Notes under the pieces: model-generated | What the model was told of the DNA's origin: nothing | The model's input: only the letters and a program-made list of their open reading frames with translations | Databases searched by the model: none | Assembly: GCA_964371185.1 (NCBI GenBank) | Contig: CAYJNC010000001.1 | Location: 1-37,991, forward strand | DNA: 37,991 nt | Reading direction: 5' to 3' | DNA from: an uncultured Christensenellaceae bacterium | GTDB taxonomy: Bacteria; Bacillota; Clostridia; Christensenellales; Christensenellaceae | Position numbers and translations under genes: made by a program | Shown: in pieces, positions 1 to 37,991 of the stretch | How the letters are laid out: every line of letters starts with the position of its first letter | Numbering within the stretch: the stretch's first letter is position 1

Positions 1-73
1 CAGGTATTAACGACATTACCATTGCAACCGCAAGAATTATTACAACCACTCTTTTTCCAAAAAATTTTTCCAT
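1..73 (-). CDS. 5' end of an ORF that runs off the window (hydrophobic signal/TM-like N-terminus)
   Basis: Reverse complement of 1-73 reads ATG... = MEKFFGKRVVVIILAVAMVMSLIP. A purine-rich AAGGGGA lies just upstream (plus-strand 81-87). Too short to appear in the ORF track. Confidence 0.3.
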   Translation of the reverse strand, partial: MEKFFGKRVVVIILAVAMVMSLIP

Positions 74-320
74 GAAATTTTCCCCTTTATAATAAAAATG
101 TTTTCTAATAAATAATATTATAACATATTATAATATATTATCTATCTTTTTTCAAATTATCGTTAAATTATAATAATTCAATCAAGTTAAGTTTTTCATG
201 CCATATATTTACTTGGAAAAATGTCTAAAATGGGGGATTAGAGTTGTTTATTGTTGAAAATGATAAGAATAAAATAATTATTTTAGCACGAGCGTACGAT
301 TTTAGCATACGGTTGTAGAT

Positions 321-488
321 TTGGGTCTCTTAATACCTTTAGCCGTAATAGTTGGTATGATAGCCGGTGGATTGGTAGGCTTAGCAAATGGTATATTGTT
401 TGCTAAGGTAAAATTGGTACCGTTTATCGTGACACTTGCAACAAACACACTTGCACGCGTTTTTGTATACATTTCTTGCTTAAATTAA
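321..488 (+). pseudogene. Relic internal fragment of an RbsC/AraH-type sugar ABC permease
   Basis: Frame +3 reads LGLLIPLAVIVGMIAGGLVGLANGILFAKVKLVPFIVTLATNTLARVFVYISCLN*. By eye it aligns with FPAIAVGIIVGGALGTVTGLIVTFARLEPFICSLAMMVSARGLALL of the intact permease at 2365-3351. An in-frame TAG lies at 303-305 and there is no start codon or N-/C-terminal remainder. Confidence 0.55.
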
Positions 489-547
489 ATTAGATGTTAT
501 TTGAATTGCTGATTTTTTAATTTTTGGGTGACATATAGAAAAAACTG

Positions 548-561
548 TGAAATTAATTTCA
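548..561. promoter_or_regulatory. Perfect 14-bp palindrome TGAAATTAATTTCA, candidate operator (copy 1)
   Basis: Self-complementary 14-mer about 37 bp upstream of the -35 of the transporter promoter. The identical 14-mer recurs at 8806-8819 upstream of the BMC operon. Confidence 0.45.
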
Positions 562-597
562 AGACGCAAAACAAAAAATGAAATTTTAAAATATAGA

Positions 598-627
598 TTG
601 ACATAATAATGGTGAATGTGATATTAT
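598..627 (+). promoter_or_regulatory. Sigma-A-type promoter for the ABC transporter operon
   Basis: TTGACA (598-603), 18-nt spacer, TGaTATTAT extended -10 (619-627). It lies about 244 nt upstream of the ATG at 871, implying a long leader. Confidence 0.45.
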
Positions 628-660
628 CAGATGGAAATGAAGTCTCCTAATGTGATTGAA

Positions 661-674
661 TGAAATTAATTGCG
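661..674. promoter_or_regulatory. Degenerate copy of the palindrome (TGAAATTAATTGCG) inside the leader
   Basis: The first 11 nt are identical to the 548-561 palindrome. It lies downstream of the predicted -10. Confidence 0.25.
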
Positions 675-723
675 TTGAACGAAAATAATTCCACAAAAAC
701 AATAGAAACTAAGAATAACAGTA

Positions 724-771
724 ATAAAAAAGAAGTACAAATAAAAAAGAAGTACAAATAAAAAAGAAGTA
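724..771. repeat. 17-bp tandem direct repeat, about 2.8 copies (ATAAAAAAGAAGTACAA)
   Basis: 724-740 and 741-757 are identical. 758-771 matches the first 14 nt. Located in the 5' leader of the transporter operon. Confidence 0.85.
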
Positions 772-870
772 TATGTGATGCTGATAATGTTGCGTTAGGT
801 TGTATATAACTTTGTTCAAGTTAAAGTTTTGTAAAAAAATAAATGGAGAAATAAGCAGGAGGTATAAATA

Positions 871-2361
871 ATGCACAATACCATCCTTGAGATGAAAAAT
901 ATCAGTAAAAGTTTTCCCGGTGTAAAAGCTTTGGATAATGTATCTTTTTCTGCAGAGCGCGGAGAAGTACACTGTCTTATTGGCGCTAACGGAGCGGGAA
1001 AATCTACTCTTATGAAGATTTTAGCGGGTGCTTATGACAAAGATGAGGGTAGTGTGGTTTTTGATGGGAAAGAACTCAAAGGCGGTAGTACGACTGAAAC
1101 AAGAAAGTGTGGACTGGCTGTAATTTACCAAGAATTATCGCTGGTTAATGACTTGACCGTTACAGAAAACATATTTTTAAACAATATGCCAAGAAAACTT
1201 GGTAGGATTGATTGGAATACCGCACATAAAAAGGCAGAAGAGCTTATTGAAAGTCTAAATTTGAAAATTGATGTGAAATCACATGCGGGCGATTTGTCTA
1301 TAGGTTCAAGACAGTTGGTTGAACTTATGAAATGTCTATCGCTAAATGCGAAGTTGATAGTAATGGATGAACCTTCGGCTACACTGTCGAAAAATGAGTT
1401 TGAGACGCTATTGAAAATAATAGCGGACTTAAAAGCAAAAGGAATTACTATTATATATATTTCGCATCGTCTCGAAGAGTTGTTTATGGCCGGTGACAGG
1501 GTTACTGTGCTCCGGGACGGAAAAAATGTTACTACGTGTGAGATAAATAGCATTACACAAGACGAGTTAGTAGAATTTATGATAGGGCACAAGATAGAAG
1601 CCAGAATTAACAAGTCGTCCGAATCTGAAAGTGATAAAGAAGTTGTGCTTGAAGCGAAGGGCATTTGTACGTCTGTGATAAAGGACTTAAGCGTTACTCT
1701 TCATAAAGGTGAAATAATCGGTTTGTATGGCTTGGTTGGCGCAGGTAGAACCGAATTCTTAAGAGCGATATACGGAGCGGATAAAATAACAAAGGGGACG
1801 TTGAATATTAACGGCGTAAAGATGAAACCGAAAAGCCCAAGACATTCAATAAAGAATGGAATAGGAATGTTGCCGGAAAACAGAAAAATGCAGGGACTTG
1901 TGTTGTGTTTGCCGGTTTGGGAGAATATGGTGATGGTTGCGTCCAAAAAATTTCGTGGCCCGGTAGGGTTGAACTATAAAAAGATAGTTGATAGCTCTCG
2001 GAAATATATTAAAGAATTGGGGATTAAGACACCCGGAGAAAAGACGCTTGTAGAATCGTTATCGGGAGGAAATCAGCAAAAGGTTGTGCTGACGAAGTGG
2101 CTGTTACAGGAGTCGAAAATTCTTCTGGTTGATGAACCTACACAGGGGATTGACGTTGGCGCTAAGGAAGAAATATACAAAATACTACGTTCCTTGGCAG
2201 ACAAAGGAAATTCGCTGATTATTGCATCAAGTGAACTTGAAGAGTTGCTTGGAGTTTGTGATAGGATAATCACAATGTATAGGGGTGTAATGGTTGCAGA
2301 TTTTGACAAAAACGAATTACAAGAACAAGCTATATTGCGTTTCGCTGTGGCAGGGAGGTAA
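871..2361 (+). CDS. Sugar ABC transporter ATP-binding protein, duplicated ABC domains (RbsA/MglA/XylG type)
   Basis: 496 aa. Walker A GANGAGKST, second P-loop GLVGAGRTE, signature LSGGNQQKV, Walker B LLVDEPTQGID. GGAGG RBS at 858-862. Confidence 0.92.
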   Translation: MHNTILEMKNISKSFPGVKALDNVSFSAERGEVHCLIGANGAGKSTLMKILAGAYDKDEGSVVFDGKELKGGSTTETRKCGLAVIYQELSLVNDLTVTENIFLNNMPRKLGRIDWNTAHKKAEELIESLNLKIDVKSHAGDLSIGSRQLVELMKCLSLNAKLIVMDEPSATLSKNEFETLLKIIADLKAKGITIIYISHRLEELFMAGDRVTVLRDGKNVTTCEINSITQDELVEFMIGHKIEARINKSSESESDKEVVLEAKGICTSVIKDLSVTLHKGEIIGLYGLVGAGRTEFLRAIYGADKITKGTLNINGVKMKPKSPRHSIKNGIGMLPENRKMQGLVLCLPVWENMVMVASKKFRGPVGLNYKKIVDSSRKYIKELGIKTPGEKTLVESLSGGNQQKVVLTKWLLQESKILLVDEPTQGIDVGAKEEIYKILRSLADKGNSLIIASSELEELLGVCDRIITMYRGVMVADFDKNELQEQAILRFAVAGR

Positions 2362-2364
2362 AAA

Positions 2365-3351
2365 ATGGAAATTTCAAAGACAAAATTTGATTTAAAGATA
2401 TTTTTAAAAAGATATAATACAATATTACTTATAGCACTGTTTGTAATAATCTCTACAATACTTTCGGAAAACTTTCTTACGTTTTCTAATATGAGCAATA
2501 TCTTGCAGTCGTATGCTGCGCCGGGTATTATTGCTATTGGCATGACATTAACAATGTTGACGGGTGGTGTAGACCTTTCGGTAGGCTCGGTCGCCGCACT
2601 TTCGGCAATGGTGTCGGCAATGTTATTTTCACAAGGAATACATCCGTTTCCTGCGATTGCTGTTGGAATAATTGTGGGTGGTGCACTTGGGACAGTTACA
2701 GGGTTGATAGTGACGTTTGCTAGGCTTGAACCGTTTATTTGCTCACTGGCAATGATGGTTTCCGCAAGAGGTCTTGCGTTGTTGGCTACAGATGCGAATG
2801 TTATTTCAGGATTGAAGCGTATGCCTAACGGTGAACTGTTTTGCTTTATTGGAGGTGGTTCAATAGATTTGGGATTCATGAAATTTCCTGTAGCCGGATT
2901 AGCCTGGATATTAATTACCATAGCCGTGGCTTTGTTGCTAAAATATACGATTTTCGGAAGAAGTTTGTATGCTATTGGTGGAAACAGAGAGGCCGCGATA
3001 CTTTCGGGTATCAGAGTTAAACTTTATGGAACATTGGTATGGACATGTTCGGGGCTGACTGCCGGTTTCGCCGGCATTATGCTTACGGCTTGGTTAACAA
3101 CTGCACAGCCGACAATCGGTTCGGGGTTTGAACTTGATGCAATGGCGGCGGCTGTTGTTGGAGGAACCTCTATGAGTGGCGGAAAAGGTGGGGTAATCGG
3201 CACGTTCGGTGGGGTAATACTTTTGGCTATAATAACGAATATTTTCAACCTGGTGGGGCTGGAATCATATTACCAGCAGATTTTAAGAGGCGTCATTATT
3301 ATAGCTGCACTGTTGCTTAACACGTTTGTGTCAAGAACCGGAAAAAATTAA
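2365..3351 (+). CDS. Sugar ABC transporter permease (RbsC/AraH family)
   Basis: 328 aa, polytopic and hydrophobic. TGGVDLSVGS motif typical of the RbsC family. Starts 3 nt after the ATPase stop. Confidence 0.9.
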   Translation: MEISKTKFDLKIFLKRYNTILLIALFVIISTILSENFLTFSNMSNILQSYAAPGIIAIGMTLTMLTGGVDLSVGSVAALSAMVSAMLFSQGIHPFPAIAVGIIVGGALGTVTGLIVTFARLEPFICSLAMMVSARGLALLATDANVISGLKRMPNGELFCFIGGGSIDLGFMKFPVAGLAWILITIAVALLLKYTIFGRSLYAIGGNREAAILSGIRVKLYGTLVWTCSGLTAGFAGIMLTAWLTTAQPTIGSGFELDAMAAAVVGGTSMSGGKGGVIGTFGGVILLAIITNIFNLVGLESYYQQILRGVIIIAALLLNTFVSRTGKN

Positions 3352-3394
3352 GTTTGTCGTAATAGACAAAATAAAATATTATTGGAGGAATGAA

Positions 3395-4447
3395 ATGAAG
3401 AGAACAAAATTAATGGTATTGGTATCAATGATTGTTGTAGCGATGTTATTGGTAATGGCATGCTCGCCACAACCTACGCCGGAGGCTGCACCCGCAGAAC
3501 AACCCGCAGAACAACCCGCAGAACAGCCTGCAGAAGAACCTGCTGAAGAACCTGCTGAAGAACCTGCTGACGGTGAAATAGTAATAGGATTTGCTCAAGC
3601 AACTATGGCTAGCCCGTTCTACGTATCACAGGTTGATGCAGCAAGAGCAGCGGCAGAAACTGCCGGTGTAGGCTTTGAAGAAGTTGATGCTAATGAAGAT
3701 GTAACATTGCAAAACACACAAATTCTTGATTTAATACAAAAAGGTATTGATGTATTAATCCTGAATGCCGTTGATCCCGATGGTGTAGCACCCGCTCTTG
3801 AAGCTTGTGCAGAAAACAATATTCCGGTAGTAACGGTAGACAGATTTGTTAATGCAGACGTAGCTTGTGTGGTTGGCAGAGACAACACGTTGCTTGGCGA
3901 AATGGTTGGAGAAGCTGTTGTTGAAGAATTGGGCGGCAGTGGAAATATCGAAGGCGTTAAGATCCTTGAAGTAATGGGTTCTGCGGGCGACAGAGTACAA
4001 GAAGCACGTTCGGGCGGATTCCATAATGTACTTGATGCAGAAGGTGTTGAGTTTGTTCAAACTGATTATTGCAACTACGTTCGTTCTTTAGCTGCAACAG
4101 CTACACAAACAGCAATCCAAGCACATGATGACATCGCTATGATATACGGTCATAACGATGACATGGCTCTTGGTGCACTTCAAGTTTGCATAGACAACGG
4201 TCTTGATGTTAAAGCTTCGGGAGTTGATGGCCTTATGGAAGCTGTTGATGCTATTGCTGCAGGAACATACGTTGCTACAGCTGCTAACGATCCGTTGAGC
4301 ATGGGCGAAATGGCATTTGACATTGCACTTAAATTGGCTAATGGTGAAACTGTTGAAGCAACTGCTGATCCGGGCACATTCCTAATAGATGCTTCAAATG
4401 CATCTGATTATCAAAATCCTGAATTAGCATTTGCACACGCAGAATAA
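3395..4447 (+). CDS. Sugar ABC transporter substrate-binding lipoprotein (RbsB-like periplasmic-binding fold)
   Basis: The ATG at 3395 is preceded by GGAGGA (3384-3389). Signal peptide MKRTKLMVLVSMIVVAMLLVMAC has a lipobox-like VMAC. A Pro/Glu linker is followed by IVIGFAQATMASPFY...VLILNAVDP...IPVVTVDR, typical of type-I sugar-binding proteins. The ORF-track start at 3326 overlaps the permease gene and lacks an RBS. Confidence 0.88.
   Translation: MKRTKLMVLVSMIVVAMLLVMACSPQPTPEAAPAEQPAEQPAEQPAEEPAEEPAEEPADGEIVIGFAQATMASPFYVSQVDAARAAAETAGVGFEEVDANEDVTLQNTQILDLIQKGIDVLILNAVDPDGVAPALEACAENNIPVVTVDRFVNADVACVVGRDNTLLGEMVGEAVVEELGGSGNIEGVKILEVMGSAGDRVQEARSGGFHNVLDAEGVEFVQTDYCNYVRSLAATATQTAIQAHDDIAMIYGHNDDMALGALQVCIDNGLDVKASGVDGLMEAVDAIAAGTYVATAANDPLSMGEMAFDIALKLANGETVEATADPGTFLIDASNASDYQNPELAFAHAE
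3491..3568 (+). repeat. In-frame 12-nt tandem repeats encoding the (PAEQ)3(PAEE)3 linker
   Basis: cccgcagaacaa x3 (third copy ends cag), then cctgc(a/t)gaagaa x3, read directly. They encode PAEQPAEQPAEQPAEEPAEEPAEEPA after the lipobox Cys. Confidence 0.9.
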
Positions 4448-4480
4448 TTTAGAAGATTTGTAATAGTTTAAGGTAAAAAT

Positions 4481-4521
4481 CTGTGGTTTGTGAATTTATT
4501 TGCAAGCCACAGAAAAATTTT
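4481..4521 (+). terminator. Rho-independent terminator after the binding-protein gene
   Basis: CTGTGGTTTG (4481-4490) pairs with CAAGCCACAG (4503-4512), including one G-U pair. It is followed by AAAAATTTT. Confidence 0.6.
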
Positions 4522-4530
4522 GCAATCGCA

Positions 4531-4559
4531 TTGACTATGCCTTTTTAATGGGATACAAT
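4531..4559 (+). promoter_or_regulatory. Sigma-A-type promoter for the regulator/kinase genes
   Basis: TTGACT (4531-4536), 17-nt spacer, TACAAT (4554-4559). Confidence 0.55.
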
Positions 4560-4632
4560 ATACACATAATAGAAGTTGAAATTTGTAAATTTTAGAAGTA
4601 ATTTTCATGCTAACAAAATTTACGGTATAGGT

Positions 4633-5607
4633 ATGGTGAGGATATTGAATACACAGGATAAGGCACAATTAATATGGACGGCTAAGTTATACTACGAGCT
4701 TAATATGAGTCAAGAGGAAATTGCAAAAAGAGGAAACATTTCAAAATCTACAGTGTGTAGACTGCTAAAAAAAGCTGTAGATATGAACTATGTAAAAATA
4801 GAAGTCGTGGATCCGTTTGAGTCTATAGTAAGTTTAGAAGAAGAACTTAAAAAGACATTTAATATTGAAGAAGTCAACGTGTGCCCTGTTTATATTGATG
4901 ATTATATAATCAGGACAAGGGACACATGTAAAATAGCAGCAAAGAACATAACAAGGTTGATAGGCGACAATGACACAATCGGTGTTGGCTGGGGGAGTAC
5001 GATGTATAGTGTGTCACAGCACATTGTTCCTCTAAACCCACCAAAGAGAAATATAAAAATTGTGCAATTGCATGGTACTGTCGTAAAGAATATCGCATCG
5101 GCAAAGAGTACCGGAATAATTGAAAATTTTGCAGAATGTTATTACGGAACAGGATATCTGATGCTTGCACCGGTCTTGGTAGACAGTGTAAATACGGCAG
5201 AGGCAATAAAAAATGATTCGAATATCAGAATGGTTTTTGATATTGTTTCTGAGGCAAATATAGCCGTTGTGGGTGTTGGAGACATGTCTACGAATATGGC
5301 TTTGCTCGAAAGAGGAATTTACACCGAAGAAGAGTTGGTGAAGATTGGTAATATAGACGTAGTCGGTGATATTTGCTCCAGATATTTTGATATATACGGA
5401 AATTCGGTAATGAAGGATATTTCCGATAGGACCATAGCTGTTACTCTTGATGAGCTGAAGAAAAAAAAGCATGTGGTTGGAGTAGCGGTAGGAGAGCATA
5501 AGGTAAGGGCAATTGTGGGAGCGCTGAATACCGGAGTATTTTCGGCTTTTTATACCGATGAATTAACAGCTAAAAAGGTGTTGGCAGTTGCCGGGGGATT
5601 GAGATAG
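4633..5607 (+). CDS. SorC/DeoR-type sugar-binding transcriptional regulator (copy 1)
   Basis: N-terminal HTH LYYELNMSQEEIAKRGNISKSTVCRLLKKA plus a C-terminal sugar-phosphate-binding domain. Colinear with the paralog at 16103-17080. I prefer the ATG at 4633 (MVRILNTQDK). The ORF-track TTG at 4576 would lie only about 10 nt from the predicted transcription start. The start is uncertain. Confidence 0.85.
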   Translation: MVRILNTQDKAQLIWTAKLYYELNMSQEEIAKRGNISKSTVCRLLKKAVDMNYVKIEVVDPFESIVSLEEELKKTFNIEEVNVCPVYIDDYIIRTRDTCKIAAKNITRLIGDNDTIGVGWGSTMYSVSQHIVPLNPPKRNIKIVQLHGTVVKNIASAKSTGIIENFAECYYGTGYLMLAPVLVDSVNTAEAIKNDSNIRMVFDIVSEANIAVVGVGDMSTNMALLERGIYTEEELVKIGNIDVVGDICSRYFDIYGNSVMKDISDRTIAVTLDELKKKKHVVGVAVGEHKVRAIVGALNTGVFSAFYTDELTAKKVLAVAGGLR

Positions 5608-5608
5608 T

Positions 5609-7168
5609 ATGGTTAAAATCGACGGTAATATTGGTCAAAATAAAGAATACTTTTTAGGGATAGATTTTGGTACACAGGGTGTGCGTTGCGGTATTGTATG
5701 CCCGGAGGGCATTGTACAGAGTGTTTCGCATGAAAAATTTAACACCTATTATCCCGAGCCGGGCTGGGCAGAGCAAAACCCAACAGATTGGATAGATTGT
5801 TTATGCAAGGCTGCCCATGACTGTATTTCGCGTGTGGATAAAGAAATATCCGAAGCTATTTCCGGCATAAGCGTGTGCGCTACGTCGTCTACTATTGTGC
5901 CGGTGTTAGAAGATGGCACCGCCTTGATGGATGCGATGGTATGGATGGATAACCGAGCCTATTTAGAAGAGTACGGAATAAATGAAACGAAGCATGAAGT
6001 GCTAAAATACTGCGGAACAAAGGTTTCGGCGGAATGGTTGGTACCCAAACTACTTTGGATAAAAAACAACAGAAGAGACGTATATGAGAGGTCTTATAAA
6101 ATTGTAGAACAATTAGACTATATAAATTTCTTCTTGACCGGAGAATGGGTAGCCTCTGTTTGTAATGCTACATGCAAGAGTAACTATATAGAAAACAACG
6201 GAAAATGGAACAGAAGTTTTTTTGAAGGTATTCGTTTAGGAGAGTTTAGCAGAAAATTAAACACCGATGTTTTGCATTTTGGGGAGCCTATTGCAAAAAT
6301 CAGAGGGGCTGTTGCAAAAAAAATCGGTCTTAGTAAGAATGTACTTGTATACATGGGAGGGATTGACGCACATACGGCTATGATTGGTATGGGTGTGTCA
6401 AAACCCGGTGATTTAGGAATAGTTATGGGGTCGAGTTTCGTTCATATTGGTTTGTCTGAAACGCCTAATTATAACCCGGGTATATGGGGTCCTTACTTAA
6501 ATGCGGTAGTACCCGGGCTTTATTCCCATGAAGGAGGGCAAGTTTCCGCCGGTTCTATTGTCAAATGGTTTATCAGAGAATTTAAGGTAGAAGGTGAAGA
6601 CCCTTATGAAACTATGATAAAAGAAGCGGCAAAGGTTCCGCCGGGAAGCAAAGGGGTTTTGGCCTTAGATTATTTCCAAGGAAACAGGACACCATATAAA
6701 GATCCTGCTGCAACGGGAGTGTTTTACGGTCTGACATTGAGCAGCACACGTGCACATATTTTTAGGGCTATACTTGAAAGTGTTGCATATGGAATGCGCA
6801 ATGTTATAGAACATATGACAGAAGACAATTTGCAAATTAATAATATTTTAGCCTGTGGTGGCGTAACGCATAATCCGCTTTGGCTACAGATTATTGCTGA
6901 TGTTTGCGGTAAGTCTATAAAACTATCTACACGTGCAACAGAGGCAGGCATAACCGGTTGTGCGATTGTAGCGGCCGTAGGGGCAAAACTATATCCCGAT
7001 TTTACCGAAGCGACAGAGAAAATGGTTAAATTAAACTCGTCTGTAACACCAAATATGCAGACGCATAAAATATATAATGAACTTTATGAAGAATATCTGG
7101 AATTGTATGACTGTTTAAAAGGATTTATGAAAAAAGGAAAAAAACTATCGAACAAAAAGACGTGGTAA
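5609..7168 (+). CDS. FGGY-family carbohydrate kinase (pentulose/ribulokinase-like), paralog 1
   Basis: 519 aa. LGIDFGTQGVRCGI N-terminal ATPase motif, GWAEQNP, GGQVSAGSIVKWF, FQGNRTPYKDP, ACGGVTHNPLWLQIIADVCG. Confidence 0.88.
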   Translation: MVKIDGNIGQNKEYFLGIDFGTQGVRCGIVCPEGIVQSVSHEKFNTYYPEPGWAEQNPTDWIDCLCKAAHDCISRVDKEISEAISGISVCATSSTIVPVLEDGTALMDAMVWMDNRAYLEEYGINETKHEVLKYCGTKVSAEWLVPKLLWIKNNRRDVYERSYKIVEQLDYINFFLTGEWVASVCNATCKSNYIENNGKWNRSFFEGIRLGEFSRKLNTDVLHFGEPIAKIRGAVAKKIGLSKNVLVYMGGIDAHTAMIGMGVSKPGDLGIVMGSSFVHIGLSETPNYNPGIWGPYLNAVVPGLYSHEGGQVSAGSIVKWFIREFKVEGEDPYETMIKEAAKVPPGSKGVLALDYFQGNRTPYKDPAATGVFYGLTLSSTRAHIFRAILESVAYGMRNVIEHMTEDNLQINNILACGGVTHNPLWLQIIADVCGKSIKLSTRATEAGITGCAIVAAVGAKLYPDFTEATEKMVKLNSSVTPNMQTHKIYNELYEEYLELYDCLKGFMKKGKKLSNKKTW

Positions 7169-7204
7169 AGGGTAGATAGTTTTTCATATGAAAGAAGGGA
7201 TAGC

Positions 7205-8713
7205 ATGAGTGCGAACTTGTTAGGACTTGATTTCGGCACCCAGAGTGTTCGTTGTGGCATTTTTGACGAAAAAGGGAGCGTTTTAGGGGTGGCTGAAGCT
7301 AAATATGACACAAAACATCCGCAAAAAGGATGGGCGGAACAATGCCCGACTCAGTGGATAGATTGTATGAAGCAAGCTATTATTTTAAGTATAAAACAAT
7401 TACAAAAAGAACAAATTGATAATATAATCGGTGTCAGCGTTTGTACTACCTCGAGCACGGTTTTGTGCATAGGGGAAGACAACAAACCACTTAGCGAAGC
7501 GATTTTATGGATGGATAACCGTGCTAAAGAGCAGGTTTTGAGAATAAATCGGCTTAATCACCCGGTGTTAAAATACTGTGGCGGCGAAACATCTGTAGAA
7601 TGGTTGGTGCCAAAAACACTTTGGTTAAAGGAAAATAGGCCGGAAATTTTTAACCGTTCAAAACGCATTGTTGAGATGCAAGACTACATAACATACGTGC
7701 TTACGGGCAGGTGGTGTGCGTCTGTCAGTCAGGCGACTTGCAAGGGGCATTTTGTGTTGGACGAAGGCGGATTTAATGATGATTTCTTTAAGTCTATAGG
7801 CCTTGATAATTACAGAGAAATATATTCTACGGATATTTTAGAACAGGGCGAAATTGCCGGAAATTTAATTGCCGATATGGCGAAAGAAGTAGGGTTGCCG
7901 ACAGATATTCCCGTATACATGGGTGGCATTGATGCTCATGTTAACATGATCGGTTTGGGTGTTGTTAAACCGGGAGACATGGGTTGTGTTATGGGAACGA
8001 GTTTTGTTCATTTGGCGGCAAGCGAAAAACCTGTTTTTGCAGATGGTGTTTGGGGGCCATATAAAAGCGCTATCATACCGAAACAGTATTGCATAGAAGG
8101 TGGACAGGTTTCGGCGGGTTCTATTACGAAGTGGTTTGTTAACGAATTTTCGATAGAAGGTGAAAATCCTTATATGCAAATAGCGGAAGAGGCAAAAAAT
8201 GTTTCTCCCGGTTCTGAGGGTGTAATATGTTTAGATTTTTTCCAAGGTAACAGGACTCCGTATAAAGATCCCTTTGCAAAAGGCATGTTTTATGGCTTAA
8301 CTCTGTCAAACACCAGGGCTCATATGTATAGGGCGGTTCTTGAAGCGGTTGCTTTTGGCACAAGAAATATTATTGAAACAATGGAAAAATCCGGCGCCGA
8401 TATTGCAGAAATCAGAGGGTGTGGCGGTGTAACCAACAATGAAATTTGGCTTAAAATCATTGCCGATGTGTGCAAAAAACCTATTATAATAACTAAAAAT
8501 TCGACGGTTGCGGGTATGCTTGGCGCCGCTATGATAGTTGCTGTGGGAAGTGGCGTTTATAAGGATTTCCAACAAGCGGCAGACAATATGGTGCAGCAAG
8601 TTAGCGTGATTAAACCTGACATGAATTCAGATTATGAACACTATTATGAAAGATATCTTAAGATTTACGATCGCTTAAAAGATATAATGCAAGAAGACGA
8701 ATATAAAGCATAA
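7205..8713 (+). CDS. FGGY-family carbohydrate kinase, paralog 2
   Basis: 502 aa. Colinear with the preceding kinase and carries the same motifs (LGLDFGTQSVRCGI, GGQVSAGSITKWF, FQGNRTPYKDP, GCGGVTNNEIWLKIIADVC). Confidence 0.88.
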   Translation: MSANLLGLDFGTQSVRCGIFDEKGSVLGVAEAKYDTKHPQKGWAEQCPTQWIDCMKQAIILSIKQLQKEQIDNIIGVSVCTTSSTVLCIGEDNKPLSEAILWMDNRAKEQVLRINRLNHPVLKYCGGETSVEWLVPKTLWLKENRPEIFNRSKRIVEMQDYITYVLTGRWCASVSQATCKGHFVLDEGGFNDDFFKSIGLDNYREIYSTDILEQGEIAGNLIADMAKEVGLPTDIPVYMGGIDAHVNMIGLGVVKPGDMGCVMGTSFVHLAASEKPVFADGVWGPYKSAIIPKQYCIEGGQVSAGSITKWFVNEFSIEGENPYMQIAEEAKNVSPGSEGVICLDFFQGNRTPYKDPFAKGMFYGLTLSNTRAHMYRAVLEAVAFGTRNIIETMEKSGADIAEIRGCGGVTNNEIWLKIIADVCKKPIIITKNSTVAGMLGAAMIVAVGSGVYKDFQQAADNMVQQVSVIKPDMNSDYEHYYERYLKIYDRLKDIMQEDEYKA

Positions 8714-8805
8714 TGTTTAAAGAAGTTTTAAACACTATTAAAGTGAAATTTGCAAGTAAAAAGATATGAAATATGTTGCGTATCTTACTTCGATTTAAGG
8801 TTTGA

Positions 8806-8819
8806 TGAAATTAATTTCA
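8806..8819. promoter_or_regulatory. Perfect 14-bp palindrome TGAAATTAATTTCA, candidate operator (copy 2)
   Basis: Identical to 548-561. It lies 27 bp upstream of the TTGACA at 8846. A related AAAATTAATCGCA element follows at 8826-8838. Confidence 0.45.
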
Positions 8820-8845
8820 ATTATTAAAATTAATCGCAGAATTCG

Positions 8846-8874
8846 TTGACATAGCCTATAAAATGACTTACTTT
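8846..8874 (+). promoter_or_regulatory. Candidate promoter of the BMC operon
   Basis: TTGACA (8846-8851), 17-nt spacer, weak -10 TACTTT (8869-8874). About 60 nt upstream of the pduL ATG. Confidence 0.35.
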
Positions 8875-8937
8875 AATAGTGTGGTGGGTATGATAAAACG
8901 TAAAAAAATAGTTTTTAAAAGGAACGAGAAAATATAA

Positions 8938-9561
8938 ATGGATGCAAAAGAAATCAGACAATCGGTGTTGTTTGCACTGAATAGGGCTACAAATAAAAAA
9001 TATGTGTTCGGTGCGGTATCAAACAGGCATGTACATTTATGCCAAGAAGATATAGAAACCCTTTTTGGAAAGGGATATGAGCTGACAATTGCAAAACCGT
9101 TATCTCAACCCGATCAATATGCGGCAAAAGAGACGGTTACTCTGATAGGTAAAAAAGGACAAATAGAAAACATTAGGGTATTAGGCCCAAAAAGACCGGA
9201 AACACAGGTGGAAATATCCATAACAGATTCATTTAAGTTGGGGATACCTCAAGACATAAGAATGTCGGGCGACATAAAAGGCAGCCCGGGTGGAATATTA
9301 AAAACTCAAAACGGAAGTGTAACATTAAAAGAAGGCGTTATTGTATCGGCCAGACACTTGCATATATCAGAAGAACAAGCAGCAGACTACGGTCTTTTTG
9401 ATGGACAAAGAATTTCTTTGCAAACATTAGGCGAGCGTTCTGTTGTATTTAATAATGTGTTGGTAAGAAGTGGTAAAGGGCACGATTTAGAAGTGCACCT
9501 TGATATGGACGAAGCGAATGCGGCAGGCTTTAAAAATGGAGACGTATTAGAATTAGTGTAG
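8938..9561 (+). CDS. pduL: Phosphate propanoyl/acyl-transferase PduL (BMC-associated phosphotransacylase)
   Basis: 207 aa. Two PduL half-domains with VSNRHVHL and SARHLHIS motifs. A roughly 25-aa N-terminal extension precedes the first motif. Confidence 0.9.
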   Translation: MDAKEIRQSVLFALNRATNKKYVFGAVSNRHVHLCQEDIETLFGKGYELTIAKPLSQPDQYAAKETVTLIGKKGQIENIRVLGPKRPETQVEISITDSFKLGIPQDIRMSGDIKGSPGGILKTQNGSVTLKEGVIVSARHLHISEEQAADYGLFDGQRISLQTLGERSVVFNNVLVRSGKGHDLEVHLDMDEANAAGFKNGDVLELV

Positions 9562-9577
9562 CAAAACAGGAGCATAG

Positions 9578-10252
9578 ATGACTGAAAAAGAGCTAAACAT
9601 ATTAATTAACAGAATAGCCGAAGAAGTTTTATTCAGAATAAATCAAGCAGCGCCAAAAGACGAAAAGGTAGAAGGCACAATCGTATTAGTAACATCGTAC
9701 GTTCCATCGCTAAAAACGGCGGTTGAAACTATTGAAAGCTTGTATGAAAAAGAAGAGTATGTTGCGTGTGATGTTGAGTTTGATTTGATAGGTAAGCAAG
9801 TTACTCTTCTTGGCGAAAGTAATGAGGCGGTTGTGTTAGAAAAGGTGGCCGGCAGTGCAAACATTGTAATTTTAACACCAAAGATTTCTTTGCTGGAAAG
9901 AATTGCACACGGAAACGATGATAATTTTACCGAACATGCAATAATGCGGGCACTGCTTTGGGGAAGAAATGTAGAAGTGCTGTTAGACTTTGTGCCCCCA
10001 CGGTTCAAAAGAAACACATTTTTTGAAAAAATAGTAACGGTGATAGAGACGTTAGAAGAAATGGGTGTAAAAGTACTTAGCTATAAGTGCTCGGTAGCGG
10101 TAGATGAAGACAGGTTGGCGTTAGTTACCGAAACAGAAGTGATAGACGCATACAAGGCAGGAAAAGAAAAGATAAATTGTGCGTCAAAGGCGATTGTTAC
10201 ACCATCTGCTAAGGATAAAGCGGCAGAACTGGGAATAATAATAAACTATTAG
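9578..10252 (+). CDS. BMC-operon protein of unknown function with an encapsulation-peptide-like N-terminus
   Basis: 224 aa. The N-terminus TEKELNILINRIAEEVLFRI is an amphipathic helix like PduP/PduD targeting peptides. The core has a Rossmann-like pattern (IVLVTS..., IVILTPKISLLERIAHGNDDNF). The C-terminus ends in KAIVTPSAKDKAAELGIIINY. I cannot assign a family. Confidence 0.6.
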   Translation: MTEKELNILINRIAEEVLFRINQAAPKDEKVEGTIVLVTSYVPSLKTAVETIESLYEKEEYVACDVEFDLIGKQVTLLGESNEAVVLEKVAGSANIVILTPKISLLERIAHGNDDNFTEHAIMRALLWGRNVEVLLDFVPPRFKRNTFFEKIVTVIETLEEMGVKVLSYKCSVAVDEDRLALVTETEVIDAYKAGKEKINCASKAIVTPSAKDKAAELGIIINY

Positions 10253-10261
10253 AGGTGAAAT

Positions 10262-10570
10262 ATGCAACTTGCAAGAGTAAAAGGAACGGTAGTAAGCACA
10301 AACAAGGCCGAGAAAATGTTGGGTTTAAAACTATTGATAGTAAAGCCGATAGAAATAGAGACATTTGAAGAAAAAGGTGGCTTGTTAGTTGTTGTAGATG
10401 CTGTCGGTGCGGGTGAAGGAGAGTTAGTAATGCTTGTCGGAGGAAGTTCATCACGGGCGACAGAAATTACCGATGGTAAGCCGGTAGACATGTCAATAGT
10501 TGCAATAATAGATTCTGTTGAAGTTGAAGGCATACGAATATTTGAAAAATTTAAAGAAGATAAAAAGTAG
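10262..10570 (+). CDS. BMC-P pentameric vertex protein (EutN/CcmL/PduN family), paralog 1
   Basis: 102 aa. MQLARVKGTVVSTNK...LLIVKPIE...VVVDAVGAGEGELVMLVGGSSSR is the canonical EutN/CcmL pattern. Confidence 0.9.
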   Translation: MQLARVKGTVVSTNKAEKMLGLKLLIVKPIEIETFEEKGGLLVVVDAVGAGEGELVMLVGGSSSRATEITDGKPVDMSIVAIIDSVEVEGIRIFEKFKEDKK

Positions 10571-10581
10571 AGGAGTAAGTT

Positions 10582-11964
10582 ATGTCGTTAAATGGGCAAG
10601 ATATTAAAAAGATAGTAGAAGAAACCATGCAACAACTTTGTAATTCAAGTGAATTTTTGTTTGAAGATGCAAACGATGCGGTAAGAAGTGCAAAAGAATC
10701 TCAAAAAGTTTTGGGAAAAATGACACTTGAGCAACGTGGCAAATTGATTGCCAAAATGCGTGAAGTTGCACTCGAAAACAAGGTGTATTTAGCAGAGTTG
10801 GCACATAATGAAACAGGCTACGGAAGTGTTGAACATAAAATATTGAAAAATGAGTTGGCGGCAAATAAGACTCCCGGTGTGGAAGATTTAAGAACAAATG
10901 CGTATAGCGGAGACAACGGTTTAACTATCGTAGAATATGCGCCTTACGGTGTGATAGGTTCTATAACACCTTCTACAAATCCAACCTCTACAATAATAAA
11001 CAATTCTATAAGCATGATAGCTTCGGGTAATGCGGTTGTATATAACCCGCATCCGGCGGCAAAAAAATGTTCGCAAGAGGCTATGAGGTTGATGAACGAG
11101 GCCATTATTTCGGCAGGCGGTCCGGCTACGCTCATAACATCTGTAGTAAAACCAAGTTTGCAAAGCGGTCAAGTTATCATGAACCATAAGGATATTAAGA
11201 TATTGTCGGTAACGGGTGGCGAAGCGGTTGTTGAGGTGGCTATGAAAACAGGTAAGAAGGTTATAGCGGCAGGCCCCGGAAATCCGCCGGTTATAGTAGA
11301 TAACACCGCAAACATAAATCAGGCGGCAAAAGACATTGTTGATGGTGCAAGCTTTGACAATAATGTGTTGTGTGTTGCCGAAAAAGAAGTTTTTGCGTTT
11401 TCTGACATCGCAGACAGCCTGATGGCAGGCATGGAGCAGAACGGAGCAAAAAGAATTTATGGTGATGAAATAGACAAAGTAGTGAAGACCGTACTTGTAA
11501 ATAAAGATGGAAAATATGTTATTAACAGAGACTTCGTCGGCAAACCGGCGGTTCATATATTAAGAGAAGCAGGTGTAAGTTTTAGCGGTTCTCCGCGTTT
11601 GGTAATAGCGGAAGTAACGGCAGACCACCCGTTTGTATGGGTAGAGATGCTTATGCCTGTTTTGGGAATTGTGCGAGTAAATTCTATTGAAAGCGCAATA
11701 GATCATGCGATAGCTGCAGAGCAAGGTTGCCAACACTCGGCCATGATACATTCGACAAACATTAAAAACTTGTCTATGGCGGCAAGTGCTATGAACACTA
11801 CAATATTTGTTAAGAATGCACCTTCGTATTCGGGTCTTGGGTTTGGCGGCGAGGGGTATACAACTCTTACCATAGCTACTCCGACAGGCGAAGGGTTAAC
11901 GAGTGCCATATCATTTACACGTGCAAGACGTTGTGTGTTAAAAGGGGATTTCAGAATAATCTGA
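10582..11964 (+). CDS. CoA-acylating aldehyde dehydrogenase (PduP/EutE type)
   Basis: 460 aa. Catalytic-Cys context FDNNVLCVAEKE and GPGNPPV motif. The N-terminal GQDIKKIVEETMQQL helix precedes the conserved core. Confidence 0.9.
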   Translation: MSLNGQDIKKIVEETMQQLCNSSEFLFEDANDAVRSAKESQKVLGKMTLEQRGKLIAKMREVALENKVYLAELAHNETGYGSVEHKILKNELAANKTPGVEDLRTNAYSGDNGLTIVEYAPYGVIGSITPSTNPTSTIINNSISMIASGNAVVYNPHPAAKKCSQEAMRLMNEAIISAGGPATLITSVVKPSLQSGQVIMNHKDIKILSVTGGEAVVEVAMKTGKKVIAAGPGNPPVIVDNTANINQAAKDIVDGASFDNNVLCVAEKEVFAFSDIADSLMAGMEQNGAKRIYGDEIDKVVKTVLVNKDGKYVINRDFVGKPAVHILREAGVSFSGSPRLVIAEVTADHPFVWVEMLMPVLGIVRVNSIESAIDHAIAAEQGCQHSAMIHSTNIKNLSMAASAMNTTIFVKNAPSYSGLGFGGEGYTTLTIATPTGEGLTSAISFTRARRCVLKGDFRII

Positions 11965-11974
11965 AGAGAAAACA

Positions 11975-13282
11975 ATGAATATAGCCGAACAAATTAGAGA
12001 AGCGGGAATAATTGGTGCAGGTGGTGCAGGGTTCCCGACTCATGTAAAAGTTAATACAAAAGCGGAATATGTGGTTGCAAACGGAGCCGAATGCGAGCCT
12101 TTATTGCGTGTTGACCAACAGGTAATGCAATATGAAGCAAAAAAAGTAGTGGCCGGTTTGGGTGCGATAATGCAACACACAGAAGCAAAAAAAGGTGTGA
12201 TAGCACTAAAAAGGCATTATAAAGATGCGATAGCCGCTTTAAGCAAAGAGCTTACGGCCGGCATGAGCCTTCATATTATGAAAGGGTATTATCCGGCCGG
12301 AGACGAACAACAAATTGTGTATGAAGTAACGGGAAAAGTGGTGCCGACGGGCGGTATCCCCTTAGATGTAGGTGCGGTTGTCTGCAATGTGAGTACCTTG
12401 ATGGAAATTGCAAACGCAATGGAAGGAAAGACAGTAACGGAAAAGTTTGTGACGGTCGGAGGTGCGGTAAAAACACCTAAAACGTTCAAAGTTCCGATTG
12501 GGATAACAGCAAAAGAATTGATAGATGCGGCCGGCGGTACGACTTGCGATTGCGTGTATATAGTTGGCGGGCCTTGTATGGGTGCGGTTAGGGAAGCTAC
12601 AGATTTCCCGATTACAAAAACAACCGGTGGTATTTTGGCAATACCCAAAGGGCATAGCATACTCGCAAAAAAATCAGAAAAAATGAACAGACAACTAATA
12701 CAAGCTGTCTGTTGCCAGTGTTCTATGTGTACACAAATGTGCCCAAGAAACATGCTCGGTTTAAATGTGGAACCTCATAAGGCTATGCGAGCGGTTGTGA
12801 GCGGTGCGGCGTTTAAGGAAGAAACGGCAAATGGGATATTCTCTTGCTGTGATTGCGGAATTTGCACATATTATGCCTGCAACTTTGGTTTGAAACCATC
12901 AAAGGTAATGGGCGAGTTTAAATCACAGATGATAAAAGCCGGAGTAAAGCCTAAAAAAGAAGTACGATATTCGGTTGACAGCAATATAGAGCAAAAGAAA
13001 TTACCGGTTTCTCGTATGGTGTCGAGGTTAGGGCTGAGTGAATATGATGTTGAGGCGCCTATGAATCAAATGCTTATGAATACGTCAATGGTGAGAATAC
13101 CACTTAAAATGCACATAGGAGCGCCATCTGTGCCGGTTGTTAAGGCGGGAGATATGGTGAAAAAAGGTCAGCTTATTGCCGACATTGCACCAAAGGCTTT
13201 AGGGGCAAAGGTGCATTCGAGCATAGACGGACAAGTTTTTGAAGTGACGGAAGAACGGATAGAAATAAGAGGTGTTAGATGA
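11975..13282 (+). CDS. PduS-like / RnfC-like Fe-S flavoprotein (NADH-binding, SLBB, two 4Fe-4S motifs, C-terminal barrel-sandwich domain)
   Basis: 435 aa. GAGGAGFPTHVK nucleotide/flavin motif. CCQCSMCTQMCP (CxxCxxCxxxCP) and CCDCGICTYYAC. The C-terminal IPLKMHIGAPSVPVVKAGDMVKKGQLIA resembles the RnfC hybrid-barrel domain. Confidence 0.8.
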   Translation: MNIAEQIREAGIIGAGGAGFPTHVKVNTKAEYVVANGAECEPLLRVDQQVMQYEAKKVVAGLGAIMQHTEAKKGVIALKRHYKDAIAALSKELTAGMSLHIMKGYYPAGDEQQIVYEVTGKVVPTGGIPLDVGAVVCNVSTLMEIANAMEGKTVTEKFVTVGGAVKTPKTFKVPIGITAKELIDAAGGTTCDCVYIVGGPCMGAVREATDFPITKTTGGILAIPKGHSILAKKSEKMNRQLIQAVCCQCSMCTQMCPRNMLGLNVEPHKAMRAVVSGAAFKEETANGIFSCCDCGICTYYACNFGLKPSKVMGEFKSQMIKAGVKPKKEVRYSVDSNIEQKKLPVSRMVSRLGLSEYDVEAPMNQMLMNTSMVRIPLKMHIGAPSVPVVKAGDMVKKGQLIADIAPKALGAKVHSSIDGQVFEVTEERIEIRGVR

Positions 13283-13827
13283 TGAAAGCGTTAGGCATGG
13301 TAGAGGTAGCGTCTATCCCAAACGGCATAAAAATAGGAGATGCAATGCTAAAAGCGGCATCGGTTGAACTTGTTTTTGCACAAGCGGTCTGTGCCGGAAA
13401 ATATATTGCAGTTGTTTCCGGTGACGTGGCGGCAGTTGAAGAAAGCGTTCGTGTCGGTACAAAACAATGCGAAAGCCAGCTTATAGACAGTCTTGTTTTA
13501 TCTACGGTGCATGAAGATGTCTTTTCGGCAATAAATGCCTGTAGCGAGATAGGAAATGTGGGTGCACTTGGTGTGATGGAAACATTTTCACTGTGTGCGG
13601 CGGTGATAGTTGCGGATGCGGCGGCCAAAGCGGCCGACATAAAATTAATAGAAGTTAGGTTAGGTCGAGGGCTGGGTGGAAAAGCTTTCATCACTATGAC
13701 GGGTGAAGTTTCGGCGGTTGAATCGGCGATAAAAGCGGCACAAGGAGTGCCAAGCATACAAGGGTTGATGTCGGCAAGTGTAGTAATACCTTCGCCGCAT
13801 ACTGATATAGTAAATTCACTATTATAA
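13279..13827 (+). CDS. Tandem-BMC-domain shell protein (BMC-T, PduT-like)
   Basis: 182 aa with two canonical BMC domains ([11 protein letters not shown]...[10 protein letters not shown] and [10 protein letters not shown]...[10 protein letters not shown]). A single Cys sits in AVCAGKY at residue 38. The start overlaps the PduS-like stop (ATGA). Confidence 0.85.
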
Positions 13828-13846
13828 ATATTTAGGAGGAAAATTT

Positions 13847-14146
13847 ATGTCTAAGCAAGCACTTGGAATGGTAGAAACAAAGGGATTAATCGGAGCAATT
13901 GAGGCGGCAGACGCAATGGTTAAGGCGGCAGACGTAACACTTTGCGGAAAAGAACAAATCGGTAGCGGTCTTGTAACCGTAATGGTACGTGGCGATGTAG
14001 GTGCTGTTAAAGCGTCGGTAGATGCAGGAGCGGCGGCCGCAAAAAGAGTCGGCGATTTATACGGAGTTCACGTAATCCCGAGCCCGCATAATGATACAGA
14101 AGTAATTTTGCCTGCGCCAAAAGCAACACCGGCGGCAAAGAAATAA
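13847..14146 (+). CDS. BMC-H hexameric shell protein (PduA/EutM-like), copy 1, with Pro/Lys-rich C-terminal tail
   Basis: 99 aa. [26 protein letters not shown]...[19 protein letters not shown]. Tail is [12 protein letters not shown]. Confidence 0.93.
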
Positions 14147-14147
14147 A

Positions 14148-14414
14148 ATGTATGTCGGTAAAGTTATCGGTCGGGTAGTATCGACCGTAAAAGACGAGAA
14201 CTTAAATAATATTCCGTTGCTTATTGTTAGGCAAATAGAAAACGGAAAGAATACGAAAGTATTGATTGCCACAGATGCCACAAGGCAAGCGGGCAAAGGA
14301 GATTTTGTTTATTTGATAGGGTCTAAAGAGGCGTCACGTTTGTTTAGAAAAAAGTATACGCCGACCGACGCATCAATAGTCGGATTTATAGATTCGTATC
14401 ATGAAAAATTATAA
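14148..14414 (+). CDS. BMC-P vertex protein (EutN/CcmL family), paralog 2
   Basis: 88 aa. MYVGKVIGRVVSTVKDENLNNIPLLIVRQIE. Starts 1 nt after the BMC-H stop. Confidence 0.88.
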   Translation: MYVGKVIGRVVSTVKDENLNNIPLLIVRQIENGKNTKVLIATDATRQAGKGDFVYLIGSKEASRLFRKKYTPTDASIVGFIDSYHEKL

Positions 14415-14427
14415 TTGAGGTGAAATC

Positions 14428-14706
14428 ATGCAAAAATTAGCACTTGGAATGGTAGAAACAAAAGGTTTAATAGGCGCAATTGAGGCGGCAGACGCAATGG
14501 TTAAAGCGGCAGACGTAACACTTTGCGGAAAAGAACAAATCGGTAGCGGTCTTGTAACCGTAATGGTACGTGGCGACGTTGGAGCTGTTAAGGCGGCTGT
14601 AGATGCAGGAGCGGCGGCCGCAAAAAGGGTTGGCGATTTATACGGAGTTCACGTAATCCCGAGCCCGAATGGCGATGTAGAAGCAATTTTACCTAAAGCA
14701 AAATAA
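14428..14706 (+). CDS. BMC-H hexameric shell protein, copy 2
   Basis: 92 aa. Essentially identical core to copy 1. Confidence 0.93.
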
Positions 14707-14769
14707 AATTGTTAAAAACGATAAACGTACTGCCTATATATTTTTTAGGCAAAAAGAAAGGAAATTAAA

Positions 14770-15042
14770 ATGCAAAAACAAGCACTTGGAATGGTAGAAA
14801 CAAAAGGTTTAATAGGCGCAATTGAGGCGGCAGACGCAATGGTTAAAGCGGCAGACGTAACACTTTGCAAAAAAGAACAAATCGGCAGCGGACTTGTAAC
14901 CGTTATGGTTCGTGGCGATGTTGGTGCTGTTAAGGCGGCTGTAGATGCAGGCGCGGCGGCTGCAAAAAGAGTTGGCGATTTATATGGAGTTCATGTAATC
15001 CCGAGCCCTCATGGCGATGTTGAAAGCATAATTGCTAAATAA
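14770..15042 (+). CDS. BMC-H hexameric shell protein, copy 3
   Basis: 90 aa. Same core, with Gly to Lys in TLCKKEQIG. Confidence 0.93.
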
Positions 15043-15045
15043 GAT

Positions 15046-15333
15046 ATGAAAATTGCCAGAGTTGTAGGAAATGTTGTTTCAACAATAAAAGAAGAAACAT
15101 ACAACGGATACAAATTAATGATAGTAGAGTATCTTGATGAAAACGGCAAGCCCGAGGGAAGCAGGGTAATAGCATTCGATGCCGCACAAGCAGGTATAGG
15201 AGATATTGTATTAGTTAATGTAGATGGTGGAGCCGCAAACATGATGCTTGATAAAGACATAATAGCAGACCTAACAATTTGCGGAGTATTAGACAGCATT
15301 ACCTATGAAAATGAAATGAAACAATTAAGTTGA
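15046..15333 (+). CDS. BMC-P vertex protein (EutN/CcmL family), paralog 3
   Basis: 95 aa. MKIARVVGNVVSTIKEETYNGYKLMIVEYLD...AFDAAQAGIGDIVLV. Confidence 0.88.
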   Translation: MKIARVVGNVVSTIKEETYNGYKLMIVEYLDENGKPEGSRVIAFDAAQAGIGDIVLVNVDGGAANMMLDKDIIADLTICGVLDSITYENEMKQLS

Positions 15334-15346
15334 ATGGCGGGAAATT

Positions 15347-16093
15347 ATGGTAGATATTAAAAGGTTGATAGATGAAGTTAGTGCACAGGTAGGGGGCTTC
15401 ATGCCTACTGCTTATGTAAATGATGCAGTTTCAATAAGCGAGATACCGTCAAAATTAGAACACTCGTTGTTAAACCCGGATATTACAGAAAATAAGATCC
15501 GTGAAGAGTGTGCTAAGGCAAGAAGATATGGTGTTGCGGCCGTGTGTGTTGCACCCTACTATGTCGGTGTAATAAGAGAATGTTTAGCAGGTTCGACGGT
15601 TAAAGTTGGGACGGCAATAGGCTTTCCGCATGGATGCTTGTCTACGGCTTCTAAGGTTGCAGAAGCAAAAGAGTGTATTGAGAATGGCGCAAACGAAATT
15701 GATGTTTCGTTAAATATTTTGGCTATAAAATCTCAGAACATGGCAGACGCAAGAAAAGATTTAGAAACCGTTTTAGATGTATGCAGAGGAAAAGCGCTTG
15801 TTAAAGTTGTGTTTGAACACGCCGTTTACTCAGACGATGAAAAAATTGCGGTTCTTAACATGATACGTACGTGTGGTGCGGAATTTGTTAAGATTCAAAA
15901 TGTTCTGAGTGGCAAGGGTGCAGATGCAAACGACATACGTTTTGCAAAAGAAATATTGGGCAATAATGTGGGGATAAAGATAGACGGTGGAGTAAAAACA
16001 CTTGCTAAGGCAGAAGAATTGATTTTGGCAGGTGCAGACAGAATAGGTTTAACGGCCACAATAGAAATCGCAAAAGAGGCTCTGTTGAAGTAG
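15347..16093 (+). CDS. deoC: Deoxyribose-phosphate aldolase family protein (DeoC paralog 1, divergent) with N-terminal extension
   Basis: 248 aa. LEHSLLNPDIT, AVCVAPYYV, EIDVSLNI, VKVVFEH (Schiff-base Lys context), FVKIQNVLSGKGA in place of the canonical [18 protein letters not shown] roughly 33-aa N-terminal extension contains VDIKRLIDEVSAQV. Confidence 0.8.
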   Translation: MVDIKRLIDEVSAQVGGFMPTAYVNDAVSISEIPSKLEHSLLNPDITENKIREECAKARRYGVAAVCVAPYYVGVIRECLAGSTVKVGTAIGFPHGCLSTASKVAEAKECIENGANEIDVSLNILAIKSQNMADARKDLETVLDVCRGKALVKVVFEHAVYSDDEKIAVLNMIRTCGAEFVKIQNVLSGKGADANDIRFAKEILGNNVGIKIDGGVKTLAKAEELILAGADRIGLTATIEIAKEALLK

Positions 16094-16102
16094 GAGATAC
16101 CC

Positions 16103-17080
16103 GTGAAAGAAATAAATGCAAACGAATTGAACTTGATGATTAGCGTAATAAAAAAATATTACGAATTAGGTATGAATCAGGCGCAGATTGCAAAGGAAGA
16201 GTTTATTTCAAAATCTTCGGTTTGTAGGTTGCTTAAGAAGGCTGAGGAATACGGTTATGTAAAACATCAGATCAGTTACCCGGTAGAAACTTCCGGGATA
16301 TTGGAAAATGAGGTGTGCAGAGTATTCTCGCTTGAAAAAGCAATTATTTCACATGTGTATGCAGACAATGAAGAAGTGTTGTTAAACGACACCTGCACTT
16401 CGGTAGTTCATGATTTGTGTAAGATTGTTAAGGCAAAAGACATCATCGGAGTTGCGTGGGGGGTAACAATAGAACACCTTGTAAAAGCGATGAAAAAAAT
16501 GCCGAGAGTAAAAAAATGCGAAAAAGTTGTTTTGATTATTGGGTCTATTGCAGGAACAATAACATCTACGGTTTCGAGTAATATTGTAGAAGAAATATCG
16601 GACTACTTTTCGGCAAAAGGGTATTTATTGCCACTTCCGTTAATTGTAGACAGCGAATCTATCGCAAACACAATTAAAGAAGATTCGCATATTAAAGAAG
16701 TGTTAGACCTTGCAAGAGAATCGCAAATTGTGCTTTTGGGAATCGGAACTGTTGAAGGTGGCTCGGTGTTGCGTACACGCGGGGCGCTTAGTGAAGAAGA
16801 GCTAAAAAGTGTGATAGAAAAAGGTGCGGTTGCAAGCGTTGCCGGGCATTGTGTGGATATCGATGGCAAAGAAGTAAGTTCTGAATTGTCGTCGAGGATG
16901 ACAGGCCTAAGCATAGAAGAGATAAAGGCAAAACCGATAAGAATTGGTATTGCGGTAGGAAAGAGTAAGGCGAGAGCGATAATCGGTGCGCTTAACAGCG
17001 GGATAATCAACCGATTTTACAGCGATGAAAGTACGGTAAAAGAAGTTTTTAAAATATTAAAAAGTGAGGATAAACAATGA
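16103..17080 (+). CDS. SorC/DeoR-type sugar-binding transcriptional regulator (copy 2), embedded in the BMC operon
   Basis: 325 aa. GTG start 6 nt after AGGAGA. HTH YYELGMNQAQIAKEEFISKSSVCRLLKKA. Colinear with the regulator at 4633-5607. Confidence 0.85.
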   Translation: MKEINANELNLMISVIKKYYELGMNQAQIAKEEFISKSSVCRLLKKAEEYGYVKHQISYPVETSGILENEVCRVFSLEKAIISHVYADNEEVLLNDTCTSVVHDLCKIVKAKDIIGVAWGVTIEHLVKAMKKMPRVKKCEKVVLIIGSIAGTITSTVSSNIVEEISDYFSAKGYLLPLPLIVDSESIANTIKEDSHIKEVLDLARESQIVLLGIGTVEGGSVLRTRGALSEEELKSVIEKGAVASVAGHCVDIDGKEVSSELSSRMTGLSIEEIKAKPIRIGIAVGKSKARAIIGALNSGIINRFYSDESTVKEVFKILKSEDKQ

Positions 17081-18135
17081 AAGCAGTAAGAATGTATAAA
17101 CCGGGCGATTTAAGAGTAGAAGATGTTCCAAAACCTGTCCCGACGGATGATCAAGTTTTATTAAAAGTTATGGCGTGTGGTGTTTGCGGTTCAGACATAC
17201 CGCGTGTTAATGTGTATGGTGCTTATATTGCACCGTTAACGGTAGGCCACGAATTTTCGGCAAGAGTTGAAGAAGTTGGCAAAAACATTAAGAATTTTAA
17301 AGTAGGCGACAGGGTTACGGTTCCGCCGCTTATGCCTTGCTATAAATGTGAATGGTGCGAAAAAGGTATATATTCTTTGTGTAAAGATTATGACTATTTT
17401 GGTTCAAGAAGCGACGGTGCAATGGCAGAGTATGTTTGCTCTCCGGAGGCTAACTTGATGAAGTTGCCGGACAACGTAGACTACTTAGACGCAGCAACAA
17501 CAGATCCTTGTGCAAACGCAATCCACGGTTTAAACCAAGCTAAGTTGCAAGAAGGCGAAACAGTTGCGGTATACGGCGCAGGCCCTATTGGTTTGTTTGC
17601 TGTTCAATGCGCAAAAGCTTTCGGAGCAAAAACGGTTATTTCAATAGATTTAGGCGAAAAGAAATTAGACGTCGCTAAAGAATGCGGTGCAGACTATGTT
17701 ATAGATTCTTTAACTCAAAATGCGGTTGAAGAAATCAAAAAAATTACAGACGGTAAAATGGCAGATGTAGTTTTAGACATCACAGGTGCTCCGCCGGCGC
17801 AAATTAATGCGATTAATTCAACAGGTAAGATGGGTAGAATTGTGTTGGTTGGAATTTCACATAAAGGTTTGAGCTTAGGCGAAAAAGAAGTAGACACAAT
17901 TATGCGAAGCCAAATTTCATTAATTGGTTCTTGGAACTCGTTTACTAAACCTTTCCCGGGATACGACTGGACAGAATCTTTGAAATTGTTCTCGGAAGGC
18001 AAAATTACATCAAAACCTATGCTTAGCCACATGTTGACATTAGACGAAGCACCCGGCATATTTAAACAAATTGCAGACGGTGGATTGTTCTTTAATAAAA
18101 TTATGTTCTTACCACATGGCGATAAATTTGAATAA
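17077..18135 (+). CDS. Zn-dependent medium-chain alcohol/polyol(-phosphate) dehydrogenase (sorbitol/galactitol-1-P dehydrogenase-like)
   Basis: 352 aa. CGVCGSDIP and GHEFSARVEEVG catalytic-Zn motifs, structural-Zn CYKCEWCEKGIYSLC, GAGPIGL Rossmann motif. ATGA overlap with the regulator stop. Confidence 0.85.
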   Translation: MKAVRMYKPGDLRVEDVPKPVPTDDQVLLKVMACGVCGSDIPRVNVYGAYIAPLTVGHEFSARVEEVGKNIKNFKVGDRVTVPPLMPCYKCEWCEKGIYSLCKDYDYFGSRSDGAMAEYVCSPEANLMKLPDNVDYLDAATTDPCANAIHGLNQAKLQEGETVAVYGAGPIGLFAVQCAKAFGAKTVISIDLGEKKLDVAKECGADYVIDSLTQNAVEEIKKITDGKMADVVLDITGAPPAQINAINSTGKMGRIVLVGISHKGLSLGEKEVDTIMRSQISLIGSWNSFTKPFPGYDWTESLKLFSEGKITSKPMLSHMLTLDEAPGIFKQIADGGLFFNKIMFLPHGDKFE

Positions 18136-18166
18136 ACCGCAAGTGTGTATTTGAGGAGGAAATAAT

Positions 18167-18991
18167 ATGGATATAAATGCGATAATTAAACAGGTAACAG
18201 AAGAAGTTTGTGCAAAATACAGCACGCCGGCAACAACACAAAGCGGAGATTTATCTCCGGCTTCACTTGCAAAGTATATTGACCATACTTTATTAAAGGC
18301 TGATGCAAGTGTCGAAGGCGTGCGTAAGGTTTGTGACGAAGCTAAAAAATACAATTTTGCAAGCGTGTGTGTGAACCCTTCATACATTAAATTTGTTGCT
18401 GAATGCTTGGCAGGAAGCGGAGTTGCACCTTGTTGTGTAATAGGTTTCCCTTTAGGAGCTTGCACACCCGAGGCAAAGGCGAACGAAGCTGCCGATGCGG
18501 CAAGCAACGGTGCTAAAGAAGTTGACATGGTTGTCAATGTAGGCGCAATAAAATCTAACGACTGGATGCTTGTTAAAAGAGATGTTGAAGGCGTTGTTCA
18601 GGCAACAAAAGGCCGTGCTATAGTAAAAGTTATAATCGAAACTTGCTTGCTTACAGACGAAGAAAAAGTTAAGGCTTGCGCAATAAGCAAAATGGCGGGT
18701 GCTCACTTTGTTAAAACATCAACAGGTTTTTCTACAGGCGGAGCAACGGCAGAAGATGTTGCGTTGATGAGAGAAACGGTTGGACCGGAAATCGGTGTTA
18801 AAGCATCGGGCGGTGTTAAAACTTATGAAGACGCCGTTATGATGATAAAAGCAGGCGCAAACCGTTTGGGAACAAGTTCTGGTGCGGCTATAGTTTCGGG
18901 AGTTTCCGATTCTCACAGCTGTGTAAACTGTGGTGCTTGCAAGGGTAAATGCCCGACAGGTAGTGCAACAATAATTAAAAACAGCTATTAA
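18167..18991 (+). CDS. deoC: Deoxyribose-phosphate aldolase (DeoC paralog 2, canonical core) with an N-terminal targeting-like extension and a C-terminal Cys-motif extension
   Basis: 274 aa. [66 protein letters not shown]. The N-terminal 34 aa are [33 protein letters not shown]. The C-terminal tail is [28 protein letters not shown]. Confidence 0.9.
18920..18955 (+). other. Ferredoxin-type CxxCxxCxxxCP motif encoded at the 3' end of deoC paralog 2
   Basis: TGT GTA AAC TGT GGT GCT TGC AAG GGT AAA TGC CCG = [12 protein letters not shown] (Cys252/255/258/262). Confidence 0.8.
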
Positions 18992-19081
18992 TAATATAAA
19001 AAAAACCGACGGCGGAGTAGTTGCACAATAGCTATTTCGTCGTTAGCTTTTTTAACGCTACTATAAATAAATGGAGAAAAA

Positions 19082-19825
19082 ATGAGAAAGCCAATTATTG
19101 CGGGAAACTGGAAAATGAATATGACACCCGGTGAAACATTTAAGTTGATTTCAGAAATTAAACCTTTGGTGCAGGGGGTGCAGGCGGAAGTGGTTGTTTG
19201 CCCCATGTCGGCATGTTTGTTTGCGGCAAAAGGTGCAATAGAAGGATCAAACATTAAATTGGGTGCGCAAAATGTGTATTTTGAAGAAAACGGGGCATAC
19301 ACAGGCGAAGTTAACGTTGCTACGTTAAAAGAACTGTCGGTAGAATACGTTATTATCGGCCATTCTGAAAGAAGACAGTATTTTAATGAAACAGATGAAA
19401 CTGTTTTGAAAAAGGTTAAAAAGTGCTTAGAATTTGGATTGAAGCCGATTATATGTGTGGGTGAGAGTTTAGAGCAAAAGGAACTCGGTATAACTAAGCA
19501 AGTTGTAGCATTGCAGACTATGTCTGCCTTGCATGGGTTACTTGCAAAAGACTTAGACAACATAGTAATTGCATACGAGCCTGTTTGGGCAATTGGTACC
19601 GGAAAAACGGCAACGGCACAAGATGCAAACCAAACAATTAGGGCGATAAGAAAAACGGTTGCACAGCTTTTTGATGAAAAAGCAAACGAGGTGCGTATAC
19701 AATATGGCGGAAGCATGAATCCGTCTAATGCAAGCGAATTGATGGCAATGAGCGATATAGACGGTGGGCTTATCGGTGGTGCGAGTTTGAAACCAAACGA
19801 TTTTGCAAAGATAGTTAATTATTAA
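19082..19825 (+). CDS. tpiA: Triosephosphate isomerase
   Basis: 247 aa. IIAGNWKMN, IIGHSERR, AYEPVWAIGTGKTA. GGAGA RBS upstream. Confidence 0.95.
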   Translation: MRKPIIAGNWKMNMTPGETFKLISEIKPLVQGVQAEVVVCPMSACLFAAKGAIEGSNIKLGAQNVYFEENGAYTGEVNVATLKELSVEYVIIGHSERRQYFNETDETVLKKVKKCLEFGLKPIICVGESLEQKELGITKQVVALQTMSALHGLLAKDLDNIVIAYEPVWAIGTGKTATAQDANQTIRAIRKTVAQLFDEKANEVRIQYGGSMNPSNASELMAMSDIDGGLIGGASLKPNDFAKIVNY

Positions 19826-19853
19826 TTTAGGTATGAAGAGTGAGGAGATAATT

Positions 19854-20462
19854 ATGAGCGGATTTAATATTAGTGATAATTTATTTGATTATGAAAAAGG
19901 TTTTACGATTGATTTTAATTTATTAAACGGAATGTCTTCCATGAAAAAAACATCAAAAAGATTTTTGAGCAAAGTAAAAGATGTTTTTTATGACGTTGAT
20001 GCGGCAGACGCAGACATTGCAAAAAACGGAGACAAACTTGTGTATGAATTTCACGAGATGGATGCCCCCGACCATATGGGAGATATCGCCTATGGCATGA
20101 GTATTGTGTACCCCGGAAAAGTGGGCAATGAATATTACATGACAAAAGGCCATTTTCATTCGGTGCTTGATACGGCAGAAGTTTATTATTGTTTAGAAGG
20201 ACATGGTTATATGATGCTTGAGAGTCCGGAGGGAGATTGGTCTTGTCATGAATTATTGCCGGGTAAAATGGTTTATTGTCCTCGTAGATATGCACATCGT
20301 TCGATAAACGTTTCGCCTAACGAACCGTTGCGTACATTCTTTGTGTTCAGGGGAGATGCAGGTCATGATTACGGCACAATCGAAGAAAAAGGATATCGTA
20401 ATCTGTTGGTTGAAGAAGATGGCGAACCGAAAATTATAGCTAACCCGAAATGGGGTAAGTAG
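19854..20462 (+). CDS. Cupin-type (archaeal-type) glucose-6-phosphate isomerase family protein
   Basis: TKGHFHSVLDTAEVYY matches the cupin-PGI TxGHxH-x6-ExY signature, and CPRRYAHRSIN matches the second PxxxxHRxxN signature. The ATG at 19854 has a GAGGAG RBS. The ORF-track start at 19833 lacks one. Confidence 0.8.
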   Translation: MSGFNISDNLFDYEKGFTIDFNLLNGMSSMKKTSKRFLSKVKDVFYDVDAADADIAKNGDKLVYEFHEMDAPDHMGDIAYGMSIVYPGKVGNEYYMTKGHFHSVLDTAEVYYCLEGHGYMMLESPEGDWSCHELLPGKMVYCPRRYAHRSINVSPNEPLRTFFVFRGDAGHDYGTIEEKGYRNLLVEEDGEPKIIANPKWGK

Positions 20463-20510
20463 GCAGAATTAGTTTAGCGAAATAAAAATATTTCTCCTAA
20501 TTAAATAACA

Positions 20511-20540
20511 AAAGCCACGATTATCATAATCGTGGCTTTT
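20511..20540 (+). terminator. Rho-independent terminator ending the BMC operon
   Basis: AAAGCCACGATT (20511-20522) pairs with AATCGTGGCTTT (20528-20539) across a 5-nt loop. The U-tract is only the TTT closing the stem plus one more T. Confidence 0.75.
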
Positions 20541-20717
20541 GAAGGTGTTGAGGTTATATTCTAAGGTCTTTTAAATTAAAAGGCGTAAGGCTTTGCCACC
20601 GGTTCTAAGTTATAATATTATGGTTGAAAAGATATAGAAAGTATGTGTTTACCTTTTTTTATTATATAGGTGATAACTCGCTTACTACCCATATACACTA
20701 TAATTCATATAAATTAA

Positions 20718-20762
20718 GAAATGCGATAGCATTTCTCGGGTCAAGGGCATAATATGCCCTTG
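20718..20762. repeat. Two adjacent perfect hairpins/palindromes in the intergenic region
   Basis: GAAATGC-gata-GCATTTC (20718-20735) and CAAGGGCATA-a-TATGCCCTTG (20742-20762). Confidence 0.8.
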
Positions 20763-20765
20763 CAG

Positions 20766-20831
20766 GTTTTAGGACAGAGTCCTAAGGTTTTAAAGTGGGT
20801 TTTAGGACAGAGTCCTAAGGTTTTAAAGTGG
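20766..20831. repeat. Perfect 33-bp tandem direct repeat (2 copies), each containing a TTAGGAC-aga-GTCCTAA hairpin
   Basis: GTTTTAGGACAGAGTCCTAAGGTTTTAAAGTGG at 20766-20798 and again at 20799-20831, read directly. Confidence 0.9.
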
Positions 20832-20874
20832 GCGAAGAAATCCGTTCTTCATTGTAATTAAATGTAAATACATC

Positions 20875-20903
20875 TTGTCTAAACTTGAATAATTGTGATA
20901 TAA
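20875..20903 (+). promoter_or_regulatory. Candidate promoter of the surface-protein gene
   Basis: TTGTCT (20875-20880), 17-nt spacer, TGaTATAAT extended -10 (20895-20903). GGAGAG RBS before the ATG at 20944. Confidence 0.45.
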
Positions 20904-20943
20904 TTTTTTATATATGTAATAATAGATATAGGAGAGTTTTATA

Positions 20944-23900
20944 ATGACGAGCAGCAAAAAAGTTTTGGCATTAATATTAATAATTTGTTTGATAGTAACT
21001 TTAGTACCGGCTACGGTTGGTTTTGCAGAAGGTGCAGAACCGGAAAAACCGGCGGACATTGTCGAGATTATTAGTGTAACACCGCTTGCAACGGAGATTG
21101 CAACGCAGAAAATTGTGGTGGATGATACAACTACAATACCGACATTGGCGGATAAAATTTCGGCAACGGTGAAAACAACCACACACACAACGCAAAACGA
21201 AGACGGTACATGGCAAACGACTTCTTCGGAAGAAACAGAAGAACTTGCGGTTACATATGCTTTGGCGGAGGGCTCAACATTTGCGACAACCGAGCCGGCA
21301 CAGTTTATCTATACCGCTACACTTGCGGATAATACGCTTACACTTGCACAAGGCGTAGCCTTGCCGCAAATTACTGTTGATGTGGTGGCAAAAGTTGCCG
21401 AACAACCGGGTGATCCCAAACAACCTGAACCCGAGCAAGCACCGCCGGCAGTAAAAACAATAACGGAAATAGCAGATCCTACCCCAATTGAAATAGAATT
21501 AAACCAAGAAATTACAGAGCAAGTGCTTTTGGCAACATTTCCTACTGAGTTAAGTGCAACGGTAGACGGAGTGCAAGAAGATGTAGCGGTCGTTGCATGG
21601 AAGTTTGTTTTCTCTTCAACAAATACCCCATTTGCGACAGCTGTTAAGGCGGAGTATTATTATGAGCCGACATTAGCGGAAGGTTACACCCTTTCGAGTG
21701 AAATTTTCAGCCCGTCACAAAAAGTGCAGGTAGGAGAAGCGCTTGTGCACAACCCCACACCGGCAAGCACGGGAGATTTTAGCGTAGTGGGTGGTACTAT
21801 TAACGATGATTATACATTTGGTGCAAACTCAGCGGGAATAGATGTGCTTACAATTAAATCGGATAAAGAGCTTATAATAAGCGGCACAACATTATCAGAT
21901 GTAATAGTAATAGAGGACGGTATTACTGCAAACATTACGTTAAACGATCTGAATATAGATGTAAATAATTCGGCCGATGTTTGTGCATTTGAAATAGCCG
22001 GTACGGCAACGGCAAACATAAAGTTGGTGGGCACAAATGCTTTAAAAAGCGGTATTAGAGAAGCCGGATTACAAGTGACATCGGGGGCGACACTTACAAT
22101 AGTGCAAGAGTCAACCGGAAGTTTAGAGGTATCCGGCGGAAATAGAGCGGCAGGCATTGGTGGCAGTGTAGGAAATAGCGGTGGAACAGTAAACATACAT
22201 GGTGGAAGTATTGTTGCGACAGGTGGAGCTAGCGGTGCAGGCATAGGCAGCGGGGCGTTTTTGTTGACTGATACCATAGAACGAACAGGTGGAAAGATAA
22301 CCATAACAGGCGGTGGTGTTGTTGCAAGCAATCTGGGTTACGCTGCGGGCATCGGTGGCGGAGCGTATTGTCAGGGTGCTGAGGTAATCATATCAGGCGG
22401 AGTTGTTTATGCAACCGATAAAGATGCAGATGGCATTGGTGGCGGGTTTTCAAGTAATGGTCAGAACGGAACTTTTTCAACGACGGGTAGTGCCGGAAAC
22501 ACCGGAAATGCATATATATTCGCCTCTTCTATTGGCGACAAGACGCATTTGGATAGTTGGTCGGGGATAATTTTTGAAGGGGATTTAGGAAAAGTATATG
22601 GCGATGTTACAGTAACAAATGTTTTTACCCTCCCAAGCGGAAAAACGTTAGAAGTGCCGACAGATGGGAAAATAACAGTACCGTCAGGCAAACAAATAAA
22701 CATTGAAGCCGGCGCAATAATGAACATTGCGACAACCGGCGGAGTAGAAAACAACGGTGAAATATTTAATTACGGTACAATAAACACGGCAGAAAAGATA
22801 ACCGGAAGTGGTGCAATTTACCCTATAGCCGGAAATGAAAACCCGGTTGTTAGTGTTGGGGCTACGGAGTATTATTTACGATTAGATGGAACGAACAAGC
22901 AGTTTTCTTATGACAATTCTAATTGGGAAAAATATACGGGAACAGTAACGATTAAGGGTAGCACGACGGAAAACCAAGTGACGATTTTTAGTGGTGAGCA
23001 TGATATTATATTTGATAATTTAAGTATGCTAATGAGCAATAGAAATACTAGTCCGTTTAGGATAGAGAACAGTGGGGTTGCGAATATCACGTTAAAGGGT
23101 GATAACAAGTTGTCGAGTTTTGGATATGCAGGAACTCTGGAGTTTACATATCCGGCTACATTGACAATAACAAAAGAATCTACCGGTAGCTTAGAGGCGG
23201 TTAGCAAAGGTACGGGTGCGGCTATTGGTGGTGATAATGAAGAAATTGGCGGCATTGTAAACATATATGGCGGCATAATAAAGGCCATAGCGGAAGAAAA
23301 CGGAGCCGGCATTGGTGGCGCTAATGGCAAGGAAGGTGGTATCGTAAACATTTATGGGGGTAGTGTAGAAGCAAGCAGTGTATTAGGAATGAGCATCGGT
23401 GCAGGGGAAAGTCGTTTTGATAATCCGGGCAGTATTAACTATATTAAACCTACGGGAAATGTGAACAGCATTCAAATTTTAGCGGGTGGTGATGCTGCAA
23501 ACACAACAGCATACAAGACGACCGATGAATATTATAAAAATAAATATGTAAAAATAGATATACAAGAAGTTGTTCCGACGGTAAATTTAGGGCAGGCGCT
23601 TATGTATAGCGGAGCGGAGCAAACTCAAACGGTTGCATCTGTTATGTTGGGGAGTGTAGCTCTTGACGCAAACACAGAATACACGCTAAGCAATAATAAG
23701 GCAACAAACGTGGGGGACTACGAATTAACAGCAAATGTAAATATCGATGGGTCAGGGAAGTATGATGATGTGCAAAAGGTTACATATTTAGGGGAAAGTA
23801 GTGTTACTCAAAAATTTAGCATAGCAAAAGCACAAATAAGCATAGCAAGCGCGGCTGCCAAAAACAAAACTTATGACGGTACAAGTGTGGCGGCTGTTGA

Positions 23901-24789
23901 TGTTGTGTTTAGTGGACAGGGAGATGTGAGCAGTTTATTGCCAGGCAAAGACTACACTGTTAGTGCAAATTTTGCGAGTGCAAATGCAGGTAATAATATT
24001 GCTGTAAGCGGAACGGTTACTTTGCAAAATGATAGTTATGAGCTTAATAACTCGGCTTTGCCGAGTGGGGTGAGTGCGAATATTTTGCAAAAACCTATAG
24101 ATTCGGCAAATGTGATTCTCGGTGTTGCTTTGGTGGCAACAGGGCAAGAGCAGACACAAACGGTTTCTTCGGTTGTGGTTGACGGTGTGAAACTCGTTGA
24201 AAATGTTGATTATGTTGTAAGCGGAAACGTGGTAACAAATGCAGGTGATTATACTCTGACGATAACCGGAAAAGGTAATTATGGCGGAAGTATTGCAAAA
24301 GCATTTACCGTGACAAGTGCATCGACGGGTGGAGGTACATTGCCCTATCAACCGGGTGGTGTGGTAGACCCGGGTGGGTCGGAAGTGCCGGGTGGAAATT
24401 CTATTATAATTTCGCCGTTGCCGTCTGAAAAGCAACAGGAAGATTTAGAAAAGTTGACAGATTATGCGGAAAAAAATAACATAAGCGGAACGGTTACATT
24501 CTTAGAAGACATAACAATGAAAGACGCAAATGGCAATGAAGTTCAGCCGAGCGGGAACAACACGAAGATTCGTATAGATGTTCCCGGGCTTACGACAAAA
24601 GACACTGTGACGGTGTTGCATATTAAAGACGACGGCAGTGTAGAGCAAATTTTGCCGGTGTGGGTGTATATGGGATATGTAGAGTTTTATCCCACAAGTT
24701 TTTCGACCTACAGTGTTATAGTGCATAAATATGTTGAGCCGAGTGTCGATACAAGTGTTTCATATACCTCGCCTAAAACAGGGCAGTGA
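20944..24789 (+). CDS. Large secreted repetitive cell-surface protein (beta-helix-like GxGIGG modules plus MBG/YDG-type adhesin repeats)
   Basis: 1281 aa. Signal peptide MTSSKKVLALILIICLIVTLVPATVGFAEG. Two homologous modules (...TLTIVQESTGSLEVSGGNRAAGIGG...VNIHGGSIVA... and ...TLTITKESTGSLEAVSKGTGAAIGG...VNIYGGIIKA...). Three Ig-like repeats carry NVGDY/NAGDY and KTYDGT motifs. A Gly/Pro linker follows. The C-terminus ends ...YTSPKTGQ*. Confidence 0.85.
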   Translation: MTSSKKVLALILIICLIVTLVPATVGFAEGAEPEKPADIVEIISVTPLATEIATQKIVVDDTTTIPTLADKISATVKTTTHTTQNEDGTWQTTSSEETEELAVTYALAEGSTFATTEPAQFIYTATLADNTLTLAQGVALPQITVDVVAKVAEQPGDPKQPEPEQAPPAVKTITEIADPTPIEIELNQEITEQVLLATFPTELSATVDGVQEDVAVVAWKFVFSSTNTPFATAVKAEYYYEPTLAEGYTLSSEIFSPSQKVQVGEALVHNPTPASTGDFSVVGGTINDDYTFGANSAGIDVLTIKSDKELIISGTTLSDVIVIEDGITANITLNDLNIDVNNSADVCAFEIAGTATANIKLVGTNALKSGIREAGLQVTSGATLTIVQESTGSLEVSGGNRAAGIGGSVGNSGGTVNIHGGSIVATGGASGAGIGSGAFLLTDTIERTGGKITITGGGVVASNLGYAAGIGGGAYCQGAEVIISGGVVYATDKDADGIGGGFSSNGQNGTFSTTGSAGNTGNAYIFASSIGDKTHLDSWSGIIFEGDLGKVYGDVTVTNVFTLPSGKTLEVPTDGKITVPSGKQINIEAGAIMNIATTGGVENNGEIFNYGTINTAEKITGSGAIYPIAGNENPVVSVGATEYYLRLDGTNKQFSYDNSNWEKYTGTVTIKGSTTENQVTIFSGEHDIIFDNLSMLMSNRNTSPFRIENSGVANITLKGDNKLSSFGYAGTLEFTYPATLTITKESTGSLEAVSKGTGAAIGGDNEEIGGIVNIYGGIIKAIAEENGAGIGGANGKEGGIVNIYGGSVEASSVLGMSIGAGESRFDNPGSINYIKPTGNVNSIQILAGGDAANTTAYKTTDEYYKNKYVKIDIQEVVPTVNLGQALMYSGAEQTQTVASVMLGSVALDANTEYTLSNNKATNVGDYELTANVNIDGSGKYDDVQKVTYLGESSVTQKFSIAKAQISIASAAAKNKTYDGTSVAAVDVVFSGQGDVSSLLPGKDYTVSANFASANAGNNIAVSGTVTLQNDSYELNNSALPSGVSANILQKPIDSANVILGVALVATGQEQTQTVSSVVVDGVKLVENVDYVVSGNVVTNAGDYTLTITGKGNYGGSIAKAFTVTSASTGGGTLPYQPGGVVDPGGSEVPGGNSIIISPLPSEKQQEDLEKLTDYAEKNNISGTVTFLEDITMKDANGNEVQPSGNNTKIRIDVPGLTTKDTVTVLHIKDDGSVEQILPVWVYMGYVEFYPTSFSTYSVIVHKYVEPSVDTSVSYTSPKTGQ

Positions 24790-24828
24790 AGAATTGCAGA
24801 TTAAATAATTAAGACCTTAGGGTGAATG

Positions 24829-24882
24829 TGCCGACCCCCAAAAGTTAGACTGATAATCTAACGATTAGGAGGTCGGCATTTT
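24829..24882 (+). terminator. Terminator after the surface-protein gene
   Basis: TGCCGACCCCC (24829-24839) pairs with GGAGGTCGGCA (24868-24878), with one mismatch. An inner GTTAGA/TCTAAC hairpin sits in the loop. Followed by TTTT. Confidence 0.6.
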
Positions 24883-25220
24883 GATTTGTCGGCATTATTA
24901 TCGGTAGGATAAAATAAAAAGACATAGCGTTTACGGGTAAGAGCGTTTAAGTTAGCTGTGGTGCGGCAAGAAAATTAAGCGGATTATTTTCAAACCCTAA
25001 GATGTTTAAATGTTTGGTTGCCTAACAAGATTAGGTTGCTTCTTTAGAGTGGATTCGACAGAAATCGGAGTATAAGAAAAATAAAAATTCATGCAAACCG
25101 GATTTTACCTAAAATACAGGTTAAAATTAAAATGATTTATCCTTGACCGTTGGAATTTTCTAAGTTCTTCGGGCACTTATTCGTTGTATATCGGCGCATG
25201 AATATCGTTGATTTTACAAT

Positions 25221-25252
25221 AAACACAACCCATACCTCAGTGGGCTGTGTTT
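25221..25252. terminator. Hairpin directly abutting the stop of the minus-strand epimerase gene (possible bidirectional terminator)
   Basis: AAACACAACCCA pairs with TGGGCTGTGTTT (one mismatch, 8-nt loop). The T-run on the plus side is TTTTAT. The U-tract on the minus side is weaker. Confidence 0.4.
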
Positions 25253-26377
25253 TTATAGTAGATCACAAATTTTTTCGGCTGCGTGTCCGTCGCCGTAGTA
25301 GGCGCTATAATTGTCTTTATCTGTTATGGTGTCAAAAACTTTAGACAAAATGTCTTTTGTGTTTGGTTTGGCTAAAATGTTGTAACCACCGTTTAAAGTC
25401 TCCGTCCATTCGGTCTGGTCTCTTACTGTAACACAAGGGGTTTTTAGTATATAACTTTCTTTCTGTAAACCGCCTGAGTCGGTTATTACTTTTTTCGCAT
25501 TTTTGGTAAAGAATAACATTTCGGAATAGCCGACGGGTTCAACAAAAAGAATATTTTTGAACGAAAGTTCGTTGTTTAAACTGTCTACCATGTTACGCAC
25601 ACGAGGGTGTACCGGGAAAATTACGGGAGCATCTAATTGTTCGAATGCAGACAATATTTCTCTTATTTTTGAAATATCATCGGTGTTTTCGGCTCTGTGA
25701 ATGGTAGCTAAATAACAATCGGACAAGCAAGAGGGAAGTACGGTAGAAAAAATAGGCTGTAACCTATTGATGTATTCGCTTGAATCCGTAGAAAGCGCAC
25801 TCGCATAGCTAAGCACGGCATCGCACATAACGTCGCCTACGCAATGAACGCCGTTTTTTATGCCTTCATTTGCCAAATTATCTACTGCCTGCATAGTTGG
25901 GCAAAACAACAATTCAGATAATTTATCGGTGACTATCCTGTTTTGTTCTTCGGGCATATTCATGTTAAACGAACGCAACCCGGCCTCTACGTGTGCTATG
26001 GGGATAAGTATTTTAGATGCCGCTAAGGCACCTGCTATTGTTGAATTTGTGTCGCCGTATAAAAGAAGGTATTCGGGTTTTTCTTTTAATAAAATTTCTT
26101 CTATTCCTATCATCATCTTAGCTGTCTGAACCGCATGGCTACCCGAACCTACGCCCAATTGATATTTGGGTTTTTCCATGTTTAGTTCACTAAAAAATAT
26201 GTCAGACATATTGCTGTCGTAGTGTTGCCCTGTATGAATAACTATTTCTTCGTGATTTTTATTTAAAACTCGAGATACTATGGCCGCCTTAACAAATTGC
26301 GGACGAGCACCTATTACTGTTGCAATTTTCAATTTATTTATCTTCACTTTCTTATTGTATTTATTATTATGATACAA
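25253..26377 (-). CDS. wecB: UDP-N-acetylglucosamine (or UDP-diNAc-uronate) 2-epimerase, non-hydrolysing WecB/WbpI family
   Basis: VIGARPQFVKAA, VIHTGQHYD, HVEAGLRSFN, PEEQNR motifs. The ORF-track start is TTG. The true start may be the internal GTG/TTG near KINKLKIATV. Confidence 0.88.
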   Translation of the reverse strand: MYHNNKYNKKVKINKLKIATVIGARPQFVKAAIVSRVLNKNHEEIVIHTGQHYDSNMSDIFFSELNMEKPKYQLGVGSGSHAVQTAKMMIGIEEILLKEKPEYLLLYGDTNSTIAGALAASKILIPIAHVEAGLRSFNMNMPEEQNRIVTDKLSELLFCPTMQAVDNLANEGIKNGVHCVGDVMCDAVLSYASALSTDSSEYINRLQPIFSTVLPSCLSDCYLATIHRAENTDDISKIREILSAFEQLDAPVIFPVHPRVRNMVDSLNNELSFKNILFVEPVGYSEMLFFTKNAKKVITDSGGLQKESYILKTPCVTVRDQTEWTETLNGGYNILAKPNTKDILSKVFDTITDKDNYSAYYGDGHAAEKICDLL

Positions 26378-26416
26378 TAAATCGGATGTTATGTAAATAT
26401 TATTGATATTAATATG

Positions 26417-27595
26417 TTAGAACAAAAAGGAAACTTCTTTGTCGAACAATTCAACAAAATGCTCGTAACTGTATAGCGGATTGCAAACAATTTCTTCGTA
26501 TGCGGCTTCGGTTATTTTTTTTCTTGTTTCCGGGTCTAAAAAAAGGCTCATGACTTCTTCTATATTGCTCCAGTCTTTCTTTATGGGAATATAATGCCTA
26601 TATGGCTTGAATATATCTTGATAGTGTCCTTCATACATCAACTGAACGGCAAAACAGGCGGCGGCTTCAAAATGCTTGGGGGCAACCGCTCGGTATTGCG
26701 GACCGTTTTCGTAAGGCGCCAACACCGTAGAGAATAATTCTTTGGGGGAGGCATTTTTATTGTTTGACAAATATTCATTTATAATTTTTTCGGCACTGCC
26801 GTCGAAGTCTACAATGCTTGTGCCCGATTCTGTTGCAAGCACTCCGCAAGAATTGCCCAACAATTTGAAATATTCTACCGCCGCCAAACGTTTGCTATTT
26901 TCGGAAGAAATATCGGTAATTAAATTATATTGTTTGGTATGTGCCAAAAAGGATTCGCCTATTTCGTATTTTTCATATGCCAAACTGCCGAAAGAATAGG
27001 GGAGTTTGTTGCCCCTATAGCTAACTTGTATGGGTCTGTTTTCTTCAAATTTATAGGGTAAGTTGCGAAGGTCGTCTAATACATATCGGGTAAGGTACGA
27101 AATAAACTTAGTTTTCTCAAACATTTTTTTCGGATAGAATTGCTCTATGTTGGTTTGGTCGCACAAAGTAAAAACCAAGTCGAAATTTAATTGTTTTAAA
27201 AATTCGATTCTATCGTTTAACCGGTCGTACTCGTCTTGCATAAAAAGAATTTTTTTGCCTGCATAATTATTTAGTTTTTGCTTGGAAAACTTGTCGAATT
27301 GATATAACGATGTAATTGGTTTATAAGTAACCGTATAATGAAATATTAGGCCATCGTATTTAGATAAATCTATATTTTTTGGCAACATTCGCAAATTTGC
27401 AAGGTTTAAATGGTCTATTTCATAGGTGGAATTATCTATTAGAGAATGAATCATAGGTACAAATGTATTTGTAACATCTTCTTTGTAAGCGGCAAACATA
27501 AGCAGTTTTGGCTTTTTTCCATCTTTTTTGGCAGATGGTATTATACAAGGCGGGTTAAATGTGTGGTTGAATAATTGTTTTACCCTGTTTGGCAT
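26417..27595 (-). CDS. Hypothetical protein, putative CgeB-like/GT1-related glycosyltransferase
   Basis: 392 aa. The C-terminal PKHFEAAACFAVQLMYEGHYQDIFKPYRHYIPIKKDWSNIEEV...ETRKKITEAAYEEIV resembles, from memory, the CgeB-type glycosyltransferase C-terminal domain. The N-terminal two thirds are unassigned. Confidence 0.45.
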   Translation of the reverse strand: MPNRVKQLFNHTFNPPCIIPSAKKDGKKPKLLMFAAYKEDVTNTFVPMIHSLIDNSTYEIDHLNLANLRMLPKNIDLSKYDGLIFHYTVTYKPITSLYQFDKFSKQKLNNYAGKKILFMQDEYDRLNDRIEFLKQLNFDLVFTLCDQTNIEQFYPKKMFEKTKFISYLTRYVLDDLRNLPYKFEENRPIQVSYRGNKLPYSFGSLAYEKYEIGESFLAHTKQYNLITDISSENSKRLAAVEYFKLLGNSCGVLATESGTSIVDFDGSAEKIINEYLSNNKNASPKELFSTVLAPYENGPQYRAVAPKHFEAAACFAVQLMYEGHYQDIFKPYRHYIPIKKDWSNIEEVMSLFLDPETRKKITEAAYEEIVCNPLYSYEHFVELFDKEVSFLF

Positions 27596-27632
27596 TTGTT
27601 ACTCCTTTTTATTGCGAAAATTTGTTTGCTTT

Positions 27633-28709
27633 TTACTCAGACATCGAAGAGGTGTAAACATTAATCATATCCTCAACGTTTTTTGAAAAATCATATAATT
27701 TTTCTGTGTGTGATAGTGCCGCCTCTCCTATTTTATATCGCAATTCCTTGTCTAAAAGCAATTTTTCCATGGCGTGCGCGAGTTTTTTTTCGTCTGACAC
27801 AGGAACTATAATACCGCAATCTTTGTTTGAAATTATCTCTTTTGCGCCCTCGGTTGCGGTTGCGATAACCGGAAGTTTCATTGCCATAGCCTCTATTATG
27901 GCGACACCAAAACTTTCTTGTAGGCTACACGACAAAAAAACATCGCTTTTTGCGAGAATTTCCGGGATTTTATCGTTATTAACATAACCTTTCAAAATTA
28001 CCTTGTCGGTTAAATTTAGGGTGTTTATTTGTTGTTTAAGCGAGTTTTCGAGTGAACCCTTGCCGTATATTAACAATTTGAAATCTAATTTTGAGCGAGA
28101 GACAAGCATGTGAAATGCGTTTATTGCATTTTCGATACCGTAAATCGGCTCTAAAGATTTTACAATTACAAAGGTGGTACTGTCGGTGTTTTTTGTGTAT
28201 TTACCTACATTAAAGACGGATAAATCTACACCGAATGGGACGACCGCAACTTCGTTTTGCAAATTTGGCACTATTTTTTTAACTTGCACTGCCATTGCCT
28301 TGCTTGAAGAAACAATGTACTTTGCCGCACAAATATTTTTTTTGATTAAGTTGAACCAAAATTTACCTTTATAGGGAAAACTGTATACGTCACTTCCCCA
28401 AACGGTAAGCACAAGGGGTTTTGCTTGTGCTAAACGAGCTAAAGTGCCGTACCCGCTTGCGTAGTGAGCATTTATAATATCGTATTTATTTTGTTTCAAT
28501 ATTGAAGAAACCGTCTTTCCACAAAGAAAATAGCCGAATTTTGTGCCTTTGTTAAGAGCTATCACTTTTACATCCGAACACAACATGCCTTTGCTATCCG
28601 AATGCGAACGCAAGGTAATAATATCTACACTATGATTTTTTTTAACTAAAGCATTCGCCCATTTTATGGTGTGAATGCTGTTGGCGGGAGCTAACAGACA
28701 AATTTTCAA
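27633..28709 (-). CDS. Glycosyltransferase family 4 (GT-B, retaining)
   Basis: 358 aa. The ESFGVAIIEAMAMKLPVIAT E-x7-E motif and overall GT4 pattern. Confidence 0.85.
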   Translation of the reverse strand: MKICLLAPANSIHTIKWANALVKKNHSVDIITLRSHSDSKGMLCSDVKVIALNKGTKFGYFLCGKTVSSILKQNKYDIINAHYASGYGTLARLAQAKPLVLTVWGSDVYSFPYKGKFWFNLIKKNICAAKYIVSSSKAMAVQVKKIVPNLQNEVAVVPFGVDLSVFNVGKYTKNTDSTTFVIVKSLEPIYGIENAINAFHMLVSRSKLDFKLLIYGKGSLENSLKQQINTLNLTDKVILKGYVNNDKIPEILAKSDVFLSCSLQESFGVAIIEAMAMKLPVIATATEGAKEIISNKDCGIIVPVSDEKKLAHAMEKLLLDKELRYKIGEAALSHTEKLYDFSKNVEDMINVYTSSMSE

Positions 28710-28832
28710 AATACACCTCTTTCATAAAAAATTTTAATATAATTATGTTGTTTCGTCAATTACATGTTGCGGGAATTTTAAAATGGTTTTGTTGGTTATT
28801 GAAATATTGAGATTTGCGGATATTGCATTTGC

Positions 28833-28861
28833 TTGAAAAGATACGGTTTTTCGTATATAAT
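28833..28861 (+). promoter_or_regulatory. Promoter for the phosphoglycosyl-transferase gene, in a divergent intergenic region
   Basis: TTGAAA (28833-28838), 17-nt spacer, TATAAT (28856-28861). GGAGG RBS at 28889-28893. Confidence 0.5.
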
Positions 28862-28896
28862 GAAAATAGTTATTTAGATAGTTTTTTGGAGGTAGT

Positions 28897-30210
28897 ATGA
28901 AACAGAACAGTAAATATACAATATTATTTGCAAAGTTGGTTTTAGTGTTTATACTTGTTGCGGCATTTACCGTCACTTGGTATATTTTTTACAGTCAAGC
29001 TATTCCTTTTCCGTTTTTCAGAAGGGGAAATTGGTTGATAGTATTTTTATATGCTTTCCTATACTATGTTTTGGGCAAACAAATGGGTGCATTCCATGTG
29101 GGAATGAATTCGAAAAGCGACATCATTTATGCGCAAATTCTTACATTAATAATACTGAATGTATTTACATACTTTGAAATAAGTTTGATCGGCAGGTATT
29201 GGTTAGATGCGAATGGTATGCTTATCATGACGGCTGTGCAAATAGCAACGATTGTTATTTGGTCTGTTTGCGTTTTGCGTCTGCATTCAAAATTACATCC
29301 TCCGCAAAATATGGTGTTTTTGTATGACGTCAATTTAGACAAGTCGTTTGCGGAAAAAATAGCGAAGCACAACAAAAAATTTATTATCAAAGATTGTGTA
29401 GACATAAACATGCCGGAAGATGAATTGCTTGTTGTCTTAAAGAATTACGATGCGGCCATTTTGTGTGGCGCGGACACTGCCAAGCAGAACGAAATACTGA
29501 AAATTTGCTATCGGTTGGGAAAAAGATTGCATGTTTTGCCCACAGTTTCAGACATAATCATGAACGGTGCCGAGCAAACCTACATGTTTGATACCCCTTT
29601 GTTTTTATGCCGTAACACCGGTTTTAGCGCAAGCCAACTCATAACCAAACGCATTACAGATGTTTTATTAGCGCTTGTTGGGTGTGTTGTTGCCGTGCCT
29701 TTTTTAATTGTAATAGCGATCATGATAAAAATAGACGACGGCGGCCCGGTATTTTATACGCAGACTCGGTGTACCATCGGCGGAAAACAATTTAAGTTAT
29801 ATAAATTCAGAACGATGTGCGTTGATGCAGAAGCTGACGGCGTTGCACGTATGTCTTCTAAAACAGACGACAGGGTAACACGAGTGGGCAGAAAAATAAG
29901 AAAAATGCGCCTCGACGAGATTCCGCAATTTATTAACATACTGAAGGGGGACATCTCTATCATAGGGCCGCGCCCCGAACGTCCGGAACTTATAGAAGAA
30001 TATCGGAAAACCATACCCGAGTTTGATTTTCGATTAAAGGTGAAAGCAGGGCTAACCGGATATGCGCAGGTTTTGGGTAAGTACAGTACCAAACCGCAAG
30101 ACAAATTATTGTTAGATTTAGCATATATTGAAAATTACAGTTTTTGGTTGGACATAAAAATAGCGCTTATAACATTAAAAATATTGTTTACACCCTCAAG
30201 TACAGATTAA
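28897..30210 (+). CDS. Polyprenyl-phosphate sugar-phosphate transferase (bacterial sugar transferase, WbaP/EpsL-like initiating enzyme)
   Basis: 437 aa. N-terminal TM helices. DGGPVFYTQTRCTIGGKQFKLYKFRTM, DEIPQFINILKGDISIIGPRP, GLTGYAQV. Confidence 0.9.
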   Translation: MKQNSKYTILFAKLVLVFILVAAFTVTWYIFYSQAIPFPFFRRGNWLIVFLYAFLYYVLGKQMGAFHVGMNSKSDIIYAQILTLIILNVFTYFEISLIGRYWLDANGMLIMTAVQIATIVIWSVCVLRLHSKLHPPQNMVFLYDVNLDKSFAEKIAKHNKKFIIKDCVDINMPEDELLVVLKNYDAAILCGADTAKQNEILKICYRLGKRLHVLPTVSDIIMNGAEQTYMFDTPLFLCRNTGFSASQLITKRITDVLLALVGCVVAVPFLIVIAIMIKIDDGGPVFYTQTRCTIGGKQFKLYKFRTMCVDAEADGVARMSSKTDDRVTRVGRKIRKMRLDEIPQFINILKGDISIIGPRPERPELIEEYRKTIPEFDFRLKVKAGLTGYAQVLGKYSTKPQDKLLLDLAYIENYSFWLDIKIALITLKILFTPSSTD

Positions 30211-30246
30211 GCGGTATGTGCTTTAGGTTGCTTTATTAATTGTGTA

Positions 30247-30285
30247 AAAACGGTGTTTGTTGTTTACAATGACACCGTTTTATTA
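30247..30285 (+). terminator. Rho-independent terminator
   Basis: AAAACGGTGT (30247-30256) pairs with ACACCGTTTT (30272-30281) and is followed by a T-rich run. Confidence 0.6.
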
Positions 30286-30387
30286 TATTATATAAGAGAT
30301 ATTTAAGCGTAGCATGGGGATAAATAAAAAACCGCCAAAAATATCATTAAGCGATATTTTGCTTAACTAACACGAGAGGAATAAGGA

Positions 30388-31644
30388 ATGAAGAAGACGG
30401 TTTACATATTTAATCATTATTCACATACGCCCGAAAACGGAACAAATACAACGCATTATATGTTTGCAAAGTATTTGCAAGATGCGGGATACGATGTGAA
30501 GATTTTTACCGCAAGTGCAATTCATAATACAAATATAAATGAAATAACAGATAATAAGACTTATATAGAAAAAACAATAGATGGTAGAGATTTTGTTTTT
30601 ATAAACACAAGAGATTATTCGGGTAACGGAAAACAAAGAATGCTTAATATGATAGATTATTATAAAGGGTTGCTTAAAGTTACCAAAAATTTTAAAAAGC
30701 CGGACATTATTTATGCTTCTTCGCCGCATATTTTCACATTGCGTGCCGGGCTTAAGGTGGCAAAAAGGTTCAAGGTTCCTTGTGTGTGTGAAGTAAGAGA
30801 CTTGTGGCCGGAAGCCATTGTTGAATATTCTAAATATACTGCAAGCCATCCGTTGATAAAAATGCTTTATCGCATGGAAAAAAAGATATATAAAAAGGCA
30901 GACGCGCTTATTTATACTATGGCGGGCAGTGTTGATTATATTACCGAAAAAGGTTGGCAAAATGATATAGATTTAACTAAAATTAATTGGATAAACAACG
31001 GAATAGAGTGCGAAGAGCATGATAAGAATTTAGAAAAATATCCGTGTGATGATGAAGAAATGAATGACGAAACCACATTTAAAGTAGTGTATACGGGGAG
31101 TATGCGAAAGGCAAACGGCATAGAAGACATATTAGAGTATGCGAAGGCGGTTGCAAAAAAAGGTTATGACAATATAAAATTCATACTTTATGGCGAGGGC
31201 GAGCAGACCGACCAACTTATTAAAGAGTGTGCTAAGCAAAAAATAGAAAACATCAGCTTTAAGGGGTTTGTGCCCAAATATTATTTGCCGGCAATATTAA
31301 ACAAGGCAGATTTATGTTTGGGACATTACAAGGAAGCGAAGACTTCACGCTTTGGTACGAGCAACTTTAAAATGTTTGAGTATTTGGCAAGCGGAAAACC
31401 CATACTATATACCATCAAAACAAAATACAGTATTGTTGAAGAATATGGTTGCGGTATTGAACTTGAAACGAGAGACCCGGAAAAAATTGCAGACGAAATA
31501 ATAAAAATATATAACATGAGTGAAGAACAAAAGAAATTATGGAGCGAAAACGCAAAAAGGGCCGCACATGATTTTGATATAGCCGTTATGGCAAAAAAAC
31601 TTGAAAAGGTATTTGATAATACAATAAATAATTATAAGAAATAA
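30388..31644 (+). CDS. Glycosyltransferase family 4 (WbuB-like)
   Basis: 418 aa. N-terminal VYIFNHYSHTPENGTNTTHY pattern typical of WbuB/Cap-type GT4 enzymes, plus a GT-B C-terminal domain. Confidence 0.8.
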   Translation: MKKTVYIFNHYSHTPENGTNTTHYMFAKYLQDAGYDVKIFTASAIHNTNINEITDNKTYIEKTIDGRDFVFINTRDYSGNGKQRMLNMIDYYKGLLKVTKNFKKPDIIYASSPHIFTLRAGLKVAKRFKVPCVCEVRDLWPEAIVEYSKYTASHPLIKMLYRMEKKIYKKADALIYTMAGSVDYITEKGWQNDIDLTKINWINNGIECEEHDKNLEKYPCDDEEMNDETTFKVVYTGSMRKANGIEDILEYAKAVAKKGYDNIKFILYGEGEQTDQLIKECAKQKIENISFKGFVPKYYLPAILNKADLCLGHYKEAKTSRFGTSNFKMFEYLASGKPILYTIKTKYSIVEEYGCGIELETRDPEKIADEIIKIYNMSEEQKKLWSENAKRAAHDFDIAVMAKKLEKVFDNTINNYKK

Positions 31645-31657
31645 GGGGAAAATATTT

Positions 31658-32737
31658 ATGATAAAATATGCGATGATAGGATGCGGTAGGATTTCAAAAA
31701 ACCATATGCAGGCGTATTTGGCAAACAAAGAAAATTTAGAGTTGGTGGGTGTTTGCGACACGGTTGAACAAAATATGGCGAAAATGCTTATTGATGCGAA
31801 AATAGAAAATATTGCGCAATACAAAGATTACAAAGAAATGCTAAATAACGAAAAACCGCAGTTGGTGGCGATAGCAACCGAAAGCGGTCTGCACGCAGAG
31901 ATTGCAATAGATTGCATGAAAAGCGGTGCGAATGTAATTGTAGAAAAGCCTTTTGCGCTTTCGATGCAAGACGCAAGAAAAATGATCGAAGTGAAAAACG
32001 AGACGGGCAAAATATTGTATCCGTGTCATCAAAATAGGTTTAATAAGTCTATTCAAAAAATGCGTGAGGCAATGGAAGCCGGACGTTTTGGAAAACTTAT
32101 GCACGCAACCGCACACATCAGATGGAACAGGAACGAAGACTATTATACTCAAGCACCTTGGAGGGGAACATGGGAACAAGACGGCGGTGCTTTGATGAAC
32201 CAATGTATTCATAACATAGATTTAATTCGTTGGATGATGGGAGACGAAATAGAAGAAGTCTTTGCCTACACCGATAGAATAGAACACGACTACATTGCGG
32301 CCGAAGACTTGGGTATATCGCTTGTTAAGTTTAAAAACGGCAGCTATGGTGTTATTGAAGGCACAACAAATGTTTTCCCGAAAAACTTAGAAGAAACGCT
32401 ATATATTTTCGGTGAAAAAGGCACGGTAAAAGCCGGAGGTTCGGCGGTAAATAAATTGGAAGAATGGCGATTTGCGGATGAAGCAGACAACCCGGAAGAA
32501 ATATTAAGTGAATATAAAGAAACTCCTCCGAATGTTTATGGGTTTGGGCATACAAACTTATATGCAGACGCAATAAGCGCAGTCAAGGGTGAAAAGGAGC
32601 CGTATATTTCGGCGGAAGCGGGTATGCGTGCCTTAGAGCTTGTGCTTGCAATATATAAATCCAAAAAGACCGGATTGCCGGTTAAACTGCCCTTAGGCGA
32701 TTTTTCAACACTCGATATGGTGGGTACGTTTGAATGA
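31658..32737 (+). CDS. Gfo/Idh/MocA oxidoreductase, WbpB/WlbA-like UDP-GlcNAc(A) 3-dehydrogenase
   Basis: 359 aa. MIGCGRISKNH Rossmann N-terminus and VIVEKPFALS (EKP motif). Sits directly before the acetyltransferase and aminotransferase genes. Confidence 0.75.
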   Translation: MIKYAMIGCGRISKNHMQAYLANKENLELVGVCDTVEQNMAKMLIDAKIENIAQYKDYKEMLNNEKPQLVAIATESGLHAEIAIDCMKSGANVIVEKPFALSMQDARKMIEVKNETGKILYPCHQNRFNKSIQKMREAMEAGRFGKLMHATAHIRWNRNEDYYTQAPWRGTWEQDGGALMNQCIHNIDLIRWMMGDEIEEVFAYTDRIEHDYIAAEDLGISLVKFKNGSYGVIEGTTNVFPKNLEETLYIFGEKGTVKAGGSAVNKLEEWRFADEADNPEEILSEYKETPPNVYGFGHTNLYADAISAVKGEKEPYISAEAGMRALELVLAIYKSKKTGLPVKLPLGDFSTLDMVGTFE

Positions 32738-33312
32738 GTAAAGAATATTTTGTGCACGAAAGCAGTTATATAGACGAAGGCGTTAAAATAGGGAAAGGCA
32801 CAAAAATTTGGCATTTTTGCCACATTCAAAAAAACGCACAGATAGGCGAAAATTGCAATTTCGGGCAGAATGTGAATGTTGGAAACAATGTTAAAATAGG
32901 GAATAGTTGTAGGGTTCAAAACAATGTGACGGTTTATGAAAACGTAACCTTAGAGGACTATGTTTTTTGCGGGCCTTCTATGGTGTTCACAAACGTTACG
33001 ACACCCCGTGCAAAATATCCGGTGAAGAATGTGAAAAACGGCTTTGCGGACACTTTAGTCTGCTACGGCGCTTCTATCGGTGCTAATGCAACCATAGTTT
33101 GCGGACATACTATTGGAAAACATGCGCTTATTGCGGCAGGAGCCGTTGTGACGAAAAATGTTGCCGATTATGCCGTTATGGCGGGAGTGCCCGCCAAACA
33201 AATCGGCTGGATATGCGAATGCGGGCAACTCTTAAAGGATGGGTTTGCTTGCAAAAAATGCGGTAGAGAGTATCGCATGAATGAAAACAGTTTATTGGAA
33301 GAAATAGTATAG
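32734..33312 (+). CDS. Left-handed beta-helix N-acetyltransferase, WbpD/WlbB-like
   Basis: 192 aa. Hexapeptide repeats IGENCNFGQNVNVGNNVKIGNSCRVQNNVTV. ATGA overlap with the upstream gene. C-terminal CECG...CKKCG. Confidence 0.8.
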   Translation: MSKEYFVHESSYIDEGVKIGKGTKIWHFCHIQKNAQIGENCNFGQNVNVGNNVKIGNSCRVQNNVTVYENVTLEDYVFCGPSMVFTNVTTPRAKYPVKNVKNGFADTLVCYGASIGANATIVCGHTIGKHALIAAGAVVTKNVADYAVMAGVPAKQIGWICECGQLLKDGFACKKCGREYRMNENSLLEEIV

Positions 33313-33322
33313 AGGTATTGGT

Positions 33323-34450
33323 ATGGAATTCAGAGATTTAAAAGCGCAATATAAAAAATTAAAACCGCAAATGGACGAAGCAATTTCAAAGGCGGTGGTT
33401 GAGGGTCGGTATATTTTAGGTCCGCAAGTTACAGAGCTTGAGGATCAATTGGCGGAATATGTGGGCGTCTCACATTGTATTACATGTGCAAACGGAACAG
33501 ATGCACTTCAACTTGCGTTGATGGCATACGAAATTGGCGAGGGAGATTGTGTTTTTGTGCCCGACCTAACTTTCTTTGCGTCGGCAGAGGCGGTGGCTAC
33601 CGTTCGTGCTACTCCGGTTTTTGTGGACATTGAGAATGATGGATTTAATATTGACATAGATTCTTTGGAAGATGCCATAAAAAGAGTTTTAAACGAAGGA
33701 AAGTTAAAACCACGTGCGGTAATGGCGGTAGATTTATTCGGTTTGCCGGCAAATTATCCGCAGATAAAAAAGATATGCAAAGAATATGATTTATTATTAA
33801 TCGAAGACGGCGCACAAGGGTTCGGAGGTGCAATAGAAGGAAAATTGGCTTGTAGTTTTGCAGACATTGCAACCACATCTTTTTTCCCGGCGAAGCCTTT
33901 GGGTTGCTATGGAGACGGCGGTGCGATTTTCACAAACGACGAAAAGATAGACAAACTGTTGCGCTCGTACAAATTTCACGGTAAGGGTGAAGATAAATAC
34001 GACAATGTTAGAATAGGAATGAATTCCCGTTTAGACACCGTTCAGGCGGCTATTTTGCAAGTTAAGTTAAAAGCATTTTACGAATATGAATTAAGCGACG
34101 TAAATGCCGTTGCCGATATGTATACAAAACGTTTAAAAGATGTTGTGAATGTGCCTAAAATACCACAAGGGTTTTATTCTTCTTGGGCGCAATACTGCAT
34201 ATTGTTAAAAGATGAAGAACAAAGAGACGGTTTGCAAAAATATTTGAATGAAAATAAAATACCCACCATGATTTATTTTCCAAAGCCCATGCACAGCCAG
34301 CAAGCTTTTGCATACTTAGAAGACGACGGAAAACATTGCAAACGTGCAACCGACGTTTCAAAACGTGTGTTGGCGCTTCCTATGGGACCTTATGTTACAA
34401 AAGAAGATTTAAACTATGTTTGTGATACGGTAATAAAATATTTAGGTTAG
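33323..34450 (+). CDS. DegT/DnrJ/EryC1-family PLP aminotransferase, WbpE/WlbC-like
   Basis: 375 aa. ITCANGTDALQLAL and SFFPAKPLGCYGDGGA (PLP-Lys context). Confidence 0.88.
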   Translation: MEFRDLKAQYKKLKPQMDEAISKAVVEGRYILGPQVTELEDQLAEYVGVSHCITCANGTDALQLALMAYEIGEGDCVFVPDLTFFASAEAVATVRATPVFVDIENDGFNIDIDSLEDAIKRVLNEGKLKPRAVMAVDLFGLPANYPQIKKICKEYDLLLIEDGAQGFGGAIEGKLACSFADIATTSFFPAKPLGCYGDGGAIFTNDEKIDKLLRSYKFHGKGEDKYDNVRIGMNSRLDTVQAAILQVKLKAFYEYELSDVNAVADMYTKRLKDVVNVPKIPQGFYSSWAQYCILLKDEEQRDGLQKYLNENKIPTMIYFPKPMHSQQAFAYLEDDGKHCKRATDVSKRVLALPMGPYVTKEDLNYVCDTVIKYLG

Positions 34451-34460
34451 GGGAATTGTG

Positions 34461-35282
34461 CTATTGTGCAGTAAACTTATACACGAGATATTCGTTTGAT
34501 GTTGCAAGCAACTCGGCACCCGTGCTTTCGACTAATTCTTGTATGTTGAGAGCCGATGTGAAAACCATATAATCAACCTCTTCTTCTATCAAAATATGTT
34601 GAAGGTCTTTAGTTGGAATGGGTTGTGCATATTCAAAGACTTGCAACAAGGTTGCTATGTTTTCGGTTTCTTGTTCATCGGGGACACGCCCGGTGATTTC
34701 TTGTAAATAATCGTTTCGGCCATAAGCAAGGTAGATGGAAGGATCGTAAGAACGAATTTCGAGTGCGAACGGAAAAGGAACAATCGCCTTTATGTTTTCG
34801 TCTGAAAGGTTAGGGTCTTCTTGTTGGTTTTGCTTGATTATTTCCACAACGTTGATTAAATCATCGGATACTTTCATAATGTTTTCGGCAGGAACCAATG
34901 CGGTGTTTTTAAAGATAAATTGTCCGCAAACGACGACTATTAATAGGCAGGCGGCTATTACGGCTAACTGCTTTATTTTTTTGTTTTGAGAAATTATTAA
35001 TTTTGTTGCGGTATGACCTAACAAAATCACAACGGGAAGTGCCCATAAAAATCTATAGTAGGTTGATAGTTCGCCGAAAAATGATGACAGCGCAGGTGCA
35101 ATTATAGGGTTGAATACGGTAAGCAACAAAAACAACGAAGGATACAAAAAAATAGCCTTTTCTTTGGGCGTTCCCTTTATTAGAACATACAGTAAAGCGG
35201 CGCAATAAAGTCCGATGTACATACTTACACCATTATAGGCGGTTAATACTTCTCTAACAGATAATTCGGCTAATTCTAACAT
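34461..35282 (-). CDS. Membrane protein of unknown function (about 4 N-terminal TM helices plus a soluble C-terminal domain)
   Basis: 273 aa. GAGG RBS 8 nt upstream. Lies 13 nt downstream of the preceding polytopic membrane-protein gene. Confidence 0.6.
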   Translation of the reverse strand: MLELAELSVREVLTAYNGVSMYIGLYCAALLYVLIKGTPKEKAIFLYPSLFLLLTVFNPIIAPALSSFFGELSTYYRFLWALPVVILLGHTATKLIISQNKKIKQLAVIAACLLIVVVCGQFIFKNTALVPAENIMKVSDDLINVVEIIKQNQQEDPNLSDENIKAIVPFPFALEIRSYDPSIYLAYGRNDYLQEITGRVPDEQETENIATLLQVFEYAQPIPTKDLQHILIEEEVDYMVFTSALNIQELVESTGAELLATSNEYLVYKFTAQ

Positions 35283-35295
35283 ACACAGACCTCGA

Positions 35296-36348
35296 TTATA
35301 AAATAATGTATCCGGCGATGAGTAAGTAATATAAACTTATTACCGCAATACATGGAGCAGAGCAAATTAAGAAGTTTCTGAATATTTTTAAACTTTTACT
35401 TGTAATGGCAAACGGAATTGCAAAACTTGCTAAAGTAGCGGGAATAATGTACATGGACGATGTGGAAAAAGAACTGCAAGTAGCGGTAACCATGAGCATA
35501 TAAACCCAATATTTTTTCTCGTTTGGCTTTTTAAAGATTTTCAATGCAAACAGAATAACGAGTGGAATTAAAATATTACATAATATAGTTTTACCTTGCG
35601 AAATTCGTGTGTATAAAAATCGTGAAGGTGTATAAATAGAAGAATTGCCGAACAGGTTTACAACTGTTGCCATAATTAAAAAGACTATTGGGGCATAATT
35701 GCTGTTCGGCCAAAATTCTTGGCCTATTTTGTAGAATATTAGGTTTGAAATAAATAGCAAAAGTATGGGTAGAACAATTCTTGTCAGGAGTAAGGGGTGA
35801 AGCGAGAATAAATTGCACATAACGGCTGAAGTCATCGGATAGGTAGCGATTGCGTATCGGGAATTTAAGATTTCGAGAGGAAAACCGGTATAGGGATCAT
35901 ATATGTACATGGTATCCGTATATACGGCGGTGCTGATTGTGCCGGTATAAAAAGTATCGTCGTAATCAGTGTAACTAAACCCTAAAACAATTATCAGCTG
36001 AAAAGCGAATAACCCTAAGGCAATGATTTCCGGAAGTCTTATTTTTTTTATAGCAATAAAAAAGCTTTTTATAATATTAAAGCAAACTTTACGTTTGTAT
36101 ATAAAAGCGAATATTGTGAGTCCGAATACGACAAAAGCCCATATTACGGTAGTGTCGGATAATGATTGACGCAGAAGAGTCATAGGTAAAACAATAAAAT
36201 AAGAAATAAGATATAGTAACAAGAAACCTAATAAAAAAGGTTTTCCAAAAGACGGTTCATCGGAAGGTTTTGAAAAAAAAGAACCAAAAGCAATAATTAT
36301 TATAGATAATGTAAATAATATCAGTAGACTATGCAGTATGCTTATCAT
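35296..36348 (-). CDS. Polytopic membrane protein, candidate polysaccharide polymerase (Wzy/EpsG-like) or similar
   Basis: About 350 aa and very hydrophobic with more than 9 predicted TM segments. I prefer the ATG at 36348 (MISILHS) because it follows AAAGGAAAA. The ORF-track TTG at 36396 is less likely. The functional call rests only on context and topology. Confidence 0.5.
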   Translation of the reverse strand: MISILHSLLILFTLSIIIIAFGSFFSKPSDEPSFGKPFLLGFLLLYLISYFIVLPMTLLRQSLSDTTVIWAFVVFGLTIFAFIYKRKVCFNIIKSFFIAIKKIRLPEIIALGLFAFQLIIVLGFSYTDYDDTFYTGTISTAVYTDTMYIYDPYTGFPLEILNSRYAIATYPMTSAVMCNLFSLHPLLLTRIVLPILLLFISNLIFYKIGQEFWPNSNYAPIVFLIMATVVNLFGNSSIYTPSRFLYTRISQGKTILCNILIPLVILFALKIFKKPNEKKYWVYMLMVTATCSSFSTSSMYIIPATLASFAIPFAITSKSLKIFRNFLICSAPCIAVISLYYLLIAGYIIL

Positions 36349-36492
36349 TGGTTTTTCCTTTCGATCAGATATATACATTATATTATAGCCTTGCAAAGAA
36401 TGTCAAATACAGCCGGTAAATATTGGTGATGAACATTGTATACGATAGCCTGTTTTTTATATGTTTTACGTGTTTTAATATGCTTAATACGG

Positions 36493-36521
36493 TTGAATAA
36501 TACAAAAAAATAAGGTATAAT
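36493..36521 (+). promoter_or_regulatory. Promoter for the nucleotide-sugar dehydrogenase gene
   Basis: TTGAAT (36493-36498), 17-nt spacer, TATAAT (36516-36521). Confidence 0.5.
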
Positions 36522-36550
36522 TAAAAAAGTTTTATAGGCAAGAGAGGAAA

Positions 36551-37876
36551 ATGGGTATGATTGAAAAAAATGAAATATTAAAACGTATAGAAAATTGTGA
36601 TATCACCGTCGGTGTGATAGGGCTTGGCTATGTAGGTTTGCCGCTTGCGGTAGAAAAAGCGAAGGCAGGCTTTAAAACTATTGGGTTTGACGTTCAAAAA
36701 GAAAAAATAGAAGCGATAAACAGAGGCGAAAACTATATTGGTGATATAGTAGACGAAGATTTGGCGGAAATGGTTAGAAGTAAGGTTTTAAGTGCAACCG
36801 AAGACTTTTCTTTTGTTTCACAAGTAGATTTTATTGCTATTTGTGTGCCCACGCCGCTCGATCAATATCAACAGCCGGATATAAGCTATGTAAAAAACAG
36901 TGCGCAAGAAATTGCAAAACACATGAAAAAAGGCACTATCGTTGTGTTAGAGTCTACAACCTATCCGGGCACAACCGAAGAGTTGTTATTGCCTATTTTA
37001 GAAGAAGGCTCGGGACTTAAGTGCGGAGAAGATTTTTATCTGGGTTTTTCACCCGAACGAGTAGACCCGGGTAATTTGTTGTTTAAAACAAAAAACACGC
37101 CTAAAGTTGTGGGTGGTGTTGGAAAAGAAGCCACGGAAGTTATTTCGGCAATGTACCGCAGTGTGCTCGAAGGAGATGTTTTTGAAGTGTCTTCACCGCG
37201 TATTGCCGAGATGGAAAAAATTCTTGAAAATACATACAGAAACATAAATATAGGTTTGATAAACGAAATTGCAATGCTTTGTGACGAAATGAACATTGAT
37301 ATTTGGGAAGTTATAGAGGCGGCAAAAACAAAGCCGTACGGTTTCCAACCGTTTTACCCGGGCCCCGGTTTGGGTGGACATTGCATACCCTTAGACCCAT
37401 ATTATCTTTCGTGGAAGGCTCGCAAATACGGTTTTCATACTTCCATGATAGAAGCATCTGCTATGATAAACGATCGTATGCCAAAATATGTTGTTCAGCG
37501 CGTTTCAAAAATATTGAATAAATTTAAGAAGCCGATAAACGGATCTAAAATATTGGTGTTGGGTGTTGCTTACAAGCAAGACATAGACGATTACAGAGAA
37601 AGCCCTGCTTTGGCGGTTATTGAAAATTTTGAAAAAGAGGGCGCTGATGTCGACTACTACGACAAAATGATACCGAAATACAGACATAACGGTGTGCAAA
37701 AAAGCAGTATACCGGAAATAAACGAAAACATAATTTCCGCATATGACATTGTTGTAATAACAACAGCAAACACAAATGTGGATTATGAAGAAGTGAATAG
37801 GGCCGCAAAAGTTGTGTTTGACACGAGAAACGCAATGAAAGAGGTTAAAGAAAGAAGCAAGATAGAAGTACTTTAA
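36551..37876 (+). CDS. UDP-N-acetyl-hexosamine 6-dehydrogenase (WbpA/WbpO/TviB nucleotide-sugar dehydrogenase family)
   Basis: 441 aa. VGVIGLGYVGLPLA Rossmann motif and GLGGHCIPLDPYYL catalytic-Cys motif. The start may be the second ATG at 36557. Confidence 0.88.
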   Translation: MGMIEKNEILKRIENCDITVGVIGLGYVGLPLAVEKAKAGFKTIGFDVQKEKIEAINRGENYIGDIVDEDLAEMVRSKVLSATEDFSFVSQVDFIAICVPTPLDQYQQPDISYVKNSAQEIAKHMKKGTIVVLESTTYPGTTEELLLPILEEGSGLKCGEDFYLGFSPERVDPGNLLFKTKNTPKVVGGVGKEATEVISAMYRSVLEGDVFEVSSPRIAEMEKILENTYRNINIGLINEIAMLCDEMNIDIWEVIEAAKTKPYGFQPFYPGPGLGGHCIPLDPYYLSWKARKYGFHTSMIEASAMINDRMPKYVVQRVSKILNKFKKPINGSKILVLGVAYKQDIDDYRESPALAVIENFEKEGADVDYYDKMIPKYRHNGVQKSSIPEINENIISAYDIVVITTANTNVDYEEVNRAAKVVFDTRNAMKEVKERSKIEVL

Positions 37877-37940
37877 GTAAACTATTGCTTTGCTTTTTTC
37901 CTTGTAAGCAAACAAATATAGTGATATAATGAAGAATAGT

Positions 37941-37983
37941 ATCATTGATATTTTTAAGAAATATCTTTATAAATATCAATGAT
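37941..37983. repeat. 13-bp perfect inverted repeat at the window edge
   Basis: ATCATTGATATTT (37941-37953) and AAATATCAATGAT (37971-37983), separated by 17 nt. Preceded by TGATATAAT at 37922-37930. Confidence 0.7.
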
Positions 37984-37991
37984 ATTATATT

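Follow-up and report, generated by a model that had tools for sequence, protein, structure and literature searches.

A likely SPU4-type bacterial microcompartment locus with a pair of DeoC aldolases in an uncultured Christensenellaceae bacterium

Between positions 8938 and 20462 of the window (the whole analysed stretch of 37,991 nucleotides), 17 co-directional open reading frames, here numbered g1 to g17, occupy the + strand; their span is identical to that of the initial annotation. With longest-ORF starts, intergenic gaps range from -4 to 19 nt, except for 63 nt (g9/g10), 31 nt (g14/g15) and 90 nt (g15/g16). These three larger gaps had been listed before, but a fourth of about 28 nt was not reproduced. 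Using Pfam and NCBIfam profiles, we assigned seven shell proteins (three BMC-H, one PduT-like BMC-T, three BMC-P). The enzymes assigned in this way are PduL, a CoA-acylating aldehyde dehydrogenase, a pair of DeoC/DERA aldolases, triosephosphate isomerase (TPI), a cupin phosphoglucose isomerase (PGI) and a Zn dehydrogenase. The remaining three genes, previously left unnamed, encode an eut_hyp flavoprotein-fold protein (g2), a PduS/RnfC-like Fe-S flavoprotein (g5) and a SorC/DeoR regulator (g13). A perfect 15-bp stem hairpin found by consensus scan (20509..20541, no strand assigned; fold z -4.7) closes the array; all other features below lie on the + strand.

Matches to PF00936 and PF03319 agree with the earlier count of seven shell proteins. 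The BMC-H genes g7 (13847-14146), g9 (14428-14706) and g10 (14770-15042) each encode a single PF00936 domain and share 91-93% DNA identity; in most relatives this position holds only two such genes. The BMC-P triplet, matched by PF03319, consists of g3 (10262..10570, 91 bits), g8 (14148-14414) and g11 (15046..15333, 84 bits). The tandem-domain BMC-T g6 (13279..13827) carries two PF00936 stretches and a pore cysteine, C38, within the motif CAGK; the pattern C.GK is kept by 36 of 36 homologues. Its PduT type is indicated by matching structures 3nwg and 3n79 and by its best NCBIfam model, TIGR02526 eut_PduT (128.5 bits, below the 250.3-bit cut-off).

The aldehyde-processing core includes PduL (g1, 8938..9561; PF06130, 238 bits), whose domain begins at residue 27, after an N-terminal extension of ~26 aa that is a putative encapsulation peptide. 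The aldehyde dehydrogenase (g4, 10582..11964; PRK15398, 632 bits) has an N-terminal amphipathic extension. The motifs reported earlier, NRHVHL and ARHLHIS in PduL and NNVLCVAEKE in the dehydrogenase, are all found in the translations. Between these two genes, g2 (9578..10252) matches TIGR02536 at 35.8 bits, under its cut-off. Its AF2 model (pLDDT 88) shows a helix at residues 3-24, again a putative encapsulation peptide, and Foldseek relates it to the UbiX/EpiD/PPC-decarboxylase/DmrB flavoprotein fold (E 2e-5, TM about 0.45).

The Fe-S flavoprotein g5 (11975..13282) contains Complex1_51K, SLBB, Fer4_17 and RnfC_N domains and two Cys4 motifs; it matches TIGR01945 rnfC at 252 bits, as well as RnfC structures. 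Judged by its sequence, it would be a PduS/RnfC-like, NADH-oxidising metabolosome NADH dehydrogenase. Its stop overlaps the start of the BMC-T gene by 4 nt. Its Cys motifs are conserved, as is the pore cysteine of the BMC-T. A bacterial complex of PduS type (MNdh) with BMC-Ts has been structurally characterised, according to a preprint on Hodarchaeales (PMC12747264), in which SPU-type shell proteins of that group were purified and a shell complex was reconstituted from them.

Both DeoC proteins exceed the curated 117-bit cut-off of TIGR00126 deoC, at 173 bits for DERA1 (g12, 15347..16093) and 280 bits for DERA2 (g15, 18167..18991). The initial annotation was right to count two, but they are not equivalent: they share 36% identity, and the divergent paralogue DERA1 bears a helix at its N terminus, lacks the C-terminal Tyr and has a remodelled active site. 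Seven residues of DERA1 do not vary across 44 family members: D119, K182 and K211, and the family-specific I183, N185, I212 and D213. Of 54 related BMC loci, 42 encode the protein. DERA1 would be a second aldolase, probably encapsulated, whose active site is remodelled yet conserved.

DERA2 has a canonical core, to which solved DERAs align closely over the whole barrel (272-274 bits) with all catalytic motifs kept. Its AF2 model shows an encapsulation-peptide-like helix at residues 3-18 (nt 18173-18220), a barrel with pLDDT >90 and a low-confidence tail. This C-terminal tail, CxxCGxCxxxCP...Y, places C252-P263 (nt 18920-18955) shortly before the catalytic C-terminal Tyr, Y274, which ends at 18988. 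Residues C252, C255, G256, C258, C262 and P263 are invariant, Y274 is nearly so, and of the 120 nearest homologues in the database, 119 have the motif. Residues 249-266 give weak Fer4 and FdxA matches, and this iron-sulfur-like tail of the main aldolase is apparently new to the literature. The two aldolases form a conserved but non-equivalent pair, hitherto under-described. The initial annotation held that no member of this class had been biochemically characterised, which is outdated: an SPU6 DERA and its RPI have been purified, kinetics including deoxyribose-5-P activity measured for the DERA, and a DERA-RPI complex shown in vitro (Dwyer, Sutter and Kerfeld 2024).

N-terminal extensions ahead of homology-defined cores occur in PduL, the aldehyde dehydrogenase, g2, DERA1 and DERA2, and none precedes the core of TPI or the Zn dehydrogenase. 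In the models of g2 and DERA2 the N-terminal helices are followed by low-confidence linkers. Calculated hydrophobic moments gave no clean division between putative cargo and non-cargo proteins.

Between the aldolases lie a SorC/DeoR-type regulator (g13, 16103..17080; PF04198, 173 bits; Bacillus DeoR model 197 bits, under cut-off) and a Zn-dependent MDR polyol or polyol-phosphate dehydrogenase (g14, 17077..18135; ADH_N, ADH_zinc_N). The latter is nearest to galactitol-1-P 5-dehydrogenase (GatD model 295 bits, under cut-off; PDB 4a2c, GatD, 234 bits), and its type occurs in 13 of 54 related loci. Downstream of DERA2, a consensus scan located a hairpin that resembles a terminator or attenuator and leads into a U6 run (19008..19044), with a fold of -22.9 kcal/mol (z -4.1) equalled by none of 200 shuffles. 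One related locus, L016, has a similar hairpin at the same place, whereas the Oscillospiraceae loci have a mere 15-nt gap there. Because of this hairpin, a single transcript for all 17 genes may not hold.

Beyond it, TPI (g16, 19082..19825; PF00121, 315 bits, from residue 4; TIGR00419 above cut-off) is probably cytosolic; in 29 of the 54 related loci a TPI gene comes after DERA2. The cupin PGI (g17, 19833..20462; PF06560, 94 bits) matches Pyrococcus/Thermococcus cupin PGI structures over its full length (~165 bits). Profile or structure matches agree with the earlier naming of both isomerases, the dehydrogenase and the aldolases. The proposal that triose-phosphate leaves the shell for TPI and PGI fares unevenly: TPI is conserved, but the route to PGI is unsupported, since a homologue was found in 0 of 54 related BMC loci (0 of 80 related loci overall) and the gene lies, with that of TPI, past the hairpin. 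The cupin PGI is probably outside the microcompartment system.

The 17-gene span is real. The functional locus probably reaches further upstream, to 871, and takes in two FGGY kinases, another SorC regulator and a transporter. The CUT2-type sugar ABC transporter (871..4447; ABC_tran, BPD_transp_2, Peripla_BP_4) comprises an ATPase (871-2361), a permease (2365-3351) and a substrate-binding protein (3326-4447). In NCBIfam it comes nearest to the models for arabinose, xylose and ribose transporters, each under cut-off; for the binding protein, the best solved relative is 4yv7, ahead of ribose-binding proteins. Homologues sit beside the BMC locus of C. hongkongensis (L001) and those of L016, L027, L029, L037 and L053, and the transporter is a probable supply route for the system. 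The regulator (4576..5607; PF04198, 218 bits) has Bacillus DeoR as its best NCBIfam model (256 bits, under the 420-bit cut-off) and is of the SorC/DeoR sugar-phosphate-sensing type. Both pentulose-type kinases (5609-7168 and 7205-8713; FGGY_N, FGGY_C) match ribulokinase and xylulokinase models at about 300-330 bits, all under cut-off, and the top relatives in the PDB are enzymes of xylulose- and ribulokinase type. In L001 and L008, an orthologue of the second (55-56% identity) lies within or adjoins the BMC operon.

Among ORFs of at least 100 aa in the whole 38-kb window we found no diol dehydratase, ethanolamine ammonia-lyase or glycyl-radical enzyme, as the initial annotation had claimed for its operon, and no alternative signature enzyme emerged across the 38 kb. 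Aminotransferases are not wholly absent: a single DegT-family sugar aminotransferase belongs to a downstream glycan-biosynthesis cluster. The reading as a DeoC-signature metabolosome fits the published definition of the SPU class, in which DeoC/DERA supplies acetaldehyde to PduL and an acylating aldehyde dehydrogenase (PMC4207490, PMC8217296, PMC11585597). The previously suggested comparison with a BMC catalogue yielded a match to SPU4. In the Sutter 2021 catalogue this subtype has AldDh, pfam01791, PTAC, TPI, an eut_hyp flavoprotein-like protein with encapsulation peptide, a BMC-P triplet, similar BMC-H proteins, PduS-associated BMC-Ts and a Firmicutes host, and the window agrees on every listed item. 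In the catalogue tree, a 181-aa BMC-T of Catabacter (Christensenella) hongkongensis ABBA15k is labelled SPU4, and the locus of C. hongkongensis HKU16 (L001) is syntenic with ours (protein identity 57-92%, DERA2 83%).

About 30 assemblies, from Christensenellaceae, Oscillospiraceae and Synergistaceae, share the core order PduL, g2, BMC-P, AldDh, PduS, BMC-T, BMC-H, BMC-P, BMC-H, BMC-P, DERA1, DERA2 and, where present, TPI. Against SPU4 counts the lack of RpiB, named in the 2021 catalogue as a second signature of SPU loci; across all frames of the window, neither it nor Fe-ADH or Pta is encoded. On balance we regard the locus as quite likely an SPU-type BMC of subtype SPU4, in an RpiB-less form with a PduS/PduT pair. 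It would be a fresh example of an already catalogued, little-studied organelle type.

Family membership and published SPU work suggest how such an organelle might operate. 2-Deoxyribose-5-phosphate or a close analogue would enter a shell of three near-identical BMC-H, one PduT-type BMC-T and three BMC-P. The usual routes to deoxyribose-5-P (nucleoside phosphorylase, phosphopentomutase, PfkB deoxyribokinase) are absent from the window, which counts against this substrate, as does the presence instead of FGGY kinases and a polyol-type dehydrogenase, not known as deoxyribose-5-P producers. The kinases, the Zn dehydrogenase and the CUT2 transporter probably form a cytosolic supply branch. DERA2, probably targeted to the lumen by its N-terminal amphipathic helix, would split the substrate into acetaldehyde and glyceraldehyde-3-phosphate. 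The putatively encapsulated acylating dehydrogenase would then convert acetaldehyde to acetyl-CoA and NADH, and PduL would form acetyl-phosphate, recycling CoA within the shell. As no Fe-type alcohol dehydrogenase is encoded in the window, the PduS-like flavoprotein is probably what re-oxidises luminal NADH; electrons would exit through the BMC-T, via a [4Fe-4S] site at its Cys38 pore, and g2 may participate. Glyceraldehyde-3-phosphate would leave the shell to reach cytosolic TPI, with expression of the system under the two SorC/DeoR-type regulators.

Between positions 8938 and 20462 we find 17 plus-strand ORFs, whose coordinates agree exactly with the 17 co-directional genes proposed in the initial annotation; we number them g1 to g17. 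With longest-ORF starts, neighbouring genes overlap by up to 4 nt or lie up to 19 nt apart, save for gaps of 63 nt (g9/g10), 31 nt (g14/g15) and 90 nt (g15/g16), all three noticed before; a further gap of about 28 nt was not reproduced with these starts. The array opens with PduL (g1; PF06130, 238 bits), a protein of 224 aa that matches eut_hyp/PduM only weakly (g2), a BMC-P (g3; PF03319), a CoA-acylating aldehyde dehydrogenase (g4, AldDh; PRK15398, 632 bits), a PduS/RnfC-like Fe-S flavoprotein found by profile search (g5) and a PduT-like tandem-domain BMC-T of 182 aa (g6; PF00936). Five shell genes come next, in the order BMC-H, BMC-P, BMC-H, BMC-H and BMC-P (g7 to g11; PF00936/PF03319). They are followed by a divergent DeoC aldolase, DERA1 (g12, 15347-16093; TIGR00126, 173 bits against a cut-off of 117 bits), a SorC/DeoR-type regulator found by profile search (g13), a Zn-MDR dehydrogenase closest to galactitol-1-P 5-dehydrogenase (g14), a canonical DeoC, DERA2 (g15, 18167-18991; TIGR00126, 280 bits), TPI (g16; pfam00121) and a cupin-type PGI matched full-length by archaeal enzymes (g17). 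Profile searches for the shell, EutN/CcmL, PduL and DeoC families match the families assigned earlier, and the motifs then quoted (NNVLCVAEKE, NRHVHL and ARHLHIS) occur in the ORF translations; the earlier gene list was right in the families it named and left 3 of the 17 genes unnamed.

The shell set comprises four PF00936 genes, one of them tandem, and three PF03319 genes (g3, g8 and g11), and the BMC-T gene is translationally coupled to the PduS gene. At the DNA level the three BMC-H genes, all within 13847-15042, are 91-93% identical to each other, and the extra copy suggests a recent tandem duplication. The match of g2 to eut_hyp (TIGR02536) stays at 35.8 bits, the cut-off being 152.6 bits. 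Its AlphaFold2 (AF2) model (pLDDT 88) has an N-terminal helix at residues 3-24, and its core resembles UbiX/EpiD/PPC-decarboxylase/DmrB flavoproteins (Foldseek on the AF2 model, E 2e-5, TM about 0.45).

Microcompartments of the sugar-phosphate-utilisation (SPU) class are among the most widespread types and are almost unstudied in vivo. Axen et al. 2014 (PMC4207490) defined the class, and the catalogue of Sutter et al. 2021 (PMC8217296) enlarged it to about 280 loci in seven subtypes. Dwyer, Sutter and Kerfeld 2024 (PMC11585597) re-curated it, purified the DERA and RPI of SPU6, measured DERA kinetics and showed a DERA-RPI complex; given this in vitro work, the former statement that no SPU member had been characterised is outdated. 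The reading of the locus as an SPU-type microcompartment with DeoC as its signature is correct, and the catalogue description of SPU4 fits it point by point. According to Sutter 2021, SPU4 loci are found in Firmicutes and encode AldDh, a pfam01791 aldolase, a PTAC, TPI and an eut_hyp protein akin to pfam02441 flavoproteins with an N-terminal amphipathic helix. Their shells combine a triplet of BMC-P with two BMC-H that resemble each other; PduS-associated BMC-Ts is present in 14 of 33 loci, with otherwise no consistent BMC-T, and about half of the TPIs are reported to carry an N-terminal extension. The window has both shell families, the acylating aldehyde dehydrogenase, the BMC-P triplet and a pfam01791 DERA with an N-terminal extension absent from non-BMC DERAs. 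It shares with the catalogued loci of C. hongkongensis and 'Clostridiales R-7' MAGs the PduL-type PTAC (pfam06130), TPI (pfam00121), the eut_hyp-type protein with its N-terminal helix, PduS-associated BMC-Ts, near-identical BMC-H and the lack of BMC-Tdp, and with C. hongkongensis also the gene order. It differs from them in having three BMC-H rather than two, a TPI without extension, an added cupin PGI, and transporter and kinase genes upstream instead of downstream.

The sole SPU4 item missing is RpiB, the second signature of 2021 that was later found to be non-universal. PF02502 is in no ORF of the window, and in no frame did tblastn match RpiB (E above 0.3 for the proteins of the related loci L053 and L045), Pta, Fe-ADH or DeoR(DeoRC) from related loci. 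This absence does not bar SPU membership, because RPI occurs in only 18 of 29 curated SPU4 loci and in none of SPU5 (Dwyer 2024). The closest named relative in the DERA2 genome scan is Christensenella (Catabacter) hongkongensis, with 83% identity and the same gene order. Its HKU16 locus (L001) is syntenic with the window and encodes a 181-aa BMC-T 69% identical to g6, and the catalogue BMC-T tree holds an entry 'Catabacter ABBA15k ... bmcType=SPU4 (main) 181aa', from a different strain. On the descriptive match, the syntenic C. hongkongensis locus and, indirectly, the catalogue label, we file the window as an SPU4 locus, an RpiB-less variant from an uncultured Christensenellaceae-like organism. 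DERA2 had no exact-sequence match in public assemblies, so the host is placed by its relatives only. It belongs to an already catalogued subtype, with the locus of a sister species already in the catalogue; it adds one more SPU4 example, from a gut-associated Christensenellaceae-like lineage. A literature search on microcompartments in Christensenella returned nothing relevant to SPU.

We fetched 80 loci using DERA2, 54 of which contain shell genes. About 30 have a common core order of PduL, g2, BMC-P, AldDh, PduS, BMC-T, BMC-H, BMC-P, BMC-H, BMC-P, DERA1 and DERA2, with TPI, where present, after DERA2. Most related loci have only two BMC-H genes at the position where, in the window, the 63-nt gap precedes g10. 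Loci of Christensenellaceae, Synergistaceae and related MAGs contain an inserted SorC regulator with one or two Zn dehydrogenases, and FGGY kinases and CUT2 transporters lie close by. In Oscillospiraceae, genes for DeoR(DeoRC) and Fe-ADH are found upstream instead, and TPI lies only 15 nt after DERA2. The two accessory sets are complementary around an otherwise identical SPU4 core: Fe-ADH with DeoR(DeoRC) in L006, L011, L014, L015, L018, L019, L028, L031, L033 and L058 (Oscillospiraceae), Zn dehydrogenase with SorC in L001, L005, L008, L016, L027 and L029 (Christensenellaceae and Synergistaceae). A third layout, of Lachnospiraceae/Eubacterium type (L052, L053 and L057), shares with the window the Cys-tailed DERA2-type aldolase, AldDh, PduS, BMC-T, BMC-H, the BMC-P triplet, Zn dehydrogenase, TPI and a g2 homologue; there RpiB (PF02502) and a housekeeping-type Pta (PF01515) replace DERA1 and PduL, and the TPI ORF has 276-287 aa against 247 aa. 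L004, L009 and L051 look like satellite loci: with no full shell locus, they place a tail-bearing DERA2 and one BMC-H, together with a SorC regulator and an FGGY-like gene, beside the sporulation genes spoIIIAA/AE.

Two better-described SPU systems frame the comparison. SPU6 of Chloroflexi, the sole subtype with purified enzymes (Dwyer 2024), has in common with the window an N-terminally extended DERA as signature enzyme, AldDh, the BMC-P triplet and the conserved Asp/Lys/Lys site. It has RPI, BMC-Tdp and a C-terminal encapsulation peptide on AldDh but neither PduL nor PduS. The window, in contrast, encodes PduL, PduS paired with PduT, and two DERA paralogues, of which DERA2 bears a Cys4 tail at its C terminus. 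The SPU-type compartments of Hodarchaeales (preprint PMC12747264) share the DERA and AldDh core, PTAC, TPI, the relay of MNdh (PduS-type) and BMC-Ts with its C-x-G-K pore motif, and a DERA-associated flavoprotein module. In these, of archaeal/Myxococcota origin, the flavoprotein is fused to DERA, while g2 is separate, and one BMC-P has a disordered tail that binds DNA.

Family membership and the SPU model in the literature lead us to propose the following path. Deoxyribose-5-P would enter the shell and be split by DERA2 into acetaldehyde and glyceraldehyde-3-P; AldDh would convert the acetaldehyde to acetyl-CoA and NADH, and PduL would form acetyl-phosphate, recycling CoA. As no Fe-ADH is present, we propose that NADH is re-oxidised by the PduS-type enzyme, and that electrons pass out through a putative [4Fe-4S] site at the BMC-T pore (Cys38). 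All 36 homologues compared retain the pore motif, and the Hodarchaeales preprint (PMC12747264) describes the PduS-type/BMC-Ts relay as structurally characterised in bacteria. Glyceraldehyde-3-P would exit and meet TPI, which bears no targeting extension. Of the triose-phosphate exit to TPI and PGI envisaged earlier, the TPI half remains plausible, this gene following DERA2 in the core order where present; the cupin PGI is in none of the 80 loci compared, so we do not count it in the system. PduL, AldDh, g2, DERA1 and DERA2 are likely cargo, since they have N-terminal extensions beyond their homology-defined cores, in which AF2 predicts helices for g2 and DERA2; hydrophobic-moment analysis of the N-termini did not discriminate cargo from non-cargo proteins.

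Recycling of NAD+ could also involve g14, acting as a metabolosome alcohol dehydrogenase that reduces acetaldehyde to ethanol and has no role in sugar metabolism. Its distribution would fit, being complementary to that of Fe-ADH (upstream in Oscillospiraceae, replaced by the Zn dehydrogenase in Christensenellaceae/Synergistaceae), but this pattern is confounded by phylogeny. Moreover, g14 lacks an N-terminal targeting extension, its closest relatives are polyol or polyol-phosphate dehydrogenases (GatD, sorbitol, threonine) rather than ethanol dehydrogenases, and the PduS/PduT pair already offers a recycling route. We consider such a role improbable.

The two aldolases form, by sequence, a non-equivalent pair with only 36% identity, although both score above the TIGR00126 cut-off. 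DERA2 stays close to solved DERAs along the whole barrel (272-274 bits) and has the Asp, the Schiff-base Lys, the second Lys and the C-terminal Tyr. Each paralogue is about 32 residues longer at the N terminus than solved DERAs; in DERA2 the AF2 model places a helix at residues 3-18, and Bacillaceae DERAs align with DERA2 only from residue 28-33 onward. All 44 DERA1-family sequences compared keep the catalytic Asp, Schiff-base Lys and second Lys, and next to these residues they share two family-specific replacements, K-I-x-N for K-T-S-T and K-I-D-G-G for K-A-S-G-G; the C-terminal Tyr is missing in DERA1. This points to a conserved but remodelled active site. DERA1 could then catalyse a second encapsulated reaction, its pocket cleaving another, possibly non-phosphorylated (deoxy)sugar, so that the compartment would process two substrates or yield an aldehyde other than acetaldehyde. 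The triad with its family-specific replacements, the lost Tyr, the encapsulation-peptide-like helix and the presence of DERA1 in 42 of 54 loci speak for this. However, its score still exceeds the deoC equivalog cut-off, no particular substrate is indicated by the sequence, and the same changes would be equally compatible with a loss of efficient catalysis, so we regard the proposal as tentative and rather doubtful. Alternatively, DERA1 might serve mainly to organise the cargo core, as a structural paralogue standing in for RpiB, which is catalytically weak in SPU6: there RPI shows at most slight isomerase activity, forms a complex with DERA that is likely 1:1, and is proposed to help in packaging (Dwyer 2024). 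In favour of this, the window has DERA1 without RpiB and L052, L053 and L057 have RpiB without DERA1, but L045 carries both. Strict invariance of the triad and its neighbours across sequences only 40-66% identical argues for retained catalysis, and we hold a structural role to be unlikely; a different substrate seems somewhat more likely than a purely structural function.

DERA2 ends in C252-x2-C255-G-x-C258-x3-C262-P...Y274 (residues 252-274, positions 18920-18988), a Cys-rich segment placed between the barrel and the C-terminal Tyr. Its four Cys, Gly and Pro do not vary among 40 aligned homologues, 119 of the 120 database proteins closest to DERA2 carry the motif, and across loci L001-L064 and homologous proteins P0002-P0120 it takes the form CxxCGxCx(2-7)CP. 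Fer4 and FdxA profiles match the tail weakly, and AF2 leaves it unstructured (pLDDT 45-68), as expected without a cofactor. Among DERAs with the tail, 53 of 55 share their fetched locus with shell genes; among those lacking it, 2 of 26 do. In this comparison one retrieval pattern, derived from the Cys motif itself, enriches the tail-bearing proteins. In one Synergistaceae MAG (L030) the DERA2 ORF (9992-10828) stops early and the coding of the Cys tail continues in another frame within the 64-nt 'intergenic' stretch, which is probably a frameshift or an assembly error.

Cys-rich segments are also found on the other side of the barrel. In an exhaustive representative search many DERAs proved to be N-terminal fusions to a flavoprotein (PF02441), RpiB or a PfkB kinase domain; the fusion set of the representative library is P0170-P0316, with the PfkB kinase-DERA fusion in P0291. 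CxxCGxC appears about 43 residues before the barrel in 23 of 54 long-extension representatives, against any CxxCxxC in 1 of 87 short ones. Metagenomic relatives of one such fusion (L081-L111) sit in BMC loci of other SPU layouts, and most have Cys-rich segments adjoining the DERA barrel; in these layouts CxxCGxC or another Cys-rich stretch lies some 40 residues ahead of the barrel, often behind a fused flavoprotein or RpiB domain. The g2-family HMM did not match the N-terminal domains of the long flavoprotein-DERA fusions; any link between g2 and these fusions would be one of fold or Pfam membership only.

We propose, with considerable reserve, that the CxxCGxCx(2-7)CP tail binds an Fe-S cluster or a metal, whose state would gate aldehyde production or tether the aldolase to the PduS-PduT relay. 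Gating is conceivable from the position of the tail, between the TIM barrel and the Tyr corresponding to Tyr259 of E. coli DERA, which reportedly reaches into the active site when the enzyme is closed (Schulte 2018, as cited in PMC8403123). If true, redox- or metal-coupled DERA would be a general feature of SPU compartments, given the Cys segments N-terminal to the barrel in other subtypes. In the searched main text of Dwyer 2024 (PMC11585597) iron is not mentioned and cysteine is mentioned for RPI only; the Hodarchaeales preprint (PMC12747264) notes the flavoprotein-DERA fusion and not the Cys motif. Neither the non-equivalent DERA pair nor a ferredoxin-like Cys motif before the C-terminal Tyr is mentioned in the searched parts of the SPU descriptions. 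Both appear to be traits of the whole SPU4 group, not specific to the window; they raise its interest somewhat and are directly testable.

These counts also bear on whether the shell might instead house a canonical signature enzyme (B12-dependent, glycyl-radical or other) whose gene lies elsewhere, the DeoC genes being bystanders. Satellite loci do exist for some BMC types (Sutter 2021). But the initial annotation, which named a co-transcribed canonical signature enzyme just outside the window as one case against DeoC, was right that none is in the array: diol dehydratase, ethanolamine ammonia-lyase and glycyl-radical enzyme, the marks of PDU, EUT and GRM loci, are absent among ORFs of at least 100 aa in the 38-kb window, that is, within 8 kb upstream and 17 kb downstream. 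In addition, a DERA with an encapsulation-peptide-like helix is kept inside the locus in more than 50 assemblies, and the association of Cys-tailed DERA2 homologues with shell genes points the same way. An external signature enzyme is thus highly improbable, and DERA2 remains our candidate for the aldehyde source.

Its substrate supply is less obvious. The deo/dra operons (E. coli deoCABD; B. subtilis dra-nupC-pdp with DeoR) share with the locus the DERA chemistry and a SorC-family DeoR-like regulator, but nucleoside phosphorylase, phosphopentomutase, PfkB deoxyribokinase and nucleoside transporter families were not found in the window, and its aldolase has targeting and Cys-rich appendages and sits among shell genes. 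Present in their place are a transporter of pentose type, two FGGY kinases and a dehydrogenase of polyol type. Directly upstream, also on the plus strand, come genes for a CUT2-type sugar ABC transporter (871-4447), another SorC/DeoR-type regulator (4576-5607) and a pair of pentulose-type FGGY kinases (5609-8713), and the SorC regulator g13 and the Zn dehydrogenase are set between DERA1 and DERA2 with a 4-nt overlap. The feed might be a pentose, pentitol or deoxy-sugar that the CUT2 system imports and the FGGY kinases phosphorylate, and that a redox step of the Zn dehydrogenase then turns into the aldolase substrate. In C. hongkongensis the FGGY2 orthologue lies between DERA2 and TPI with an ABC transporter just downstream, and other loci have FGGY kinases, a xylose-isomerase-like TIM barrel or AraA-like isomerase, and CUT2 transporters. 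On the other hand, we know of no pathway in which an FGGY kinase together with an MDR dehydrogenase yields a 2-deoxy aldose phosphate, DERA2 is of the canonical kind, and the module is lineage-specific: Oscillospiraceae loci lack it and have DeoR(DeoRC) and Fe-ADH instead. Kinase, binding-protein and dehydrogenase matches all fall below equivalog cut-offs, so their substrates cannot be named; a literature search on PDB 4YV7, the best relative of the binding protein, returned nothing. An imported feed is therefore possible, if on balance doubtful. Nevertheless, the linkage to sugar transporters, FGGY kinases and polyol dehydrogenases, likewise unmentioned in the searched parts of the SPU descriptions, questions DNA-derived deoxyribose-5-P as the only feed. 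The lsr (AI-2) system draws on the same families (CUT2, SorC, FGGY, DeoC/LacD) and was rejected, Lsr models scoring far below pentose and DeoC models. The shell and cargo genes, the electron relay, the regulators and what may be an uptake and kinase branch sit together in one 20-kb stretch, a compact and complete test system.

The gene array agrees with the single 17-gene operon first proposed, but a hairpin followed by a U6 run (19008-19044; -22.9 kcal/mol, z -4.1) splits DERA2 from TPI. With a perfect 15-bp hairpin closing the array at 20509-20541, it may consist of a 15-gene unit and a TPI-PGI unit reached by read-through. A sigma-70 promoter scan gave 46 sites where 43.8 were expected in shuffled sequence, which is no excess, and an Rfam scan of the whole window returned no riboswitch or other RNA family.

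Downstream, a glycan/exopolysaccharide biosynthesis cluster occupies both strands of 25253-37876. It encodes UDP-GlcNAc 2-epimerase, several GT4 glycosyltransferases, a Bac_transf priming transferase, UDP-glucose dehydrogenase, a GFO/IDH/MocA oxidoreductase, a hexapeptide acyltransferase, a DegT aminotransferase and a DUF6077 protein. Between it and the array lies a 1281-aa ORF (20944-24789) that no Pfam or NCBIfam family matches above threshold, with a weak CBM_X2 match at residues 1071-1100 only. About 110 nt upstream of this ORF there is a perfect 33-nt tandem repeat (20765-20832, 2.1 copies) with the palindrome TAGGAC-AGA-GTCCTA in each unit; a paired operator is a possible function.

Follow-up and report, generated by a model that had tools for sequence, protein, structure and literature searches.

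A deoxyribose-phosphate aldolase (DERA) from an uncultured Christensenellaceae bacterium carries a conserved four-cysteine tail of the Fer4 type, which probably is a functional, microcompartment-specific repeat that binds a metal or a cluster. DERA cleaves 2-deoxyribose-5-phosphate to acetaldehyde and glyceraldehyde-3-phosphate. It is a cofactor-free aldolase, and the statement of an initial annotation of this DNA that the enzyme itself needs no cofactor was upheld. As to what the tail does, it is tentatively proposed that it serves as a regulatory Fe-S lid, by which aldehyde production would depend on cluster integrity. The gene lies in the window, by which the whole analysed stretch of 37,991 nucleotides (contig CAYJNC010000001.1) is meant. 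All features described below are encoded on the forward (+) strand.

The open reading frame at 18167..18991 (274 amino acids and a stop codon) begins with an ATG at 18167 and ends with a stop codon at 18989-18991. A Shine-Dalgarno-like GAGGAGG, read from the sequence at 18153..18159, lies 7 nt 5' of the ATG. Directly 3' of the gene, a consensus scan picked out a terminator-like hairpin at 19008-19044 with a T-run to 19054, which is a pattern match only. The product, here called DeoC2, is an intact class I DERA with all catalytic and phosphate-binding residues present. In profile searches, residues 34-243 matched TIGR00126 (deoC) with 279.5 bits against a cut-off of 117.3, and PF01791 scored 49.8 bits against 23.8. 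Residues 31-244 (18257..18898) form the TIM barrel, which the AlphaFold2 model renders as a (beta/alpha)8 barrel of eight strand/helix units with pLDDT >90 and which contains the invariant catalytic columns. The catalytic D120 (18524-18526, in EVDMV), the Schiff-base K183 (18713-18715, in FVKTSTG), K212 (18800-18802, in VKASGG) and the phosphate loop G235-T-S-S-G239 are invariant in 52 orthologues. The roles of D120, K183 and K212 were assigned by homology to the catalytic residues D102, K167 and K201 of the E. coli enzyme (PMC8403123). The closest solved DERAs, 5dbu and 8qps (E ~1e-80), cover residues 33-247 only, and a PDB search found no solved DERA that reaches into such a tail.

The N-terminal extension is probably like an encapsulation peptide. 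Residues 3-19 (18173..18223) are helical in the AlphaFold2 model and have a hydrophobic moment of 0.43, compared with a shuffle mean of 0.23 +/- 0.11; the value was reached by 5% of the shuffles. D2, N4, I7, V10, T11 and E13 are conserved in the extension. The helix is followed by a poorly conserved, disordered linker of residues 20-30 (18224..18256), with no secondary structure, pLDDT <50 at residues 20-24 and 'x' in the consensus throughout. The N-terminus thus has the form by which encapsulation peptides are recognized, a terminal amphipathic helix of ~15-20 residues joined to a poorly conserved linker, and DERAs of SPU (sugar-phosphate utilisation) microcompartments have been reported with N-terminal extensions of this kind (PMC11585597). 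The best explanation is that the tail-bearing DERA is a catalytically competent, lumen-targeted cargo of an SPU-type microcompartment.

The surrounding genes agree in type with such a compartment. Its core and shell genes, from PTAC through the last BMC-P, occupy 8938..15333 and were assigned by Pfam/NCBIfam scans: PTAC (8938-9561), a eut_hyp-like gene (9578-10252), BMC-P (10262-10570), AldDH (10582-11964; NF011927, 632 bits), PduS/MNdh with two cluster motifs (11975-13282), PduT/BMC-T(SE), the Cys38 of which is 100% conserved in 37 orthologues (13279-13827), BMC-H (13847-14146), BMC-P (14148-14414), two further BMC-H (14428-14706 and 14770-15042) and BMC-P (15046-15333). Next comes DeoC1 (15347..16093; PF01791), a second, divergent DERA paralogue of 248 aa with an encapsulation-peptide-like N-terminus of its own. 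It keeps the D/K/K residues, its phosphate-site motifs are altered (VKIQN, IKIDGG, GLTAT), and it has neither the Cys tail nor the terminal Tyr. In most related loci, DeoC1 lies directly upstream of the tail-bearing gene and triosephosphate isomerase (TPI) lies downstream; in the window, TPI is at 19082..19825 (PF00121, E=3e-94) and would take on the DERA product glyceraldehyde-3-phosphate. With two PF01791 genes, AldDH, three BMC-H, one PduT-type BMC-T and three BMC-P, the window locus is classed by its gene content as an SPU-type microcompartment. No match to an RpiB-type isomerase (PF02502) was found in 31 of the 35 main window ORFs, the four ORFs at 33323-37876 lying outside the scan, and a cupin-type PF06560 isomerase is encoded downstream of TPI. 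The missing RpiB-type ribose-5-phosphate isomerase, a feature of most SPU subtypes, is compatible with an SPU locus because SPU5 and part of SPU4 are reported to lack RPI. No BMC-T(dp) was found at the window locus, and the overall content (PTAC, PduS, TPI, three BMC-P, no BMC-T(dp)) would fit the description of SPU1, SPU4 or SPU7 in PMC11585597.

The motif itself, C252-V-N-C255-G256-A-C258-K-G-K-C262-P263, occupies 18920..18955. The coordinates given in the initial annotation were right, since 18920 is the first position of the Cys252 codon and the reading frame closes with the stop codon at 18989-18991. Between the last short helix and the first Cys lies a variable linker of residues 245-251 (GVSDSHS; 18899..18919), which differs in length and sequence among orthologues. 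After the motif, an 11-residue C-terminal segment with near-fixed spacing and evident conservation ends in Tyr274 (18956..18988). C252, C255, G256, C258, C262, P263, G265 and Y274 do not vary among 52 orthologues (<85% identical), and K271 shows 90% conservation. In 56/56 proteins, Cys-Pro lies 10-12 residues, and nearly always 11, from the C-terminus. The spacing between Cys3 and Cys4 is 3 residues in the window protein and 2 or 4-6 residues in some lineages. The motif is judged not to be a chance run because C-x2-C-x2-C-x3-C-P has an estimated expectation of ~1e-9 per position at ~1% Cys and because it is invariant across orthologues. The conservation pattern of the tail is that of a protein under selection.

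A frameshift, or a read-through into a ferredoxin remnant, can virtually be dismissed as the source of the tail, and only the unusual architecture speaks for it. A sequencing frameshift had been named at the outset as an artefact that would refute the finding; the conserved tail occurs in the same frame, ending at a stop after Tyr, in 55 independent genome assemblies, and it is present in 118/120 of the closest protein clusters. One tail variant was seen in 2768 blocks of the collection. Among the 50%-identity representatives, the tail was found in one (P0230) of the best 150 of 12,841 matches at E<=0.001, which shows it to be apparently rare among these DERA matches. All 56 lone C-terminal instances of the motif in 80 loci (~1.3 Mb) and the window belong to DERA homologues, and no such motif was found there on a non-DERA protein.

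The occurrence of the tail follows that of microcompartment genes. Shell genes adjoin 53/55 tail-bearing and 1/25 tail-less genes (80 loci; Fisher p=5e-17), in a sample that is enriched for tail-bearing genes because one of the six peptide patterns with which the loci were fetched was the motif itself (CVNCGACK), the tail-less relatives having come via barrel patterns. The expectation that the tail would be confined to BMC loci, put forward as a test in the initial annotation, was therefore borne out. Satellite loci consist of the tail-bearing DERA and BMC-H, and the compact operon with the tail-bearing DERA occurs in thousands of metagenome samples. The hosts of the tail are all strict anaerobes and belong to Christensenellaceae, Oscillospiraceae, Synergistaceae and Eubacteriales Family XIII.

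Strict co-location with shell genes could also be expected if the tail were a peptide for encapsulation or for docking to the shell, for instance by plugging into or ligating the pore cluster of PduT, and to our knowledge, the fourth ligand of the PduT cluster has no assignment in the structural literature. Nevertheless, this role, which was among those first suggested for the tail, is highly improbable. The N-terminus already provides a helix and linker of the encapsulation-peptide type, and DeoC1, presumably encapsulated via a similar N-terminus, does without the tail. The tail is neither helical nor amphipathic (moment 0.11-0.28), one ligand rather than four would be enough to cap PduT, and such a role would give no account of the invariant Tyr at the C-terminus.

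The likeness of the tail to ferredoxins can be stated in detail. PF00037 (Fer4) matches residues 249-265 with E=7.8e-4 and 19.6 bits, just under its gathering score of 21.1. Among the orthologues, 48/52 match the Fer4-clan models Fer4_7/Fer4_9 at E<=0.01 and 41/52 match PF00037, with a best E of 1.1e-5, and some have precomputed PF00037 or PF12838 matches. The tail aligns over ~24 residues to single repeats of the FwdF and MvhB polyferredoxins and of the clostridial ferredoxin 1fdn (E=1.9e-6), and the alignment runs on past Cys-Pro into the following strand (CPxxAxT[IV]xK). The window protein has the ferredoxin-type motif Cys-x2-Cys-x2-Cys-x3-Cys-Pro with Gly after Cys2, but only one repeat per polypeptide instead of the two of a Fer4 domain. 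From the ~24-residue alignment, the tail can be regarded as one Fer4 repeat, that is, as half a ferredoxin. The original description of the tail as ferredoxin-like is thus confirmed, and the tail is real and conserved, as shown by the motif that is invariant in 52 orthologues and by the Fer4-clan matches.

These cysteines might have a simpler use. They could bind zinc or form reversible disulfides and so stiffen the lengthened tail, either as a purely structural knuckle or as a thiol redox switch. Four Cys so close together are able to chelate Zn, a simple tetrahedral site would tolerate the range of 2 to 6 residues between Cys3 and Cys4, and the window protein stays under the Fer4 gathering score. 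However, the invariant residues that are not ligands are hallmarks of ferredoxins (a Gly that follows Cys2, a Pro that follows Cys4 and, two residues on, a second Gly), the likeness to Fer4 reaches beyond the cysteines, and the tail is confined to strict anaerobes. A zinc or disulfide role is therefore improbable.

The place of the motif within the chain bears on its function. Tail-less close relatives (Bacillaceae) end in ...GLxxDS(D/N)Y, and the C-terminal Tyr259 of E. coli DERA is described as entering the active site and taking part in catalysis (PMC8403123, citing Schulte 2018). Because the tail-less relatives end in a Tyr that is catalytic in the E. coli enzyme, the Cys motif appears to have been inserted into the catalytic tail, after the barrel and ~11 residues ahead of a terminal Tyr that was retained, and not to be an appendage after the 'canonical C-terminus' as was originally thought. 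By analogy, we infer an active-site role for Tyr274. The locus survey also contains paralogues that have an encapsulation peptide yet lack both the tail and the terminal Tyr; members of this clade can therefore do without the Tyr.

The proposal of a lid builds on this arrangement. The four Cys would hold an Fe-S cluster, most likely [4Fe-4S]. The chain would emerge from the barrel on its catalytic face, at the helix that binds phosphate, and the terminal Tyr would still have to be brought to the active site, as it is in the E. coli enzyme. Because the chain exits on the catalytic face yet must bring the Tyr to the active site, the cluster-bound knot may work as a lid or as an anchor that fixes the conformation of the tail. 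The activity of DERA, and hence the release of acetaldehyde in the compartment, would then depend on an intact or suitably poised cluster. Aldehyde production would thereby be tied to the same oxygen-sensitive Fe-S chemistry, running from PduS/MNdh to PduT, by which NAD+ is recycled for AldDH; an NAD+-recycling role has been described for PduS/MNdh with a PduT homologue (PMC11626177). In the AlphaFold2 model, the chain after the phosphate loop ends in a short helix (239-244) and the tail is unstructured without a cofactor, with pLDDT ~50, so the geometry of the lid comes from reasoning and not from the model. Several points speak against the lid: the PF00037 score of the window protein lies just below threshold, the Cys3-Cys4 spacing ranges from 2 to 6 residues in some lineages, and there is no extra conserved ligand elsewhere in the tail-bearing DERA. 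In the ferredoxin fold, a repeat supplies one cluster with three Cys and the second cluster with its Cys-Pro. For this reason, a lone repeat that binds one cluster in cis would need a non-ferredoxin geometry.

Additional ligands were looked for in the protein and its operon. Cys15, brought forward in the initial annotation as a possible fourth ligand, was rejected, as it is present in 60% of the orthologues only. A barrel Cys as the extra ligand was likewise rejected: tail-less DERAs conserve C56, C68, C89, C160 and C171 equally well, and none is specific to the tail-bearing proteins. No conserved Cys cluster was found in DeoC1, the eut_hyp-like protein, PTAC, TPI, AldDH or the shell proteins, in which the conserved Cys are the known catalytic ones and C38 of PduT only. 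A second Fer4 motif was not found in the tail-bearing DERA or in the operon proteins apart from PduS.

The main rival to the lid is that two tails, from protomers of one dimer or from different dimers, pair in trans as do the halves of the 2x[4Fe-4S] ferredoxins of clostridia. Cys1-3 of each tail would ligate one cluster and its Cys-Pro the other, and the outcome would be a cluster-dependent clamp or cross-link that organizes the cargo core, possibly a redox-active di-cluster module in the lumen. Such pairing is possible, though unlikely. It would account for a tail that is exactly one Fer4 repeat, flanking strand segments included, and for the fact that no other conserved Cys in DERA or the operon proteins is able to complete the site. 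Fer4 repeats usually act in pairs. The tail is unfolded in the AlphaFold2 monomer, as expected if a partner is needed, and DERA, being the signature enzyme, lends itself naturally to scaffolding the aggregation of cargo. The dimeric state of related enzymes also fits, as an N-terminally truncated SPU6 DERA is reported to elute as a dimer and the E. coli ortholog to be dimeric (PMC11585597). On the other hand, the invariant Tyr and the fixed 11-residue spacing suggest an intramolecular role at the active site, with which a domain shared between subunits is hard to reconcile unless it is placed over both active sites. Moreover, we know of no natural homodimeric half-ferredoxins. The fuller idea that the paired DERA tails constitute a natural half-ferredoxin, an oxygen-sensitive Fe-S cross-link and possibly an electron-conducting node that organizes the cargo core, is doubtful. 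If true, the paired tails would exemplify, in a living system, the homodimeric ancestor that ferredoxins have long been postulated to have, and they would represent a new principle of organelle cargo assembly, in a microcompartment that is very common in gut anaerobes.

A tail cluster might also serve as a redox relay or docking element for electron export by PduS/MNdh and PduT, accepting electrons from MNdh or reporting the redox poise to DERA. Nearly all main loci with a tail-bearing gene also encode PduS and PduT, and motifs of the ferredoxin type are mostly electron carriers. A flavoprotein domain is independently fused to DERA in archaeal SPU compartments (preprint PMC12747264), and a Flavoprotein+DeoC fusion (P0140) is found among the close representatives; these fusions suggest a recurrent link of encapsulated DERA with redox cofactors. 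A relay or docking role is improbable all the same. DERA catalysis has no redox step, and the modelled docking of MNdh directly on a PduT homologue, with a cluster spacing of 7-9 angstrom (PMC11626177), would leave a relay unneeded. Other SPU subtypes have PduS, with no such tail reported in the main text of their description (PMC11585597). At least two loci, L022 and L031, have a tail variant in operons from which PduS and PduT are absent. A strict coupling of the tail to PduS/PduT was rejected on account of these two loci, which also weaken the functional coupling to that module within the lid proposal.

A literature search on DERA with 4Fe-4S or iron-sulfur found no description of the tail, the supplement of Dwyer 2024 lying outside the search. 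The sequence evidence suggests that the tail is an undescribed iron-sulfur control or assembly element on a cofactor-free enzyme. DERA is widely used as a biocatalyst and is a textbook example of an aldolase that needs no cofactor. SPU compartments belong to the most widespread microcompartments, yet only one of their DERAs (SPU6) has been characterized. The conserved tail points to an unrecognized layer of control or assembly in these organelles. It may mean that the production of acetaldehyde, which is toxic, is coupled to Fe-S or redox status, that the cargo is organized through clusters or that the enzyme is linked to the MNdh-PduT path of electron export. For this enzyme class, kinetics may be misleading when the protein is purified aerobically or truncated at the 'canonical' C-terminus.

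Several known systems resemble the tail-bearing DERA in part. E. coli DERA is described as having a flexible C-terminal tail that places its Tyr in the active site, and the terminal Tyr is invariant here and kept in the tail-less Bacillaceae relatives; however, the E. coli tail is short, metal-free and disordered, whereas here a Fer4 repeat of ~24 residues precedes the Tyr. Clostridial 2x[4Fe-4S] ferredoxins and polyferredoxins (1fdn, FwdF 5t5i, MvhB 9sw6) have the same Cys-x2-Cys-Gly-x-Cys-x3-Cys-Pro-x-Gly followed by a short strand. In contrast to the ferredoxin fold, the DERA tail is one repeat instead of two, it is carried by a TIM-barrel aldolase, and its Cys3-Cys4 spacing is variable in some lineages. 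Non-redox roles of Fe-S clusters are established in enzymes such as B. subtilis glutamine PRPP amidotransferase, endonuclease III/MutY and aconitase/IRP1. In these enzymes, the integrity of the cluster controls activity or stability, as is proposed for the DERA tail, but they have no sequence kinship with it, and their Cys are dispersed within the fold instead of forming a terminal Fer4 repeat.

Among microcompartments, the nearest likeness is the SPU6 DERA of Chloroflexi (Dwyer, Sutter & Kerfeld 2024, PMC11585597), which is also the signature class I aldolase of a metabolosome with DERA and AldDH and also has an N-terminal extension that putatively serves as an encapsulation peptide. Neither a Cys-rich C-terminal tail nor an Fe-S cofactor is mentioned in the main text of the paper, whereas the tail is present here; compared with the SPU DERA systems that the paper describes, the window has two DERA paralogues and no RpiB-type isomerase among the ORFs scanned. 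In the SPU-like compartments of Hodarchaeales (PMC12747264), a redox-type cofactor module is likewise attached to an encapsulated DERA, and MNdh and a T protein with a Cys pore are present. That fusion is archaeal and has an N-terminal flavoprotein domain instead of a C-terminal Fer4 repeat, and the function of its module is likewise unexplained. In the shell protein PduK, the C-terminal extension has a tetracysteine motif by which an Fe-S cluster may be ligated (PMC6325248); like the DERA, PduK is thus a microcompartment protein that carries four Cys with an unexplained role on an extension at its C-terminus. The possible cluster of PduK and the shell clusters of PduT and GrpU share with the DERA tail the theme of 'redox-replete' microcompartments. 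However, PduK, PduT and GrpU are shell proteins, whereas here the Fer4-type motif is found on the non-redox signature enzyme of the cargo.

The gene of the tail-bearing deoxyribose-phosphate aldolase (DERA) is an ORF of 274 amino acids on the forward strand (18167..18991) that starts with ATG behind a Shine-Dalgarno-like GAGGAGG (18153-18159, +), and a terminator-like hairpin, recognised by pattern (19008-19044), lies 3' of its stop codon. Because the Cys252 codon begins at base 18920, the coordinates and the transcription of the tail in the initial annotation are exact. Residues 34-243 score 279.5 bits against TIGR00126 (cut-off 117.3), and by sequence this region is identified unambiguously as a deoxyribose-phosphate aldolase. 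The closest solved DERAs, 5dbu and 8qps, are matched with an E of about 1e-80, and the alignment ends at residue 247. The catalytic residues D120, K183 and K212 and the phosphate loop G-T-S-S-G show no variation among 52 representatives with mutual identity under 85%, which formed the conservation set. The protein shows every testable feature of the DERA family, and it belongs to a locus of the sugar-phosphate utilisation (SPU) microcompartment type; database names for tail-bearing proteins go no further than 'deoxyribose-phosphate aldolase'.

The tail could have been a frameshift artefact, as the initial annotation had cautioned. This is practically out of the question: C-x2-C-x2-C-x3-C is found near the C-terminus in all but 2 of the 120 closest protein clusters (69-100% identity, 247-288 aa), and these two keep the cysteines with a different Cys3-Cys4 spacing. 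All 120 have a C-terminal Tyr except one truncated sequence. Among the 52 representatives, the tail-specific positions C252, C255, G256, C258, C262, P263 and G265 are invariant, as is Y274; K271 is 90% conserved, and at least seven residues ahead of Cys1 vary in length and sequence. The proposal of a ferredoxin-like tail holds in substance. Fer4-clan models are matched at E<=0.01 by 48 of the 52 orthologues, while the window protein itself (residues 249-265) stays below threshold (PF00037, 19.6 bits against a gathering score of 21.1) and the two-repeat architecture of a Fer4 domain is also lacking. Judged from sequence, the Gly after Cys2, the Pro after Cys4 and the Gly two residues on are hallmarks of ferredoxins and not of a generic metal knuckle; a structural element built on zinc or a disulfide, to which conserved cysteines could also belong, is accordingly rated improbable. 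When the 33-residue tail was compared with PDB sequences by phmmer, it matched single repeats of the polyferredoxins FwdF and MvhB over about 24 residues and the clostridial ferredoxin 1fdn at E=1.9e-6, and the likeness runs beyond the cysteines into the next strand. Since the alignments are to single repeats and include this post-cysteine strand, the tail is, by similarity, one Fer4 repeat or half a ferredoxin domain, which probably works like such a repeat and was derived from one.

In the ferredoxin fold, the first three cysteines of a repeat bind one cluster and its Cys-Pro serves the neighbouring cluster. No cysteine outside the tail was specific to the tail-bearing group when the 52 representatives were compared with tail-less DERAs, and Cys15, once suggested as the fourth ligand, occurs in just 60% of the orthologues and can be dropped. 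No complementing conserved cysteine set was found in the other operon proteins. A role of the tail as an electron-transfer accessory to the MNdh/PduT path is considered quite unlikely. This leaves two arrangements. All four cysteines could hold one cluster in cis with a non-ferredoxin geometry, and short synthetic ferredoxin-motif peptides are able to chelate one cluster in this way. Alternatively, two tails could pair in trans to give two complete sites. Such a trans-paired half-ferredoxin, acting as a structural cross-link or redox node, would use the Cys-Pro as ferredoxins do, and it is regarded as rather unlikely.

The motif had been described as appended past the canonical DeoC C-terminus, and this description is better replaced by that of an insertion. 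Tail-less close relatives (Bacillaceae) end in ...SSGVxIxxGLxxDS(D/N)Y and thus share the terminal Tyr, which is invariant in the tail-bearing family with one exception (L038, which ends in Cys). According to the account in PMC8403123, which cites Schulte 2018, the disordered C-terminal tail of E. coli DERA can adopt a closed state that brings the terminal Tyr259 into the active site, where this residue contributes to catalysis. The distance from Cys-Pro to the C-terminus is fixed at 11 residues (range 10-12) in 56/56 proteins; what varies is the linker ahead of Cys1 and the number of residues between Cys3 and Cys4 (2 to 6). An AlphaFold2 model (alignment of 52 sequences, mean pLDDT 86) predicts a confident (beta/alpha)8 barrel at residues 31-244, closed by a short helix (239-244) immediately past the phosphate loop, and leaves tail residues 245-274 without structure (pLDDT about 50). 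At the phosphate sites of TIM barrels, the helix after the phosphate loop sits on the catalytic face. For this reason, the motif is read, from the model and by analogy, as inserted into the catalytic tail at the active-site mouth and not as a neutral appendage. Cys3-Cys4 spacings of 2, 4, 5 or 6 instead of 3 follow lineage (loci L022/L031/L032/L033; L029/L035/L037/L044; L046/L052; L056/L059-L061/L064), and the 2-residue variant also carries Lys271 to Pro. PduS and PduT are absent from the operon in L022 and L031.

The favoured, still tentative, explanation is that the tail cysteines hold an Fe-S cluster and that the cluster-bound tail gives the catalytic tail a lid or anchor, so that DERA activity would need an intact cluster. 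The enzyme would release acetaldehyde in the compartment, and removal of this aldehyde would need NAD+, and the oxygen-sensitive Fe-S chain MNdh(PduS) to BMC-T(SE)(PduT) restores NAD+ in these loci (PMC11626177). Aldehyde output coupled to the cofactor chemistry of this chain would be a fail-safe, and we infer that such a mechanism is physiologically sensible here. In archaeal SPU-like compartments, a flavoprotein domain is fused to DERA (PMC12747264), and a Flavoprotein+DeoC fusion (P0140) is among the closest representatives; by analogy, encapsulated DERAs may repeatedly have met some need by acquiring a redox-type cofactor module. Among the closest 50%-identity representatives (P0122-P0243), many are fusion proteins of 400-560 aa in which the DERA domain forms one end, including DeoC+class II aldolase (P0134) and PfkB kinase+DeoC (P0243), and P0122, P0125, P0126, P0130 and P0156 have about 250 N-terminal residues without a Pfam match.

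The tail had also been proposed as a shell-binding peptide, for which the N-terminus is the better candidate. AlphaFold2 predicts a helix at residues 3-19 and disorder at residues 20-30. The helix is conserved among the 52 representatives and moderately amphipathic (hydrophobic moment 0.43 against a shuffle mean of 0.23 +/- 0.11), whereas neither the hydrophobic moment nor the model gave the tail any helical or amphipathic character. The helix corresponds to the extension that Dwyer et al. (PMC11585597) reported at the N-terminus of all SPU DERAs and interpreted as an encapsulation peptide. Encapsulation is therefore better assigned to this predicted helix, and shell docking by the tail seems very unlikely.

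The tail follows microcompartment loci closely. Eighty loci fetched from species-representative genomes, the best match being Christensenella hongkongensis (83%), were mapped with the operon proteins of the window. Because the motif itself was one of the six search patterns, the sample is enriched for tail-bearing genes; in it, shell genes lie within the fetched flank for 53/55 tail-bearing homologues and for 1/25 without an intact tail (Fisher p=4.8e-17), which answers whether the tail keeps to such loci. The contigs of the two tail-bearing exceptions measure 8.5 and 2.6 kb. Shell genes accompany a single homologue without an intact tail, that of L030 from a Synergistaceae MAG: within an otherwise intact microcompartment operon, its sequence shows a tail that is decayed or truncated, with Cys1 changed to Arg and a stop in frame right ahead of the motif (about 10700-10830). 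Tail-bearing hosts are Christensenellaceae, Oscillospiraceae, Synergistaceae, Eubacteriales Family XIII and other Clostridia, all presumably strict anaerobes. As the tail is carried by 1 of the best 150 of 12,841 DERA-like representatives (50% clustering), it is, on sequence, a clade-restricted feature.

The gene lies directly between DeoC1 and TPI, before the shell block, or in a satellite locus. Such satellites (L004, 10001-11124; also L007, L009, L051) consist solely of genes for a SorC regulator, an FGGY kinase, the DERA with its tail and a single BMC-H, with the unrelated spoIIIA sporulation operon directly behind them; these genomes must carry their main microcompartment locus elsewhere. 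A tail variant found in 2768 blocks of the assembly collection (P0087) has a compact operon of DeoR, Fe-ADH, PTAC, hypothetical, BMC-P, AldDH, PduS, PduT, BMC-H, BMC-H, BMC-P, BMC-H, BMC-P, DeoC1-like, DERA(tail) and TPI. The DERA homologues at the match position of L039, L042, L049, L050, L054 and L062 share 64-75% identity with the query protein and keep an encapsulation-peptide-like N-terminus (MDI..I..V.EEV); the Cys tail and the terminal Tyr are both missing. Up to 10 kb around their genes carries no shell genes, and these proteins may be cargo whose genes stand apart from the shell locus, or former cargo.

The window operon encodes PTAC, an eut_hyp-like protein, BMC-P, acylating aldehyde dehydrogenase, PduS/MNdh and a PduT-type BMC-T (Cys38), then the shell block BMC-H, BMC-P, BMC-H, BMC-H, BMC-P, and finally DeoC1, a SorC-type regulator, a Zn-dependent dehydrogenase, the tail-bearing DERA, triosephosphate isomerase and a cupin-type sugar-phosphate isomerase (19833-20462, +; PF06560, archaeal-type glucose-6-phosphate isomerase family). 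The RpiB-type isomerase (PF02502) common in SPU loci is absent from the scanned window ORFs (all but four at 33323-37876). In the third pentamer protein, BMC-P3 (15046-15333, +), Cys79 recurs in 94% of 47 orthologues; neither of its two BMC-P paralogues has a conserved Cys. Directly past it lies DeoC1 (15347-16093, +; 248 aa), a DERA paralogue with an encapsulation-peptide-like N-terminus (MVDIKRLIDEVSAQV) and neither Cys tail nor terminal Tyr. It keeps the Asp/Lys/Lys triad with altered substrate and phosphate motifs (VKIQNxLSG, IKIDGG, GLTAT), lacks a recorded Pfam match in some assemblies, and is conserved in 43 related loci, mostly directly upstream of the tail-bearing gene; it may be a different-substrate enzyme or a non-catalytic partner. 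The flanking genes (871-8713 and 16103-18135, +) encode a ribose-type ABC transporter, two SorC-family regulators, two FGGY kinases and the Zn-dependent polyol/sugar-phosphate dehydrogenase, with the transporter, one regulator and the kinases upstream of the operon. The SorC family is that of the B. subtilis deoxyribose regulator DeoR, and the compartment may be fed with a sugar or polyol in place of, or alongside, nucleoside-derived deoxyribose. Unrelated to the tail are a 1281-aa protein with a weak CBM_X2 match alone (20944-24789, +) and the polysaccharide biosynthesis cluster behind it (25253-37876: UDP-GlcNAc 2-epimerase, glycosyltransferases, sugar transferase, GFO/IDH/MocA oxidoreductase, hexapeptide acetyltransferase).

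DERA, AldDH and three BMC-P genes define the SPU type (Sutter 2021; Dwyer 2024, PMC11585597), and the window locus, with PTAC, PduS and TPI and no double-stacked BMC-T detected, fits the SPU1, SPU4 or SPU7 descriptions in these papers. The main text of the SPU characterisation paper (PMC11585597) does not mention the tail, and full-text literature searches returned no mention of it. The tail is real, strongly conserved and specific to microcompartments, a new variation on a known enzyme in a known type of organelle. Its closest precedent among microcompartment proteins is the shell protein PduK, which has an unexplained tetracysteine C-terminal extension (PMC6325248). PduT, GrpU and PduS also have Fe-S sites; unlike the window DERA, none of these proteins is a non-redox signature cargo enzyme.
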